A DNA stretch of 64,000 bases from Pseudomonadota bacterium (GCA_043825735.1 JBDRRP010000107.1:1-64000), one strand, 5' to 3'; counted from the stretch's first letter, positions 1-64,000 are shown. Notes: generated by a model from the letters alone, not told the origin. Made by a program: numbers and translations.

Positions 1-140
1 TTGACGACAGAACCCCGGATGAGGTCTACTACGGTCTGCCTCACCCTTACTCTGAGGCGGCCTGATGCCTCTATATTTTATTCTTCTGGCTCTTAGCTTA
101 ACGAACCCATCCGGCTGTCCAAGCTTTGGGGTCCACCCCA
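1..140 (+). mobile_element. Right end of an IS3-family insertion sequence (transposase OrfB C-terminus plus right terminal inverted repeat)
   Basis: Frame 3..65 reads DDRTPDEVYYGLPHPYSEAA*, typical of IS3 OrfB ends. 115-140 CTGTCCAAGCTTTGGGGTCCACCCCA ends in CA and resembles IS3-family IRs. Confidence 0.8.
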
Positions 141-473
141 ATCGTCCGCCATATCCTGAAGATCGACCGCGTCACTTTCGAGCAGGTCTGCGGTACGCTC
201 TGCGTATACATGCTTATCGGCCTGATATGGGCCGAGGCCTACTCGCTGATCGGTATTTTACTTGCCGATCAGTTTTCAGCTAAAGCGTCGGGCCTCGGGG
301 ATTACCTCTATTTCAGCTTCGTGACACTCACCACCCTTGGCTACGGTGACATCATTCCGGTGGGCCCGGTGGCCCGCAGTTTTGCAGTGGTCGAAGCCAT
401 CATCGGTCAGTTTTTTCTCGCCGTGCTGGTGGCCCGGCAGGTGGGACTCTATATTTCTCAAAACACGCACTGA
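141..473 (+). pseudogene. Potassium channel family protein (TM-pore-TM), 5' part removed by the IS
   Basis: YFSFVTLTTLGYGD selectivity filter flanked by two TM helices. The only in-frame start (TTG 126) lies inside the IS inverted repeat. Confidence 0.75.
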
Positions 474-540
474 TGCGCTCTGCGTCCTCTGTGGTGATTT
501 CGCACTATTCTGACAAGTATTATAAACAAAATTTATGCTT

Positions 541-3500
541 TCATTCCTGTGGTTTCGGATCCGGCGCTGACAGGGAGGACAGCCGCAGGTGGTATTTTCT
601 CAGCAGGCGGCTGAAGTGGGTACACAGATTGAGGGCCACCACCGGGTACTCCATGAGAATGCGCTGAAAGACCTCACAGGGGAAAACCATGAGCTGCGCC
701 GCTGTTTCGCAACGGACGGCCATCAGCTGCGCGCCGCCGCTCAAGCACGCCACATCGCCGGCGATACCGCTGTCAGACAAGATTTCGGTCAAAAAACCGG
801 ATCCATTGCCACCGTCGATGGCCAGCGCGCCCTGGCAGATCAGAATCACCCGGTGATCGTTGCTGCCGGCTTTCAGGATCGTATCGCCCGGCCGGCCTTC
901 GAGAATCTCGGCATCGCCCGAAATCAGCGCCAGCCCCTTGAGGGGCACACCGTGGAAGAGGGGATTGGTGCGCAGCAGATAAATGCTCTGGATCAGACAG
1001 GGCGAGGCGGAAGCCACGGATCTAAAAATGTGGTCTGTGGCCACCGCCGCCGATGCGGTCGCCAGGGGCGGGTTTTCGTTGATTACCTGCGGGAGCAGGC
1101 TGATGAGAAAGGGGTCCTGCATCTGCAGAAGCCCCGCCAGTGTTTGAGCCGGCGTGACGGGATGTGATCCCGCTGCATTCAGATATCTCCTGCCTTTGCG
1201 AAGAATGTCGCCAATCGGCGCGGCTACCATGAGCGGTATCAGCGCAGCGCGGATGTGAGGGTGCAGCGCGTTCTCCAACGCTTCGATGGCATTGTCTTTT
1301 TCCCGTTTATCCCCGGACTGCAATGCCTTGAGAACCACCCGGAAACGATCTGCGAATACCATGGTACCGATGACGTGCAGGGCGATATCTGTTTTTTCGG
1401 CCCGCCTTTCATCGAGGTAGTTTACGAGCAGCCCGCTCGCCCGACCGGACAGTGCTTCTTTCAAAGTTTGCACCTGAGTGAGCAATTCGTACGCCTGGCG
1501 CAGTTCATTCATTACAAATTTCGATATCGCCACACCGGGCACGCCCAACTGCCGGATCAGTTCAGCGATCTCGGCCCGCTGGCGGTGGTTGGGCACTGCC
1601 AGCGCTGCCAGCAAGGTTTCAAATTCCCCGGGTCCACGTTCTTTGATGACGGACGACGCCAGCAGGCGGATCTGTCGGTCGGGATCTTTCAGCAGCGGTA
1701 TGAACCGGGAAGAGGGGACCTGCTCTCCCAGGGCCTTGAGCGCTTCCAGTGCTTTCATTCTCACACGGGCGGCGGGGTGCCGGGTCGCCATCACGGTCGA
1801 GGTCAACAGCGTCGGATGGCGCATCCGCGCCAGCCCTTCGAGTGCCCACTCGATCAGTTCGATATCTTCGCTGCCGGAGAGTGTTTCAAGCAGGAGGCGG
1901 GCAAAACGCCTGTCTCCGGATTTGCCGACAAGGATGATGGCTGTTTTTTTCTGCTGGGGATCACCGGCCAGCAGCGCTTGGACCTCGCGTGCGAATGCAG
2001 CCTGGTTGGCCGGGACGTCACTGCGCCCCAGACCAGCCAGGACTTCACGCCTCGCCCGGGGGTCGGGGTGGTCCGGATACTGCTCAAGAAAGGGGGCGCT
2101 GCCGGACGGATCCAGCCGGGTCAGCGCTTCAAGCCAGACCCACAGCGTGTCCGGCGGGGCGCCGGCAGCGATACGGTACAGGGCGGGCAGGTGATCTCGG
2201 GCATCCCGGGCGCTGATCATCGACAGCATGGGCCGTTGGGTGGACGCGCTCTGGGTCAGCACCGCCTGGAAAAAATCATCCTGCCAGCCGAGCGGTTTGG
2301 CCAGTATCATGAACTGGGCACAGGCCGTCGCGGTCTGCGGATCGGGGGACGACAGCCCGCGGCGGAACGTGTTCACCGCCTGCCGGTCGGCGGACAGCAT
2401 CCGCAGATCCACGTCTTCAAGTGATGAGATGTCCTTTTGCTCATCGGCCAGCGACTGGATGAGGATACCGGGGTAGGCCCGTTTGAGGCGCACCGTGGTG
2501 ACCGCCCAGATCGCCGCCAGCGGGACGGCGATAAGCGAGAGCATCCGGGGGTCCACCGAGCCCCGGATGAGTGCCAGAAAGCCGGAACCGGCGAAATCGG
2601 AAAGCCGCACCACGCCGCCCCTGAGCACCACGCGTACCGTTGCCTGCAGGTGCTGCGGGAAAAAATTATACAGCACCGCCCGCGCCGGGTTGTTCAGGGC
2701 GGTCTTGAGCAGTTCCGTCGAAAAGCGGGCGTAGACGCCCACAATCAGGTCAAAGCGAAAGAAAATGGCGATAAAGGCCACGGCGTAGTTGATCGGGTGA
2801 AAGATCAGGCTCATCGGTATGCCCCAGGTGGAAATGAGCCGGCTGGACAGCATCAGGGCGATAAAGATGACCGCGTTTGAGATCCCGCGAAAGAGGCCGA
2901 AAAATTGGAGCATCAGGGCCTCGGACTCGAAATACTGATCCACCAGTACATTGAATTGATAGTCGAGTATCGGCAGCATGATATTGGGGATCGCCAGCAG
3001 CACGATCATGTAGCGAAGCAGTACGGATTTTCGCGCATGGGCCGTAAACGACGTGAGCATTTCAGCATACCGGCCGCCCCGGGGGCCGGGGGAGGCTTTT
3101 TGTTTCTGGGGCTGGATGGGCGCACCGGTCACTTTTTCCGTTAAGCTGTTAAGCAATGCCGCCAGCCCCATACCGGCCGCGAACACCATAAGGAGGTTGT
3201 CGGTACCGAGCCACGAGGCCATGGGGCGCGTTGTCATGGAGCCCACCGATGTGCCCAGCACGCCGCCGGCGATGACCAGTGTGTAGAGCCGCTTGGACTG
3301 CTGGGTGGTGAACAAATCGGCGAGGATGTCCCAAAAGAGGATGGGCAAAAGGCCCACGGCCTGACTTTTGAGAATAAAGAGCAACGGGTAGACCCACTGC
3401 GCGTCTGTTGCCAGCAGCGGCCGGATCGATGCCACGCAGATGCCGTAAAAGAGGAGCAGACCGGTGAATACCCTGAGCGAGCGGTAGCGTTCCATCAGCA

Positions 3501-3795
3501 TGCTGAGGCCGCCGGCAACTACGAAGGTGATCAGTGCCTCGCTCAGAAAAATTACCGGCAGGGCCTCCACGCCGAAACGCTTGAGAAATGCGGTCTGAGC
3601 CATGTTGTTGATCATGATGGTGCTGGCGCTCATGATCATCTGGATGAGGGTGACCCAGGCCAGCAGCCGCCACTCGCCAGGATAGACCCTGAAGGCGCGG
3701 CCCAGGGCGACGAAGGGGACGAGCTGTTGAAAAAGGGAGTGCTGTGTGGGCGCTCTGCCTTTTGGAGTTACTGCGGTGCCGGTGTTGACGGGCAT
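541..3795 (-). CDS. NTT/TLC-like (Npt1/Npt2) MFS transporter fused to HEAT repeats and a C-terminal cyclic-nucleotide-binding domain
   Basis: ~12-TM N-terminus with FLKRFGVEALP and FTTQQSKRLY; central HEAT-like repeats (HPDPRARREVL, DPDRQIRLLA); C-terminal LRTNPLFHGV...GD cNMP-like fold. Confidence 0.75.
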   Translation of the reverse strand: MPVNTGTAVTPKGRAPTQHSLFQQLVPFVALGRAFRVYPGEWRLLAWVTLIQMIMSASTIMINNMAQTAFLKRFGVEALPVIFLSEALITFVVAGGLSMLMERYRSLRVFTGLLLFYGICVASIRPLLATDAQWVYPLLFILKSQAVGLLPILFWDILADLFTTQQSKRLYTLVIAGGVLGTSVGSMTTRPMASWLGTDNLLMVFAAGMGLAALLNSLTEKVTGAPIQPQKQKASPGPRGGRYAEMLTSFTAHARKSVLLRYMIVLLAIPNIMLPILDYQFNVLVDQYFESEALMLQFFGLFRGISNAVIFIALMLSSRLISTWGIPMSLIFHPINYAVAFIAIFFRFDLIVGVYARFSTELLKTALNNPARAVLYNFFPQHLQATVRVVLRGGVVRLSDFAGSGFLALIRGSVDPRMLSLIAVPLAAIWAVTTVRLKRAYPGILIQSLADEQKDISSLEDVDLRMLSADRQAVNTFRRGLSSPDPQTATACAQFMILAKPLGWQDDFFQAVLTQSASTQRPMLSMISARDARDHLPALYRIAAGAPPDTLWVWLEALTRLDPSGSAPFLEQYPDHPDPRARREVLAGLGRSDVPANQAAFAREVQALLAGDPQQKKTAIILVGKSGDRRFARLLLETLSGSEDIELIEWALEGLARMRHPTLLTSTVMATRHPAARVRMKALEALKALGEQVPSSRFIPLLKDPDRQIRLLASSVIKERGPGEFETLLAALAVPNHRQRAEIAELIRQLGVPGVAISKFVMNELRQAYELLTQVQTLKEALSGRASGLLVNYLDERRAEKTDIALHVIGTMVFADRFRVVLKALQSGDKREKDNAIEALENALHPHIRAALIPLMVAAPIGDILRKGRRYLNAAGSHPVTPAQTLAGLLQMQDPFLISLLPQVINENPPLATASAAVATDHIFRSVASASPCLIQSIYLLRTNPLFHGVPLKGLALISGDAEILEGRPGDTILKAGSNDHRVILICQGALAIDGGNGSGFLTEILSDSGIAGDVACLSGGAQLMAVRCETAAQLMVFPCEVFQRILMEYPVVALNLCTHFSRLLRKYHLRLSSLSAPDPKPQE

Positions 3796-3801
3796 TGTCG
3801 C

Positions 3802-3999
3802 CTACTGCTTTTTCCTGCGTCGGAATCCGGCCAGCCATCCGGTGAAAAAGCCGACGGTGAATATCAGCAGCAGGATCGCCGCCCGGGAGCCGGTGATTTC
3901 CCAGAACAGAAACCAGACCGTGACGATTTGGCGGTTCTGGATGGCAAAGACGACAACGATGGCCATCAACAAGCCGATGACAATGAGTTTGGGTTTCAT
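3802..3999 (-). CDS. LapA-like (DUF1049) small membrane protein
   Basis: VVFAIQNRQIVTVWFLFW motif, two TMs, basic C-terminus. Confidence 0.75.
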   Translation of the reverse strand: MKPKLIVIGLLMAIVVVFAIQNRQIVTVWFLFWEITGSRAAILLLIFTVGFFTGWLAGFRRRKKQ

Positions 4000-4014
4000 C
4001 GTTTTTCCGATCAC

Positions 4015-4140
4015 TGGTGAAGGCGTAAAAAGCGATTTTGAACCGCAGAGAGCGCAGAGGAGCGCAGAGAATATTTAAATAATTATTGGTTTGCCTCTGC
4101 GTCCTCTGTGGTGATTTCAGACTTTTTACATGGCCATCAA
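4015..4140. repeat. Palindromic REP/MITE-like repeat, family A
   Basis: GTAAAAAG...(CGCAGAG)x3 - AT-rich spacer - CTCTGCG/CTCTGTG...CTTTTTAC. Confidence 0.85.
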
Positions 4141-4198
4141 ACTTAGTCCGCCGGCAACCCACGCAACACGAAGTGTGGATTGCTCGCATGATGCCGGT

Positions 4199-4750
4199 TC
4201 ACGCCGCCGGCGCTGCCGCCATGGCGGACGCCACCCCTTTGCTGAAATCGGTGGGCACCGTGGTCATCCGTGCGGCCAGCTCCCGGTCCAGCATCATCAG
4301 CCCCTGGGGGTTGTCGCCGATGAGTTTGAGCTGGGCGATGATGTCGTTGTCGTTTTCCTCCTCTTCCACCTGTTCGGTCACGTACCACTGAACGAAAATC
4401 TGCGTGGCGTGATCTTTTTCGCTGATGGCGATATCCATAAGATCGTTGATCGAACGGGTGATGAACTGCTCGTGGGCCAGGGTCTGGGTGAACATGTCCA
4501 TTGGGGAGGCAAACTCCGCCGGCGGGGCGTCCAGGGCGGCCAGTTTGACTTTCCCGCCCTGGCGCTGGACGTATTCGTACATCTTCATGGCGTGGAGCAT
4601 CTCTTCGTGAAACTGAACCATAAACCAGTTCGCGAACCCTTTGAGCCCGATATGGTTGGCATGGTTTGACATGGCCATGTAAAGATAGGCCGAATACATT
4701 TCCCGGTTGATTTGCGCGTTCAGGGCGCTGGTGGTTTTTTCGCTGAGCAT
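4199..4750 (-). CDS. ftnA: Non-heme ferritin
   Basis: LNAQINREMYSAYLY, EEMLHA and EQVEEE ferroxidase motifs; GGAGA RBS. Confidence 0.95.
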   Translation of the reverse strand: MLSEKTTSALNAQINREMYSAYLYMAMSNHANHIGLKGFANWFMVQFHEEMLHAMKMYEYVQRQGGKVKLAALDAPPAEFASPMDMFTQTLAHEQFITRSINDLMDIAISEKDHATQIFVQWYVTEQVEEEENDNDIIAQLKLIGDNPQGLMMLDRELAARMTTVPTDFSKGVASAMAAAPAA

Positions 4751-4930
4751 GGGTTTCTCCTTTTTGGTTTTTCCCGGTTTTTTTAGCTGTTTGGGTTATC
4801 CGATAAAGAGTGACCGGGAACTCAAAATGTCAAGGGGGGCATGTCGTTGTTTTTTATCCATCTCCGCGGTATTTTCTGATGCGGCTGTCATTAAAGCGCA
4901 ATGGGCGCGTTACGTGAACCATTGAATGTG

Positions 4931-5009
4931 AACCACGAAGTTCACGAAGAAAAACATAAAAACCAATTGGGCTATAAAACCTTCGTGTTCTTCGTGGACT
5001 TCGTGGTGA
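4931..5009. repeat. Palindromic repeat, CACGAAG variant
   Basis: CACGAAG x2 ... CTTCGTG x3, same architecture as family A. Confidence 0.75.
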
Positions 5010-5015
5010 CTATAC

Positions 5016-5181
5016 TTGATGGCTATGTAAATAGTCTAAAATCACCACAGAGGACGCAGAGGACGCAGAGGACGCAGAGACCGCAGAGACCGCAGAGATA
5101 AACCAATGATTATTTAACATATTCTCTGCGTGCCTCTGCGCTCTCTGCGGTTTAAAATTACTTTTTACGGTAGAGTCATAA
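5016..5181. repeat. Family A repeat with an expanded 9-bp tandem unit
   Basis: TTGATGGC..GTAAA..ATCACCACA(GAGGACGCA)3(GAGACCGCA)2...CTCTGCG x3...CTTTTTAC. Confidence 0.85.
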
Positions 5182-5214
5182 TTGACCGGTGAAAAAAACG
5201 CCGCCACCATCAGG

Positions 5215-6387
5215 TCACCTGACGATGGACAGTCCGATCCGGAAGGCCTGGTTGCGCTCTTTGTAGTCGAGAAGGTTTTCTGCCAATGCATCAACATATT
5301 GCACTTGAAGGTAGATATCCAGTGCCTGGTAAATGAACCGGTGCAGCGGATAGGTGACATCCAGTTGCACGGAGGCGCCCTTCTGGGCCCACCGGACTGT
5401 CGTGCCGACAACGGTGCGGTCCGCCCTGCCGAATTTCAGCTCCAGCTCGAAATAGCCCCGGTAATCGGCAAGATCCGGGTTGGTGGCATCGTCGTTGTCC
5501 ACGTAGGCCCAGACCTTGGGGGCCACTTGAAGCCCGTATCGGGTGGCGGTGTCGAAAAAGATAAGCACCGGTTGCACATAGAAAAAGTTTGTGCTCCGGG
5601 AATCATCGCCGCTGCGGCCGTTGGACTCGTGCTGGAGGCCGGTCTGGACAAACAGGCCCGCCATGGCGCTGCTGTCGGTTTTTAGGTTGCCGGAGACCCA
5701 GAACATTTCCGGTTTGTAGCTGGTGTCCTTGAAGGGGGCCGAATTGGATTTCAGATCCCAGAAAGAGGTCTGGGTATATCCGAGGTGGATGCCGTCCACC
5801 ACCGAGTAATTCTTTGCGAATGACGATTCCGTGTTGAACAGCCGATATTTAAGGCTGATCTGGAATTTGCTGTCTGCGGGATCGGTGCCCACCAGAAAAT
5901 ACATGGGCTTGTAGGCCGAGATATTCCCGAGATACGGCTGGTAGACGGTGAAAAAGGAATCCAGGGAGGGCGAATCCTCCGGGCTTGCCTGCGTCTTTTC
6001 AGATTTCGTCGAAACGATGAAGACAATCGGGGCCGAAGCGATCTGAGGCGCTCTCATGCGCACCGTTCCGATGAGGTCCGGGGGAAGATCGAATCCGTAG
6101 TCGCGCTGTCGATCTTCCGAGGAGGCCGCTTCGGTGGCGGCATTTGCGCTTTCAATCCTGCGGGCGACGACGGTTTCTTTGGTCTCGCCGCTCTCAAGTT
6201 CGCACGCGACAGTGTCCGGAAATCCATCCCATCCGCCGCGAAGGCCATCGGGGGTGGCGTATGCCGTAAAGAGCACCCGGCTGCCGGCAGGCCAGGTGTC
6301 CTGAGCCATCGACAATACTGCATCGGCGGCGTGGGCCGTGCCGGCGGTAACCAGCATGATGCCAATCATTATCCATGTCAGTCGCAT
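5215..6387 (-). CDS. pldA: Outer-membrane phospholipase A with N-terminal extension
   Basis: Signal peptide MRLTWIMIG...AHA; YKPMYF, KFQISLK, GYTQTSFW, YKPE and catalytic HESNG motifs. Confidence 0.88.
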   Translation of the reverse strand: MRLTWIMIGIMLVTAGTAHAADAVLSMAQDTWPAGSRVLFTAYATPDGLRGGWDGFPDTVACELESGETKETVVARRIESANAATEAASSEDRQRDYGFDLPPDLIGTVRMRAPQIASAPIVFIVSTKSEKTQASPEDSPSLDSFFTVYQPYLGNISAYKPMYFLVGTDPADSKFQISLKYRLFNTESSFAKNYSVVDGIHLGYTQTSFWDLKSNSAPFKDTSYKPEMFWVSGNLKTDSSAMAGLFVQTGLQHESNGRSGDDSRSTNFFYVQPVLIFFDTATRYGLQVAPKVWAYVDNDDATNPDLADYRGYFELELKFGRADRTVVGTTVRWAQKGASVQLDVTYPLHRFIYQALDIYLQVQYVDALAENLLDYKERNQAFRIGLSIVR

Positions 6388-6590
6388 CGATCGGCCTTTG
6401 TTTTCATTTTGTCCAGCGCTATAGGAATGCCCCCGCAGAGGCTGCCCGCAAACGCCGCCAGGATGACCTGCATCATCGCCAGGTATCCCCGGTGCGCGGC
6501 AAAACCGGTGCTGAGCAGAATGGTTTTCCCTTCCAGGAAGGTGCCGATCAGCACCGCCCAGTAGCCATCGGTGTCGATAAGATGTTCCAA
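6378..6590 (-). pseudogene. Truncated DedA-family (YohD-like) gene remnant
   Basis: GYWAVLIGTFLEGKTILLSTGFAAHRGYL...AAFAGSLCG matches the DedA N-terminus, then similarity stops; only 70 aa. Confidence 0.7.
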
Positions 6591-6667
6591 GGTCTACCTC
6601 GAGTTGGCCGGGCTGCATCGGTGAGTGAGGCCGGTGTCAAAATTGACAAACGCTTAAATAATCAATT

Positions 6668-7051
6668 TTCGCGCAGAGGCGCAGAGGCGCAGAGGCGCTG
6701 GGGCGCTGAGAACTGCGAACAAAGACTAAAAACCTGAAAACACTAAACCGCCTGATTCCATATTTCGTCATACCGCGAAATCCGGCGCTGTTCGTCTGGA
6801 ACCCGGAACCCGGTGCGAAGCATCGGGTTTCCAAGACAACCCAGATGGGTTTCGCTGTGATTCACCTGTTCTACGGCCTGCAGTCTGGATCCTGGGCTTC
6901 AGGCTTCGCTCTGTGAGCTACGCCCGACAAGCCGCCGGGATGACTCCCCAATCCGACCTTTTCACAAACCATCTCCCTTGAACTGCTGGACCATTGATCC
7001 GCTTTTAACCCTCAACCCGCTTTTCTCTGCGTCTCAGCGTCCCTGCGCGAG
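6668..7051. repeat. Nested palindromic repeats
   Basis: TCGCGCAGAGGCGCAGAGGCGCAGAG (~6669) is complementary to CTCTGCGTCTCAGCGTCCCTGCGCGA (~7025-7050). A GTCAT...ATGAC-type element (~6767-6944) lies between them. Confidence 0.7.
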
Positions 7052-10000
7052 TCAATCGGTTTTCGCCTTTTCTGCCGTTTCCGACAACGCAGGGTGATGG
7101 TCGGCGCCGCCCGTCACATGGGCGGTCTCCCATCGCTTGTCCAGAAAATACAGGATGGGCACCGTCATCCGGGAAAACAGCAGCGAGGCCACTTCGCCGG
7201 CCATGAGCGATATGGCCAGCCCCTGGAAGATGGGGTCGAAAAGGATCACCGATGCGCCCACCACCACGGCCGCGGCCGTGAGCATCATGGGCCGAAAGCG
7301 CACCGCGCCCGCATCGATGACGGCCTGATCCAGCGGCGCGCCCTCGGCCAGCCGCAGCTCGATGAAGTCCACCAGGATGATGGAGTTTCTGACCACGATG
7401 CCCGCACCGGCAATAAAGCCGATCATGGATGTGGCCGTGAAAAAGGCCCCCATGGCCCAGTGGGCCGGCAGGATCCCGATGAGGGAGAAGGGGATGGCCA
7501 TCATGATCACGATCGGCGTTGAAAAGGACTGGAACCAGCCCACCACCAGTACGAAGATCAGCACGAGCACAATGGCAAAGGCCATCCCCAGGTCGCGGAA
7601 CACTTCGTAGGTGATATGCCACTCGCCGTCCCATTTCATTGAAAAGCGCTGGTCGCTGTCGGGCAGCGCGGCCGTGTGCTGCTCGATGCGGTATCCTTCC
7701 GGCAGCGCGATGGCATCGATTTTCTTTCGCATTTCAAGGATGGCGTAAACCGGGCTTTCCTTGGCGCCGGCCACGTCGCCGACCACGTAGATCACCGGCA
7801 TCAGGTTTTTATGATAAATGCTGCGGTCTGCCAGCGTACGGTCCACGCTCACCAACTCCGAAAGGGATACCATCCGGCCGTCGGCGGCGCTGATACTGAT
7901 GGCCTCGAGCCGATCCAGCCCCGCCCTGAGAGCCAGCGGCGGCTGCAAAACGATGTTCACGTCTTCTCTTTCTATCGACGGGTGGAGCAGCCCGGTCCGG
8001 CTGCCGGAGAGCGCCCCCTGAAGGGTCTGGGTGATTTGGGCAACGCTGATGCCGTTGAGGGCGGCTTTTTCCTGATCGACCGCCACCTGGTAGCGGGTTT
8101 GCTCTTCCTCCATGTACCAGTCCACATCGACCACGCCGTCGGTCTGCTCGAAGACATCCCGGATCTTCAGGGCGATCTCGCGTTGCCGCGCGTAGTCCGG
8201 GCCGTAGATTTCAGCCACCAGTGTGGAGAGCACCGGCGGGCCGGGAGGCACTTCGGCCACCTTGACCCGCGCCCTGTGGCGCTTGGCGATCTGCTCAAGG
8301 GGCGTGCGCACCCGCTTGGCGATGTCATGGCTCTGCTGCCGGCGTCGGCCTTTTCCGGCCAGGTTCACCTGGATATCCGCCATGTTTGCTGCCTGGCGAA
8401 GGTCGTAATGGCGCACCAGCCCATTGAAGTTGAAGGGGCCCGCTGCACCCACGTGTATCTGGTAGTCCACTACTTCGTTGACGGTGGCAAGATACTCCCC
8501 CATTTCGAAGGCGGCGGCGGCCGTGTCTTCCAGCGTGGCGCTCTCGGGCATGTCGAGAATCACCTGAAACTCGCTTTTGTTGTCGAAGGGCAGCATCTTG
8601 ACCTTCACCATGCCCACCGCCACCATGGCGCAGGCTGCGGCCAGCATGACGGCCACGCCCGTCAGAAAAGACCATCGCCACCGGGGTACGTGGAGCAGGT
8701 GGTCCATGACGTTGCGGTAAAGGCGGGTGGCCCAGTCTTCTGATCCATGCGCGCCATGGTCATGTCCGCCGGCCGGCCTCAGGAGCCGATAGGCAGCCCA
8801 GGGGGTGACGATAAAGGCGACGATGAGCGAAAATACCATGGCGGCCGACGCCCCCACGGGAATCGGGCGCATATAGGGACCCATGAGGCCCCCGACAAAG
8901 GCCATGGGCAAAATGGCGGCGATGACGGTGAGGGTGGCTAAAATGGTGGGATTGCCAACCTCGTCGACGGCTTCGATCGCCACCACGGCGCGGGGTCGAT
9001 CCCCGTTACCGGGGAGCTGGTAATGCCTGACGATGTTTTCCACCACCACGATGGCATCGTCCACCAGGATGCCAATGGAGAAGATCAGGGCAAACAGGGT
9101 GATGCGGTTCAGGGTGTAGCCGTAGAGGTAGAAGACCGCCATGGTCAGGGCGAGGGTGACCGGTATGGCGAAGGCCACGACCCCGGACTCGCGGTGTCCC
9201 AGGGTGAACCAGATGAGGATGGTCACCGACACGATGGCGATCAGCATGTGCAGCAGCAGCTCATCGCTTTTTTCCTTTGCGGTCTCCCCGTAGTGCCGGG
9301 TGACCGTCACCTGGATGTCGTCCGGAATGACGACCCCTTTGAGGGACGCCAACCGCTCGAGTACCTTCTCGGCGACACTGATGGCGTTGGTGCCTTTTCG
9401 TTTGGCCAGAGTCAGGGTCACCGCCGGATATGGTGCCTTGGTCGCGGTGGCGGGCGAAATGCCTTTTTCCCCGGAGGCCGGCCCGGTACCGAAGAACACA
9501 TAGCGGCCGGGCAGCGGCGGTCCGTCGGAGATGGTGGCCACGTCTCTCAGCGAAACGGGCCGCCCCCCATGGGCCGCGATCACGACGTTGCCCACGTCTT
9601 CGGGCGTTTTGAGAAAGTCTCCGGTGTGGACGATGATCTGGCCTTCGGCAGAGGGATACGCCCCGGCATCGGAGGCCTGGTTGGCGGCGCTTACGACACG
9701 GGCGACGGCCGACAGGTCAAGGCCGTAGCCGGCCATGCGCACCGGGTCCAGTTGCACCTCAACCCGGCGGCTCTCACCACCAATCAGCGCCGTCAGGGAG
9801 ACATTGGGTTCGCGTTTGACCTGGTCCTCCACTTCTGCGGCCACACGCCGCAGTTGATAGGGGTCCACCGTCTCGCTCCAGAAGGTGAGCGCCAGGATGG
9901 GGACATCGTCGATGTAGCGGGGTTTGATGAGCGGTGGGGATATGCAGCACGGGATCCGGTCCATGTTGGCCATGAGCTTCGATTGAAGCCGGACGATGGC

Positions 10001-10330
10001 CCCTTCCTCGTCCTGCCCAACGAAAAACCGGACCACCACCATGGCCATGCCCGGTGATGACGTTGAATAGATATACTCGACGCCGGGGATTTCCCACAGC
10101 AGTTTTTCCATGGGACGGGTGACGCGCTGCTCCACCTCGGCGGCGTCGGAGCCGGGCATCTGCACGAAGATATCGATCATGGGAACGATGATCTGGGGTT
10201 CTTCTTCCCGGGGAAGGGCCACCACCGCCGCCAAGCCCAGCAGAATCGATGCCCCGATGATCAGCGGTGTCAACTTGCTGTTGATGAAGTATTTGGCGAT
10301 TTTTCCGGCGGGGCCGTAGGATGTTTTCAT
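7052..10330 (-). CDS. RND efflux transporter permease subunit (AcrB/CusA superfamily)
   Basis: 1092 aa; [31 protein letters not shown] and RFRPMMLT motifs. Confidence 0.95.
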
Positions 10331-11547
10331 TTGTCGAACTCCACTGGTGATCCGTTGGAGACCTTCGATTCGGGTGCCGCCACCAGCAGCGCGCCGTCAT
10401 GGAGGCCCGAAATGACTTCCACCTGATCGCCGTAGGTGCGGCCCAGCCGGATCAGCCGGAAGCGTGCCGTCTTCTCGCCGTCCACCATGAACACCCCGGT
10501 CAACTGTCCCTGCCGGACCACTGCCGAGCCGGGGATGCGGATCATTCGTTTTTCGCCGATCGTCAGCGGGACCCGGGCGAACATGCCCGATTTGAGGGCC
10601 GACGGATCTCCGACGCCCACCTGGACGATGAACGTACGGCTACTCTGGTCGGCGGACGGAATGATCACGTCCACCGTCCCGGTGAGCGTGAGATCGTTCA
10701 CGGCCGGGATGCGGACATTTACCGGCTGGTCGATATGCACCGAATGGATATAGGTTTCGGGAACCGCGAGATCGACCCGGTAGCCGCTTTCCCGCTCGAT
10801 GGTCAGCAGCGGGGTGCCGGGGGCGGCCAGCCCCCCCGCGTCCGCCAGTTTCGCCGTCACCTTGCCATCGAAGGGTGCCAGGACCCGGGCGTCTTTGAGG
10901 GCAACCGCCGCCGCGTCAACCGCCCCCTGGGCCTGGTGGATGCGGGAACTGGCGGCGTCCACCATGGCTTTAGCCTGGGACAGGGCGGCCTGGGCCTGTT
11001 TGTATTGGGCATCGACGGTTTCGAACGATTCCTGCGTGATGGCCCCGCCGTCGAGCATGGTGCGGCCTCGGCGATACGCCAGCAAGGCCCGCTGGGCATC
11101 GGCCTCGGCAGCCTGCTGGGCGGACAGGGCCGCGGTTTTTGCCTTCTGCGCCTCTGCCAGGGCCGCCTTGGCCTGACTCAATTGGGCCGAAACCTGGCGC
11201 TCGTCCAACACCACGAGGACGTCACCGGAGGAAACCCGGTCCCCTTCGGCGACCTGAAAGGCCCTGATAATCCCCATGAGCTTGCTGGAAACCGTGGCGG
11301 ACACTTTCGCCTTGACCGTTCCAACAGCTTCGTAGACGACAGGCTGGAGTTCCTGGCGCACGGTGACCACCGTCACCGGAACGGCCGGCCCTTTGGCCCC
11401 CGCGGTGTTGCCCGGTTCGATTTTCTCCGAGCAGCCGGCCGCCGCCAGCAGCGCGAAAAGAAGAGCCGCCATCCGGCGGTGTGTCCCGTTCCATCGGGAG
11501 TCGTCGGCGAAATCATGTCGCTGTGGATTTCTTTTGAAAAATTTCAC
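10327..11547 (-). CDS. RND periplasmic adaptor (membrane fusion protein), probable lipoprotein; start uncertain
   Basis: LAAAGC lipobox, lipoyl half-motifs (VAEGDRV, APFDGKV), Ala-rich hairpin, KSGMFARV; overlaps the RND start. GTG 11547 has an AAGGA RBS; alternative starts 11577 and 11472. Confidence 0.9.
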
Positions 11548-12023
11548 GGTATTTGTCCTTTTTCGGTTCTCTACCATGCACCAGCGAACCCTCAACGGCT
11601 GATGACTCCGGTGTTATTGAGTGCCACAACGCTCACTTGTGATTATGGCTTTCTTAGCGTTCTCCGTGAGTCGGGTGATGTGATTTTAAGAGCGCCCCCA
11701 GTTGCTGAACGTTACAATAATTTCCGAAAGGCCCACGGCCGTCATGTTTTCATTGAGGCCCTCACCGGAGGGGGACCTCATGAGAAATCGTAGAAAGAAG
11801 AACCAATGCGTTAAGCCGTTGCGTGGGGAAACACCGGATTGCCCCACGGCGTTCATGCCAATTGTTTACTGCCGGGCAGCGTGTGTCAAGAATGAGGCCG
11901 AGCGGAATATCTGCTTTTACACTATTTCATGAATTTGCGACAACACTTAAATGGTTTTCGGATGCTGCTGCCGGCCGGGCAAGGTGCCCGACTTTCAAAA
12001 CGCATGCTTCGGTGCACGCGGCG

Positions 12024-14645
12024 CTATCCGGAGGCGCCATCGGTGGGGGCAGCAGCGGGCGGCGCCGGGGTGCTCATGGCATAGTCTCCAGAGAGAAAAC
12101 AGGCGGCCAGGCGATCCACCGAAGCCTCGTCGGTCATGAGCATGTCCATCTGGCGGGTGTACATGACCAGACGCCCCAACTGGTCCAGGACGTATTTGAT
12201 TTTTTGCGCCGTCTGTTTGCCGAAGCGGGCCTGGATCCGGTCGCCCCGGACCTGGGTCCAGAACCCCAGGGCGCTGAGGATGCGCTGAATCACCCGCGCG
12301 CGTCGGTTGCGGCGCAGGTCGTCGGCCGCGCCGCCCTTGAATTCGAAGTTGACGTAATTCTTGGCCTCTTCGGGACCGCAGAAGGTATCCAGAATACTGA
12401 AGTGATATCCGACCCGGGAGCTGAAGTTGAGATATTTGTCGGAGATGATGGCGTAACTTTTTTCGCCGAAACGCTCGGTGTGGATCGTCGGCGGTGAGAG
12501 CATCTGTCTGGAAAAAACCGACAAAAAGCCCCCCAGGTTCACCGGCGCAGGGGATCGCCGGATGAGGGCGTCGCAGGTCATGCCCCCCAGCAGCGCGCGA
12601 AACGGATCCGAGGTCACCTGTTCGTTGGTGATTTGGCGGTTGCCGGACGCCTCGGCAGTGATGCCGCCGCCCAAATCGATGACGTAAAGGTCCAGCGGCA
12701 GGCCGGCATCGAGCCGGACCGACAGACCCGTCCGGTCCGTGGCCAGATCGCTGATCTGGAACATTTCCCGGTAACCCACTTCATGGACCAGACGCATGAT
12801 GTCGTGGACGGTCCGACAGGCGGCCGGTGAGAACCCGGGGCTGTCGGGATCGGTGAGGTTGAGGGGGACGATGAGCGCTGTGAGATCCTTCAACCATTGG
12901 TACATCTGGGTCGTGATCATCCGGTGGGGGCGCCGGCATGGTTCGCTCAGCAGTTCCTCGACACGCCCTCGGTAAACCCGGCCGCTGTTGGCATCCACGG
13001 TGATGAGTGCGCCCGGGGCGGCCAGCGTGACGGCCTCCGGCAGATTCAGAATCGTCGGCAGGTTGAACTCTCTGGCCAGTGACGCCATGTGGCCGGTGAC
13101 GCTGCCGGCGCAGGTGATGATGGCGCTGGCCTTGTGCATCACCATGACCAGCCGAGGCGATGAATGGGGCGCGGCCAGGACACCGTTTTCCGGAAAGCGG
13201 TTCAGGTCCTCGTCGTTGAGGACGACATGCACCGGGCCGGCGCCGACACCGGCGCAGGCCACATCGCCGCCCTCGGCCAGCAGGTCGTGGCCGGCAACCG
13301 GGGGTGTCGCCTCGGATCGCTGCCGGTGGACCGCCGTCAGGGGGCGCGACTGCAGTACGATGAGCGCTCCCGCCTCGTCCAGCGCCCATTCAACGTCCTG
13401 GGGGCTGCCAAAGTGGGTTTCCAGGCGGCTGCCGTAGACGGCCAGCGTGTGCAGCTGCGCATCATTCAAACACGGGGCATTCTGCCACGCCTGGGGCACT
13501 GCTGAGGCCGTGACTGCGCCGGTTTCCGCTGACCACTGGAGGCGGCGGTGTTTGGTGGCGAGCCGACGTTCGAGCACGGGGTGAGGGGCGTCGGCTGACA
13601 GCCAGTAGGTGTCGGGCGTCACTTCTCCATCGGCCACAACGGTTCCCAGTCCCCAGGTGGCGTTGATGATCATGGCGCCGGCGCGCTGGCCCGTCGGATC
13701 CCGTGTGAACAGGATGCCGCTGGCCCTGGCGGCGATCATCTGCTGGCAGACCACACCCATGGCGATGTCGTCGGCACGGATGCCCTTGAGGATGCGATAG
13801 GCGACGGCGCGCGGGGAGAACAGGCTGGCGAGCACCTGGCGGTAGCCGTCCATCAGGGCATCCGGGTGAACGCCCAAAAGGCTCGAATACTGCCCGGCAA
13901 AGGAAACCTCACCGCCGTCTTCACCGACGGCACTGCTGCGAAGCGCCACGGCGGGCAGTGCGCCGCCGGGTCCCGGTGGTATCCGGTCTTTAACCGCCGA
14001 CGTGATCGCCTCGGCCACCGGCGGCGGGATCTCGGACGACATGATCAGATCGTTGACCCGGGCACTGAGGCGGTCCAGGGTTTCGGGGCGCTCATCGGAG
14101 AGTTCCATCTTCAACCGATTGATGGCTTCAACCAGGTTGTTGTGCGTTAAGAAGGCTTCAAAGGAACTCGTCGTTATGGCGAATCCGGCCGGAACCGGAA
14201 GCCCCGCCGCGCCGTGGACCTCTCCCAGGTTGGCGCTTTTGCCGCCGACGACGTCGGCCATGTCGCGGCCCACCGCATCGAAAGGCATCACCCATGGCGC
14301 CGGAAGGCGCCGGCGGGTGGTGGACAGTCGGGTGTTGATGTCCGCACCGATACGCTCCCACACCTGTTTCAGTTGGCCGTAGCGGCCGTCGGACAGCCGG
14401 TCCAAGCTGTAGACCATGCGCCCCGCGTGAAAGACCGTGCGCGTGGCCAGGCGCAGCAGGTAGCCCGCACCGAATACCGTTTCACCATTTAATTTTTCTT
14501 CGGCGTCACTGATGATGTCCAGCAACTCGGCGTTGGATTCCTGGAGGCGCTGAAAGTTGTCGTATTTTTCGTGAAACACTGCCAGCGTCCCGCCGGAAGG
14601 CGGCGCCGGTTTACCGAGGCGGCGGCGTAGCCAATCAAATATCAT
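12024..14645 (-). CDS. PEP-synthase-like protein (ATP-grasp + phospho-His swivel domain, no pyruvate-binding barrel)
   Basis: VGGKSANLGE, LRSSAVGED, SFAGQY, QDVEWA, LQSRP and GSVTGHMASLARE. Confidence 0.85.
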   Translation of the reverse strand: MIFDWLRRRLGKPAPPSGGTLAVFHEKYDNFQRLQESNAELLDIISDAEEKLNGETVFGAGYLLRLATRTVFHAGRMVYSLDRLSDGRYGQLKQVWERIGADINTRLSTTRRRLPAPWVMPFDAVGRDMADVVGGKSANLGEVHGAAGLPVPAGFAITTSSFEAFLTHNNLVEAINRLKMELSDERPETLDRLSARVNDLIMSSEIPPPVAEAITSAVKDRIPPGPGGALPAVALRSSAVGEDGGEVSFAGQYSSLLGVHPDALMDGYRQVLASLFSPRAVAYRILKGIRADDIAMGVVCQQMIAARASGILFTRDPTGQRAGAMIINATWGLGTVVADGEVTPDTYWLSADAPHPVLERRLATKHRRLQWSAETGAVTASAVPQAWQNAPCLNDAQLHTLAVYGSRLETHFGSPQDVEWALDEAGALIVLQSRPLTAVHRQRSEATPPVAGHDLLAEGGDVACAGVGAGPVHVVLNDEDLNRFPENGVLAAPHSSPRLVMVMHKASAIITCAGSVTGHMASLAREFNLPTILNLPEAVTLAAPGALITVDANSGRVYRGRVEELLSEPCRRPHRMITTQMYQWLKDLTALIVPLNLTDPDSPGFSPAACRTVHDIMRLVHEVGYREMFQISDLATDRTGLSVRLDAGLPLDLYVIDLGGGITAEASGNRQITNEQVTSDPFRALLGGMTCDALIRRSPAPVNLGGFLSVFSRQMLSPPTIHTERFGEKSYAIISDKYLNFSSRVGYHFSILDTFCGPEEAKNYVNFEFKGGAADDLRRNRRARVIQRILSALGFWTQVRGDRIQARFGKQTAQKIKYVLDQLGRLVMYTRQMDMLMTDEASVDRLAACFLSGDYAMSTPAPPAAAPTDGASG

Positions 14646-14718
14646 ATGATGCTTCTCCAGCCTGATTGATGAAAAGGGTACAGGTCCAAGGGCGATGGCC
14701 AGGGAAAAAGCCGGTGTC

Positions 14719-14927
14719 TCTCGCAAAGCCGCAAAGGTATCACATAATATTAATGAAGTTTTTCTTGGCGCACTTGGCGTCTTTGCGAGAAAATTGCTTT
14801 TTCAGGACTGTCAAGGTTGATAAGCCTGTAAAAAGTATTCTTGAACGACAGAAATCGCAGAGACTCTCAATAATTACATCGAATACTAAATTGAGTCATC
14901 CCTGCGCCCTCTGCGGTGATTTCAGAT
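14719..14927. repeat. Two adjacent palindromic repeats (CGCAAAG variant and degenerate family A)
   Basis: TCTCGCAAAG..CGCAAAG...CTTTGCGAGA at 14719-14790; GTAAAAAGT...CTCTGCGGTGATTTCAGA at ~14816-14927. Confidence 0.7.
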
Positions 14928-17510
14928 CAGCTCGTAGCGCACGCTCCGTCCGCTGCCCGTGCGCCGCAGCAGTCCCTTGTCTACCAGATCCTGCAGATCG
15001 TAAATGGCCGTGCGCGTCGATACGCTTTCACCGCACCACGGCGGGTACTCCTGTCGACGCAGGCCGCCATGCTCCAGAATTTTCGGCCATGCCCGCCGCT
15101 GACGGTTGTTGAGGCCTGGCGGCAACGCCGTTTCGGGCGGCTGGGTTGCGGCCGCCGTGGCGGCATCGTTTTGGGACAAATCGCCGGGCCGGGAAACCGG
15201 CTGCGGCAGGTATTCAGCGAGGGCGGCGCCTGTTTGTGCCGGGATACACCCGTCACTGTCGCCGTCGGCGCCGAGCACGACATCGTCTGCCTGCAGTACT
15301 GCCGATTCGCTCATGACCACTGCCCGCATGATGCAGTGCTGCAGCTCCCGGATGTTGCCCGGCCACCGGTAGTTGCAGAGTTTTTCAAGCGCGCCCTTGC
15401 TGAATGCCAGCTCTCCCCGGTTGGTCTGGAACCGGTGCTGCTGGAGGTAGTGGCCGGCCAGCAGCGGGATGTTTTGCGCAATGTCGCGCAGGGGGGGCGT
15501 GTGAATCGGTATCACCATGAGTCTGAAATAGAGATCCTCCCGGAACATTTCCTTTTCGATGAGTTTTCTCAGATCTACGTTGGCCGCCGCGATCAAACGC
15601 ACGTTCACCTCGATCTCTCCATCGCTGCCCAAAGGCCGGATCCGCCGCATGGCAATGGCCCGCAGCAGCGACTGCTGCACCTTGGGCGAGGCTGACTGGA
15701 TTTCGTCCAGAAACAGCGTGCCGCCGCTGGCCTGCAAAAACGCCCCCTTGCGATCGGTGCGCGCTTCGGTGAAGGCGCCGCGGACATGACCGAAAAGGGT
15801 GTCCAGCAGGAGCTGCTCATCGAGGGCGCCGCAGTTGATGGAAATGAGCGGCTGCGGCGCCCGGTCGCTGAGTCGGTGTATGGCTTCTGCAGCCAATTGC
15901 TTGCCGGTGCCGGTTTCTCCCTGGATGAGCACGTCCACATCGACGCGCGCAGCCTTCAGAATCTCCCCGCGGAGTTTATCAAGTTTCGTGCCAAAGCCGA
16001 CGATGCCGGGGACCTGGGAGAGCTCTTCCGGGGTGGCCGCGGGCATCACGGTCTTAAGGGCGATCGGTGCACGCTGGGCGGCGGTGTGGATGGTCACATC
16101 ACGCTGCCGGATTTCTTCCACCTGCCGGTTGACGGTGGCGATCATGTGGTTGATTGCATCACGAAGTGCGATGACCTCGGTGCCCCGGTACGGTTGGGCC
16201 AAGGGCTCCAGCCGGCCGGTCAGATCGAGATTGCGGACTTGGCAGGCCAACGAGAGAATCGGCCGGGTCAGCAGGGTGCCCAGGATGAAAATCGTAATGA
16301 CCATCACCGCGGCGGTGAACAGGATAATCAGAAACATGGCGTCCAGATGCTTGTAGCCGGCCGCTGTGGTCAGGCGACTGACGTCCATATAGCCGATCCC
16401 CGCGTAAATGAACGCCGACGCCTCGCCACCCGGAGAAAAACGGATGGGCGCGTAGGCGAGAAACGCCTCCTTCTCACTGGTTTGCGAGCCGTTGGTGTCC
16501 AGGCGTACGGCAGCGTATTGTCCCTCCCGGACGGCGGTCACCATCTGCCAGAAACGCCCGTGTTTGGAAGCCGGCCGGAATGCGCCCGGGATACCGGGGC
16601 GGCCCAGGGTGCCGCTGAAACCGGTGCGGGCCAGAAAGGTGGCGAGTTCCGCGTCCGGTTGTTCCGGGTCTTCGGATTGAAACAGAATCCAGCCATCGGC
16701 ATCGAACAGATAACTGTAGCGGATTTCCGGTGTCCGGTTGAAGGCATGCAGCGGCGAGCGGGTCGAGTTGTACACCGACAGGATGTTCCTGAGGGCCTTT
16801 ACGTTGAAGGCGATCAGCAGATAACCTGATCGGCTCGGGGTTCCCATATAGATAAGGTGGTCGGCAACCCTTGGCAGGCCGCCGCTGAGATCGGTGCAGG
16901 GCAGCACGGAATCGGTGACGTAACTGATCCAGACTTCGCCGGGTGAGAGCCCGGATAGGGATTCCATGAAGATCCGGGGGTCGGGGCTCATCGACTGAAT
17001 GGCCGTCGGTGGCAGAATGGCGGTGTGCCCGGCTTTTGCACAAGTCATCAGGTGATTTGCGTCATTTGCACTCAAAAAGAGAATGCTGCGGTAATCGACC
17101 CCGTGGGTTGCCCGAAGTTGCGCGAGAAACAGGGGCGCAGTCGTTTCGTTGATGTCCTGGTTTGCAAGAAAAAGAAGCGTCTTTTTCCGCTCATTTAGAA
17201 AAGATTCGATTTCATGCTTGATGGCCATGACCTGAAGCCGCGTGGAGCGCTCCAGGGCTCTGGCGATGAAATCCTGGGATATCCAGTACGTCACATAGCC
17301 GGCGATCACCATGAGCAGTACCACCGGTAGGGTGATGGTGATGATCAGGCGGGTTTTCAGGCTGTTCCAGGCGATGGGACGCTGGAACCGTGCCAGATTG
17401 AGATAGGGGAACTGGTTGTTGAACAGCGGCTGAGGAGCGCTGTCGATTTTCTTTACACTGTGATCATCCCTTTGGCAATTCCGGTCGGCCATTCCAATCT
17501 CCCGCGTCAT
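14922..17510 (-). CDS. Membrane-anchored sigma54-dependent activator (periplasmic sensor - HAMP - AAA+ - winged HTH); start uncertain
   Basis: Two TMs, HAMP (TRPI...EVIALRDAINHM), GETGTGK, GAFTEA, FLDEI, FREDLYFRL, WPGNIREL. Confidence 0.9.
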   Translation of the reverse strand: MTREIGMADRNCQRDDHSVKKIDSAPQPLFNNQFPYLNLARFQRPIAWNSLKTRLIITITLPVVLLMVIAGYVTYWISQDFIARALERSTRLQVMAIKHEIESFLNERKKTLLFLANQDINETTAPLFLAQLRATHGVDYRSILFLSANDANHLMTCAKAGHTAILPPTAIQSMSPDPRIFMESLSGLSPGEVWISYVTDSVLPCTDLSGGLPRVADHLIYMGTPSRSGYLLIAFNVKALRNILSVYNSTRSPLHAFNRTPEIRYSYLFDADGWILFQSEDPEQPDAELATFLARTGFSGTLGRPGIPGAFRPASKHGRFWQMVTAVREGQYAAVRLDTNGSQTSEKEAFLAYAPIRFSPGGEASAFIYAGIGYMDVSRLTTAAGYKHLDAMFLIILFTAAVMVITIFILGTLLTRPILSLACQVRNLDLTGRLEPLAQPYRGTEVIALRDAINHMIATVNRQVEEIRQRDVTIHTAAQRAPIALKTVMPAATPEELSQVPGIVGFGTKLDKLRGEILKAARVDVDVLIQGETGTGKQLAAEAIHRLSDRAPQPLISINCGALDEQLLLDTLFGHVRGAFTEARTDRKGAFLQASGGTLFLDEIQSASPKVQQSLLRAIAMRRIRPLGSDGEIEVNVRLIAAANVDLRKLIEKEMFREDLYFRLMVIPIHTPPLRDIAQNIPLLAGHYLQQHRFQTNRGELAFSKGALEKLCNYRWPGNIRELQHCIMRAVVMSESAVLQADDVVLGADGDSDGCIPAQTGAALAEYLPQPVSRPGDLSQNDAATAAATQPPETALPPGLNNRQRRAWPKILEHGGLRRQEYPPWCGESVSTRTAIYDLQDLVDKGLLRRTGSGRSVRYELI
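17441..17466. promoter_or_regulatory. Putative activator (UAS) site, partial match
   Basis: TGTCGA-TTTTC-TTTACA-CTG-TGATCA, about 140 bp upstream of the sigma54 promoter at 17596. Confidence 0.5.
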
Positions 17511-17595
17511 TTTTTTCGAGTACTGTCCTGCCTTTTGTTCAATTCAGCCCCAATGCTACCCAGCGACGCAGTTTTATCGTGCAAAAACCGTGCAA

Positions 17596-17611
17596 TGGCA
17601 TGGCGGCTGCA
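17596..17611 (+). promoter_or_regulatory. sigma54 (-24/-12) promoter
   Basis: TGGCATGGCGGCTGCA with GG-N10-GC spacing, upstream of the 17714 operon and divergent from a sigma54 activator. Confidence 0.7.
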
Positions 17612-17713
17612 AATGAGAGCTACAAACGGCGGCGGACAAGCGCCGGAACACAGAAGAACAGTGCCCCGAAAGGGCAATGAAATGGCAAGACAAGACAACG
17701 CAAAGGAGGATTT

Positions 17714-18016
17714 ATGAACATCGTAAGACGGACCGGATGGATGGGCGTGGGCGTCCTGACCCTGCTGACGTGGGCAGGGGCTGCGTGGGCGGGCGGCGGC
17801 GGGGCTTCGGAATTGGTGTGTGTGGCCGATACCCGGGTGATCGGCGGCGGCGTCATGCGCTACTTTGCCGATCTCTACAATTTCAACACCACCCTGTTTG
17901 CCGTATGGGCCGCGGCATTGACGGCCGTCTACGGCTGCGTGCTGGGGGTATTGATGGATTTTCTCATGTCGCGGACCGGACTGGATCTCAAGAGCCGAAA
18001 AATCGTCGAACACTAA
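17714..18016 (+). CDS. Small membrane protein, DVU0150-like
   Basis: AAGGAGG RBS; AWAGGGGASELVCVADTR...ADLYN...LMSRTGLDLKSRKIVEH; directly upstream of a TauE gene. Confidence 0.8.
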   Translation: MNIVRRTGWMGVGVLTLLTWAGAAWAGGGGASELVCVADTRVIGGGVMRYFADLYNFNTTLFAVWAAALTAVYGCVLGVLMDFLMSRTGLDLKSRKIVEH

Positions 18017-18058
18017 TTTTTCGCAGGCCGACCGCCTGCTGATTTAAAGGAGGACACT

Positions 18059-19102
18059 ATGGATTTTCTGGCCAATGCAGACTGGTTGTACATGTACATG
18101 CCCATCGCCGGGGTCAAGATCTTCTGGCCCGGGCTGGTGCTCATCGGGTTTTCAGTGGGTGTCATCGGCGGCTTTTTCGGCATGGGCGGCGCCTGGATGG
18201 TGACCCCCGGCCTTAATATCCTCGGCTTTCCCATGGCGTTTGCCATCGGTACCGACATGGCCCATATTGCCGGCAAGTCGATGATTTCGACCATGCGCCA
18301 TTCCAAATTCGGCAATGTGGATTACAAACTGGGCATCGTGATGCTTGTGGGCACCATGGTGGGCATCGAGTGCGGGGCGCAGATCGTGATGTACCTGGAG
18401 CGCCTGGGGCAGGTGGGGCCTGTCGTGCGCTGGGTCTATGTGGGTTTTCTCGCCCTGATCGCCTTCATGGTCTTTTACGACTATTACGTGGCCGTCAGCA
18501 AGAAAAAGGCCGGTGTCACCGACGGCGAGCACGGCACCGAGGGGATCACCTGGTATAAGACCCTTCACCGGATCAACATCCCGCCCATGATGCATTTCAA
18601 GACGGCGGGGTTTACCTGCTCGGCCTGGCTGCCTATCATGGTGAGCTTTCTGACCGGCGTGCTGGCGGGTTTTCTGGGCATCGGCGGCGGCCTGCTGCGG
18701 ATGCCGGCACTGGTTTATCTCATCGGATGCCCGACCCACATCGCAGTGGGGACGGACCTTTTCGAAGTCATGATCTCAGGGCTTTACGGCGCATTCACCT
18801 ATGCCATCAAAGGGCGCATCGAACTGGTCGCCGTATTTGTGATGCTCACCGGCGCCGCCATCGGCGCTCAGATCGGCACCGTGGCCACCAAGTACGCCAA
18901 GGGTTACGGCATTCGGTTGGCCTTCGGCACGGCTGTTCTGTGCTGCATGGTTTCCATCATTCTCAAACAGTACGGTTTCTCGGCATCCGCCGCGGTCCTG
19001 ATTCTCGGAACGATCTCCCTGATCTGCGTATACATTATAAAAATAATGTGGGTGGGGGCGGCCGAGGAGCTTCGGGCAAAGAAAAAGGCACAGACGGCCT
19101 AA
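18059..19102 (+). CDS. TauE/SafE family sulfite exporter-like membrane protein
   Basis: Duplicated GFFGMGGA / GFLGIGGG...GTD motifs; AGGAGG RBS. Confidence 0.9.
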   Translation: MDFLANADWLYMYMPIAGVKIFWPGLVLIGFSVGVIGGFFGMGGAWMVTPGLNILGFPMAFAIGTDMAHIAGKSMISTMRHSKFGNVDYKLGIVMLVGTMVGIECGAQIVMYLERLGQVGPVVRWVYVGFLALIAFMVFYDYYVAVSKKKAGVTDGEHGTEGITWYKTLHRINIPPMMHFKTAGFTCSAWLPIMVSFLTGVLAGFLGIGGGLLRMPALVYLIGCPTHIAVGTDLFEVMISGLYGAFTYAIKGRIELVAVFVMLTGAAIGAQIGTVATKYAKGYGIRLAFGTAVLCCMVSIILKQYGFSASAAVLILGTISLICVYIIKIMWVGAAEELRAKKKAQTA

Positions 19103-19147
19103 GGCGTCTGAATGACACTAACTGCACCCCGATAAGGAGACAGTATA

Positions 19148-19477
19148 ATGAAGACCAGAGCACTCGTCATTACGGCAATACTGCTGGCGGCGATGACCGC
19201 AACGGCCTGGGCCGGGGAGGTGAGCCAGGGACGCTTTATCAGCGCGAGCCAGTCGCCGGCGAAGTTCACCCTCGAAGAGTATGACACCAACTTCAGCAAG
19301 GATCATCCCTATGGCGTGCCCACTGGCATCGTCAGCCAATACGACGTCTCAAAGGCCAAGGTGGGTATCACGCCGCAGGCCGGGGACATCTTGCGCATCG
19401 CTTATGAGGAAAAAGGCGACGTCAAGCGGGCCGTCAAGGTGATGAACGTTTCCAAGCAGGACTTGCGTAAAAAATAG
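19148..19477 (+). CDS. Exported hypothetical protein
   Basis: Signal peptide ending AWA, AAGGAG RBS, in operon. Confidence 0.8.
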   Translation: MKTRALVITAILLAAMTATAWAGEVSQGRFISASQSPAKFTLEEYDTNFSKDHPYGVPTGIVSQYDVSKAKVGITPQAGDILRIAYEEKGDVKRAVKVMNVSKQDLRKK

Positions 19478-19555
19478 TCGGGTGAGGGCCGGCGCCGGCC
19501 GATCGCCGCCGCCGGCCCTATCCCTGACCGCAGCACGATGGCATGGAGTAATACG

Positions 19556-19798
19556 ATGAACCTGAAACAGAAACTTGCGGTAATTACCATGGACGCGATG
19601 CTGGTGCTGGAACTGGCGCTGTGCATGTATTTCGGCCAGCGCAGCGGCGGTGATCTCACGGCATTCTTCCTCAAGACCTTTCTGCCGGCCCTGGTGGTGA
19701 CCGTCGTGGTCGCCCGGTTTTTTATCCACCGATGGCAGGACGCGGCGCCGGACAGCGCCGATGCCACGAAAGCCGCTTGCGACGGAAGCCGCGCATGA
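19556..19798 (+). CDS. Small two-TM membrane protein
   Basis: GGAG RBS, two hydrophobic helices, stop overlaps next start (ATGA). Confidence 0.7.
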   Translation: MNLKQKLAVITMDAMLVLELALCMYFGQRSGGDLTAFFLKTFLPALVVTVVVARFFIHRWQDAAPDSADATKAACDGSRA

Positions 19799-20649
19799 AC
19801 CCCTCAGTGGTGAGACGCCTCAACCCGTTACTGCTGCTGCTCATGCTGGCCGTCATGCTGGATACCTGCGTGTCGGCGGTCCGCTCGTCGCCGCGCGCCT
19901 TTCGAGTCGTCGCCGGGCAGGAAACGGTCATCAGCGGAAAACTGGACGGGGCGGTTTTCCCGTCACCGGTCAAGGGAAATATATTTTCAGAAAACAAGAT
20001 CAAGGATCCGGTGCTGCTGGCCGGGTTGCTGCGCGCCGAGCCCACGGTGTCGCCGCTTTTCTCAGTGCGCTTTCTGGAGCGTAACGGCCGCATCTGGCGG
20101 GCCGTGCTTCGGGCGCACCCGGATGCGCAGCCCGGCGACTACGCTCTGTATGTGCTTCAGCCCAACGAGCAGCCCGAGTCCCAGCCTATTTACACGGTGC
20201 ATATTTTCCCGGATACCGCCGCCAAAGACCGTGCGGCGCCCTCCTTCAGCATGCGGTTTCTGGGGATTCCGCCATGGTGGATCGGTCTGGGGCTGGTTCC
20301 GGTAGTGGCCGCCATGCTGGCCGCCTCGTGGCAGGCCACGCGCAGCGAAGAGCGGCGGCTGCGCCGCCTGGGGATCGGCGCCATCTATAAACTGGCTCGC
20401 AAAAAGGACCGCTGGGAAATGATCGCGGGCCTGGGGACGGCCGATGGCATCGGCCCCGGAGAGCGCGTTGCGTTGCTGAGCAGGGACTTTCAGCCCATTA
20501 CCGATTTTTGTATCGACAGCGTTCACCCGGTCCACTTTACTGCCGAACTCGGGCTGGCGGTGCCGGTGACACCGAACTGCTACGTATCCCGCCTGGGGGG
20601 CGAAAGGCCGCCGGCGTCCGGGACCGGAGAAAGCGATGGCGGGCCGTGA
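19795..20649 (+). CDS. Hypothetical membrane protein
   Basis: Translationally coupled at both ends (ATGA, GTGA); two TM segments. Confidence 0.75.
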   Translation: MNPSVVRRLNPLLLLLMLAVMLDTCVSAVRSSPRAFRVVAGQETVISGKLDGAVFPSPVKGNIFSENKIKDPVLLAGLLRAEPTVSPLFSVRFLERNGRIWRAVLRAHPDAQPGDYALYVLQPNEQPESQPIYTVHIFPDTAAKDRAAPSFSMRFLGIPPWWIGLGLVPVVAAMLAASWQATRSEERRLRRLGIGAIYKLARKKDRWEMIAGLGTADGIGPGERVALLSRDFQPITDFCIDSVHPVHFTAELGLAVPVTPNCYVSRLGGERPPASGTGESDGGP

Positions 20650-22307
20650 CGCGATACGCAAAGCTCAGACAGGACATCATTCTGGTCACCCTCATCGTGG
20701 CGGTTATGCCGCTCATCTTTCTGGGGGGTCTGATCTACTATCAGTTCGCCGCGGTGCTCGATGAAAAAATAGAGACGCAACTCGGGGCGCTCGCCCGCTC
20801 CCAGAGCAGCGCAGTGGAAGTATTCTTGAGGGAGCGCACGGCCATTTTGTCCACCATCGTCGGCACCAACTCCTTTGAGCATCTCTCCCGCAATGAGACG
20901 CTGGGGGCCATTTTCAAGGCCATCAACCGGCGCACCGACGGTCTGGGCCTGGTGGATCTCGGGCTCATCGACAACGACGGGCGGCACCTGGCCTACGTCG
21001 GCCCCTACGATCTCAAGCACGTCAACTACGCCGGCCAGCCGTGGTTCGAGGAGGCCATGAGCAAGGGCAGCTACGTCAGCGACGTGTTCATGGGGTTTCG
21101 CCAGATCCCCCACTTCATCATCTCGGTGCGCGGATACGACGGCCAGAAGGGGTTTATCCTCAGGGCCACCATCGATTCGGACGTTTTCAATCACCTGGTG
21201 CAGACCGTTCAGACCGGGCAGGGGGGGGATGCCTACATCATCAACACCGAGGGCATCTATCAGACCCGCCCCCGGTTCAACGGAGAGGTGCTGGGCGCGG
21301 CGCCGCTCGATGTCGGTCAGTTCGACCGCAACATGGTCGGTGTCGTCCGCCTGACCGACGGGGCGCGAACCCGCTACATGGCCGGTGCATGGATGAAGGA
21401 CCGCCAATGGTTGATGGTGGTGGTCCAGACCGCGGGTGACGAGTACTCCGGCTTTATCAGCATGCGCAACATCGAAATTCTGGTCATTGCCGCCGGCTGT
21501 TTGGGCATCATCCTGATTTCGGTGTTTGCCACCCATGTCAGCGTCCGGCGGCTGGAGGCGGCCGACCGGGAAGTGGCCGCCCTCAATGCTCAGCTCATGC
21601 AAAGCGACAAGCTGGCAGCTCTGGGGAAGATGGCCGCCGGCATCGCCCACGAGGTGAACAACCCACTGGCCGTCATCGGAGAAAAGGCCGGCTGGATGCG
21701 CGATCTGCTGGAAGATGAAGTCTTTCAGTCCAGTGACAGTCTCAAAGAGTACCGGGCCTCCGTGGATAAGATCGAGGAACACGTGGAGCGCGCCCGAAAA
21801 ATCACCCACGGCATGCTCGGCTTCGCCCGGCGGATGGAGCCGCGCTGCGACGACGTGGATGTCGGCGAGGTGCTCAGGCAGACCATCGATCTGATGCAAA
21901 ACCACGCGCGTATCAACAACATTACCATTACGACAGACGTCAGCGCCGATCTGCCGGTCATCGCCAGCGACCAGTCTCAGCTCCAGCAGGTGCTGCTCAA
22001 CCTGCTCACCAATGCCATTGACGCCATCGGCAGCAATGGTAGCATTCACGTGACGGCTGAGCGGGATGGCGCTTTCATTGCCCTGCATGTGAGAGACACC
22101 GGGGCCGGGATCCCGGAGCATATGCAGCGAAAGATCTTCGACCCCTTCTATACCACCAAGGAAACCGGCAAGGGTACCGGGCTCGGCCTGTCGGTGAGCC
22201 ACAGCATCGTGGAAAAAATGGGCGGCACCATTTCCTTTGTCAGCGCCCTCGGGGAGGGAACCACATTTACCGTGCGTCTTCCCATTATCGAACCGGAGAA
22301 AAAATGA
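20646..22307 (+). CDS. Cache-domain sensor histidine kinase (NtrB-like)
   Basis: Two TMs, AGIAHEVNNPL H-box, N/G1/F/G2 boxes (DTGAGI, FDPFYTTK, GTGLGL). Confidence 0.93.
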   Translation: MTRYAKLRQDIILVTLIVAVMPLIFLGGLIYYQFAAVLDEKIETQLGALARSQSSAVEVFLRERTAILSTIVGTNSFEHLSRNETLGAIFKAINRRTDGLGLVDLGLIDNDGRHLAYVGPYDLKHVNYAGQPWFEEAMSKGSYVSDVFMGFRQIPHFIISVRGYDGQKGFILRATIDSDVFNHLVQTVQTGQGGDAYIINTEGIYQTRPRFNGEVLGAAPLDVGQFDRNMVGVVRLTDGARTRYMAGAWMKDRQWLMVVVQTAGDEYSGFISMRNIEILVIAAGCLGIILISVFATHVSVRRLEAADREVAALNAQLMQSDKLAALGKMAAGIAHEVNNPLAVIGEKAGWMRDLLEDEVFQSSDSLKEYRASVDKIEEHVERARKITHGMLGFARRMEPRCDDVDVGEVLRQTIDLMQNHARINNITITTDVSADLPVIASDQSQLQQVLLNLLTNAIDAIGSNGSIHVTAERDGAFIALHVRDTGAGIPEHMQRKIFDPFYTTKETGKGTGLGLSVSHSIVEKMGGTISFVSALGEGTTFTVRLPIIEPEKK

Positions 22308-22756
22308 TGGCACCAGATAAACGCGTCTCAGTACTGGTCGTGGACGACGAGGTCGATTTCCTCGAGACCATCGTCAAACGGCTCGAAAAGCGGCATATTC
22401 ATGCCCGGGGCGTCGTCAGCGGTGAGGCGGCGCTCGCAGCCCTGAGGGAAGGGCCCTTCGACGTCGTGCTGCTCGACATCAAGATGCCCGGCGGTATGGA
22501 CGGGATCGTCACGCTCAGGGAGATGAAGCGGCTCCAGCCCATGGCGGAAGTGATCCTGCTCACCGGTCACGCCTCGGTGGAGACCAGCATCGAGGGCATG
22601 AAGCTGGGCGCCTTCGACTACCTGCTCAAGCCGATCCGGTTCGAAGAAGTCCTGGCGAAAATACAGGCGGCCGGCGTGAGAAAAAACGAACAGGGCCGCA
22701 AGATCCCGGCTGCGGGAAGACCCAGCGGTTCCACGGTATCCGGCAACGGCGCCTGA
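22304..22756 (+). CDS. Stand-alone response regulator receiver
   Basis: VVDDE, LDIKMPG, LTGH, LLKP; no output domain. Confidence 0.92.
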   Translation: MMAPDKRVSVLVVDDEVDFLETIVKRLEKRHIHARGVVSGEAALAALREGPFDVVLLDIKMPGGMDGIVTLREMKRLQPMAEVILLTGHASVETSIEGMKLGAFDYLLKPIRFEEVLAKIQAAGVRKNEQGRKIPAAGRPSGSTVSGNGA

Positions 22757-23083
22757 GACGCAAGTGAACCCCACTGTTGAAGGATCAACGGTGGAATCCC
22801 GATTTCGATTCTGCTTGATTTCTTCATGCGATTGCCCTGAAGGCGCCCCCCCCTTTTTTGTTAGACCCCCCCTGAGTTCAATCCAATAGCGCCATTTGCC
22901 TCTGTGGCGACGATTGTGCCCTTTATCGGACGTCGCCCCATTAAGAATCCTGTTGAGCGGGGTTTTGACTTCAGATAGAGTCGGATCGCCCCGCCCCCAA
23001 ATGCCGCCGTCCCCAGTGACGCAAAAGTGGCGGCAGCAGCTTTTCAGGCACATGTACCGGAACGTCTGCAAAGGAGGTATCTG

Positions 23084-24931
23084 ATGAAAACCATGTTGGT
23101 TCTCGGCCGGTCACTGAGACCGGAAGCCATGGTCGATATGGTGACGAATATGGTGAAATCCGCCGCCGGGACCCTTTCCGTATTGTGCTGTTTCGAAGGG
23201 CATCCCATTCAGTCTGCGGCCCCGGTTACGGTTGAACAGGTCATCAGCGGTCCGGGTCTGCTGCGGACCGTGCGGACGCTGCTGGACCGCATCGGGGCAG
23301 GTGGCGTCGAATTGCTTTCGCTGCGAAGTCCCGATCGGGTGGCGGCGGTCCTGGAGGCGATTGCCGGCCGGACGGTGGATCTTGTCGTGTTGGAACACGA
23401 CGGCCGTGCGCCTGCAGACGTCGCACCGGACGCTGAACTGGTGGACCGGCTCTTCCGGTTTGCCCCCTGCGATGCGCTGCTTTTGGACCCGGCCGCCGGG
23501 CACGGGCATGGCATCCAGCGGGTACTGGTGCCCATGGACACATCACTGGTTGCCAGCGCCCTGGCGTTTGCCGTGAAAATATCGGAAAAGCCGGTGCCCG
23601 TCGTTCCGCTGCTGGTGGGACACGAGTTCGGGGCCGACTCCCGGGTGATCGCCAGAAAGGAGCTCGAGCAAAAGCTGCGCGGGGTGGGTATACCCGTCTC
23701 GGACCGGTTTGTCCCCGATGTCATGGTCGCGAAAAAACCCCTTGAAGGGCTGGTGCGTGCGGTGCGCGGCGGCGACCTCATGTTGATTCCCGCATCCAGT
23801 GACCAGGTGCTGAGAAAATTCCGCACGGCCCAGTCGGTGATCACCGCCGAGCGGGAAAAGGACTGCTCGGTGGGTATTTTGAGGCCGCTGCGCGAGGATG
23901 GCTTCAGGACGCTGTTTCCACGGCTCATGACCCATGTGCCCAGGCTGAATGCCCCCGAACGCGTCCGCGTTTTCGACCAATTGCTTCAGGGGGCCCGGTT
24001 CAACCCGGATTTTCTGATGATGATGGGGATGGCCACGGCCATTGCCGCCCTGGGGCTCTTGCAGGATTCCGGGGCCGTGGTCATCGGCGCCATGCTGGTG
24101 GCGCCCCTGATGAGCCCGCTCATCGGTGCCGGCTATGCGCTCATCCAGGGCAATATCCGCCTGTTCCAGGAATCCCTGAAGTCCCTTGCCTATGGGATTG
24201 CTTTCGGCCTCGGCCTGTCCATCATCATCGGTCTGGCCAGCCCGGCCGGAGATCTCACCCGGGAGATCATGGCGCGCACCACGCCCGGCGCCTATGACTT
24301 GCTGGTCGCCTACTTTTCAGGGCTTGCCGCCGCTTATGCGTTTGCCAGGCCGGGGCTGGCCGGCACGCTCGCCGGAGTCGCCATTGCCGCCGCGCTGGTT
24401 CCGCCTCTGGCCACGGTGGGCATCGGCATCAGCCGCGGGTTCTGGGGCGTGGCCGGTGGTGCGGCCGTCCTTCACCTGACCAACCTGGTGGCCATCACCC
24501 TTGGGGCGGCCTCGGCGTTTCGTTTGCTGGGCGTTAAGGGCGTTCGACTGGGGATCGGCCCGGCCCTGTGGGCGCGCCGGGTCATTTTGATCCTGGCGTT
24601 GTTTGCCGTCACGCTCAGTGTGCCGCTGGGGATGCAGTCTGCCAAGGCGGTACACGAAGGACAGAACCGGCCGATGGCCTATCCGTTGTCCAGCGTCCTG
24701 TATTCGGCCCTGAAAGACCGCATTGATCAGGAACTGGGGGTGGATATCATCATGGCGGGCCGATCGTCCTTCACCGAGAAAGGTATCAGTATCGCCATGC
24801 TGCTGGATTCCGATGGACCGATTTCGGCCACGCTGAAAATGGATCTTCAGCAGATCGTCAAGGAGAGCGTCGGCGCTGAAGCCACTGTCCGCGTCTACGT
24901 GCTTCAGAAGGCGGCTATCAAGATGGATTGA
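23084..24931 (+). CDS. DUF389 (TIGR00341-like) membrane protein with N-terminal USP-like domains
   Basis: GLLQDSGAVVIGAMLVAPLMSP and GVAIAAALVPPL; N-terminal FAPCDALLL / RVLVP USP-like motifs; AAGGAGG RBS. Confidence 0.85.
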   Translation: MKTMLVLGRSLRPEAMVDMVTNMVKSAAGTLSVLCCFEGHPIQSAAPVTVEQVISGPGLLRTVRTLLDRIGAGGVELLSLRSPDRVAAVLEAIAGRTVDLVVLEHDGRAPADVAPDAELVDRLFRFAPCDALLLDPAAGHGHGIQRVLVPMDTSLVASALAFAVKISEKPVPVVPLLVGHEFGADSRVIARKELEQKLRGVGIPVSDRFVPDVMVAKKPLEGLVRAVRGGDLMLIPASSDQVLRKFRTAQSVITAEREKDCSVGILRPLREDGFRTLFPRLMTHVPRLNAPERVRVFDQLLQGARFNPDFLMMMGMATAIAALGLLQDSGAVVIGAMLVAPLMSPLIGAGYALIQGNIRLFQESLKSLAYGIAFGLGLSIIIGLASPAGDLTREIMARTTPGAYDLLVAYFSGLAAAYAFARPGLAGTLAGVAIAAALVPPLATVGIGISRGFWGVAGGAAVLHLTNLVAITLGAASAFRLLGVKGVRLGIGPALWARRVILILALFAVTLSVPLGMQSAKAVHEGQNRPMAYPLSSVLYSALKDRIDQELGVDIIMAGRSSFTEKGISIAMLLDSDGPISATLKMDLQQIVKESVGAEATVRVYVLQKAAIKMD

Positions 24932-25031
24932 AGCGTGGGCCGTTTCCGGATCCCGGTGAGCCGCTTTGCAGCGCTCTGCGCCCGGGTGCCGCATTACTGC
25001 CCCATTGCACCTGGGTGCTGCGTTTCTGATC

Positions 25032-26825
25032 TCACGTCCGGCCCTCGGAGCTGGGAGCATTCAGGCATTCTCTGAAAATGCGGCTGGTGCAGTCGCGGCA
25101 GATATCCATGTCGAGCCGGGCGAAAATCTTGGCGATGGCGTCATATTCCGTGGAAAAGATGTGGTCCGTGCCGATTTCGGGCACAAAACCGCCGTGGTCC
25201 AGGAAATGGGTGACGTCGCGGTTGAGGCGGCACATGTAGAGCGTCCGTTGCATTTTTTTGCGCCGATGCGCTTCCTGGGTGAGCATCATGGCACCGGTGA
25301 CGTCGACGAAGTTGATGCCGTGGCCGACGATGAGCAGGTGCTTGGGGACGTCGGTGTCGAGCTCTTCCACGATTTCAGACACGTGGTTGGCGGCGCCGAA
25401 AAACAGCGGTCCGTTGATGTGGATGATTTTGAGCTGGGGGCACTCCAGCAGGTTTGTGCCGTCGATCTCTGTGAGCCGCCGCCGCGGGTCGGCCGGGTCA
25501 GGAGCCATGACGGTGACGTGGGGGTGGGAGGTCCGGGTCAGATAGATCGCCAACGACAGGAGCACCCCGGCGTAGATGGCGAAATCGATATCAAAGAGCA
25601 GTGTGCCGCTGAAGGTGGCCAGGAGAACAAGGGTGTCGGCCTTGCTGCTGATTACTATTTCCCTGATGTGCCGAACATCGATGAGCTTGAAGGCCACTAC
25701 CAGGATTACCCCGCCCATGGCCGGCAGGGGCAGCCACCGTGTCAACGGGGCGATCAGGACAACGATGGCGGCCAAAAACACGGCCGAGAAGATGCTGGCC
25801 ATGGGGGTTTGGGCTCCGGAATCGAAGTTGACGCCGGAGCGGGTGAACGACCCGGAGCCGGCGTACCCGGAAAAGAAGCTGCCGGCGATGTTGGAAAGCC
25901 CTTGGCCGATGAATTCCTGGTTGCCGTTGATGTGCTGGTTGCTCAGCACGCTGATGGACCGCGCGATGGAAAGCGCCTCCATGAGCCCCATGAGCGCGAT
26001 AGCCAGCGCGCCGGGGGCCAGCACGCGAATCGTGTCCATGGTAAAATCGGGAGAAGAGGGCGGGGGTAGCTTGCCCGGCAGGCTGCCCAGAAGCCGCACC
26101 CCGTGAGCCTCGCCGTTGACGGCAATGCTCACCAGGCTCCCGATGATCAGTGCTATCAAGAGGCCGGGCCACCGGGGGCGCCAGGTCTTTAGGGTCGCGG
26201 CGCACACCAGCGTGACCGCCGCCACGGTGAGTTCGTAGAGATTGGTCTGGCCGGCCGTTTTGAAAAGAATCACCCAGCTCGACAAAAAGGATGTCCCACC
26301 GGGGATCGGTATCCCTAAGGCGTGCTTGAGCTGGCCCGTGGCGATCAGGCAGGCGGCCCCGGCGGCGAATCCGACGATGACCGAATGGGAAACAAAGTTG
26401 ATCAGTGTGCCGAGTCTGGCAAGCCCGAAGACCAATTGGAAGATGCCGGCCAGAAACGTCAATGTCAGTGCCAGCCGGATGAAGTCGGCCGATCCGGGTT
26501 CCGCCAGGGGGCTCAAGGTCGCAAATAGCACGATGGAAATAGCCGTGGTGGGCCCCGAGACCAAGTGCATGGATGAGCCGAACAGCGCGGCGATAATCGG
26601 CGGTATGATTGCCGTGTAAAGACCGTATTCGGCGGGAAGCCCCGCGATCATGGCAAAGGACACGCCTTGAGGCAGCACGATAAAGGCCCCGGTGAGGCCG
26701 GCGAACAGATCGGCCCGCAGGGTGGTCCCGTCAATACGACGGCCCCATTGAAGAAAGGGGAAGAGCCTGACGCGCAGCGGAATCTTGCGCGTCGGGGCGG
26801 CTTTGTGTCGGTGCAGGGTGATCAT
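25032..26825 (-). CDS. SulP/SLC26 anion permease with STAS domain
   Basis: ADLFAGLTGAFIVLPQG, YGLY, NQEFIGQGLSN, GSFTRS; STAS GPLFFG...FVDVTG. Confidence 0.93.
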   Translation of the reverse strand: MITLHRHKAAPTRKIPLRVRLFPFLQWGRRIDGTTLRADLFAGLTGAFIVLPQGVSFAMIAGLPAEYGLYTAIIPPIIAALFGSSMHLVSGPTTAISIVLFATLSPLAEPGSADFIRLALTLTFLAGIFQLVFGLARLGTLINFVSHSVIVGFAAGAACLIATGQLKHALGIPIPGGTSFLSSWVILFKTAGQTNLYELTVAAVTLVCAATLKTWRPRWPGLLIALIIGSLVSIAVNGEAHGVRLLGSLPGKLPPPSSPDFTMDTIRVLAPGALAIALMGLMEALSIARSISVLSNQHINGNQEFIGQGLSNIAGSFFSGYAGSGSFTRSGVNFDSGAQTPMASIFSAVFLAAIVVLIAPLTRWLPLPAMGGVILVVAFKLIDVRHIREIVISSKADTLVLLATFSGTLLFDIDFAIYAGVLLSLAIYLTRTSHPHVTVMAPDPADPRRRLTEIDGTNLLECPQLKIIHINGPLFFGAANHVSEIVEELDTDVPKHLLIVGHGINFVDVTGAMMLTQEAHRRKKMQRTLYMCRLNRDVTHFLDHGGFVPEIGTDHIFSTEYDAIAKIFARLDMDICRDCTSRIFRECLNAPSSEGRT

Positions 26826-26845
26826 TGACGGTTTTCGCGTTCCTT

Positions 26846-26971
26846 CGTAAAAAGTCAGAAATCACCACAGGGGACACAGCGAGCACAGAGATAAATTGCT
26901 GATTATTCGTATATTCTCTGCGGTTCTCTGCGGCCTCTGTGGTTCAAAATCACGTTTTACGGTTTTATCAA
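26846..26971. repeat. Family A palindromic repeat
   Basis: CGTAAAAAGTCAGAAATCACCACAG...CTCTGTGGTTCAAAATCACGTTTTACG. Confidence 0.85.
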
Positions 26972-27291
26972 TATTGGGCGATCACATTGCCAATTTCATG
27001 GATACCAGACTGCACCGGTCAAGACAAGCTCAGGCCAGTGACGCAAATACCTGAGCGAGTTGACGGCACAGCGGTGTTATGGGCGCGCCTCCGATTCGGC
27101 CGCTCTCGGCTACGCCACGGCTGCCCTCTTGCCGATCAGTGCTTGTGCGGGCATGCGCAAATATGACCGTGACGCTGGCGGGCTCTTGTAATACTGCTTC
27201 ACTAACGTCAATATGCATGTATATCCGCGGAGATGCTGCCAATGTACCAGCGAAGACGCAGAAGCGATGAGGGGATAGACATCGTACCCTA

Positions 27292-27711
27292 TCAGGATTT
27301 TGTCAGATCGCTGTGGCAGGGCGAATGGACCGGCAGCGACGGTTGATTCGTGAGGGTCTGGACGAGCTGGAGGAGGCGGGGAATGCTGTTTCCCGACTTT
27401 TCGACGTATCGACCGGCGCCGGGCGTTGCCGCGCCGGCTTCAGACGGGGGCTCACCGAAGGCGTGAATGATGACGGGCAACTCCGGGTGCAGGGCGGCGA
27501 TATGGCCCAGCAGTTCCTTGGGCTGGCAGTCCGGCAACTCAGGGTCGATCACCAGCAGATCGGCCCATTGGCCGGGGCCGGTCCACTGGAAAATTTCCCT
27601 GCAGGTGCTGGCCGTACGGGCCTGGAAGCCGGCCCCTCGGAGTTCCCGGCTGATGAGCTGGCGCACGTGCGGGTTTTTGTCGGCGATGAGTATGTTCCTG
27701 ATGGGAGCCAC
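27292..27711 (-). CDS. Atypical stand-alone receiver domain protein
   Basis: ILIADKN, DLLVIDP, PVIIH, YVEKS; acidic pocket is degenerate. Confidence 0.75.
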   Translation of the reverse strand: MAPIRNILIADKNPHVRQLISRELRGAGFQARTASTCREIFQWTGPGQWADLLVIDPELPDCQPKELLGHIAALHPELPVIIHAFGEPPSEAGAATPGAGRYVEKSGNSIPRLLQLVQTLTNQPSLPVHSPCHSDLTKS

Positions 27712-27744
27712 GGTTTCCTCACTGCTAAGTGTCAGGCGGTCGTT

Positions 27745-30426
27745 CTATTCAGTGTCCATTTTTTTCAGATCGAGAAACAGTTCGTATTCTCCGCCGCTTT
27801 CTCCCCTTTTGATGGAGAATCCGAGTTTTCTTCCCAGAGCGAGCATCTGGGTGTTTTCGCTGAGCACCGTCCCCCATATTTTTTCGATACCATGGGCGGG
27901 GGCGATGGCGAGACACTGACGCAGCAGCTCTGCCCCGATACCCTGCCCCTGCCAGGGATCGCCCACCACCACTGAAAACTCAGCCCGCCGTCGGTCCCGT
28001 TCGGTGATGACACGGCCCACCCCCATGAGGGTGTTCTCGTCGTTTTCGGCGATGGCCACCAGCGCGATCTCCCGGTCGTAGTCGATCTGAGTGAACCGGG
28101 CGAGCATCTTCGGACTCAGTCGTTTCATGGGGGAGAAAAACCGCATGTAGATGCTATGCGGACTCAAGGAGCTGAAATGCGCTTCCAGCAGCGGCGCGTC
28201 TTCGGGGCGGATGGGCCGGACGAAAATTTCCAGGCCGCCGCCGGTCACGGTATGGCGTTCCAAATTCCGCGGGTAGGGGCTGATGACCAGATGCAGCGGG
28301 GAGGCGATGGCCGATGGGGCGATGCGCACGCGGGCATCAACGGCCATGACGCCGCCGGGCGTCACCATGAGCGGGTTGATGTCGAGCTCCAGGATTTCGG
28401 GAAAGTCCGTTACCAGGTGGGCGAGCCGGATGAGCACCCCCTCGATCTTGGCCATGTCCGCCGGGGGAATGTTGCGATAGCCGGCGAGCAGCCTGGCGGC
28501 CCGGGTTTTTTCAATGAGCCGCCGGGCCAACACCCGGTTGAGCGGCGGCAGGCCGATGGCGCGGTCACCGAGGACTTCGGTGAGGATGCCGCCCAGGCCG
28601 AAGAGAATGACAGGACCGAAATCCCGGTCCCGGGTGGCGCCGGCGATCAGCTCGATACCGGTGGCGGCCACCATGGGCTGTAGGGTGACGCCGTGGACGA
28701 CAGCCTCCGGATGGCGATCTCGGACAGTGTTCGTGATGGCAAGAAAAGCATTTCGGGCATCCTCGGCCGATGACAGGCCCAGCCGCACGCCGCCGGCATC
28801 GCTTTTGTGGACGATGCCGGCGGCGTCGATTTTCATGGCGACCGGAAATCCCAGCCTCTCGGCCGCCGATACCGCGGCATCGGCATCGGCGGCGGTGATG
28901 GCGGCGGTTATCGGAATACCGTAGGCCGTTAACAGAGAACGGGCGTCGGATTCCGAAAGCCATGGCTGCTGTGTTTCAATGGCCGCGTTGATAAGGACCC
29001 GGGCCCGATCCCGGTCGAACTGAAGTCTGACCGGAAGGTTGGCGGGGATTTCCTGGAGTGCTTCGATGTTGCGTGAATATCGGTGAAGATCCATGAACGC
29101 CCGCACGGCCCGTTCCGGGGTGTCGTAAGTGGAGATGCCTGCCGCGTTGAGGATCTGGCGACCTTTTTCCACGCCTTTGCCACCCATCCAGGAGGCAAAC
29201 AACGGAATCCGGCGTTCTTTGGCGAGTACTGCCACGGCGGTGGCCACGTCGGCCGGTGCCGTTATCGCCTGGGGTGCGAGAATGATGAGGAGCCCATCGA
29301 TGTCGCCGGCCTGCATGCAGATGCGGGCCGCTTCGAGAAAACGCTCGGGGCTGGCGTCTCCGAGGATGTCCACCGGGTTTTTCCGGCTCCAGTGGGCGGG
29401 CAAAATCTGGTCCAGGCGGTCAATGGTTTCAGCCGGCAGGGGGGCCGGCGCTGCGTCATAGTCCGACAGGGCATCGGCGGCCATGACCCCCGGGCCGCCG
29501 GCATTGGTGATAATGGCCAGGCGCGCCCCCTGGGGTTTGGGCTGCTTGGCCAGAAAATCAGCGCAATCGAAGAGCTCTTCGAAGGTTCTCACCCGAACGA
29601 TGCCGGCCCGTTCGAAAGCCGCATCGTAAACGGCGTCTTCTCCGGTCATGGCGCCGGTGTGGGAGGCGGCGGCAGCGGCGCCGGCGGCGGTGCGCCCGGC
29701 CTTGAGTACGATGATGGGTTTGACTCGGGAGATGGCCCGGGCCGCACTCATGAAGGTGCGAAACCGTACCAGGTTTTCCACATACATGACGATGCTGCTG
29801 ACGTTAGGCTCGCCACCCAGATAATCGATCGTGTCGCCGAAATCCACATCCAGCATCGACCCGAGGCTGATGAAATGGCTGAAACCGATACTTTCATCGG
29901 CGGCGCGGTCCAGTATCGCGGTGCAGATGGCGCCGCTTTGAGAGATGAACGCGATCTTGCCGTTCATGGGTTTTTGCCGGGCGAAGCTGGCGTTCAAGCT
30001 GCTTTTTCCGGACATGATGCCCAGACAGTTGGGACCGATGATCCGTAGGCCGCTGTCGCCGACCGCCTGCCGGATCTCTTCCTCAATCTGGCGGCCCTTG
30101 GCGCCGGTCTCTTTGCCGCCGGCCGAAATGACCACCGCTCCGGCCACCCCTGAGGCCACGCACTGGCGGATGATTTGAGGCACGCTGTGAATCGGTGTCG
30201 CGATGACGGCAAGATCGATCGGGGCCATGATCGATGGCAGATCCGGAAAGCAGGGGAGCCCCCACACATCGGTGTGTTTGGTGTTGACCGGGTAGATGCG
30301 GCCGGTATAGCGGCCATGAATGATATTTTGCATGATGGCATTGCCGATGGAGGTTTCCTGCTGGCTGGCCCCGATGACGGCCACCGATGCCGGGTCGAAG
30401 ATCTTTTCCAGATTGTGTACGCCCAT
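27745..30426 (-). CDS. Acetate-CoA ligase (ADP-forming)-like / GNAT fusion (Pat/PatZ-type protein acetyltransferase)
   Basis: SVAVIGAS, RIIGPNCLG, SQSGA, SHTGA, HKSD, ELDINPL, then GNAT RPIRPED...WQGQGIG. Confidence 0.9.
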   Translation of the reverse strand: MGVHNLEKIFDPASVAVIGASQQETSIGNAIMQNIIHGRYTGRIYPVNTKHTDVWGLPCFPDLPSIMAPIDLAVIATPIHSVPQIIRQCVASGVAGAVVISAGGKETGAKGRQIEEEIRQAVGDSGLRIIGPNCLGIMSGKSSLNASFARQKPMNGKIAFISQSGAICTAILDRAADESIGFSHFISLGSMLDVDFGDTIDYLGGEPNVSSIVMYVENLVRFRTFMSAARAISRVKPIIVLKAGRTAAGAAAAASHTGAMTGEDAVYDAAFERAGIVRVRTFEELFDCADFLAKQPKPQGARLAIITNAGGPGVMAADALSDYDAAPAPLPAETIDRLDQILPAHWSRKNPVDILGDASPERFLEAARICMQAGDIDGLLIILAPQAITAPADVATAVAVLAKERRIPLFASWMGGKGVEKGRQILNAAGISTYDTPERAVRAFMDLHRYSRNIEALQEIPANLPVRLQFDRDRARVLINAAIETQQPWLSESDARSLLTAYGIPITAAITAADADAAVSAAERLGFPVAMKIDAAGIVHKSDAGGVRLGLSSAEDARNAFLAITNTVRDRHPEAVVHGVTLQPMVAATGIELIAGATRDRDFGPVILFGLGGILTEVLGDRAIGLPPLNRVLARRLIEKTRAARLLAGYRNIPPADMAKIEGVLIRLAHLVTDFPEILELDINPLMVTPGGVMAVDARVRIAPSAIASPLHLVISPYPRNLERHTVTGGGLEIFVRPIRPEDAPLLEAHFSSLSPHSIYMRFFSPMKRLSPKMLARFTQIDYDREIALVAIAENDENTLMGVGRVITERDRRRAEFSVVVGDPWQGQGIGAELLRQCLAIAPAHGIEKIWGTVLSENTQMLALGRKLGFSIKRGESGGEYELFLDLKKMDTE

Positions 30427-30452
30427 GACAGGGTCCCCTTGTGCGGTGCTGA

Positions 30453-30905
30453 TCAAGCGATGGTGTTGGGATTGATGATGAACATGGGCACGGGGCACGC
30501 TTTGATGACCCGCTCGGCCACGGAGCCGAAAATCACCTTGTCCAGTCCTTTGCGGCCGTGGGTGCCCATGATCAATAGATCGATGGCGTTTTCCGCAATG
30601 TAGGCACGGATGACTTCGGCGGCTTCTCCGAGGATCACGACGGCCTTCGTGTCTGGATAGGCCGAAAAGTGTTCCGACTTGAATTCATCGATGCGTCGGG
30701 TGGCGCCCTTGACGATTTCTTCTTCGAAAAGATTGATGGACGGGTGCGGGACGTAAATGCTCTGGAAGTACTCGAACACCCGTGCGGCAAACAGCAGGTG
30801 GACGGCGGCGCCGAATTGCGTTGCCATCGTCTGGACAAAAGGCACGATTTTTTCAGACGAAGGGGAAAGGTCTACCGGAAAGAGTATTTTCTTGAATGTC
30901 TTCAT
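30453..30905 (-). CDS. Universal stress protein
   Basis: KILFPVDLS; DLLIMGTHGRKG...GSVAERV. Confidence 0.95.
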   Translation of the reverse strand: MKTFKKILFPVDLSPSSEKIVPFVQTMATQFGAAVHLLFAARVFEYFQSIYVPHPSINLFEEEIVKGATRRIDEFKSEHFSAYPDTKAVVILGEAAEVIRAYIAENAIDLLIMGTHGRKGLDKVIFGSVAERVIKACPVPMFIINPNTIA

Positions 30906-30948
30906 GACGGGCTCCTTGGTGAGTGGTGAAAAGTTAATTGCGGATTAT

Positions 30949-31629
30949 TCAACAGCGGATCTCCCGGATTCCGTTTTGGGGATCGACGATGTAAAGGATG
31001 GTGGCGTGTTGGCTGATCAGCTCCCGGATGCGTTCCAGACTGGGGCGATCGATACCGTTCATCCGCAGATAGACCCGCCGATACCCCGGCGATACGCGCT
31101 CGTAGGAGGACAGGGTGCTCACCAGACGGCCCCCGAATTGGCGGATGATGTTGGTGACCGTCTTGATGCAGCCGGGCCGGTCCACCATGGTGAGCGCGAA
31201 CTGTATGCCGCCTTTACCGGCGCCGGTCAGGGATATCAGGGCCCGGAAGATGTCGGACCGGGTGATGACGCCGAGTAGGCCGCCGCCCGGGCCGATGACC
31301 GGGACGCCGGAGATGCGCAGCGTCAGCAGCCGCTCGGCGATCTCCTCGATGCTCTCCTCCGGCCGCGCGGTGACCGGGTTGCGGGCCATTACCGATTTGA
31401 CCTTGATCTCGGAAACGAGTTCCAGCAGTTCGTAGGTTTCCAAGGGTGTGCCCTTGGCCGGAGACGCCTTTTTCAGGTCTCTTTCAGTGACCACACCCAC
31501 CAGCTCGCTGCCGGCCACCACCGGCAGCATCCGGATGCCCCGTTGCCGCATCAACTTTGCGGCTTCAGCGGCAGGGGCATTGGGTGAAGTCACGATGGCC
31601 GGCGCGCTCATCCAGTATTTGACCAGCAT
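30949..31629 (-). CDS. CBS + ACT domain protein (AcuB-like)
   Basis: MLVKYWMS, CBS pair, ACT DRPGCI; GGAGG RBS. Confidence 0.9.
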   Translation of the reverse strand: MLVKYWMSAPAIVTSPNAPAAEAAKLMRQRGIRMLPVVAGSELVGVVTERDLKKASPAKGTPLETYELLELVSEIKVKSVMARNPVTARPEESIEEIAERLLTLRISGVPVIGPGGGLLGVITRSDIFRALISLTGAGKGGIQFALTMVDRPGCIKTVTNIIRQFGGRLVSTLSSYERVSPGYRRVYLRMNGIDRPSLERIRELISQHATILYIVDPQNGIREIRC

Positions 31630-31660
31630 GGAAACCTCCCGATTATTCCCAGGACCCTCT

Positions 31661-31728
31661 CGGGGTCGGGATCGCTGTCGTGATCGACATCGATTGTTTC
31701 TACGGCCGATACCGATAGCGATTTCGAT
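31661..31728. repeat. Short palindromic 6-bp-period repeat (GGGATCG/CGATAC type)
   Basis: CGGGGTCGGGATCG...CGATACCGATAGCGATTTCGAT; a related half copy lies at ~53720-53755. Confidence 0.6.
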
Positions 31729-31777
31729 GGTCACCCGGCCTCGGTGTTTAAATGGAACGCTTTTTTTGACAATGGCG

Positions 31778-32707
31778 CTAGTTGATGACCCAAATGGTTC
31801 GCTCCCTGGCCAGGTGGATGAGCTTGTCGCCCACACGGCCCATGAAAAAACTGCGCACGCGGCTTTGTCCTCGGCGTCCCACGATGATGGTGCCGTAGTC
31901 CCCCTGGGCGGCCTCGGCGGCAATGGCGGCCGCGCGGCTGCGGGCGCCTTCCTCGATGCGGCAGGTGATGCGGTTTTCCGCAACGCCGATCGCGGTGAGG
32001 CGATGGATGGCTTTCTGGAAGAATTTTTCCATCCGGGCTTTGGTATCATCAATACATTCCTTGGGCGCGAACATCCCGCCCATGGAAGGCAACGCGTCGC
32101 CGCGCAGCACATGCAGCAGGCGCAACTGGGTAGCGTTGTTTTTGATCACCCGGCCGGTGAACTCGACGGCGCGAAAAGCCCCCGGAGACCCGTCAAAGGC
32201 CAGCAGGGCCCGCGATCCGGGGGGACGGAGCCCGGCGATGATGATGGGCCGATAGTTCAGTCTTTGAATGATCTTGGTGGCCACGCTGCCCATGATGATC
32301 TCCGGCAGCAGGGTGAATCCGCGGCGCCGCATGACCACGGCATCGTAGGCTTTTCTAGCTTCTGCGAGAATGTCCCGGGCGATGCCGTTTTTCCGGTTGT
32401 GAATGTGGATGCGGATGGACTTGGCTGCAAAGCCGCCCTCGAGCAGTATGTCCCGGGCCGTTTCCATATACGCCTGCATTTCCTTTTTCTGCTGGGACTG
32501 CCAGGCCAGCATGCTGGGGACGACCTTGATGCTCTTGGGCTCCTTGGCAAGGTCCCAGTAGCATTCCGGCACGGCGTTGAAGACATGGAACAGCACTATG
32601 GACGCCTTGTGAAATTCTTCTGTGGTGACCAGGTAACGGACGGTTTCCAGAGAGCGCTCCGATCCGTCCAGCAGTACCAGCAGTTTCTTCAGTGGTGAGG
32701 TGTTCAT
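31778..32707 (-). CDS. Tandem universal stress protein
   Basis: Two USP domains: LLVLLDGS...MGSVA and LLAFDGS...VGRRG...MGRV. Confidence 0.92.
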   Translation of the reverse strand: MNTSPLKKLLVLLDGSERSLETVRYLVTTEEFHKASIVLFHVFNAVPECYWDLAKEPKSIKVVPSMLAWQSQQKKEMQAYMETARDILLEGGFAAKSIRIHIHNRKNGIARDILAEARKAYDAVVMRRRGFTLLPEIIMGSVATKIIQRLNYRPIIIAGLRPPGSRALLAFDGSPGAFRAVEFTGRVIKNNATQLRLLHVLRGDALPSMGGMFAPKECIDDTKARMEKFFQKAIHRLTAIGVAENRITCRIEEGARSRAAAIAAEAAQGDYGTIIVGRRGQSRVRSFFMGRVGDKLIHLARERTIWVIN

Positions 32708-32775
32708 CGACGGCTCCTTATTGTTCGATTGATGGGGCGCCCCTGTCTGTAAACAGCGGCTTCAGCTTCATTATG

Positions 32776-32791
32776 AGCAACAGGTGTGCCA
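32776..32791 (-). promoter_or_regulatory. sigma54 promoter
   Basis: Minus strand TGGCACACCTGTTGCT, a consensus match about 70 bp upstream of the USP start. Confidence 0.85.
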
Positions 32792-32886
32792 AGTGAAAAT
32801 AAAATCTAAAGCAGTTATAACCTTCTGAAAAAATTTGAAATAGTGTGATGCCTTGAGCGGGGTGGGTGTGTGGTGGGAAGGCGTCG

Positions 32887-32912
32887 TGTCGGTTGGGTTT
32901 ACATGCTGTAAA
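32887..32912. promoter_or_regulatory. Putative sigma54 activator binding site (UAS)
   Basis: TGTCGG-TTGGG-TTTACA-TGC-TGTAAA about 100-120 bp upstream of the promoter. Confidence 0.7.
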
Positions 32913-33059
32913 AAAGGGTTCGAGGGTTGCGCCTATACGGCTTAACAGCGACGAGGGTTCGCGGGCTGCGCCGAAAGGGTTCAAGGGGTAGCGGCGTAGC
33001 GGGGGGGGCGGGTGTTCAAGGGCGTGACGCGCAGGCGGCGGTCGGAGACACCGATTTTT

Positions 33060-33129
33060 GTCATCCCGGCGAAGGCCGGGATCAAGAGCGTCCCAAACAC
33101 TTCTGGACCCCGGCCTTCGCCGGGGTGAG
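33060..33129. repeat. GTCATCCCGGC-type REP hairpin
   Basis: GTCATCCCGGCGAAGGCCGGGATC...GACCCCGGCCTTCGCCGGGGTGA. Confidence 0.85.
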
Positions 33130-33190
33130 TGCGGATTTCGGATTTTTTACGGGGCCATTTCTATTATAAAGAGAGAAAGAACGGGGCATT

Positions 33191-33871
33191 TCACTCGAAG
33201 ATTTCACGCTGGTTGGACGCGTGATCGACCATGTAGCGAAGCGCTCCATAAACGCGCAGCTCCGTCAACAGCTGCGGCAAACGGTTCCGGTCGATGCCGT
33301 AGACACGCAGAAACACTTTGCGCTTTCCTTCGGGCTCGCCGTCATAGCTGCTCAGGATGCTGGCCATGCGGCCGCCGTAAGCGCGGATGATGTCGGTGAG
33401 CGCCTTGATGGAGCCGGGGCGGTCGGTGATGCGGAACGCGAACTGAATGCCGCGCTTGCCGATACCGGTCAGAGAAATCAGCGCCCGGAAGATATCGGTC
33501 TGGGTGATCACCCCCACCACATCGCCGTCCGGCCCCAGCACCGGGACGCCGGAGATCTTCTCCTTTAGCAGGATTTCGGCGGTCTCTTCGATGGTAAAGT
33601 CGCTGGGAACGGTAATGGGTTTTTTGGACATGATGCGAGACACGGTGATTCGGGAGATGAGATACAGCAGTTCGTGGATGTCCAGCGTCGTAGCGTCCGA
33701 GGCCGAGGCCCGTTTGAGATCGCCGTCGGTGAGGACGCCGGAAAGCCGTCCCTTGCTCACGACCGGCAGCAGCCGGATTTTGTTTTCCCGCATGATCTTC
33801 AACGCGCGGTCCATGGTGTCTTCGGCATCGACGGTAATGACGGTGGGTGACATCCAGTTTCTAACTAACAT
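33191..33871 (-). CDS. CBS + ACT domain protein (AcuB-like), paralog of 30949-31629
   Basis: MLVRNWMS, DLKRASAS, ACT DRPGSI. Confidence 0.92.
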   Translation of the reverse strand: MLVRNWMSPTVITVDAEDTMDRALKIMRENKIRLLPVVSKGRLSGVLTDGDLKRASASDATTLDIHELLYLISRITVSRIMSKKPITVPSDFTIEETAEILLKEKISGVPVLGPDGDVVGVITQTDIFRALISLTGIGKRGIQFAFRITDRPGSIKALTDIIRAYGGRMASILSSYDGEPEGKRKVFLRVYGIDRNRLPQLLTELRVYGALRYMVDHASNQREIFE

Positions 33872-34044
33872 GACGGTTCTCCTTGCTGAAGGTCGGTGGT
33901 CGGTATTGTCGTTAGTGAGTGTGCCCTTTTAAAGGGATTGGGATATATTCCTTTTTCTTGGTTGTTTTCACTTGACCCCTTGAACCCTCGGACCCTTGGC
34001 CCCTGCCCAGTGATCAACTGTAAAAAAAATCCAAGGAAAACTGG

Positions 34045-34344
34045 TTACGCCGCCTTTCGGATTGCCGGAATCTGTTCTTCCAGGGCGTCCGCCCACTTGC
34101 CAGCAAATCGGCACTGTCGTCCGGCCCAGACCTGACCTGCCATGCGGCCCCTAAACACCTGGCACCCGAATGTCGTCACCTGCCCCATGCCGTCGGTAAG
34201 AATACGGATAACGCCGTAGCGTTCACGGTTGCGCTCCAGCACGTTGGCCAAATGGGCGGCGGACGATCCATCGAAGTCCCCGCTCAGCGCCACTTCGAGC
34301 CGGTTGGGGCGCCGGGTTTTCCGAATTCGAAAGTTGGCTGCCAT
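34045..34344 (-). CDS. Small STAS / anti-sigma-antagonist-like protein
   Basis: MAANFRI...LSGDFDGSSA; AAAGGAG RBS. Confidence 0.7.
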   Translation of the reverse strand: MAANFRIRKTRRPNRLEVALSGDFDGSSAAHLANVLERNRERYGVIRILTDGMGQVTTFGCQVFRGRMAGQVWAGRQCRFAGKWADALEEQIPAIRKAA

Positions 34345-34421
34345 GGGCGGGTCTCCTTTCGCGGACACGGGTGTCGGGATGAGGCGGCGCAGCTTTGAAA
34401 AGGCCGCTGAGAAAACAAATG

Positions 34422-34437
34422 AGCAAACGTCATGCCA
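34422..34437 (-). promoter_or_regulatory. sigma54 promoter
   Basis: Minus strand TGGCATGACGTTTGCT. Confidence 0.85.
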
Positions 34438-34475
34438 GCCGATGTGGTTCCAGGCACTATCCCAGGGCACTATTA

Positions 34476-34755
34476 TTGACGGCTTTAGAAAAAACATAGA
34501 ATTACCACAGAGGACACAGAGAGCGCAGAGATAACTTATTAATTATTCTTAATATTCTCTGTGCCCCGCTGCGGTCTCTGCGGTTCAAAATCATTTTTTA
34601 CGGATTCAATGCCGACAATGCGGGGAAAAGCCATATTCTTCATTTTCGTCATCCCGGCAAAGGCCGGGATCCTGTAATTTCAGATACTTCTGGATTCCGG
34701 ATCTCGTTTTACGCGTCCGGAATGGCAATCGGAGGATTTTTTGCGGGACCATCAA
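34476..34755. repeat. Family A repeat (34476-34609) followed by a GTCATCCCGGC-type REP (34648-34755)
   Basis: ACCACAGAGGACACAGAG...CTCTGCGGTTCAAAATCATTTTTTACG; CGTCATCCCGGCAAAGGCCGGGATCC...GGATTCCGG. Confidence 0.8.
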
Positions 34756-34804
34756 TGATCGCGATCGAATGGGAGGTGCGCGCGCCTCCGGCGGGTGATC
34801 GAAG

Positions 34805-34830
34805 TGTCCGCACCTTTTACACCCTGTAAA
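34805..34830. promoter_or_regulatory. Putative sigma54 activator binding site (UAS)
   Basis: TGTCCG-CACCT-TTTACA-CCC-TGTAAA. Confidence 0.65.
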
Positions 34831-34856
34831 CGAGCGCCCGCTATTTAGGCGGTCGT

Positions 34857-36284
34857 TTACCGGTGCACGGCCGTCTCAATTCTCAGGCCGTATTTCTCGA
34901 TCTTGGCGTGCAGGGTGGGGCGGGAGAGCCCCAGCAGTTTGGCCGCTTTGGAGCGGTTGCCGTTGGCCATTGCCAGTACTTCCCGGATCAGCTGGTCAGC
35001 GACTTCGTCCAGACAGTCTTCGAAAAGATGTTCGCCGGTGTAGTTTTGGACATGCTGCCGCAGAAAGGTCAGCAGCGGCTGGTCCGTCGACGGAGAATCG
35101 TTTTTCGCAGTTCCCGATGGCGGGCCGATGGCACGGGTGATGTCTTCGACGGAGAGGGGGCCCCCCTGTTGAAAAATGAGCGCTTTTTGCAGCACGTTGG
35201 ACAGTTCCCGGACGTTTCCCGGCCAGGCGTATTCCGAGAGGTGGGTCAGTGCGGCGCGGGTGATGCCGGGGTTGTCGACCCGATTGTCGACGGCGTGGCG
35301 TCCGAGAAAATAGCTCGCCAGCGCCGGGATGTCGCTCTTGCGCTCGCGCAGCACCGGCAAGGTGATGGTCACCACTTTGAGACGGAAATACAGGTCTTCC
35401 CGGAAGGTGCCGTTGTGGATGCCCGCTTCCAGGTCCCGGTTGGTGGCGGCGATGATGCGCACATCCACCGGGATCGTCTCCCGGCCCCCCAGCCGCTCGA
35501 TGCTGCGTTCCTGAAGCAGCCTCAGAATTTTCGCCTGAAGACTCAGGGGCATGTCTCCGATCTCGTCTAAAAAGACCGTGCCGCCGCCGGCCTGTTCCAG
35601 TTTGCCCACACGGCGGTGAACGGCGCCGGTGAAGGCCCCCTTCTCGTAGCCGAACAGTTCGCTTTCCAACAGCGTTTCCGGGATGGCCACGCAGTTGATG
35701 ACCAGGAAAGGGCGCGCCGCGCGGCGGCTGTGCTGATAAATCGCCCGGGCGGCGAGCTCTTTGCCGGTGCCCGATTCGCCCCGGATCAGCACGGTGGCGT
35801 CGGTGGGCGCCACGCGTCCAATGGCTTTGTAGACTTCCTGCATGGCTGGGCTGCTGCCGATAATGGCGTCGGCCGAGGCGCGCTCCGGGGCGGAGTTCAT
35901 GGCTACCGGCAGGCGCATGAAACGACCGGCCTCGAGGCCCTTTTTGATGATCTGTAGCATCTCGGGGATGTCGAACGGCTTGATGATATAGTCGAAAGCG
36001 CCCAGCTTGGTGGCTTCGATGGCGGTCTGGGTCGTGCCGAATGCGGTCATGATGATGACCGGCAGCTTGGGATCCAACTCGTGAATGCGCTTAAATGTTT
36101 CAAAGCCGTTGATGCCCGGCAGGCGCATGTCGAGTACGACGAGATCCGGAAGTTCTTCGGCGATCAGTGCGATGCCGGCCTCTCCCGATGCGGCGCTCTT
36201 TATCCGGTAGCCCTCACTGGTGAGCAGTTTGTCAAAACTTTTTCTGAGCTGATCGTCGTCATCGATGATGGTTATGGTGTCCAC
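34857..36284 (-). CDS. sigma54-dependent response regulator (NtrC family)
   Basis: REC (IIDDD, LDMRLPG), GESGTGK, GAFTGA, Fis-type HTH; GTG start with GGAAGG RBS. Confidence 0.95.
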   Translation of the reverse strand: MDTITIIDDDDQLRKSFDKLLTSEGYRIKSAASGEAGIALIAEELPDLVVLDMRLPGINGFETFKRIHELDPKLPVIIMTAFGTTQTAIEATKLGAFDYIIKPFDIPEMLQIIKKGLEAGRFMRLPVAMNSAPERASADAIIGSSPAMQEVYKAIGRVAPTDATVLIRGESGTGKELAARAIYQHSRRAARPFLVINCVAIPETLLESELFGYEKGAFTGAVHRRVGKLEQAGGGTVFLDEIGDMPLSLQAKILRLLQERSIERLGGRETIPVDVRIIAATNRDLEAGIHNGTFREDLYFRLKVVTITLPVLRERKSDIPALASYFLGRHAVDNRVDNPGITRAALTHLSEYAWPGNVRELSNVLQKALIFQQGGPLSVEDITRAIGPPSGTAKNDSPSTDQPLLTFLRQHVQNYTGEHLFEDCLDEVADQLIREVLAMANGNRSKAAKLLGLSRPTLHAKIEKYGLRIETAVHR

Positions 36285-36303
36285 GATGCAAACCTTCCTG
36301 TTG

Positions 36304-36405
36304 TTGGTGATTCTGTAAAAAACCAGAACTTTTCGCAAAGTCGCAAAGATCGCAAACCTAAAACCTCCGTGTCCTCCGTGTCTGTGGTTCAATATCACTT
36401 TTGAT
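36304..36405. repeat. Degenerate hybrid family A repeat
   Basis: GTAAAAAA..(CGCAAAG)n...CTCCGTG..CTGTGGTTCAATATCACTTTT. Confidence 0.6.
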
Positions 36406-36425
36406 AGACGGCAAAAATATGCCGT

Positions 36426-37898
36426 TTATGGCTGGCCACCGGTCGCCAGGGGCAGCGACAGAACGAACGTTGTTCCCTGACCGGGCGCCGAGCTGACGTC
36501 TATGGCACCCTGGTGTTCGCGCATGATGCGATCCACGATACTGAGGCCCAGTCCTGTACCGTCGTCTTTGGTGGTGAAAAACGGCTCGAATATCCGCTCG
36601 AGCACCGTTTCCGGGATACCGGGTCCCGTGTCGGTAAAGGTGATTTGCACCTGGCTTTGTCCACCGCTGTTGAGTGTGGTTTCCACTATGGTGATGGCTC
36701 CGCCGTCGACCATCGCCTCGCAGGCGTTGATGATGATATTGGCCATGACTTCCTTGAGTTGCTCCGGATCGGCCGATACCTCATCCAGGACGCGTTCCCG
36801 TTTCACGGTCACAGAGACATCATAGGACTTGAGCCGGTGGGTCAGCAGCTGAACGGCCTGATCAACGACGATCGAGGGGCTGATGCGCTGCACGGTCAGT
36901 TTGGGCGGCCGGGAGAATTCGAGGAAATTTCCCACGATGGCATCCACGTGCCGGATTTCTTCTGAAATGACGTCGAAGTCTTCCTGCTGATCGGGTTTCA
37001 GCGCCAGGGAGCGGTTCAGGGAAAACAGACGCATCTTGACCGACGTGAGCGGGTTGCGCACGCTGTGAGCGACACCGGCTGCCAGTTTGCCCACCATGGC
37101 CAGCTTTTCGGCCTGGAGCAGGGATTCCCGGCTTTTTTCCAGCGCGGTCTCTTTCTGGCCGGCGTCAGCAATGAGGTCTCTCACGCTGTGGCTGAGCCGT
37201 TCGACAACATCCCCGGAGTCTGCCGGCGATCCGCCTTTGTTGGTGATTTCAGCCAGCTGTTGGATGGGCCCCAGGACCTGGTACCCGATGATGCCGGCCA
37301 GCAGCAGCCCGATCAGGGCCATGCCCACAATCGCCGCCACGCTGATGATGCGCAGGTCCCGGGCCTGTTGATGGACTTTCATCTGGATGACGGTGATGCG
37401 GGTGTTGTGGATTTCCTTGTAGCGCGCGGTCAGCTCGAGGATGTGGAAAAACCGCGCGCGCACCGTCTGGTGAAGTGCCAATCCCTTTTCCTTGCTCCCA
37501 TTGCTGTAGAGATCGATCACCGTGTTTTTTTCGCTCACGTACCGGTCATATTCCCGGGAGATGTCTTCGAGGATCATCTGCAGCATCTTGTCGTCAGTGG
37601 CGGCGCGGGCGTCGGCCAAGCGCTCCCGGAAAATGCGCCGGTATGCTTCGAGCTGTGACAGCCACGCCGGGTCGTGGTCCTGAAAGAAATAGGACACGTA
37701 TCCCTTCTGGTTGACCAATGCCGATTCCAGCGCGGCGGCGTTGTGATAGGCGGCGATGTGCTCGTGCAGTTCCTCGTTGAACAGGTTGTCCATCCGGTGA
37801 GTGTACCACAGGGACAGGAGGGCGCCCACCAGGGTAATGGTCATGATCAGGCTCAGTGGAAGGTAAATGCGCAGTTTCAGGTCGGTGCGATGCCACAT
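36426..37898 (-). CDS. Sensor histidine kinase with helical periplasmic domain
   Basis: Two TMs, AGVAHSVRNPL, DTGPGI, FEPFFTTK, GTGLGL; GAGG RBS. Confidence 0.93.
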   Translation of the reverse strand: MWHRTDLKLRIYLPLSLIMTITLVGALLSLWYTHRMDNLFNEELHEHIAAYHNAAALESALVNQKGYVSYFFQDHDPAWLSQLEAYRRIFRERLADARAATDDKMLQMILEDISREYDRYVSEKNTVIDLYSNGSKEKGLALHQTVRARFFHILELTARYKEIHNTRITVIQMKVHQQARDLRIISVAAIVGMALIGLLLAGIIGYQVLGPIQQLAEITNKGGSPADSGDVVERLSHSVRDLIADAGQKETALEKSRESLLQAEKLAMVGKLAAGVAHSVRNPLTSVKMRLFSLNRSLALKPDQQEDFDVISEEIRHVDAIVGNFLEFSRPPKLTVQRISPSIVVDQAVQLLTHRLKSYDVSVTVKRERVLDEVSADPEQLKEVMANIIINACEAMVDGGAITIVETTLNSGGQSQVQITFTDTGPGIPETVLERIFEPFFTTKDDGTGLGLSIVDRIMREHQGAIDVSSAPGQGTTFVLSLPLATGGQP

Positions 37899-37902
37899 TG
37901 TG

Positions 37903-39315
37903 CTACCTCGTGTTTCGAACGGCCGGCGTATCTCCTGCAGGAGTGACCGCGGAATGGCGCTGCTGCGCCTGGGCCCGCTTGAGTTTTTCCCGCAGGGTTT
38001 TGCGATCGATACCGAGGATCGCCGCCGCCTTGCTTTTGTTGCCACCCGTTGCGCCGAGCGCGGTGAGGATGTGCTCGGCTTCCACTTCGGCCAGGGAGCG
38101 CACGGCCCAGGCGGCGCGCTTGGGTGAAAACCGCATGGCCGGTGGCAGATCGATGACATCGATCTTTTCGGTATCGCTGACCACCACGAGCCGCTGCACC
38201 AGGTTTTCCAGTTCCCGGATGTTGCCCGGCCAGCTGTAGGCCCGTATCGCCTCGAGGGCTTCGTCGGTAAAGTGCAGCGGGGGGCGGCCGGCCTTGGCCT
38301 CCAGGGTTTCGGAGAACTGCTGGAGCATGAGTAAAATGTCATCGCCGCGTTCACACAGGGGGGGCAGCCGGATGTCGATGACGTCGAGCCGGTAGTAGAG
38401 ATCTTCACGGAACAGACCCTTGGCGATCATATCTGTAAGATCTTTGTGGGTGGCGGCGATGATGCGGGTGTCCACCGTGCGCAGTCGGCTGGAACCCACC
38501 ATGCAGAACTCTTTGCTTTGCATGACGCGCAGCAGCTTGCCCTGCATGCCCATGCTGGCGTCGCCGATTTCGTCGAGGAAAATGGTGCCGCCGTTGGCAA
38601 CCTCGAAAAACCCGGCGCGCGAGTCCCGTGCCCCGGTGAACGCGCCTTTGACATGGCCGAAAAGCTCGCTTTCGAGGAGGCTGTCGGGGATGGCCGCGCA
38701 GTTGACCGGCACAAAAGGTGCTGCGCGCCGGTCGCTGTGGTAGTGCACCGCCCGAGCCACGAGTTCTTTTCCCGTGCCGCTGTCACCGGAAATCAGTACA
38801 TTGGCTTCGGTGGTGGCCGCTTTTTCGATGCGACGGAAGACCTGTAGCATATCGGGAGAACGGCCGATGATGCCGAACCGGTTGCCGGCTTCCGGAGGTG
38901 CTTCAGCGATCTGCCGTCGCTGCAACCGCTCGACCACACGGCCCACCGTCGACATCAGCTCGTCTTCGGTGAACGGCTTTACCAGGTACTCTGCCGCGCC
39001 GTCACGGATGGCGTCCACGGCACCGGAGATGGACGGGTAGCCGGTGATCATCATGACTTCGGTGTCCTTTAGGTTCTCCCGGACATACTTGATCAGATCG
39101 AGACCGCTCGCTCTGGGCATACGCAGGTCTGTGATCACCAGGTCGGACCGGTGGTCTTGGAGAAAGGCGACCGCGTCATCGACACTGGTGCATGTAAAGA
39201 CCGGGTATCCGGCACCCGTCAGGTGTCGTTGAATGACTTCGAGCGTGTCCCGGCTGTCATCGACCACCAGCACACTGGGGGGTGGCGAGGTTCGGCCCGG
39301 TTCGGGGCGCGCCAT
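37903..39315 (-). CDS. sigma54-dependent response regulator
   Basis: REC (VVDDS, TDLRMP), GDSGTGK, GAFTGA, NKSKAAAILGIDRKTL. Confidence 0.95.
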   Translation of the reverse strand: MARPEPGRTSPPPSVLVVDDSRDTLEVIQRHLTGAGYPVFTCTSVDDAVAFLQDHRSDLVITDLRMPRASGLDLIKYVRENLKDTEVMMITGYPSISGAVDAIRDGAAEYLVKPFTEDELMSTVGRVVERLQRRQIAEAPPEAGNRFGIIGRSPDMLQVFRRIEKAATTEANVLISGDSGTGKELVARAVHYHSDRRAAPFVPVNCAAIPDSLLESELFGHVKGAFTGARDSRAGFFEVANGGTIFLDEIGDASMGMQGKLLRVMQSKEFCMVGSSRLRTVDTRIIAATHKDLTDMIAKGLFREDLYYRLDVIDIRLPPLCERGDDILLMLQQFSETLEAKAGRPPLHFTDEALEAIRAYSWPGNIRELENLVQRLVVVSDTEKIDVIDLPPAMRFSPKRAAWAVRSLAEVEAEHILTALGATGGNKSKAAAILGIDRKTLREKLKRAQAQQRHSAVTPAGDTPAVRNTR

Positions 39316-39377
39316 GACGATCTCCCTGGTTAATGGTTGTGGGGCGATTTTCCCCACTGATACATCTCTCAAAGGCG

Positions 39378-40850
39378 TCAGGTCGTCAATGGAAAAGAGA
39401 GGGTGAACGTGGATCCCTCTCCCACCCGGCTATGCACATCGATACTGCCCCCGTGGGCCCGTACGATGCCATGGGCCACCGACAGGCCGAGTCCGGACCC
39501 CTGGTCGATGTCTTTGGTGGTAAAGAACGGGGTGAAAATCTGTTCGATCGTTTCTGCAGCCATTCCGCAGCCGTTGTCTGCCACACTCATGAACACATGC
39601 TCGGCGCTCGCATGGGTTTGGATCGTCAGGGTTCCTCCGTCCGGCATGGCCTGGATGGCATTGGTGGACAGGTTGATCACCACCTGCTTTAATTGCTGGG
39701 GATCGGCAGTGATGCTTGGCAGCTCTGGGGCGAGTTGGCAGTCCACCGTCACGCCCTGACGCACGGCACTTGATGCGGAGAAATAAAGGGCGTCTTCGAT
39801 GACACCGTTCAGGTCTGTGGGCGATTTCCGGGGCGGCACCTGCCGGCTGAACAGCATCAGTTTCTTGATGACGTCCCTGGCGTGCAGGGCCGATCTGACG
39901 ATGTGCTCCAGATCTTTGGTCACCTGAGGCGCAAGGCCGTCCTCCTTGGCGGCCAGTTGGGCAAAGCCGAGAATGTTAGCCAGTGGTTCGTTCAATTCAT
40001 GGGCCACACCGGCGGCCAGTTGACCGACTTTTGCCAGGCGGTCGGCGTGGCGCAGCTGCATCTGGAGATCCTGCTGGGAATCGAGCGCCTCCTTTTTGCT
40101 GATGATCAGGCCCACCTGACGCGCCACCACGGCGATGAGTTCGACCTCCTCTCGGGTTTGGGCTAAGTGTGGTGCGCCGTCCAAAGTCGCCGTGGCCACA
40201 CAGAGGCGACCGCGATGGATGTTGCCAACGAGAATCTCTTGTTCAAAGCGGATGGCGGCCGTGTCGTAGCCCGGTGTGTGTAAGCGCCGCTCGTCGACGA
40301 TCAGCGCCACCGATGCCTCCTGCGGCCGCTGCAGCGCTGGAGGGACAAGGGCGATGATGTCGTGAAGTATGTCGTCGAGAGCCCGGTCCGTGTTTTCCAC
40401 GATGCGGGCAACGCCGTAAAGGCAGGTCAATTCACGGTTGCGCTCCAGCAGATCGGCGCATTCGCGGATCAGGTGCTGGCGGCCGCTGATGAAGCCGGTA
40501 ATATCATGGCCGACCATCATGACCCCCGGCATGCCGGAGCCGGCGTCGGCAAGCGGCTTCAGCCGCCACTCGATGTGAACGATTTGTCTGTCCCGCCGGC
40601 GGATGCGTCCTCTGAACGTATGGATGTCGCTTTGACGGGTGCACCGGGCAAACTGCTCCCGCTCCCTTTGGCGATCGGCTTCGGGTATGACCAGCTCAAA
40701 CCAGTCCTCACTCATCATGTCCGTGATACGATAGCCAGTGGTCTGCTCCAGCAGGGTGTTGCCGTGGATGACGCGGCCGTCGGTATCGAGTGTGACCACG
40801 ATGCCGTGGCTGAGCGCCATTACACTGCGAAAGTAGGCGGCAAGATCCAT
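39378..40850 (-). CDS. Cytoplasmic PAS-domain histidine kinase
   Basis: N-terminal PAS, ERNRELTCLY linker, AGVAHELNEPL, G-boxes. Confidence 0.92.
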   Translation of the reverse strand: MDLAAYFRSVMALSHGIVVTLDTDGRVIHGNTLLEQTTGYRITDMMSEDWFELVIPEADRQREREQFARCTRQSDIHTFRGRIRRRDRQIVHIEWRLKPLADAGSGMPGVMMVGHDITGFISGRQHLIRECADLLERNRELTCLYGVARIVENTDRALDDILHDIIALVPPALQRPQEASVALIVDERRLHTPGYDTAAIRFEQEILVGNIHRGRLCVATATLDGAPHLAQTREEVELIAVVARQVGLIISKKEALDSQQDLQMQLRHADRLAKVGQLAAGVAHELNEPLANILGFAQLAAKEDGLAPQVTKDLEHIVRSALHARDVIKKLMLFSRQVPPRKSPTDLNGVIEDALYFSASSAVRQGVTVDCQLAPELPSITADPQQLKQVVINLSTNAIQAMPDGGTLTIQTHASAEHVFMSVADNGCGMAAETIEQIFTPFFTTKDIDQGSGLGLSVAHGIVRAHGGSIDVHSRVGEGSTFTLSFPLTT

Positions 40851-40867
40851 GGGGCCTCGGATAGGGC

Positions 40868-41025
40868 GTTCAAGGGTTCAGGGGGTTCAGGGGGTTCAGA
40901 GTTGATGGCCGTGTAAAAAGACTGAAATCACCACAGAGGACGCAGGGACCGCAGAGAAAACCCAATAATTATTAAACATATTCTCTGCGTTCCTCTGCGA
41001 TCTCTGCGGTTCAAAATAACTTTTT
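40868..41025. repeat. GGGTTCAG short tandem plus family A repeat (40902-41025)
   Basis: TTGATGGCCGTGTAAAAAGACTGAAATCACCACAGAGG...CTCTGCGGTTCAAAATAACTTTTT. Confidence 0.85.
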
Positions 41026-41118
41026 GTATTTCCCTAAAGGGCACAAAAGGCCAAAAAATCGACAACACCACGGATGCGCCATTTTTTTTCCATCACTTCG
41101 CCGGGCGCTGATCCGCCC

Positions 41119-43761
41119 TTATCCGGGTGCCGAATCGCTGCTCGGCGCCGGCGTTTGGGCACCGGTATGCAGCCGTTCAAGATCGCTCATCAGTTTGTTT
41201 CGATAGAACCGCACGGATGCGGGATTGCTCATGATCATGTCCAACTGTCGGGTGTGGATGATTAGGTGGCCGATGGTCTTGAGGTGGCGGCACATGGCCT
41301 CCGCAGGCCTTTTTTCCACCCGCGCGGTCAGCGCGTCGGAGCGGATGTCGACGTGGAACTCCTGGCTCTCCAGGATATCCCGAACGAAATGGATGCGACC
41401 CAGGCGCCGCTGTTCATCCGCGGCGCCCCCTTTGAACCGGAACTGGATGTAGTTTTCCGGGTCCCGGTCTCCCACCAGTGTTTCGACCTGACAGAAATGG
41501 TATCCGAGCCGGGTGTTGAGGCTGCAATAGTTCCGGGTGATCATGAAATAGCTGCGGGCGGCATAGCTGGAGCGCACGCCGGTCGTGAGCGCCGTGTTGG
41601 TCGTGGAACGGAACATGACCGCCATGAGGCCCTTGCCGTCCAGGGGCGGCGGTCCGTCCCAGGGGATGGCCGTGATGCCCCCCCAGAGCGCGCGCATGGG
41701 TATGGAGACGATCTGGGTGATGGGTACCCGCGGGCCGGTGACCGGGCCGTTGAATCCGTCGTCCAGATTGAGCACCCACCATTTCAGAGGCACGCGGTCC
41801 ACCAGTTGTTTGGCCGATTTTTCCGGGAACCGGTGCTCGGTGCCGAAGGCGAACATCTCACTCACCGACCGCTCGTGAACGAGGCGCGTAATATCGTGGA
41901 GCGTGCGGCAGTTGGCGATGGTGAAGTCCATGGAATCGGGGTCCAGCAGATTGAGGGGAACGATCCAGCGGCTGGCGCGCTCCAGGGTCTGATAGACCGG
42001 GCTGCGTTGAAAGCGCTGCGCGGGGCGCATCGGTCCGGCTTTGGCCCCGATGACGGGCAGCAGCCCCGGGTAGACACGCGCCGCTGTGGCGTCCACGGTG
42101 ACCGGCGCGTTCTCGGTCAAGCTATCCACGGCACCGGAGAGCCCGAAGATGGCCGGGACGCCGAATTCGCGTGTGATGTGGGCCAGGTGGCCGGCGGCCC
42201 CGCCCTCCTCGGTAATGACGGCAGCGGCCCGGCTGACCAGCGGCGACCACAGCGGCAGGGCCTGGCGGGCCACGATGACAGCGCCTTCGGGCATCCGCAG
42301 CATGTCCGCCGACTTTTTGGCGATAAAGACGGGCCCGGAAGCGGCGCCGCGGCAGGCCGTGGCGCCGCCGCTGAGCAGCGGCGGGGGCAGCGGGCCGGTG
42401 GTATCGATGCGGCTCGTCGCGGCCTGATCGACGATACCGTGGGCCATGGGGCGGCTTTGAAGGATGAACAGGTGCCCCTGCCCGTCGACGGCCCACTCGA
42501 TGTCCTGCGGGGCGCCGTTGTGAGTCTCCAGCGCGAGGGCGATGTCGGCCAGGCGGCAGGCGGTTTGGCGGGTAATGGCCGGCTGATCGGCGTCTGTGGC
42601 GACGGTCGTCTCATGGCATACGCCTTCGATGGGATCGCAGGTGAATTTTTCCGTCTTGCGGGTGATCGTCTCCCTGAGTACGCTCAGGGGGCGCTGCCGG
42701 CTGACCTCGATCTGGTCAAATCCGCCGGTGCCGTCCACCACGGCTTTGGGCAGACCCAGGACGGCGTTGATGAACACCGTGCCGGCCTCCGGGTCCACCG
42801 GATGGCGGGAGTACATGACCCCGCCGGCGGCGGCGTCCACCATCGCCAGGCAGCCCACCCCCATGGCGATATCCTCGTCGCGCAGGCCGCGCTTGAGGCG
42901 ATAGGCCACGGCGCTCAGACCGTATTTGCTGGCCACGATTTCCTTATAGGCCAGATCCAGTTCTTCGGCAGCGACGTTCAAACGGGATTTATAGAGGCCG
43001 GCGAAACTTTGCTCGGCCATGTCTTCCCCCAGGGCGCTGCTGCGCATGGCTACGCGCAGGCCCGGCCGGCCAGTGGCGAGGCGGCCGTAGGCGGCGGCGA
43101 TGGCCGTCGAGAGCTCCGGCGGAATGGCGGCTGAAATGATGCGCTGCTGGATGGCCGCGCAGGCGATCTGCATTTCTTTCAAGTCGCCCGGGGTCAGATT
43201 CTGGATGCGGCGGTCGATTTCCGTCTGCAGCTCGTTGTGGGTCATGAAGTGCCGGTAGGCGGCGGTGGTAATGGCAAATCCGTCGGGAACCGGCAGGTCC
43301 AGGACGCCGCAAACTTCTCCTAACTGCGCCATTTTGCTGCCCACCGTGTCCGCATGCGTGAGCCTCACATCGCTCAGTGTGATCACCAGATGCGGGGGCT
43401 CGGCCATCTGCGGAGACTTTTCCGCGATGATGGTCTCGATGTGCTTGCGGATTTCTCCGAAACGCGCGAACAGCGGGTCATATTTTCCCTTTGAAAGCCC
43501 GCTCATGCGGATCAGCATCTGCAAGACGTTCACCACCACCGCGGTGCAGCGCGCCCGAACGAAGGCCATGCCGAAAACACCGCCGCCGGCCAGCGCCTGC
43601 TCGATGTCGTTCATGACTTCCAGCGCTCGGTTGTTGGCGGTGATCAACAGCTTGAAATCGTGGTAGCGTTCTTTGAAATCGGCGCGCAGAACCTCGACGG
43701 ATTCGCTCGAAGCGCCTGCCTCGGCGGTTCGGGAAAATAGCGATCGAAAATGCTTCAACAC
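41119..43761 (-). CDS. PEP-synthase-like protein, paralog of 12024-14645
   Basis: VGSKMAQLGE, MRSSALGED, SFAGLY, QDIEWA, LQSRP, GGAAGHLAHITRE, and a shared C-terminal RLGYHF..FKGGAAD..RQLDM domain. Confidence 0.85.
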   Translation of the reverse strand: MLKHFRSLFSRTAEAGASSESVEVLRADFKERYHDFKLLITANNRALEVMNDIEQALAGGGVFGMAFVRARCTAVVVNVLQMLIRMSGLSKGKYDPLFARFGEIRKHIETIIAEKSPQMAEPPHLVITLSDVRLTHADTVGSKMAQLGEVCGVLDLPVPDGFAITTAAYRHFMTHNELQTEIDRRIQNLTPGDLKEMQIACAAIQQRIISAAIPPELSTAIAAAYGRLATGRPGLRVAMRSSALGEDMAEQSFAGLYKSRLNVAAEELDLAYKEIVASKYGLSAVAYRLKRGLRDEDIAMGVGCLAMVDAAAGGVMYSRHPVDPEAGTVFINAVLGLPKAVVDGTGGFDQIEVSRQRPLSVLRETITRKTEKFTCDPIEGVCHETTVATDADQPAITRQTACRLADIALALETHNGAPQDIEWAVDGQGHLFILQSRPMAHGIVDQAATSRIDTTGPLPPPLLSGGATACRGAASGPVFIAKKSADMLRMPEGAVIVARQALPLWSPLVSRAAAVITEEGGAAGHLAHITREFGVPAIFGLSGAVDSLTENAPVTVDATAARVYPGLLPVIGAKAGPMRPAQRFQRSPVYQTLERASRWIVPLNLLDPDSMDFTIANCRTLHDITRLVHERSVSEMFAFGTEHRFPEKSAKQLVDRVPLKWWVLNLDDGFNGPVTGPRVPITQIVSIPMRALWGGITAIPWDGPPPLDGKGLMAVMFRSTTNTALTTGVRSSYAARSYFMITRNYCSLNTRLGYHFCQVETLVGDRDPENYIQFRFKGGAADEQRRLGRIHFVRDILESQEFHVDIRSDALTARVEKRPAEAMCRHLKTIGHLIIHTRQLDMIMSNPASVRFYRNKLMSDLERLHTGAQTPAPSSDSAPG

Positions 43762-43850
43762 CGGTAGCGCATCCTTTGTCGATGTCGGTGACGCCAAAGC
43801 GGGCGGCGGCGACACCCGCCGCCAGATGCGGCGGGTGTCGGCTCTTCGGG

Positions 43851-44537
43851 CTAGTGCTCCAGGCTCAATCCCCATCCTTCGAAGATGAACAGGATGGCGA
43901 AGCCGTACCAGAGTGTGTAAATAACATAAAACACCAGCGAGAACACCACCACCCCCAACCGGCCCGTGATTTTCTCCGCCTGGATGCCGTAGTAGTTGTA
44001 GGCGGTTTCCACGGCCTTGGTCTTGGCCAGATCGGTGATCCGGGCCTCCTTGAACAGCTTCTGACGCTTCAGCTCGCTATCCATTTTGTTGAAGGCCGTC
44101 CACCAGTTGAACAGTGCCTGGCGCTCGTTGAAGCCGTATCGACCCGACAGCGCGGCGCCGTCGTTGTTGTACATGGCGTCGGCGTCGGCGAGGGCGGCCT
44201 GAAGGACGAGGCCCAGATCAGCGGAGACTTTGAGCTGGATGCCCGTGCGGTTCACCATCGCCCCGGCGGCCATGAGCTGACTGGCGATCTGATCCGCCTG
44301 CTCATCGTTGTTCATGGCAAACGCCAGTTCGACTTTCCGGCCGTCCAGGGTCTTGGCTTCATCCATGACCTTGGGAATGTAGTAGGCCGATCCCTTGGAG
44401 ATGGAGTTGTAAAGCGAGTCCAGATAGTTGAGACCGTTATGGCCATGGAATAGCGGCATGAAGATGATGGCCAGCACGATAAAAAAGGCCACCAGCATGG
44501 CAAAGCCGCCGTAAAACTCTTTTTTATGAGCGATCAT
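43851..44537 (-). CDS. Hypothetical membrane protein coupled to TauE
   Basis: N- and C-terminal TMs; ATGA overlap with the TauE stop. Confidence 0.85.
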   Translation of the reverse strand: MIAHKKEFYGGFAMLVAFFIVLAIIFMPLFHGHNGLNYLDSLYNSISKGSAYYIPKVMDEAKTLDGRKVELAFAMNNDEQADQIASQLMAAGAMVNRTGIQLKVSADLGLVLQAALADADAMYNNDGAALSGRYGFNERQALFNWWTAFNKMDSELKRQKLFKEARITDLAKTKAVETAYNYYGIQAEKITGRLGVVVFSLVFYVIYTLWYGFAILFIFEGWGLSLEH

Positions 44538-45817
44538 GCGTGAACCCCCCCTTTGAGTTTGTCGATGTTTTTCAGAAACGTACCGATGACCCAGACCGAA
44601 AACCCGCCGATGACGATGAAAAAGGCCCAGATGCCGATGGTGTTGAGTACATCACCGGCCCCCTTGGATATCGGAAGTACTCCCAGGGCGCCCAGCTTGG
44701 ACGGCAGGGCGAAGATCCGGTTTACCGCACCGGCCATGACCGCCATGGCGTAAAAGCCGCGGATCGTGATGCCCGGAACCACCTTGGTCACCATGGCCCC
44801 GATCTGGATGCCCAGCAATGAACCGAGCAGCATTCCCATGGCCAGGGTGTAGAAGATAAAACCGTAGATGGCATACTGGCTGATGGCGGCGTAGCCGGCG
44901 GTGAAGACGATCTGGAAGATGTCGGTGCCCACGGTGGTCATGGAGGACACCCCCAGCACATAAACGAAGATGGGGAAGGTGAGAAAACCGCCGCCCACCC
45001 CCATGATGCCGGCGGCTAGGCCCACCAGGGCGCCGGAGATTACCAGAAAGAGCCATGAGATTTTCCGGCCCTGCGGCGTCAGGTCGAAGTCGAAGCTGAC
45101 CATGGGGGGCAGATTGACGGCCTGCAGCTTTCGGGGCAGGCTGCCCAGTTCGGCCCCCTCGCTCTTGCCCCCGTGAGCGCCCTCGGTCTGGCTGGATTTT
45201 CGCGAGCGCAGGAAGTCGGTCATGGCATAAGTGCCTAAAAAACCGAGCATGAGCGAATAGACCGTGGTGATGAAGGCGTCGCTCAGGACCGGGTTGATCT
45301 CATAGAGCACCCGGTTGACGACGCCCCCCACGGTGGCCCCGATGATGGCCCCGATGAGAAAGACCATGGCCAGTGGGACATTCACATTGCCTAGCTTCCT
45401 GTGAATGACGCTGCCCATGATGGCTTTGGCGAAGATATGGAAAAGATCGGTGCCCACCGCCAGGATCCCCTTGATGCCGGCGCTCATGAGAGCCGGTGCG
45501 ATGATGAACCCGCCGCCGGCGCCGATACAGCCGGTGATCAGACCCGCCCCCATGCCGATGAGAATGGACACGATGAAGATTCCGGTGCTGTAAAAGGCCG
45601 GGCTGTAAGCCTTCTTGCCGCCGATCAGGGCCGGCAGTGCGCTGCCGATCTGGTCGGCGAAGGCGACGGCGCCGAGCAGCACCGGAATCGTCAGCAGACC
45701 AAGAATCCACATCCGTTTCCGGCTGCTGAGAATCGTCCGGGCGTTGTCAATCTCCCACTGGGCGAAGATCTGTGATCCCGCCATCATGAATTGTCCCCAC
45801 TGCCTGAAAAAATTCAT
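44534..45817 (-). CDS. TauE/SafE family sulfite exporter-like membrane protein
   Basis: GCIGAGGGF..AVGTDLF and GIMGVGGGF..VGTDIF; AGGAGG RBS before MNFFRQW. Confidence 0.9.
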   Translation of the reverse strand: MNFFRQWGQFMMAGSQIFAQWEIDNARTILSSRKRMWILGLLTIPVLLGAVAFADQIGSALPALIGGKKAYSPAFYSTGIFIVSILIGMGAGLITGCIGAGGGFIIAPALMSAGIKGILAVGTDLFHIFAKAIMGSVIHRKLGNVNVPLAMVFLIGAIIGATVGGVVNRVLYEINPVLSDAFITTVYSLMLGFLGTYAMTDFLRSRKSSQTEGAHGGKSEGAELGSLPRKLQAVNLPPMVSFDFDLTPQGRKISWLFLVISGALVGLAAGIMGVGGGFLTFPIFVYVLGVSSMTTVGTDIFQIVFTAGYAAISQYAIYGFIFYTLAMGMLLGSLLGIQIGAMVTKVVPGITIRGFYAMAVMAGAVNRIFALPSKLGALGVLPISKGAGDVLNTIGIWAFFIVIGGFSVWVIGTFLKNIDKLKGGVHA

Positions 45818-45866
45818 TTTCCCTCCTTGCCTCCTGTGGTTTGTGCGGTGTGCGTTCTTTTGCCGA

Positions 45867-46295
45867 TTATCGATGCGGGCGCGGCGCGTCATGCGCTTGC
45901 GCGCTCCGTATTTTTTCTTCCTGTAGTGCCTTGTTTTTAAATGCATCCTGCAGCTTGTAGACAATGTCGTCGATGTCCATCGGCTTCATCAGATAGTCAA
46001 AGGCCCCCATCGCCATCCCGGAGATGGCGGCTTCGACACTGGCGTGCCCGGTGAGCAGGATGACTTCCACCAGCGGTTTTTCCTTCTTGATCTGCTTCAA
46101 CACCTGGATGCCGTCCTGGCCGGGCATTTTGACATCCAGCACCACGACGTCGATGTCGGTGGTGGCCAGGATGCCCAGGGCTGCGGCGCCGCTGCCGGCA
46201 GTCAAGACGGCCATCTGCCGGCGGGTCAGCCGTTTGGCCAGCGTTTCCAGAAAGTCCGCCTCGTCATCGACGAGCAACACGTTAATGGGCTTCAT
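45867..46295 (-). CDS. Stand-alone response regulator receiver
   Basis: LVDDE, LDVKMPG, LTGH, LMKP. Confidence 0.92.
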   Translation of the reverse strand: MKPINVLLVDDEADFLETLAKRLTRRQMAVLTAGSGAAALGILATTDIDVVVLDVKMPGQDGIQVLKQIKKEKPLVEVILLTGHASVEAAISGMAMGAFDYLMKPMDIDDIVYKLQDAFKNKALQEEKIRSAQAHDAPRPHR

Positions 46296-46731
46296 GGTCT
46301 TTTTCCCCTGTACGGACGACCGACATGATGGCATCGATCAGATCGGCGACCTCGCATGGTTTGGTGAGATAAGCGCTGGCCCCGAAACGGAGGCCCTCCT
46401 GCGCGGCGATCTCACAGCCGTGGCCGGTGAGCATAATCACCGGCAGCTCCGGCACCATCTTTTTGAATATTTTCAGGATTTCGATGCCGTCCATGTCGGT
46501 GAGTTTCAGATCCAGCACGGCGATGTCGAATTCTTTTTTGCGGAGCACTCGAATCGCTTTCTCTCCGGACATGGCCGTTTCCACCGAAAAACCCCGCCGT
46601 GCCAGCCGCTTGGCCAGTACTTCGGTGAACGGCACTTCGTCGTCCACCAGCAGGCAGCGGACGGGCGCGCGTGCGGGGCAGGCACCGCCGGTGGCCTCCC
46701 GTGATCGTCCGGATGCGTCACGTCCCTTCAT
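46282..46731 (-). CDS. Stand-alone response regulator receiver
   Basis: LVDDE, LDLKL, LTGHG, LTKP. Confidence 0.9.
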   Translation of the reverse strand: MKGRDASGRSREATGGACPARAPVRCLLVDDEVPFTEVLAKRLARRGFSVETAMSGEKAIRVLRKKEFDIAVLDLKLTDMDGIEILKIFKKMVPELPVIMLTGHGCEIAAQEGLRFGASAYLTKPCEVADLIDAIMSVVRTGEKDHEAH

Positions 46732-46764
46732 GATATCGCCTCACATACGTCCCTTGTCGGTTCA

Positions 46765-47196
46765 CTATGCCCGCCGCGAGGTGATCTCTCTAATGCGGGC
46801 TTCGATGATTTTCTCCTCGTGCCGTCGCTTCTTGGCGGCAGCGTCTTTGACCTTTTCCATGAGGACGTCCATGTCGCAGGGCTTCATCAGGTAGTCATGG
46901 GCGCCCTGCTTCATGCCATCGATCGCCGATTCAACGGTGCCGTGGCCTGTGAGCATGATGACTTCCACAAGCGGGTGCTTTTGCTTTATGTCAACCAGGA
47001 CCTCGATGCCGTCCTTGCCGGGCATTTTGACGTCCAGGATGACGACTTCGATTTCGGCATGCGCGGCCAGCATTTCCATGGCCTGAGCGCCGTCATAGGA
47101 TTGAAACACTTCCGTATTTCTTTTCCTCAGGCGGCGGGTCATGGCGTCGACGAACGCCACTTCGTCATCGACCAGCAGGATATTGGCTTCAGTCAT
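46765..47196 (-). CDS. Stand-alone response regulator receiver
   Basis: LVDDE, LDVKMPG, LTGHG, LMKP. Confidence 0.93.
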   Translation of the reverse strand: MTEANILLVDDEVAFVDAMTRRLRKRNTEVFQSYDGAQAMEMLAAHAEIEVVILDVKMPGKDGIEVLVDIKQKHPLVEVIMLTGHGTVESAIDGMKQGAHDYLMKPCDMDVLMEKVKDAAAKKRRHEEKIIEARIREITSRRA

Positions 47197-48932
47197 TGGT
47201 TGCTCCTTTCATCAAGTGGTGAACCCGTTTTAGGTGTTTCTTGGTTTTCAGAATCTTCCTCTATCGGCAGACGGATGGTGAACGTGGTGCCGCTGCCCAC
47301 GCGGCTGGCCACTTCAATCCGTCCGTTCATTCGACTGATGATGCCATAACAGATGGACAATCCCAGCCCCGTCCCCTTCCCGACGGACTTTGTGGTGAAA
47401 AACGGATCGAAGATGCGCGGCAGATTGGCGGCGGGGATTCCGGGACCGTTGTCTTTGACCTCAATCAGTACTTCGTCGCCAGCCACCTGCGTGTTGAGCT
47501 CGAGGGTGCCGCCGTCTTTTTCCATCGCCTGCAGGGAATTGTTGATAAGATTGAGCAGGACCTGCTGCATCTCCGATGGAGACCCGGCGATGGCCGGCAC
47601 GCCGGGGCCCAGGTGCGTGACAACCTGGATATTGCCGTATCGGGCGCGCTGCTCGGTCAGGGCGACCATTTCATTGATGAGGGTGTTGGGATGGATCTGC
47701 GTAATGCGCGAGTCCGTCTTACGGGCAAAGCTGAGCAATTTGTGGGTGATTTCCTTGCAGCGTTTTCCCTGGGTGTTGATTTGCTTTAGGGCGCGGTGAA
47801 ACTCTTCCAGGTTGCTGCTCTCAGCAAATTCATTCTCCTCCAGCAGATCTTCGATCCAGCCGGCTTCTTCGACCATAATGGCCACTGGATTGTTGATTTC
47901 GTGCGCGATACCGGCAGCCAGCTCTCCGATGGATGCGAGTTTTCCCGTCTCGATGACCTGGAGATTCATCAGTTCTTTCTCCTGATCGGCACGCTGGATG
48001 CGCTGGACCATTTGACGAGACAGGAACACTGCCATGAGGACGATGCCCAGACCGCCGAGACCGAAGATCAACAGGGCGATGATCTGGGCCTGGGTGAGCG
48101 CGGAAAAGGCGTCAGAGCGCTTCTGGAGATACACCAGCCGCCAGTCGCCGCCTTTGAGGGATGCGACTGCGGTCAGGTATACGGTGCCATTGCTATTCTT
48201 GACTTCGCGCACGACAACCGGGCTTCGGCGGTTGCGGGATTCCGTACCGTTGGGGGGTCTGAAATCACCGGTGACCATTACTGTCTGCCGGGGTTGGGTC
48301 TGGAAAACACCGTCCCGGTTGAGGATGTATGCGAAGCCGGTCTCGCCGATGTGGATGTTTTCCACCAGATCGTTGAAAGAGACAAAGTCGATGGTCGCCC
48401 GAAGGATCCATGGTCGGCCGCCGATGGTTTTACGCACGGTTACGATGAAATGGGGGGAATCCCTCAATCCCAGAAACACGTCGCTGATATAGTATTGGCT
48501 ATGGATGGCCTGCTTGAACCAATCGGCCATGCTGTAGTCAGCGCCGCGAAGACCAAAAGGCCCGGCGTAGGCGATTTGGCGGCCATCGGCGTCGACCACA
48601 CCCAGGTCGACGAATACCAGGCTGAACATCTTTTGCAGGTGCTGCAACTGCTGCGCGAGAAAGACTTCGTTGGTGAGTTCGGCATAAGTAAACGTCTCCG
48701 CGAGGAATCGGACCTTTCGCTGTTTCTCGCTGAGAAAGCTGTCGATAGCTTGCCGGTGTTTGGCCACCAGTTCCTCAAGGTGGGCATATACCTTGGTCTG
48801 ATAGATGCCCTGAAACTGATCGAAAATGATCCCGCCGACGAGGAACAGCGGCGTCAGGGATACCAGAATGACGATGGTCACCATTTTTCGGATCAGCGAG
48901 CGGTAGTAGTTCCGGTTGGCAGTGTCGTCCAT
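47193..48932 (-). CDS. Cache-domain sensor histidine kinase, paralog of 20646-22307
   Basis: DLGVVD..AYAGP..SDVFLG..PHF..ILRATID; AGIAHEINNPV; G-boxes. Confidence 0.93.
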   Translation of the reverse strand: MDDTANRNYYRSLIRKMVTIVILVSLTPLFLVGGIIFDQFQGIYQTKVYAHLEELVAKHRQAIDSFLSEKQRKVRFLAETFTYAELTNEVFLAQQLQHLQKMFSLVFVDLGVVDADGRQIAYAGPFGLRGADYSMADWFKQAIHSQYYISDVFLGLRDSPHFIVTVRKTIGGRPWILRATIDFVSFNDLVENIHIGETGFAYILNRDGVFQTQPRQTVMVTGDFRPPNGTESRNRRSPVVVREVKNSNGTVYLTAVASLKGGDWRLVYLQKRSDAFSALTQAQIIALLIFGLGGLGIVLMAVFLSRQMVQRIQRADQEKELMNLQVIETGKLASIGELAAGIAHEINNPVAIMVEEAGWIEDLLEENEFAESSNLEEFHRALKQINTQGKRCKEITHKLLSFARKTDSRITQIHPNTLINEMVALTEQRARYGNIQVVTHLGPGVPAIAGSPSEMQQVLLNLINNSLQAMEKDGGTLELNTQVAGDEVLIEVKDNGPGIPAANLPRIFDPFFTTKSVGKGTGLGLSICYGIISRMNGRIEVASRVGSGTTFTIRLPIEEDSENQETPKTGSPLDERSNQ

Positions 48933-49037
48933 CGATATGAGTGCTCCCTTTAGTCGGCGATTTCCCCCCCGCTCGCGAGGAAGGGTGGCGGGCGTCTGCC
49001 CGCTGGTGGTCGCTTTCTCCCCAAAGATGACGGCGAC

Positions 49038-49063
49038 TGTCGGCGCTCTTTACACGGTGTAAA
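49038..49063. promoter_or_regulatory. Putative activator binding site
   Basis: TGTCGG-CGCTC-TTTACA-CGG-TGTAAA. Confidence 0.65.
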
Positions 49064-49271
49064 TAGATTCGCCGACACCCGGCCGTTGTCGGTGATGTTG
49101 CGTTACTGCTGCCGTCTGCCTCCTCTGTGGTGGCACTGGCTGCGGGACAGAGAAGGCAACATTTTGAAATGACGTGTTAATTCGATCGCATCAAACATCG
49201 ATTCACCGTTTTGACCCAGCGCGCTACCTACAATCGCGGCAGGGGAGAATTTCTCCGTTGCGCTTGCTAAG

Positions 49272-49287
49272 AGCAATCGGTGTGCCA
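49272..49287 (-). promoter_or_regulatory. sigma54 promoter
   Basis: Minus strand TGGCACACCGATTGCT. Confidence 0.8.
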
Positions 49288-49580
49288 GATGTCGGCTTGA
49301 GTAATGGTTGGCGGGAGAGAAAAAAAGTGATTTGGTAAGGGTCAGAAAATATAGAAGAAAAAATAATTGGGCCCCAGTGAGGAGAGCGCTGGTGGCGTTT
49401 CGGGTCATCTTTGGCGACTGGGATTATCGCACAGGGGCGAGATGAGGGGATGGTGCATATTGTACCGGTGGCGCGAATTGCCCCAGGGGTGTGCTTCTTG
49501 CCGGTGCCACCGCCTTGGCAGGCCTCGGCGCGGGCGTTGCCGATGTGGTGCCAAAGTTATAATCGCCCATCAGTTGATCG

Positions 49581-49714
49581 CACCACACGACGCTGCGCAG
49601 TGCCCTGGAACAGTGGCTCGACAGGTTGTCGATTCGGCCTATGGTCGTCGGAGAATTTGAGGACAGTGCCCTGCTCAAGGCGTTCGGAAGGCTGGCGTGG
49701 GTCTGTTCGCAATA
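49581..49714 (+). pseudogene. NhaR-like LysR regulator fragment
   Basis: HTTLRSALEQWLDRLSIRPMVVGEFEDSALLKAFG, then a frameshift to AGVGLFAI; in-frame stop just upstream. Confidence 0.75.
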
Positions 49715-49742
49715 TCTGGCCCATTAAACAGCATCGAAAATG

Positions 49743-50435
49743 CTACAACGGTTTTTGCATCAGTGCCACGTCTTTGACCGGGATCTGACAGGACCACCCG
49801 AATGTTCGGGCGATGCGCCGCAGGGTGACTTCGCGGTAGAAGAGCACATGGGTCGGGTCGCGGCGGTAGTGCCATGATGGAAAGCGGGCGTCGTCGGTTT
49901 GAAAGCAGGTCATGAGCGCCAGCCATCCACCCGGTCGCAGCATCTGCTCGAAACGGGCGAACTCCTCGGCCGGCCGGTGAAAATGCTCGATGGTTTCGGT
50001 GCAGGTAATAAAGTCGTAGTGCTTATCCAGCACGGTCCGGTCTGGTGCAAAAAAGGGATCAAAAAGGGTCAGGCGGTGCCCGGCCTCGGTGAGCATCCGG
50101 GCCAATGCAGAGCCGGGCCCGCATCCGTAATCGAGTCCCTCCCGGCCGGCAGGCAACCTTTCCAGCAAAGGCGCTGCGAGCTTCGATAGAAACCGCCGGT
50201 AACCGGCGTCCGCCGGATCGTTTTCATGCGCCAGATAATGTTCGTATTCGGCGCTCGCGGACAGCCACTGCGCCGGATCGAGCAAGGTCGCCTTACAGCG
50301 CTCGCAGCGCTGATAATGCCGACCGTTTACGCATAAGAAAGGGCGTGTCGCGGGTGCGTTGCAGACGCTGCAACCGGGATGGTTTCTCTGGGCGCGGTTT
50401 TTTGGGGGCGGTGTGCTTACGGTTTTTGAATTCAT
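49743..50435 (-). CDS. Class I SAM-dependent methyltransferase with N-terminal Zn-binding motif
   Basis: CSVC..CERC, LDYGCGPG, YDFITCTETIEH, LRPGG. Confidence 0.9.
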   Translation of the reverse strand: MNSKTVSTPPPKNRAQRNHPGCSVCNAPATRPFLCVNGRHYQRCERCKATLLDPAQWLSASAEYEHYLAHENDPADAGYRRFLSKLAAPLLERLPAGREGLDYGCGPGSALARMLTEAGHRLTLFDPFFAPDRTVLDKHYDFITCTETIEHFHRPAEEFARFEQMLRPGGWLALMTCFQTDDARFPSWHYRRDPTHVLFYREVTLRRIARTFGWSCQIPVKDVALMQKPL

Positions 50436-50593
50436 AATGAAAAATGGCCTCCTTTTCCATGGAGACCATTGAACCGTAAAAGGGCTGTTTTCCGCTTGCA
50501 CAATCTGGAGAATTTCATCTCGGAAGTATCAACGGAAATAATGTTTCCTGCAGTAGTCGGCGTTGCAGGCACCCTCTTTTTTGGCCCCGCCAC

Positions 50594-50636
50594 CAAAATA
50601 AAGAAGGCGGGCGCTGTCCAGCCCGCCTTCTTTATT
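50594..50636 (-). terminator. Intrinsic terminator of the Ehr operon
   Basis: 16-bp inverted repeat AATAAAGAAGGCGGGC / GCCCGCCTTCTTTATT overlapping the stop codon, U-rich tail on the minus strand. Confidence 0.75.
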
Positions 50637-52053
50637 GGCTGATGATGATGGTGGGGTAAAGTCCTTCCAGCGCGCCGTCGGTATACGGCTGGATGGTATT
50701 AAATGAAATCTTCTGATTTCTTTGGGCATGCCCCTTGTTTTTGAGCCCGTTGAACAGGGCACCGTTGGCTTCGAGGATGTGATGAATGCGATCACGGAAG
50801 CCGGTGATGAATGTGGCGCCGCTGCCTTCGAAAACCATTCCGCCTTTTGTGGTGCCGCTGGTGATTTTGGCAAAGTCTTTCTGGCTGATACTGTTGTCGG
50901 CCAGTTCTTTTTTGCTGGTAATCAGCCCCCAGACCAACTGGCCGGCGGGAATGGTCAGGGGTTCGGTGGCGTCGATGATGGTATGGGGCATGATGATGCT
51001 TTCCTGGCCGATGGTCAGGCGCGCATCCGGGCGTCCCCTTAAAAACGAGTTGAAGCCCACAAATACCGTCTTGCCCAGATCGGCCTCGATGATTTTGGCG
51101 CCGTGGGCCGTCACGTTATTGCCTTCCAGGTGGGAGTTGATGATGTAGCAGTTCTCCTGGGCGTTGGCGCCGACCCCCAGGTGTGCATTCTGCAGGAATG
51201 CGCGCTGGGCCACCAGGACGTTTTCGCTGATGGTGGTCTTGGGCTTGATGACGGCGAATCGGTCCAGGGAGGCATTCTTGGGGACTTTGACGGGTTGATC
51301 GATGTTCACCACTTCAAAGACCCGTTGAAAGGCTTCCTGCCGGTCTTCCACGAAGTCGATGAACAGCCCCTGGGGCGGAGCCCCGGGCGCAAAATGGATA
51401 TAGCGGTTCAGGCGGTCCAGGGGATGCTTGTAGAGAAAATTGAAGTTTCCGGGGCTGCGGATCCAGATCGTGCCGGGCGCGATGCACTGGTGAGCGATCT
51501 CTCCGGCCTGGATATAGGCAAATGCGCCGATGACGCTGTCGTGGGCCGTGGTCAGATCAACCGTGGAAAAGGGCCCCAGAAAACATCCTTCCATCGGTGA
51601 TCCGTGGATATTGGCATAGTGGGTGGATACCGTATCCTTGATGAAGAAAGTCTCCAGGGTTTCCGGATCGTGTGAAAAGCAGTGCACCAGGGTTTTGATC
51701 AGATAGCTGTCTTTGATGTCAATCTCTTCATCCCTGGACAACACGATGTTGAACTCTTTGAAAGGGTAGGCATCGTTTTTCTTCTTGAGCTCGTCTCCCC
51801 GGATGTCGCTCTTGTAAAGGATGGATCGGGTGACCTTGCATTTTCCCAGAAAATAGCTGCCGGCAAGGCTCGATTCCCTGAATTGGAAATCGAGCGTGTG
51901 GTTGGGGGTGATTCCGTAAAACGCGTAGAATTTCTTGAACTGCTGGCTGGGGACCAGATCCTCTACCCAGGGGCGCACGTCATACTGGAGTTCTCTCAGA
52001 TTGATATTGACGCGCTGGCTGATCCGTTCGAAGAGATTTCTCAATGCTTCCAT
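50632..52053 (-). CDS. Hexapeptide-repeat protein with two gamma-carbonic-anhydrase-like domains
   Basis: Domain 1: IRGDE, TLVH, STHYANIHG. Domain 2: NAQEN, VTAHGA, VFVGFNS. Confidence 0.75.
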   Translation of the reverse strand: MEALRNLFERISQRVNINLRELQYDVRPWVEDLVPSQQFKKFYAFYGITPNHTLDFQFRESSLAGSYFLGKCKVTRSILYKSDIRGDELKKKNDAYPFKEFNIVLSRDEEIDIKDSYLIKTLVHCFSHDPETLETFFIKDTVSTHYANIHGSPMEGCFLGPFSTVDLTTAHDSVIGAFAYIQAGEIAHQCIAPGTIWIRSPGNFNFLYKHPLDRLNRYIHFAPGAPPQGLFIDFVEDRQEAFQRVFEVVNIDQPVKVPKNASLDRFAVIKPKTTISENVLVAQRAFLQNAHLGVGANAQENCYIINSHLEGNNVTAHGAKIIEADLGKTVFVGFNSFLRGRPDARLTIGQESIIMPHTIIDATEPLTIPAGQLVWGLITSKKELADNSISQKDFAKITSGTTKGGMVFEGSGATFITGFRDRIHHILEANGALFNGLKNKGHAQRNQKISFNTIQPYTDGALEGLYPTIIISQ

Positions 52054-52062
52054 GAGGCATCC

Positions 52063-52635
52063 TCACTCGTTGTCAATTTCGCATTCCTTCATCGTGTGGA
52101 AAATGGCACCGAAGACATCCGACAGCCGCAAAATGCCGACAATTTCCTTATCTCGGGCAACCAGCAGGGAGAGCTGGTGCTGGCCCATCACCATCTGATG
52201 GAGGGCCATTTCCAGAGACGTTTCCGGTGACACATATTCCTCCTCCATGGGCGCCTGCATGATCGTCTCCACTTTGATTTTAGAGGCTTTCTTGCAAAGC
52301 GCTTTGAGGGTGACGCCCTTTCGCGGCCGGTCCTTGATCAGCGAGGTGATGAATTTGTCGCTGAACTCGAAGTCACTGAGTTCGCTGAGCTTGTAGAGGA
52401 CATCGTCATCGGGTTCGAGTTCGATGGCCTTGAGAACATCCATGTGGCTCAGTTTGCCGACGACCCGGTTGTCCTTGTCGAGAACCAGTACGGCCCGGTG
52501 CCGGTGCTTGCTGCGGTCGTATTCCTCCTGGGCCTTTTCCAGGGCGAGCACGGCCTCGAACAGGGTGGCACCTTTCCTGACAGTGGCATATTCGGACAGC
52601 GGGACCATCAACTCTTCGACTGTGAATGTATCCAT
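52063..52635 (-). CDS. CBS domain protein
   Basis: LMVPLSEYATV, HRAVLVLD..VVGKLS, VGILRLSDVF; GGAGG RBS. Confidence 0.9.
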   Translation of the reverse strand: MDTFTVEELMVPLSEYATVRKGATLFEAVLALEKAQEEYDRSKHRHRAVLVLDKDNRVVGKLSHMDVLKAIELEPDDDVLYKLSELSDFEFSDKFITSLIKDRPRKGVTLKALCKKASKIKVETIMQAPMEEEYVSPETSLEMALHQMVMGQHQLSLLVARDKEIVGILRLSDVFGAIFHTMKECEIDNE

Positions 52636-52743
52636 AGGTCACCTCCAGAACGCGGTAGAGCCCGACAATAGCATAAAATTAGTAACAAAGTGAAGCCTTT
52701 AGTGGGCCGCTGCCGCGTGTCGGTCCGAAGCCGGAGATCAAAC

Positions 52744-52867
52744 TTGGTGAAACCGGAAAAAGTGATTTTGAACCGCAGAGCGCGCAGAGAAACGCAGAGA
52801 ACATATTTAACCTCTGCGCTCTCTGCGTCCTCTGTGGTGATTTCTGATTTTTTTACGAGTTTGTCAA
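52744..52867. repeat. Family A palindromic repeat
   Basis: GAAAAAGTGATTTTGAACCGCAGAG...CTCTGTGGTGATTTCTGATTTTTTACGAG. Confidence 0.85.
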
Positions 52868-52902
52868 ACTTGTGCCGGCCGATGGCCCCTTATGGATGGA
52901 CA

Positions 52903-53646
52903 CTACTTGAAAAACGTCAATAGGGCGTGCAGATTGGTCAGCGGGTGCGGAGGGCACCCGGGAATGAACAGGTCCACCGGTAAAAGGGTGTCCAGGCCTT
53001 CGGTGATTTCCGGGCCGCCGCGAAACGGTCCGCCGGTCAGGGTGCAGCTGCCCACGGCAATGACGGCCTTGGGCGCTGGAACGGCCTCGTAGGTCGTGAG
53101 CAGCGCTGTTTTCATGTTGCGGGAAATCGGACCGGTGACGACGATGGCATCGGAGTGGCGCGGTGAGGCCACGAAATTGATACCGAACCGGGCCAGGTCG
53201 AAAAAGGGGGTCGCCAGCACGTTGAGATCGGCTTCACAGGCATTGCAGCCGGCCGCGGACACCTGGCGCAGTTGCAGGGACCTGCCGAAGAGCTTCTTGA
53301 AGTGCCGGCGGGAGTGGGCGGCCAGATCGGCCAGCGATCCGTCCACTGTCAGGTGCTCTTTTTCGGCAACGGCGATTTCAAAATCCTGGGTAAAGGTGAC
53401 AAATTCGCCGCCGGAAACCTGTTCACAGGTCCCGCAGAAGATGCACCGGCCCATGTCCAGCGTGCGGGCTTCGTTGTCAATGGCGTCCTGGGGACAGGCG
53501 GCGGCGCAGCGCGCCACCAGTTCTGCGGGAGCCTCCCGGTTGATCTGCGGGCGGCCCCGGTAGCGTTTCCACAGTTCGATCTTTTTCTTCGGATACCCGG
53601 TCGTCCGGTAGCCCTGCTCGAATCTGTTTCTAAGCGTATTGAGCAT
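52903..53646 (-). CDS. ehrS: Ehr small subunit (NuoB/HyfI-like) fused to a ferredoxin-like N-terminus
   Basis: GCNACE, SPRHSD, AVGSC, IPGCPP; N-terminal CAAACP and CIFCGTC. Confidence 0.85.
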   Translation of the reverse strand: MLNTLRNRFEQGYRTTGYPKKKIELWKRYRGRPQINREAPAELVARCAAACPQDAIDNEARTLDMGRCIFCGTCEQVSGGEFVTFTQDFEIAVAEKEHLTVDGSLADLAAHSRRHFKKLFGRSLQLRQVSAAGCNACEADLNVLATPFFDLARFGINFVASPRHSDAIVVTGPISRNMKTALLTTYEAVPAPKAVIAVGSCTLTGGPFRGGPEITEGLDTLLPVDLFIPGCPPHPLTNLHALLTFFK

Positions 53647-53809
53647 CTTTGTCTCTCTCCATCAAGTTCTGAGTAGAGTACTTGTCAGAATATTGTTCCG
53701 TTTCATCCCCGAGATCCTATCGGGGTCGGGATCGAAATCGGGATCGATATCGATGCTCACCATAAGATGTTGTGCAAACGGAACGAATTTTTATCAATGG
53801 CTATAATCT

Positions 53810-53885
53810 TCACAAAGGACACGAAGTATTTCTAACGCACTTCTTCTGGTTGTTCCTTCGTGCACTTCGTGTTCTTCGTGGTTCA
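53810..53885. repeat. Palindromic repeat, CACGAAG variant
   Basis: CACAAAGGACACGAAG...CTTCGTG x3 then GTTC. Confidence 0.7.
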
Positions 53886-53894
53886 CATCCAGTG

Positions 53895-55406
53895 CTACAG
53901 GTCAAATCCGCAATACGACAGGTTGAAGCTTTTGTTGTTGAGCGGAAAATCGCTGATTCCCGTATCACGCAAAGACATGGAAAGGCCGTTCCAGTTGTGG
54001 AACGAGGGGTCCTTTATTTTGTAATGCAGCAGACGACCGGTGTCATCGGTAAGCACGCAGTGCGACACTTCGCCGCGCCAGGCCTCGTTGACGGTCACGA
54101 CGAAAGACGAACCGGCAAGGTTTATCTCCGCCGCAGGCGGCACGCAGGCGGTTTCCACCGGCGCATCCAGCATCGACAGGATCAGCCCCATGGATTGAAG
54201 GCTCTCATCGGCCCGCATCCTGGCCCGGGCATACACATCCCCGGTTGATTTGGCATTTTCAGGAATCTTAAGGCGGCCATAGTGCTCGGTCGGAAAGCAG
54301 CGGCGGACGTCGTAGGCCAGGCCGCAAGCCCGGCCGGCCGGGCCCACCAGACCGAGCTTTTCCGCGTCACCGGTGCTTACGGCCCCGCACCCCTCGAAAC
54401 GGGAGCGAACGCTGGACGTTGAAAAAAGCAGATCGATGGTGTGGGCAACCTGGGGGTGGATTTCGAGGATTCGCGATTTCAGCGTCGTGCGGATCTCATC
54501 GTCCATAGCAAGCCGGACGCCGCCGGGGCGGATCAATCCCTTGCTGAAACGGTTGCCGCAGAGCAGCAGAGACATATTGAGGAAATCGCCGCGCATGCGG
54601 CCGCAGTAGTTGGCCGGGGGCAGGAAGGCCACATCGCCGCTCAGGGCGCCCAGATCTCCCACATGGTTTTGAAGCCGCTCGAGTTCCAGTGCGATGGTCC
54701 TGATAATGCGGGCCCCTTCATCGGGGGCCATCCCGGACAGGGCCTCGATCGCCTGGGAATGGCAAAGGCTGTGGCCCACGGTGGTGTCTCCGGCAATGCT
54801 TTCGGCAAGGATCGGCAGACGCTTTGCGGCGGCTGTCAGCAGCATCGGTTCGATGCCCCGATGCTGATATCCCAGCTGGATCTCCAGATTGAGGACGCGC
54901 TCACCGATGCAGTTGAAGCGAAAGTGGCCCGGTTCGATGACGCCCGCATGCACCGGGCCCACGGCCACCTCGTGGATCTCATCTCCGGCAACGCTGTAAT
55001 AGTCGTAGCGGCCGGGGATATCTTCCGAGTAGTCGTTGCCGAACACGTCCGGCAGATCCCTGTAATTGGGGTGGTAGCGGACCATTTTCAACCAGGGGTG
55101 ACCCTCCGGGCGGATCCCGTACTGTTCGGCGATTTCGCGCTCGAACATGTGAAACGGCTCGCACTGGGCGCTGAGCGCCGGGTAGGCCGCCGGCGCATCG
55201 GATCCGGCCACCAGCAGTTTGTCGGTGCGCAGCACCGCCAGCAGTTTGAGGTCTTGCCCATCCGGATAGGCGAAAAACTGGACCACTTTGCCCCCGGCGT
55301 CGACGATTTTCAGCGCCTCCTGGCGAAACGTTTCAAAGGGCAGGTGCGGGAGGGTGTCCCGGGCAACGGCCGCGCCATTTTCGATCTCGATAAAACCCGT
55401 TTCCAT
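53895..55406 (-). CDS. ehrL: Ehr large subunit (NuoC/D-like, HyfG/HycE homolog lacking NiFe cysteine motifs)
   Basis: FEREIAE, GPVHAGVIEPGHFRF, HRGIE, ELER, GDVYAR, DPSF; ESIAGDT and FNLSYCGFDL replace the two CxxC motifs. Confidence 0.88.
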   Translation of the reverse strand: METGFIEIENGAAVARDTLPHLPFETFRQEALKIVDAGGKVVQFFAYPDGQDLKLLAVLRTDKLLVAGSDAPAAYPALSAQCEPFHMFEREIAEQYGIRPEGHPWLKMVRYHPNYRDLPDVFGNDYSEDIPGRYDYYSVAGDEIHEVAVGPVHAGVIEPGHFRFNCIGERVLNLEIQLGYQHRGIEPMLLTAAAKRLPILAESIAGDTTVGHSLCHSQAIEALSGMAPDEGARIIRTIALELERLQNHVGDLGALSGDVAFLPPANYCGRMRGDFLNMSLLLCGNRFSKGLIRPGGVRLAMDDEIRTTLKSRILEIHPQVAHTIDLLFSTSSVRSRFEGCGAVSTGDAEKLGLVGPAGRACGLAYDVRRCFPTEHYGRLKIPENAKSTGDVYARARMRADESLQSMGLILSMLDAPVETACVPPAAEINLAGSSFVVTVNEAWRGEVSHCVLTDDTGRLLHYKIKDPSFHNWNGLSMSLRDTGISDFPLNNKSFNLSYCGFDL

Positions 55407-56827
55407 TAAAAACCTCCGCCGCTGGAAGTCACCGCTTGGATAATCGCCTGGTACAGCGGATCCGGAAGCCAGAAACACAGTATCAGGGAGGTCAGCAGCA
55501 ACGCATACTGGGGCCAGATCATGTTGGCCTTCTCAGGGATGCGGACCACCGTGTCACTCTGGCCGTAGGAGATCTTGAGCACCTGATTGGCAAATCCGGC
55601 GAAAATGACGCACAGGCTCACGATGAACAGGCCCACCCCCCAGTAGTGGCCGCCCCGGAAGGCGCCGATGATGATCAACAGCTCGCCGATAAAAATGCCG
55701 AAGGGCGGAAACCCGGAAATCCCGGCGAAGCCGGCAAAGAACGCCACAAAGGTGCGCGGCATCTTTGTAACCAGATCGCCGGTGCTGGCGATCATCCGGC
55801 TGCCGTATCCCAGGAGAATATTGCCTGACGTGAGAAACAGGGACGACTTGATCAGGCTGTGGTGAATCAGGCACACGATGGCCCCAAAGGCGCCGATGCC
55901 GCCGATGCCGGTGCCAAAGGCGATAATTCCCATGTTTTCGATGCTCGAATAGGCCAGCATGCGTTTATATTCGGTCTGTTTCAGGATGAAGGTGGCGGCG
56001 GCCATGATCGAGAGCAGGCCGAAGACCATCAAAATGGTGCCGGAGAAATCGCCCAGACCGGCAGCGACCATGATTTTGTTGGTTTTAAAGATGCCCAGGT
56101 AGGCACAGTTGAGCAGCACGCCCGAGAGCAGCGCAGAAGCAGGGCTGGGGGCTTCGCTATGGGCATCGGGCAGCCAGGTGTGCATGGGGGCGAGTCCCAT
56201 TTTGGTCCCATAGCCCACCAGGATGAACACGAAGCCGGCCTTCAGCCACATCGGGTCGAGCTTTCCGGCAACGGCGGTGAGCGCGGAAAAGGAAACCGGC
56301 GCGTCCACTCGGCCCACGTCCATGGCCACCGTTATGAGCACCGAGCCCAAAAGGGCCAGTGCAATGCCCACCGAGCAGATCAGCACGTACTTCCAGGTGG
56401 CCTCCAATGAGGCGGCGGAGCGATGGGTGTAGATCAGCGGGGCGCTGGCCAGTGTCGTGGCCTCGATGGCGATCCACATCACCATGATGTGGTCGGAGAG
56501 GGTCACCATGGTCATGGTGGACAAAAACAGCAGCATCGAACCGGTGAAAATGTTCTCGCTCCGGAGATCGGAGGCCTTGAGGTATCCTGTCGTGTAGATC
56601 GAGATCAGAAAAAAGAGCAGAGAGATCACCAGCAGCGACAGCAGGCCTTCGGGGGTGACCGCAAAGAAATCCGGAAACAGCGGCTGCGGCCGGCGCGCCC
56701 AGAGCAGGATGGAAAACAGCAAGTGCACTGCACCGGTCAGCACCAGGAGTGATCGGCCAAGGCGCGGTGGCATGAAAAAAGCCAGCAGACCGGCGATAAA
56801 TGGCGCCACAAAGACGATTTCAACCAT
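55406..56827 (-). CDS. ehrD: Ehr antiporter-like membrane subunit (HyfF-like)
   Basis: EATTL, EATWKY, GTKMGLAPMHTWLPDAHSEAP, KRMLAYSSIEN. Confidence 0.88.
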   Translation of the reverse strand: MVEIVFVAPFIAGLLAFFMPPRLGRSLLVLTGAVHLLFSILLWARRPQPLFPDFFAVTPEGLLSLLVISLLFFLISIYTTGYLKASDLRSENIFTGSMLLFLSTMTMVTLSDHIMVMWIAIEATTLASAPLIYTHRSAASLEATWKYVLICSVGIALALLGSVLITVAMDVGRVDAPVSFSALTAVAGKLDPMWLKAGFVFILVGYGTKMGLAPMHTWLPDAHSEAPSPASALLSGVLLNCAYLGIFKTNKIMVAAGLGDFSGTILMVFGLLSIMAAATFILKQTEYKRMLAYSSIENMGIIAFGTGIGGIGAFGAIVCLIHHSLIKSSLFLTSGNILLGYGSRMIASTGDLVTKMPRTFVAFFAGFAGISGFPPFGIFIGELLIIIGAFRGGHYWGVGLFIVSLCVIFAGFANQVLKISYGQSDTVVRIPEKANMIWPQYALLLTSLILCFWLPDPLYQAIIQAVTSSGGGF

Positions 56828-56837
56828 AAAGATCCAC

Positions 56838-57479
56838 CTATTCCTTTAAAGTTCTGAGCAGTGCCGTGTCCACGTCGTCAAAGGTCTGCTTGATATTCTG
56901 AAGGATGACGGCCATGATCATCACGCCGGCCAGCACGTCCAATAAAATACCGAATTCCACAATATGCAGCGCCCGCACCGAAAACGTCGTTCCCACCAGG
57001 TAGATCCCGTTTTCCATCATCATGTATCCCAGGACCATGGCGATGGCGTTTCGCCGCGCGGTAAGCAGAAACATGCCGGCCACCAGGACCGAGATGGCCG
57101 TCGGCAGCAGCAGGGCGCTGGCGCCACTGGCCGGCAGGTTGAACTTGTGGCTGGCAAAAGTCGCCCCCACGATCAGTCCGAGTCCGGCGATCAGTGAGGC
57201 ATGGTAGCCGATGATCGGCTCCACCTCCCGGCGGATGGCCACCTTTTTGATGGCCAGGTGGATGCACAAGGGGATCACGATGCCCCGGATGGTCAGGGTG
57301 ACCAAGGTAAACGCCAGTCCGCCGCCCGTCATATCGTGTCCGATAAACAGCGGCACGATGGAGACCACGATCCCCTGAAAGGCAAGGACCTTGATCAGCC
57401 CCGGCAGACGACTGGAGCCCAGGGAGAATAGGATCGACAGCAGCACCAGAGATAATAAGGTATCGACCGGATGGCTCAT
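56838..57479 (-). CDS. ehrC: Ehr membrane subunit (HyfE-like)
   Basis: AFQG, RREVEP, MMENGI, VEFGILLD; coupled to the upstream gene. Confidence 0.85.
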   Translation of the reverse strand: MSHPVDTLLSLVLLSILFSLGSSRLPGLIKVLAFQGIVVSIVPLFIGHDMTGGGLAFTLVTLTIRGIVIPLCIHLAIKKVAIRREVEPIIGYHASLIAGLGLIVGATFASHKFNLPASGASALLLPTAISVLVAGMFLLTARRNAIAMVLGYMMMENGIYLVGTTFSVRALHIVEFGILLDVLAGVMIMAVILQNIKQTFDDVDTALLRTLKE

Positions 57480-58396
57480 GGGAGATACTCCAGGGTGATG
57501 ATGGTTGCAAAAAAGGCCAGGGCAAAAGAGGTCAGGATAAACTTGGGCACCGCGTCCATGCGGTAGCGGGCCATGACCGATTCGGTCACCCCGACGGCGA
57601 TGTAGACCGTCACCAGGGCGGCCAGATACATGCCCATGTTCAGGGCGGGGTGGCCCAGATCGAAGGGGACGATCAAGGTGGCGACCATTGACGCATAGAA
57701 AAACAGTTTGCAAAAGGAGCCCAGTTCGATGAGTGCGAAGTCCGGCCCGCTGTGGTCCAGCACCATGACCTCATGGATCATGGTCAGCTCCAGGTGCGTG
57801 GCCGGATCGTCCACGGGAACCCGCGAGTTCTCGGTGAGCAGGACGATGAAAAAGGCCAGTACGACAAACAGCAGCGGTGAGCCGGCCGCCTGCCACAGTG
57901 ACTTGGGCTGGTGAGCGGTAAAGTAAGCCGCCAGTTGCAGTTGCTCGGTCAGCAGATAGAACAGGATCAGCACCATAAACAGCGTGGCTTCGCAAATAAT
58001 GGGGAAATACGCTTCCCGTGCGGCGCCCATGCCTTCGAAGGGTGAGGCCGTGTCCATGGCCGCGGCAATGGTGAAAAACCGTCCCAGCCCCAGCAGGTAA
58101 AGGACGAAAATCACGTCCCCGGTGAACGAGAACAGGGGCCGGTACCCGGCGATGGGCAGAAACATCAGCGCCGTCAGCGCGGCGCCCAGGGAGACCATGG
58201 GGCCCAGCTTGAACAGGAAGGTTGTGCTGGTGCTGTAGACGGACCCTTTTTTCAGCAGCTTGATCAGCGTGAAGTAGTTGATCAGCAGGGGGGGGCCTTT
58301 TTTGCCTCCGAAGAAGGCCTTGACCTTGAGAATCATCGCCGAGAGCAGCGGTGCCAGTAGAATGGCAAGCAGCCAGAGGTAAAAGGATCTAATCAT
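57476..58396 (-). CDS. ehrB: Ehr NuoH/HyfC-like membrane subunit
   Basis: KKGPPL, SPFEGMGAARE, ENSRVPVDDPATHLELTMIHE. Confidence 0.9.
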   Translation of the reverse strand: MIRSFYLWLLAILLAPLLSAMILKVKAFFGGKKGPPLLINYFTLIKLLKKGSVYSTSTTFLFKLGPMVSLGAALTALMFLPIAGYRPLFSFTGDVIFVLYLLGLGRFFTIAAAMDTASPFEGMGAAREAYFPIICEATLFMVLILFYLLTEQLQLAAYFTAHQPKSLWQAAGSPLLFVVLAFFIVLLTENSRVPVDDPATHLELTMIHEVMVLDHSGPDFALIELGSFCKLFFYASMVATLIVPFDLGHPALNMGMYLAALVTVYIAVGVTESVMARYRMDAVPKFILTSFALAFFATIITLEYLP

Positions 58397-58445
58397 AAAA
58401 CCGCCTCATTGGATGGTGCGTTCAACGACATGTCGCACCAAGGGT

Positions 58446-60401
58446 TTATATGAAAAAGAGCAACGCCACGATGGCCGCCAGAATGTACCCGATATACAGG
58501 TGGATATCCCCGTGCTGGATCCAGCGCAGCCGGTCGAAGAGCCACAGGATGGGGCGGACCACCACGGTGCCCATATGCATTTCGGCAATGTCGCCGATCT
58601 GGCTGTGGTAATGCGTCGGTCGCGGAAACCGGCCCCGGACTGCCGGGTGCACCACGTGGCGCGGGGCGACCGGCTTGAAAAAATCCAAAATCGATGCCGC
58701 GTAGGAAGAACCGGTATATTGCATCTTGACGGTGGGTTGGGTAAAGCCGCAGCCCCAGGTGCCGGCGCGTGAGATGGGTTTGTCCTTGTAGGCCATCATT
58801 CGCAGCGCCACGATCAGGCCCATGACGATCACAAACTGGGCGGCGGCCACACTGATATTGGTGGTGATCGGCATAAACGGCTCAATGGCGATGCGGCCGT
58901 AGCCCAATCCGAGCGCGCCGACCGCCTTCAGTGCCATGAAGATAAAAAACCGGGGAAACACTCCGACCACGCAGCAGGCTGCGGCCAGAATCACCAGCGG
59001 CGGCAGCATCATGCCCCCCCCGCTCTCGGCTGCGGCGGCTGCCGGTGTGCGGGGTTCGCCCTGAAACACCACCCCCATCACCTTTGAAAAGAGGGCCAGG
59101 GCCAGGCCGCCGATGATCGCCAGACTGATAATGGCCAGCACACTCATGGCAAAGGCGTTCTGGTGCATCGCCACGCCCCGGAAACTGCCCAGATAAATGA
59201 AAAATTCACTGACGAACCCGTTGAAGGGCGGCAGGCCGGAAATCGCCAGGGACCCGATGAGGAAGGTGATGCCAACGGTGCGCATGCGCTTTATCAGGCC
59301 GCCGAGGGCATCGATGGATCGGGTGCCGGTTTTCTGGATGACCACCCCTGCGCCCATGAACAGCAGCGATTTGAAGAGGGCGTGGTTGAGCACATGAAGC
59401 AGCGCCCCGGTGAAGCCGAGCACGGCCATGACCGGCCGGCCGGCCGTAACGCCCACCATGCCGATCCCGAGGCCGATGAGAATGATGCCGATGTTTTCGA
59501 CGCTGCTGTAAGCCAAAAGCCGTTTCAGATCGTGCTGGCCCAGCGCATAGACGACTCCTAATATCCCGGTCGCCATGCCGGTGATCAGGACGATTTGCCC
59601 GGGCAGCGGCGTGTGCAGCTCCAGCAGGCTGTAAATGCGGATAATCCCGTAGATGCCGGTTTTGATCATGACCCCGCTCATGACCGCCGAGATGTGACTC
59701 GGGGCCGCCGGGTGGGCATAGGGCAGCCAGATGTGGAACGGGAAAATGCCGGCTTTTGAGCCGAAGCCGATGAAGCACAGCACAAAGACGGCGGTCTTCA
59801 GCGGGACGCTCAGGGAGGTTGCCAGGAGCTCGAAACTGCCGGTTTGGCCGTAGATCAGGCCGAACCCGGCCAGGATGAACATGGCCCCGACCTGGGAAAA
59901 GACAAAATAGAGAAACCCGGCCCGGCGGTTTTCCGCGGACTGGTGGTCATAGATGACCAGAAAGAAGGAAGACAGCGACATGCTCTCCCACGACAGCATG
60001 AACGCGAGCATGTTATCGGCGGTGACCACCAGGGCCATGGAGACGATGAGCAGGCTGAAAAACAGCGTATTCGCTGCCGTGCGCAGAGCCTTTTCCGGCT
60101 TGTCCATGTAGTGGAAACTGTAAAGCGCGGCCAGCGCGCAGATGGCATAAATGGCCACCAGGAAAAAGGCGGACAGGGTGTCCATACGGAAAGCCAGCGT
60201 CGCCGCGTTCATGACTTTGACGCTGGCGATATAGCTTCCCGGGTTCAGCAGTTTGGCCATGGCATCGACAGCGCCGATCAGGCATCCTGCAGCCAGCGCC
60301 AGCACGCTGATGGCCTTCATGAGGGTGAACTGCCGCCAGGTGAGCATGGCGGATGCGCCCCCGGCTGCAATGATCAGGTTCGCGGTAAAGAAAAGATCCA
60401 T
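58446..60401 (-). CDS. ehrA: Ehr antiporter-like membrane subunit (HyfB-like)
   Basis: WESMS, KAGIFPFHIWLPYAHPAAP, KRLLAYSSVEN, HALFK, WGCG..MQYT. Confidence 0.9.
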   Translation of the reverse strand: MDLFFTANLIIAAGGASAMLTWRQFTLMKAISVLALAAGCLIGAVDAMAKLLNPGSYIASVKVMNAATLAFRMDTLSAFFLVAIYAICALAALYSFHYMDKPEKALRTAANTLFFSLLIVSMALVVTADNMLAFMLSWESMSLSSFFLVIYDHQSAENRRAGFLYFVFSQVGAMFILAGFGLIYGQTGSFELLATSLSVPLKTAVFVLCFIGFGSKAGIFPFHIWLPYAHPAAPSHISAVMSGVMIKTGIYGIIRIYSLLELHTPLPGQIVLITGMATGILGVVYALGQHDLKRLLAYSSVENIGIILIGLGIGMVGVTAGRPVMAVLGFTGALLHVLNHALFKSLLFMGAGVVIQKTGTRSIDALGGLIKRMRTVGITFLIGSLAISGLPPFNGFVSEFFIYLGSFRGVAMHQNAFAMSVLAIISLAIIGGLALALFSKVMGVVFQGEPRTPAAAAAESGGGMMLPPLVILAAACCVVGVFPRFFIFMALKAVGALGLGYGRIAIEPFMPITTNISVAAAQFVIVMGLIVALRMMAYKDKPISRAGTWGCGFTQPTVKMQYTGSSYAASILDFFKPVAPRHVVHPAVRGRFPRPTHYHSQIGDIAEMHMGTVVVRPILWLFDRLRWIQHGDIHLYIGYILAAIVALLFFI

Positions 60402-60533
60402 TCATTCCCCTTTGATTATTGACCTTCACGGTACAAGGGTAAAAAATCAATGTACTGAACCGACTCAGTCCATTGCCGGCGCCTTTCCATGGGGCTGTTC
60501 TGACCATCGCCCCATATCATGAAAAGCTTTCGA

Positions 60534-62015
60534 TTACAGTGTTATGGGCATGCCCATCAGCGGCCACAGGACGTACACGGCAAAGCCGACCACGATCATC
60601 AGAATGATGCTGGCCGGAATACCGTAGAGAAAAAACTCTCCGGTCGTGAACTGCTTGGAGTCGTAGGCGATGGCGTTGGGCGCCGCGCCCACCAGCAGCA
60701 AAAACGGCATGCCGGCCGTCACCAGGGAAGCAAACAGAATGACTTCGCCAGACACGCTGAGGTAAGGGGCGATGACCAGCGCCACCGGCAGGGATATGGC
60801 GATGGCTGCCACGTTCATGATGAAATTGGTCATGATCATGACGAAGAAGGCGATGCTCATGACAAAGACGAACCAATGGGATTCCTTGAAAATGGTCAGC
60901 CAGTTGATGGCGAGCCACTCGGCGGCGCCGGTTTCCCAGAGGCAGAAGCCGATGCTCATGGCACCGGCAAAGAGCAGGATGATGTTCCAGGGAATCGCTT
61001 CAAGATCGTCGATGTCGAGGATGCCGGTGATAAAGAAAAGGATGGTGCTCAAAAGGATGAGCGCCGTCTTGTGGGGCGGGTTGAAGCCGGGGATGGCGGC
61101 TTGCAGGAGTGCCGAGAGGGCCAGGCCCAGGATGCACAGCCCCACGATGCTGGCGGCGATGACTTCCTTGCGGGTGATGCCGCCCAAGGCGGCGTTAAGC
61201 GTCTTGGCGCGCTCCTTCAGGCCGGGGATGCTTTTTTTCTCCGGCTTGAGCACCACCATGAAGTACCCCCACAGCAGGAAGGTCATGAGCCAGCCGATGG
61301 GGAACATGTAATAGGAGAGCTCGAAAAAGCCGATATCCTTTTGCATGATGTCCTTGTAAAATCCGAGGGCCACGGCGCCGCGGGCCGCGCCCAGGAGGGT
61401 GACGATGGAGCCGGCGCCGGCCACGTAGGCCATGCCGATGAACAGCCCCTTGCCGAATTTGGTGGGCTTGTCGCCTTCACCGTAGAGCGCGTAGATCGCC
61501 ACCAGCAGCGGGTAGATAGTGGCCGCCACGGCCGTGTGGGCCATGATGTGGGTCAGGGCGGCCGTCACCACAAAGCAGCCCAGGTAGATCATGCTCGTTT
61601 TTTCCCCCACGATGGCGAGCATCTTGTAGGCCAGGCGTTTGGTGAGGCCTGTTTTGGTGAAGACCAGGCCGATGACGATGGAGCCGAAGATGAAGAGCAC
61701 CGACGGGTCCATGTAGTCCTTGAAGGCCTTGCTGGCCGGCCGGATGAGAAACAGCACCTGCATGACGCCGATGGCCAGGCTGGTCACGCCGATGGGGATC
61801 ACTTCAAACACCCACCAGGTGCCGGCCATGAGAAAAACGGCCAGCGCCCCTTTGCCTTCCGGACTGAGCGCGAAGCTCTTGCCCGTGGGGTCGATGGCAT
61901 CGGGCCAGGCCGGTGAATAGTACGTGATAAAAAACAGGGCGACGCCGGTCAGCAGTGCGGCCATTTTGCCCCATTCGATCTTTTTTTCAGCGGCAGAGAA
62001 CGTATTTGTTGTCAT
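60534..62015 (-). CDS. SLC13/DASS family anion:sodium symporter
   Basis: WWVFEVIPIGVTSL, IPWNIILLF, TNFIMNVA, AAPNAIAY. Confidence 0.9.
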   Translation of the reverse strand: MTTNTFSAAEKKIEWGKMAALLTGVALFFITYYSPAWPDAIDPTGKSFALSPEGKGALAVFLMAGTWWVFEVIPIGVTSLAIGVMQVLFLIRPASKAFKDYMDPSVLFIFGSIVIGLVFTKTGLTKRLAYKMLAIVGEKTSMIYLGCFVVTAALTHIMAHTAVAATIYPLLVAIYALYGEGDKPTKFGKGLFIGMAYVAGAGSIVTLLGAARGAVALGFYKDIMQKDIGFFELSYYMFPIGWLMTFLLWGYFMVVLKPEKKSIPGLKERAKTLNAALGGITRKEVIAASIVGLCILGLALSALLQAAIPGFNPPHKTALILLSTILFFITGILDIDDLEAIPWNIILLFAGAMSIGFCLWETGAAEWLAINWLTIFKESHWFVFVMSIAFFVMIMTNFIMNVAAIAISLPVALVIAPYLSVSGEVILFASLVTAGMPFLLLVGAAPNAIAYDSKQFTTGEFFLYGIPASIILMIVVGFAVYVLWPLMGMPITL

Positions 62016-62080
62016 TTCGAGCTAACCTCCGTGTAAAATATGTGATCGCAGCCGGTTTCCCCCCCTGGAGTCCGGCTGGG

Positions 62081-62656
62081 TCATCCGGCGCTGCCCCCGT
62101 GTTCCTTCTGGCATTCCTTCATCGCGTGAAAAACCGCTGCAAAAACATCCGTGAGTCGGAGGATGCCGGTAATCTTGTCACCCCGGGCGACCAGCAGAGA
62201 CTGGTGATGGCCCATGACCAGTTGATGAACGGCCTGGTCCAGGGACGCGCCTTCCTCCACGTACTCGCCTTCTGACGGGGTGTACATGATGTTTCGGGCT
62301 CTGGTTTGAAGGGCTTTGCGGCACAAGTCCATCAGCGGTGTCGACCACATGCCATAGCTCTTGATCAAGGATACCGTGAATTCTTTGGAAAAGCCGAAGT
62401 TGTGCATCCCTTTCTGACCGGCCATTTCAGCGTATTTGGGTTCGAGCGCCTTGAGCACGTCCAGTTGGCTGATCTTGCCGACCACGCGGCCGTCTGCATT
62501 CAGTACCAGGATGGCCCGGTGCCGATAACGGGTGTGATCGAATTCCTCCTGGGCCTTTTCCAGTGTGGAGACGGCTTCGAAAAGTGTGGCGTCTTCATGC
62601 ACCGTTGCGTATTCCGACAACGGCACCATCAGGTCTTTAACGATAAATGTCTGCAC
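62081..62656 (-). CDS. CBS domain protein, paralog of 52063-52635
   Basis: LMVPLSEYATV, HRAILVL, GILRLTDVF; GTG start with AAGGAGG RBS. Confidence 0.9.
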   Translation of the reverse strand: MQTFIVKDLMVPLSEYATVHEDATLFEAVSTLEKAQEEFDHTRYRHRAILVLNADGRVVGKISQLDVLKALEPKYAEMAGQKGMHNFGFSKEFTVSLIKSYGMWSTPLMDLCRKALQTRARNIMYTPSEGEYVEEGASLDQAVHQLVMGHHQSLLVARGDKITGILRLTDVFAAVFHAMKECQKEHGGSAG

Positions 62657-62967
62657 TCTGCCTCCTTCTTGCCAAATGATCGTTTCGTTTTCACAGACGG
62701 TTTATGGTTTCCCGGGGCACCGCCGGGATAGATTCGCTCTCAATAAAAAAAGCGGTGCCGGTCAGGGTCGGCAATCTCAGTATTGCGCCGGCCAATGGCC
62801 CCACCGCTTCATGTTACATAATGGATGGCCTTTTCCTGTGGATATGGTCCTCCATGAAAGGCGAAATCATTATCATGGGAGAATTCAAATAGCAACGCGT
62901 GAAGGCGAAAAACACCTTAGTTTATTGCTTTTTATCACTTTGGGCTGTTAAAAACTCTAGTGAGCAC

Positions 62968-63747
62968 TCAGCTCAAAACGCGATTTTCGAGCCAGTCGAA
63001 AACGGCGCGGCCCTGGGCGGCGGGATCTGATTTACCGGTCATCGCGGCGACGGCCTCCTCCCGCTGCGTCGCGTCGTTAAGGCGCACGGTCGAGTCAACC
63101 AGCCTGAGGGCATTGTCGATGCGGCTGAAGGCGACCAGCGGGCCGAAGGCGACCGGGGCGTCGCCGATGCGCCCGGTCTGGCCGGTGATGTCGTGGTGGG
63201 GCACCTGGAGCGCTTTGGGCGGCGCGGTGAACCCCAGTATTTCGCTGAACAGCGCCAAGGCGTCGGTGACGCCTTCGGTGTAGCCGTTTTCCAATGAGCG
63301 TGCCCCTATGGCGGCAATCTCATGGATGTCGGCCGGTTTCCAGTCGAGGTTCAGATCGGCCAGGCAGGTTTCCTGCACCCGCCGGACCGTGTCGGCCTGA
63401 CGGCTCGTCACGACATCGGTGTCCACCAGGATTTTTCGGATATTGCGCAGGTTGACCATCTCCTTGACCGTGGGGCTTTTGCGCATTTCTACATCTTCCA
63501 CCGAGGTGTGGTACAGGGGCAGGTCGTTGTCGAGCACCAGCACCTCATGACGGGTGGCGTCCCCGTCGGGCACGTAAAGGTCATTGTCTCGCCGGCGCAG
63601 GCGCTGGTAGCCGGCCATCTCAAGAAGGGCGATCATGTTTTCGCGGTCCACATGGCGTTCGCTGCCCGGCGGGCGCAGGGAGGTGATGACGGCGGCCGCC
63701 ATTTTGTCGATAGCCATTTTTTTGCGCAGATTGTCGATGAAGCTCAT
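62968..63747 (-). CDS. Hypothetical protein
   Basis: 259-aa ORF with host-like codon use and an AAGGA RBS; no recognised motif. Confidence 0.75.
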   Translation of the reverse strand: MSFIDNLRKKMAIDKMAAAVITSLRPPGSERHVDRENMIALLEMAGYQRLRRRDNDLYVPDGDATRHEVLVLDNDLPLYHTSVEDVEMRKSPTVKEMVNLRNIRKILVDTDVVTSRQADTVRRVQETCLADLNLDWKPADIHEIAAIGARSLENGYTEGVTDALALFSEILGFTAPPKALQVPHHDITGQTGRIGDAPVAFGPLVAFSRIDNALRLVDSTVRLNDATQREEAVAAMTGKSDPAAQGRAVFDWLENRVLS

Positions 63748-64000
63748 TGGGGGTATCCTTGATGACAATGGGGCAGGGAAATTTTGATTTCAGGCGCCTG
63801 TTCCATGATGCGCCGCATACCGCGGCGGGTCTGGATATACATCGCCCATTGTGTATGGCATGAAAGCGTCTCCTTGTGCCTATCATAACGGTTGTGGCGG
63901 GCGAGGGCAACCATGGGCACCAAGTCTATGGCAATCTTGACGCCGCCGGGGTTTTTGGCTATAGCTCCGTGACAATGCACTCCCGGCATGGTGGCGCCTG

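What the first reader, a model, noticed from the sequence alone, without database searches (positions are those of the whole stretch)
50594..62656. Ehr complex co-encoded with a tandem gamma-carbonic anhydrase, an SLC13 symporter and twin CBS sensors: candidate energised CO2/bicarbonate or pH module
Seen: ten co-directional genes (CBS, SLC13, ehrA-B-C-D-L-S, CBS, gamma-CA-like) ending in one strong terminator; the larger internal gaps contain REP repeats rather than genes. Established: Ehr complexes are complex-I/group-4-hydrogenase relatives without a NiFe site and of unknown function. CA coupled to complex-I-like proton-pumping subunits is known for DabAB, for cyanobacterial NDH-1 with Cup proteins, and for the gamma-CA module of plant and protist mitochondrial complex I. 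Inference: this operon may be an independent bacterial version, with Ehr ion translocation coupled to CO2/HCO3- conversion or dicarboxylate/anion transport and gated by adenylate-sensing CBS proteins.
Basis: partly seen in the sequence, partly recalled or inferred. Interest (0 to 1): 0.85.

Follow-up and report, generated by a model that had tools for sequence, protein, structure and literature searches.

The report
Carbonic-anhydrase-coupled anion carrier with optional pump
In this sulfate-reducing bacterium a likely sulfate carrier sits with a two-domain protein that likely works as a carbonic anhydrase (other species put four other kinds of carbonic anhydrase in the same neighbourhood) and with an orphan nickel-free ion pump (Ehr), which suggests that sulfate uptake is likely coupled to bicarbonate or protons made from CO2 and offers a testable role for Ehr.

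Summary
The ten genes, the repeat-filled gaps and the terminator are real. The 473-aa protein (homologue of the uncharacterised structure 3C8V) is two gamma-carbonic-anhydrase-like domains that each keep only one face of the inter-subunit Zn site; the site residues are invariant in 222-223 of 223 homologues, so it is likely an enzyme with one split site. Its widest partner is not Ehr but the SLC13/DASS carrier: across the phylum 15 of 23 copies lie near SLC13 and 0 of 23 near Ehr. The same DASS clade lies within 8 kb of a carbonic anhydrase in 17 of 35 genomes (tandem gamma, LCIB/theta, beta, iota; about 0.2 expected). Ehr is an optional add-on: one Ehr clade occurs in 39 of 200 Desulfobacterales genomes, always with the tandem protein (31 within 20 kb), but mostly on the opposite strand. 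Best reading: CA-coupled anion (likely sulfate) uptake, with Ehr exporting H+/Na+. A DAB/Cup-like Ehr-CA pump is not excluded; binding is untested. The DASS-CBS-kinase cluster is published (PMC11887813); the CA link was not found in print. The scan earlier noted Ehr+LCIB and DASS+LCIB pairs on other DNA.

The parts
62081..62656 (-). CBS-pair protein 1 (191 aa, GTG start), likely regulator of the carrier
   Evidence: Pfam CBS 4e-14; 55% identical to CBS2; a CBS gene flanks SLC13 in most related loci
60534..62015 (-). SLC13/DASS anion carrier (493 aa); first SNT motif is A159-H160-T161 and SPPN is A-A-R212-G
   Evidence: Pfam Na_sulph_symp/CitMHS; alignment to VcINDY; H160 and R212 in 52 of 52 and 31 of 31 further homologues
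58446..60401 (-). EhrA (HyfB/NuoL-like antiporter subunit, 651 aa)
57476..58396 (-). EhrB (NuoH/HyfC-like, 306 aa)
56838..57479 (-). EhrC (HyfE-like, 213 aa), start overlaps the ehrB stop
55406..56827 (-). EhrD (HyfF-like antiporter subunit, 473 aa)
53895..55406 (-). EhrL (NuoC+NuoD-like, 503 aa), no NiFe CxxC motifs; single C499 kept in 56 of 56 homologues
53647..53894 (.). Intergenic gap with two dispersed palindromic repeat elements
   Evidence: 232 BLASTN hits in own genome
52903..53646 (-). EhrS (ferredoxin-like domain fused to NuoB-like domain, 247 aa); all nine cysteines kept in 60 of 60 homologues
52636..52902 (.). Intergenic gap with a long palindromic dispersed repeat and an AT-rich stretch before CBS2
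   Evidence: 213 BLASTN hits; folds at -92 kcal/mol over the whole gap, no shuffle control
52063..52635 (-). CBS-pair protein 2 (190 aa), 9 nt before the LbH gene
   Evidence: Pfam CBS 9e-15; a CBS gene lies directly upstream in 77 of 80 close loci but 2 of 23 phylum-wide loci
50632..52053 (-). Tandem gamma-CA-like LbH protein (473 aa), 3C8V family; predicted split Zn site H124+H150 (domain 1) with H317 (domain 2)
50594..50636 (-). 16-bp perfect hairpin with T-rich tails, likely bidirectional terminator

Best explanation
The cluster is likely a carbonic-anhydrase-coupled anion-uptake module: the DASS carrier likely imports sulfate for respiration in exchange for bicarbonate or together with protons, the tandem protein likely supplies HCO3- and H+ from CO2 at one Zn site split between its two domains, and Ehr is an optional pump that would export the surplus H+ or Na+. 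Shown: gene content, the absence of the NiFe site, the conserved split set of site residues, the recurring carrier-CA neighbourhood with five kinds of CA, the one-way dependence of this Ehr clade on the tandem gene, dsrA in the host. Inferred: CA activity (about 0.75), functional coupling of carrier and CA (about 0.65), sulfate as cargo (about 0.6), a functional tie of Ehr to the module (about 0.6), CBS proteins as adenylate-sensing gates (untested). SO4(2-)/2 HCO3- exchange plus CA is formally the same as the electroneutral 2 H+/SO4(2-) symport long measured in whole cells. The electron donor of Ehr is not encoded here and is unknown.
For: Split site: R85 222/223; D87, E88, H124, H150 (domain 1) and N297, Q299, E300, H317, N430 (domain 2) 223/223; the redundant domain-1 H145 only 204/223. 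The same residues are kept in 4 of 4 relatives at 25-28% identity, none with His145, and all three His in 21 of 24 near-full-length cluster representatives. Register set by alignment to a canonical gamma-CA; in Cam, His81 and His122 come from one monomer and His117 from the neighbour (PMC4519908 passages). Carrier-CA link: 17 of 35 phylum genomes with this DASS clade have a CA gene within 8 kb, from 9 families: tandem LbH 5, LCIB 5 and LCIB-like 1, beta 5, iota-type 1 at 16 nt; rough expectation 0.2. Prospective check in order genomes lacking the tandem gene: 6 of 36 SLC13 loci have another CA directly downstream (beta 3, LCIB-like 2, Cam-type gamma 1 with an in-frame stop). SulP also lies near the tandem gene (9 of 80, 2 of 23, 3 of 11 loci). 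Carrier has His and Arg in place of Asn151 and Pro202 of the Na+-coupled VcINDY (VcINDY numbers recalled). dsrA in the own genome and in 4 of 4 tested genomes with CA-linked carriers. DASS+CBS+kinase clusters proposed as sulfate uptake in Desulfobacteraceae (PMC11887813 section 14). Ehr: 39 of 39 co-occurrence, 31 linked; link scattered over the LbH tree, 14 changes.
Against: No activity, substrate, expression or binding was measured. Whether H124, H150 and H317 meet in space was not tested (no coordinates returned), and fold scores do not separate gamma-CA from LbH acyltransferases (Z 8.5-9.3 for both). The link is not obligatory: 18 of 35 phylum and 30 of 36 order SLC13 loci show no CA nearby (some contigs are short), and 46 of 117 order genomes have the tandem gene near neither SLC13 nor Ehr (fragmented assemblies lower these counts). 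The genome already has two beta-CAs, a canonical gamma-CA and a second tandem copy. Sulfate transport by this clade is itself an annotation, never assayed in the papers read; orthology to Dvar_38230/38430 was not tested. 25 of 30 fetched phylum-wide Ehr loci have no CA nearby. Kin are not independent.
Confidence: 0.45

Rival explanations
1. One reading: Ehr and the tandem CA form one membrane complex that hydrates CO2 vectorially, like DAB or NDH-1 with Cup proteins, raising cytoplasmic HCO3-; the carrier is a consumer of that gradient or a bystander.
For: 39 of 39 genomes with this Ehr clade have the tandem gene, against 78 of 161 without it; distant Ehr lineages also sit beside it (L109, L110, L111); an LCIB-like gene with Cys/His/Cys precedes ehrA in 3 genomes of one family, with two Ehr lineages; each LbH domain has one face free of site residues that could bind a partner (inference); EhrA and EhrD are NuoL/HyfF-like, as DabB is NuoL-like (PMC13684180 outline).
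Against: 78 of 117 order genomes and 20 of 23 phylum genomes use the tandem gene without this Ehr clade, whereas a freely soluble CA would short-circuit a pump; 41 of 47 linked close loci are convergent, so not one operon; 50 of 53 EhrL genomes in the phylum lack the gene; no membrane anchor in the model.
Confidence: 0.17
2. The carrier moves bicarbonate or carbonate itself (Na+- or H+-coupled import or export), and the unit is an inorganic-carbon and pH homeostasis system with no direct role in sulfate uptake; Ehr is its ion pump.
For: Five kinds of CA recur beside the carrier; the substrate motifs depart from known DASS carriers; SulP bicarbonate carriers are often mis-annotated as sulfate carriers (PMC5840216 passage); Mrp-like and Trk genes lie in some related loci.
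Against: The clade is 53-89% conserved and all 5 hosts tested carry dsrA; DASS carriers of these clusters are abundant and constitutive, and DASS genes respond to sulfate level in D. autotrophicum (identity with this clade not tested); DASS proteins carry divalent anions.
Confidence: 0.2
3. Co-regulation or hitch-hiking only: ion-homeostasis genes collect in one kinase-rich island, and carrier, CA and Ehr work independently (Ehr with formate dehydrogenase or another donor).
For: Gene order and strand are labile; the Ehr link is gained or lost many times; published proposals tie Ehr to formate dehydrogenase (PMC6349859, PMC7894505 passages); 18 of 30 phylum-wide Ehr loci have an HTH-PTS-EIIA gene and most have no CA.
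Against: Unrelated CA folds fill the slot directly behind the carrier with gaps of 16-250 nt; adjacency survives several rearrangements; 39 of 39 co-occurrence.
Confidence: 0.12
4. The 473-aa protein is not a CA but a metal-dependent hydrolase, acyltransferase or anion sensor on a gamma-CA scaffold (PDB calls it a putative acetyltransferase).
For: No CA family model passes its cut-off; LpxD and GlmU rank above gamma-CAs for domain 2 by sequence; further invariant residues H357, H442, Q444 have no Cam counterpart that I could assign; some gamma-CA homologues have other activities (recalled).
Against: The complete Cam-type site set is conserved to 25% identity, and CAs of four other kinds replace it beside the carrier.
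Confidence: 0.06

Closest known systems
DASS-type sulfate transporter / CBS / two-component gene cluster of Desulfobacteraceae (Wohlbrand et al. 2025, PMC11887813)
   Same: DASS carrier with CBS proteins, and a dCache kinase with receivers nearby (47193-48932), in a dsrA-bearing Desulfobacterales genome
   Different: The main text has no occurrence of 'Ehr', 'carbonic anhydrase' or 'transferase' and treats DASS as Na+-driven; its figures 5C, S21, S22 could not be seen and may already draw these genes
Ehr (Ech/energy-converting hydrogenase-related) complexes, e.g. Geobacter sulfurreducens GSU0739-45
   Same: Six subunits A-B-C-D-L-S, no NiFe cysteines, function unknown
   Different: This clade is always found with the tandem CA-like gene in the order sample and lacks the HTH-PTS-EIIA gene common before other Ehr operons; no electron-input gene in the cluster
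PDB 3C8V (YP_390128.1, Desulfovibrio G20 'putative acetyltransferase'; Pfam Hexapep_loop)
   Same: Same family, about 52% identity, TM 0.87, Z 45
   Different: No function found in print (one search gave only two peptide-design papers); here re-read as a split-site gamma-CA
Gamma-class carbonic anhydrases (Cam, CcmM N-domain, mitochondrial complex I CA/CAL heterotrimer)
   Same: LbH plus C-terminal helix; His/His + His site built between two beta-helices; RxDE, NxQ[DE] and C-terminal Asn
   Different: Two domains in one chain, each with only half of the site residues; oligomer unknown; no single domain has all three His conserved
DAB and NDH-1/Cup vectorial CO2 pumps (PMC13684180)
   Same: A CA-type gene next to complex-I-like antiporter subunits
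   Different: Those CAs are buried, membrane-coupled and obligate partners; here the CA is mostly found without Ehr and usually on the other strand; DabA not found in this genome
SulP/SLC26 carriers fused or linked to beta-CA; anion-exchanger 'transport metabolons' (recalled)
   Same: Anion carrier kept beside a CA
   Different: Here the carrier is a DASS with altered Na1-site residues, and five kinds of CA fill the slot

Membership tests
Ehr complex | Six subunits: two antiporter-like, NuoH-like, HyfE-like, large and small hydrogenase-like | tested here: met
Ehr complex | Large subunit lacks both NiFe CxxC motifs | tested here: met
   no CxxC in EhrL; C-terminus has one Cys
Ehr complex | Ion translocation and redox partner | not testable with these tools
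   unknown for the class
gamma-carbonic anhydrase | Left-handed beta-helix with C-terminal helix | tested here: met
   both model domains align to Cam, CcmM and complex I CAs at Z 8.5-9.3, rmsd 2.5-3.7; LbH acyltransferases tie
gamma-carbonic anhydrase | All three metal histidines in each LbH domain (homotrimer with three sites) | tested here: not met
   domain 2 has only H317; the middle His of domain 1 (H145) is 204/223 and absent from distant relatives
gamma-carbonic anhydrase | A complete inter-helix site: two His from one beta-helix, one from the neighbour, with Arg/Asp/Glu, Asn/Gln and C-terminal Asn | tested here: met
   at sequence level only: R85 D87 E88 H124 H150 + N297 Q299 E300 H317 N430
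gamma-carbonic anhydrase | The three His meet in space and bind metal | not tested
   the structure tools returned no coordinates; the complex predictor was not available
gamma-carbonic anhydrase | CO2 hydration activity | not testable with these tools
   needs an assay
DAB / NDH-1-Cup type energised CA | CA subunit obligately co-occurs and is co-transcribed with the antiporter-like subunits | tested here: not met
   LbH with Ehr within 20 kb in 34 of 117; 0 of 23 phylum loci; 41 of 47 convergent; the reverse dependence holds, 39 of 39
DAB / NDH-1-Cup type energised CA | CA is DabA (beta-type) or CupA/B | tested here: not met
   LbH fold; no DabA match in the genome
DAB / NDH-1-Cup type energised CA | Physical binding of CA to the membrane complex | not tested
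   the complex predictor was not available
Desulfobacteraceae DASS sulfate-uptake cluster | DASS carrier with CBS proteins and Cache kinase/receiver genes in a sulfate reducer | tested here: met
   in the window the kinase lies 1.7 kb beyond the terminator
Desulfobacteraceae DASS sulfate-uptake cluster | Orthology to Dvar_38230/Dvar_38430 or HRM2_40290 | not tested
   sequences not in hand; supplements unreadable
Na+-coupled DASS cotransporter (VcINDY type) | Two SNT motifs and SPPN/TPPN loops | tested here: not met
   AHT for the first SNT, MNV for the second, AARG for SPPN; Thr and Asn of the second site are kept
DASS exchanger (LaINDY type) | Arg159 and His392 as Na+ surrogates | tested here: inconclusive
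   invariant His160 and Arg212 lie near the first site but apparently not at LaINDY's positions; register inferred from residue numbers in PMC7553777 passages, no alignment to LaINDY obtained

The most novel reading that the evidence does not exclude
Desulfobacterales run an energised bicarbonate circuit to take up their electron acceptor: a split-site gamma-CA docks on Ehr through its free beta-helix faces, Ehr's ion export pulls CO2 into HCO3-, and the DASS carrier spends that HCO3- gradient as a sulfate/bicarbonate exchanger. This would be a CO2-concentrating machine used for respiration rather than carbon fixation, the first function for Ehr, and an independent bacterial parallel of the gamma-CA module of mitochondrial complex I.
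Probability: 0.14. Interest if true: 0.92.

Novelty: new variant of a known kind. Interest (0 to 1): 0.72.

Why it matters
Two open questions become directly testable. First, how sulfate reducers import sulfate: the carriers are assigned by annotation, and whole-cell data cannot tell 2 H+/sulfate symport from sulfate/2 HCO3- exchange helped by a CA. Five kinds of CA beside one DASS clade point to CO2/bicarbonate as part of the mechanism in organisms credited with much of seabed carbon oxidation, which bears on their energy budget and on sulfur-isotope models. Second, what Ehr does: a clade that never appears without this CA-like gene gives a concrete phenotype to look for. Separately, the 3C8V family would be a gamma-CA with one site split between two specialised domains of one chain.

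Tried and rejected
RNA evidence: no RNA holder listed; no reads laid. Loci of the distant 350-aa relatives: two metagenome scans found none. Profile comparison of domain 1 with domain 2 gave no significant match (probability 2.5%), so duplication within the gene is not shown by sequence. Sigma-70 scan at chance level (6 found, 6.9 expected). DabA not found in the genome. ESM Atlas: only the own family above 0.9. Literature: 10 searches; (Ehr + hydrogenase-related + carbonic anhydrase) listed one archaeal review, not read; (DASS, carbonic anhydrase, sulfate-reducing, antiport) listed none; PMC5109826 and PMC4215793 had no occurrence of Ehr or carbonic; two papers were not held. Rejected: genes hidden in the gaps (repeats); a NiFe hydrogenase (no ligands); a universal ten-gene operon; Fisher P values as a test (kin are not independent).

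Full report
Observation. The ten minus-strand genes are intact and in the stated order. Pfam and NCBIfam name them CBS, DASS/SLC13, HyfB-like, NuoH-like, HyfE-like, HyfF-like, NuoCD-like, ferredoxin+NuoB-like, CBS and a hexapeptide-repeat protein. ehrB-C and ehrD-L overlap at their stop/start codons. The two larger gaps carry palindromic repeats with 232 and 213 BLASTN hits in the own genome; a perfect 16-bp hairpin closes the unit. EhrL has no CxxC pair; EhrS keeps nine cysteines in 60 of 60 homologues. The host has dsrA; the closest named loci are Desulfobacterales. One transcript is not shown.

The 473-aa protein. Its only clear solved relative is 3C8V, a 'putative acetyltransferase' (E 1.6e-151; model pLDDT 75, TM 0.87). 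Model residues 43-214 and 243-452 each align to Cam, CcmM and complex I gamma-CAs at Z 8.5-9.3, tied with LpxA and GlmU, so the fold alone does not decide. The residues do. Profile alignments to plant CA2 and to the genome's canonical gamma-CA put RGD, His124, His145 and His150 of domain 1 on the RGD motif and three metal histidines, and N297-A-Q299-E300 and H317 of domain 2 on NIQD and the middle histidine, with the first and third histidines and RGD lost in domain 2. In Cam, His81 and His122 come from one monomer and His117 from the neighbour; Asn73, Gln75, Asn202 and Glu62 are catalytic (PMC4519908, passages; Arg59/Asp61/Asp76 numbering recalled). In 223 homologues D87, E88, H124, H150, N297, Q299, E300, H317 and N430 are invariant, R85 is in 222, and the redundant H145 in 204. 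Of 24 near-full-length 50%-cluster representatives 21 keep all three His, and four 349-376-aa relatives at 25-28% identity keep the whole set without His145. Inference: domain 1 kept one face, domain 2 the other, giving one composite site per chain. Spatial contact and activity were not tested.

Neighbourhood, LbH to Ehr. Among the best 80 of 216 GTDB loci (66% identity or more), CBS is directly upstream in 77, Ehr is in the locus in 47 (41 convergent, 5 downstream co-directional, 1 as in the window), SLC13 in 42, SulP in 9. In 200 order genomes the LbH gene is in 117, EhrL in 61, this SLC13 clade in 128. EhrL at 65% identity or more occurs in 39 genomes; all 39 have the LbH gene, 31 within 20 kb (23 opposite strand), the other 8 on different contigs. 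Of 22 genomes with only a distant EhrL, 13 have the LbH gene and 3 lie within 6 kb. Seen from the LbH side, 34 of 117 are near Ehr, 52 near SLC13, 71 near either. A quick IQ-TREE of 57 EhrL places two of those three distant linked copies in a separate, fully supported deep group among unlinked operons and the third with unlinked relatives. On a FastTree of 70 LbH rows (loci with Ehr or 7 kb on both sides; most even-numbered close Ehr loci dropped) the Ehr link needs 14 changes, at least 9 forced. In 300 phylum genomes 23 have the LbH gene and 53 an EhrL-like gene (some at 33-37% identity may be other group-4 relatives); 3 have both, never on one contig; 15 of the 23 LbH loci contain SLC13 and none Ehr. 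So Ehr of this clade needs, or travels with, the LbH gene, but not the reverse.

Neighbourhood, carrier to CA. Earlier scan notes reported LCIB-type CAs beside Ehr, so I searched the phylum sample for LCIB and beta-CA. Five of 7 full-score LCIB genes lie directly behind the same SLC13 clade, in genomes without the LbH gene. Of 35 genomes with this clade among 185 searched, 17 from 9 families have a CA within 8 kb: LbH 5, LCIB 5, LCIB-like 1, beta 5, and one CaMKII_AD/SnoaL protein ending in HHSS, 16 nt behind the carrier (iota-CA features recalled); a rough expectation from CA counts and genome sizes is 0.2. As a forward test I fetched 36 SLC13 loci from 35 order genomes lacking the LbH gene: 6 have another CA directly downstream (beta 3, all one family; LCIB-like 2; Cam-type gamma 1, with an in-frame stop), 30 show none. 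The LCIB-like proteins keep Cys, His, Cys in 8 of 8 aligned. Four of four tested genomes with CA-linked carriers have dsrA. For Ehr, of 30 fetched phylum loci (of 53) 3 have an LCIB-like gene just upstream (one family, two Ehr lineages), 2 a beta-CA within 12 kb, 25 none.

The carrier. Against VcINDY the first SNT motif reads AHT, the second MNV, and SPPN reads AARG; His160 and Arg212 are in 52 of 52 and 31 of 31 homologues. Cationic side chains replace Na+ in DASS exchangers (PMC7553777, passages), though apparently at other positions, so this hints at exchange or H+ coupling without proving it. DASS+CBS+kinase clusters are published as putative sulfate uptake systems in 26 sulfate reducers (PMC11887813, section 14 and passages; the supplement PDF and data files were too large to read, and may show the LbH and ehr genes). 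At high sulfate, uptake is electroneutral and driven by the pH gradient (PMC5840216, passages).

Mechanism. Best reading (0.45): the carrier likely imports sulfate against bicarbonate or with protons; the tandem CA likely turns CO2 into HCO3- and H+ near it; CBS proteins would gate it by adenylate level; Ehr, where present, would export H+ or Na+ and so bias the reaction. Against the best reading: nothing was assayed, the link is far from obligatory, and the genome holds two beta-CAs, a canonical gamma-CA and a second LbH copy.

Comparison and novelty. Ehr membership is met. Membership of canonical gamma-CA fails on 'three His per domain' while the working site appears complete. Membership of DAB/Cup pumps fails on CA type and obligate linkage (PMC13684180, abstract and outline). 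Published ideas for Ehr concern formate dehydrogenase (PMC6349859, PMC7894505, passages). Searches found no paper linking Ehr or this DASS clade to a CA or assigning 3C8V; subscription journals are mostly not held. Verdict: new variant of a known kind (anion carrier with CA), interest 0.72.

Noticed in passing
G000:C32:22648-24066 (L082, L106): Second copy of the tandem LbH gene (62% identical) among kinase/receiver genes near a contig end; a second SLC13 (52%) lies on the 8-kb contig C99 and a third CBS paralogue on C139.
   Followed up: partly
window 34857-48932 and 25080-26768: dCache kinase, receivers, TauE permease, PPDK-like and sigma-54 activator genes, two more CBS genes (30949-33871) and a distant SulP: the window looks like an island of anion transport and signalling.
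   Followed up: partly
window 52665-52694, minus strand: By eye, TTCACT-18 nt-TATTGT with TG before the second hexamer (8 of 12, below the scanner's cut-off) could be an internal promoter for CBS2-LbH, which form their own unit in most relatives.
   Followed up: no
P0217, P0220, P0226, P0229: 349-376-aa relatives at 25-28% identity lack the N-terminal part but keep the split site; their hosts and gene context are unknown.
   Followed up: partly
L165:4351-4812 and 7814-11963: Iota-CA-like gene 16 nt behind the carrier, followed by antiporter-like (Mrp/Nuo) subunit genes.
   Followed up: partly
L119:3566-4753, L140:14456-15637, L178:3547-4698, L215, L218: A 383-403-aa LCIB-like family below the Pfam cut-off sits either before ehrA or behind the DASS carrier.
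   Followed up: partly
L122-L159: An HTH + PTS-EIIA gene accompanies 18 of 30 distant Ehr operons but not the window's clade.
   Followed up: no
L114:4443-7258, L115: TrkA/TrkH potassium uptake genes lie between SLC13 and the LbH-ehr genes in L114; ORFs of the same sizes lie there in L115.
   Followed up: no
window 62968-63768: 266-aa protein without a Pfam match that recurs near CBS-SLC13 in several relatives (L008, L017, L066, L117).
   Followed up: no
L196:9917-10538: Cam-type gamma-CA behind the carrier has an in-frame TGA at the Arg of RGDE; pseudogene or sequencing error.
   Followed up: no
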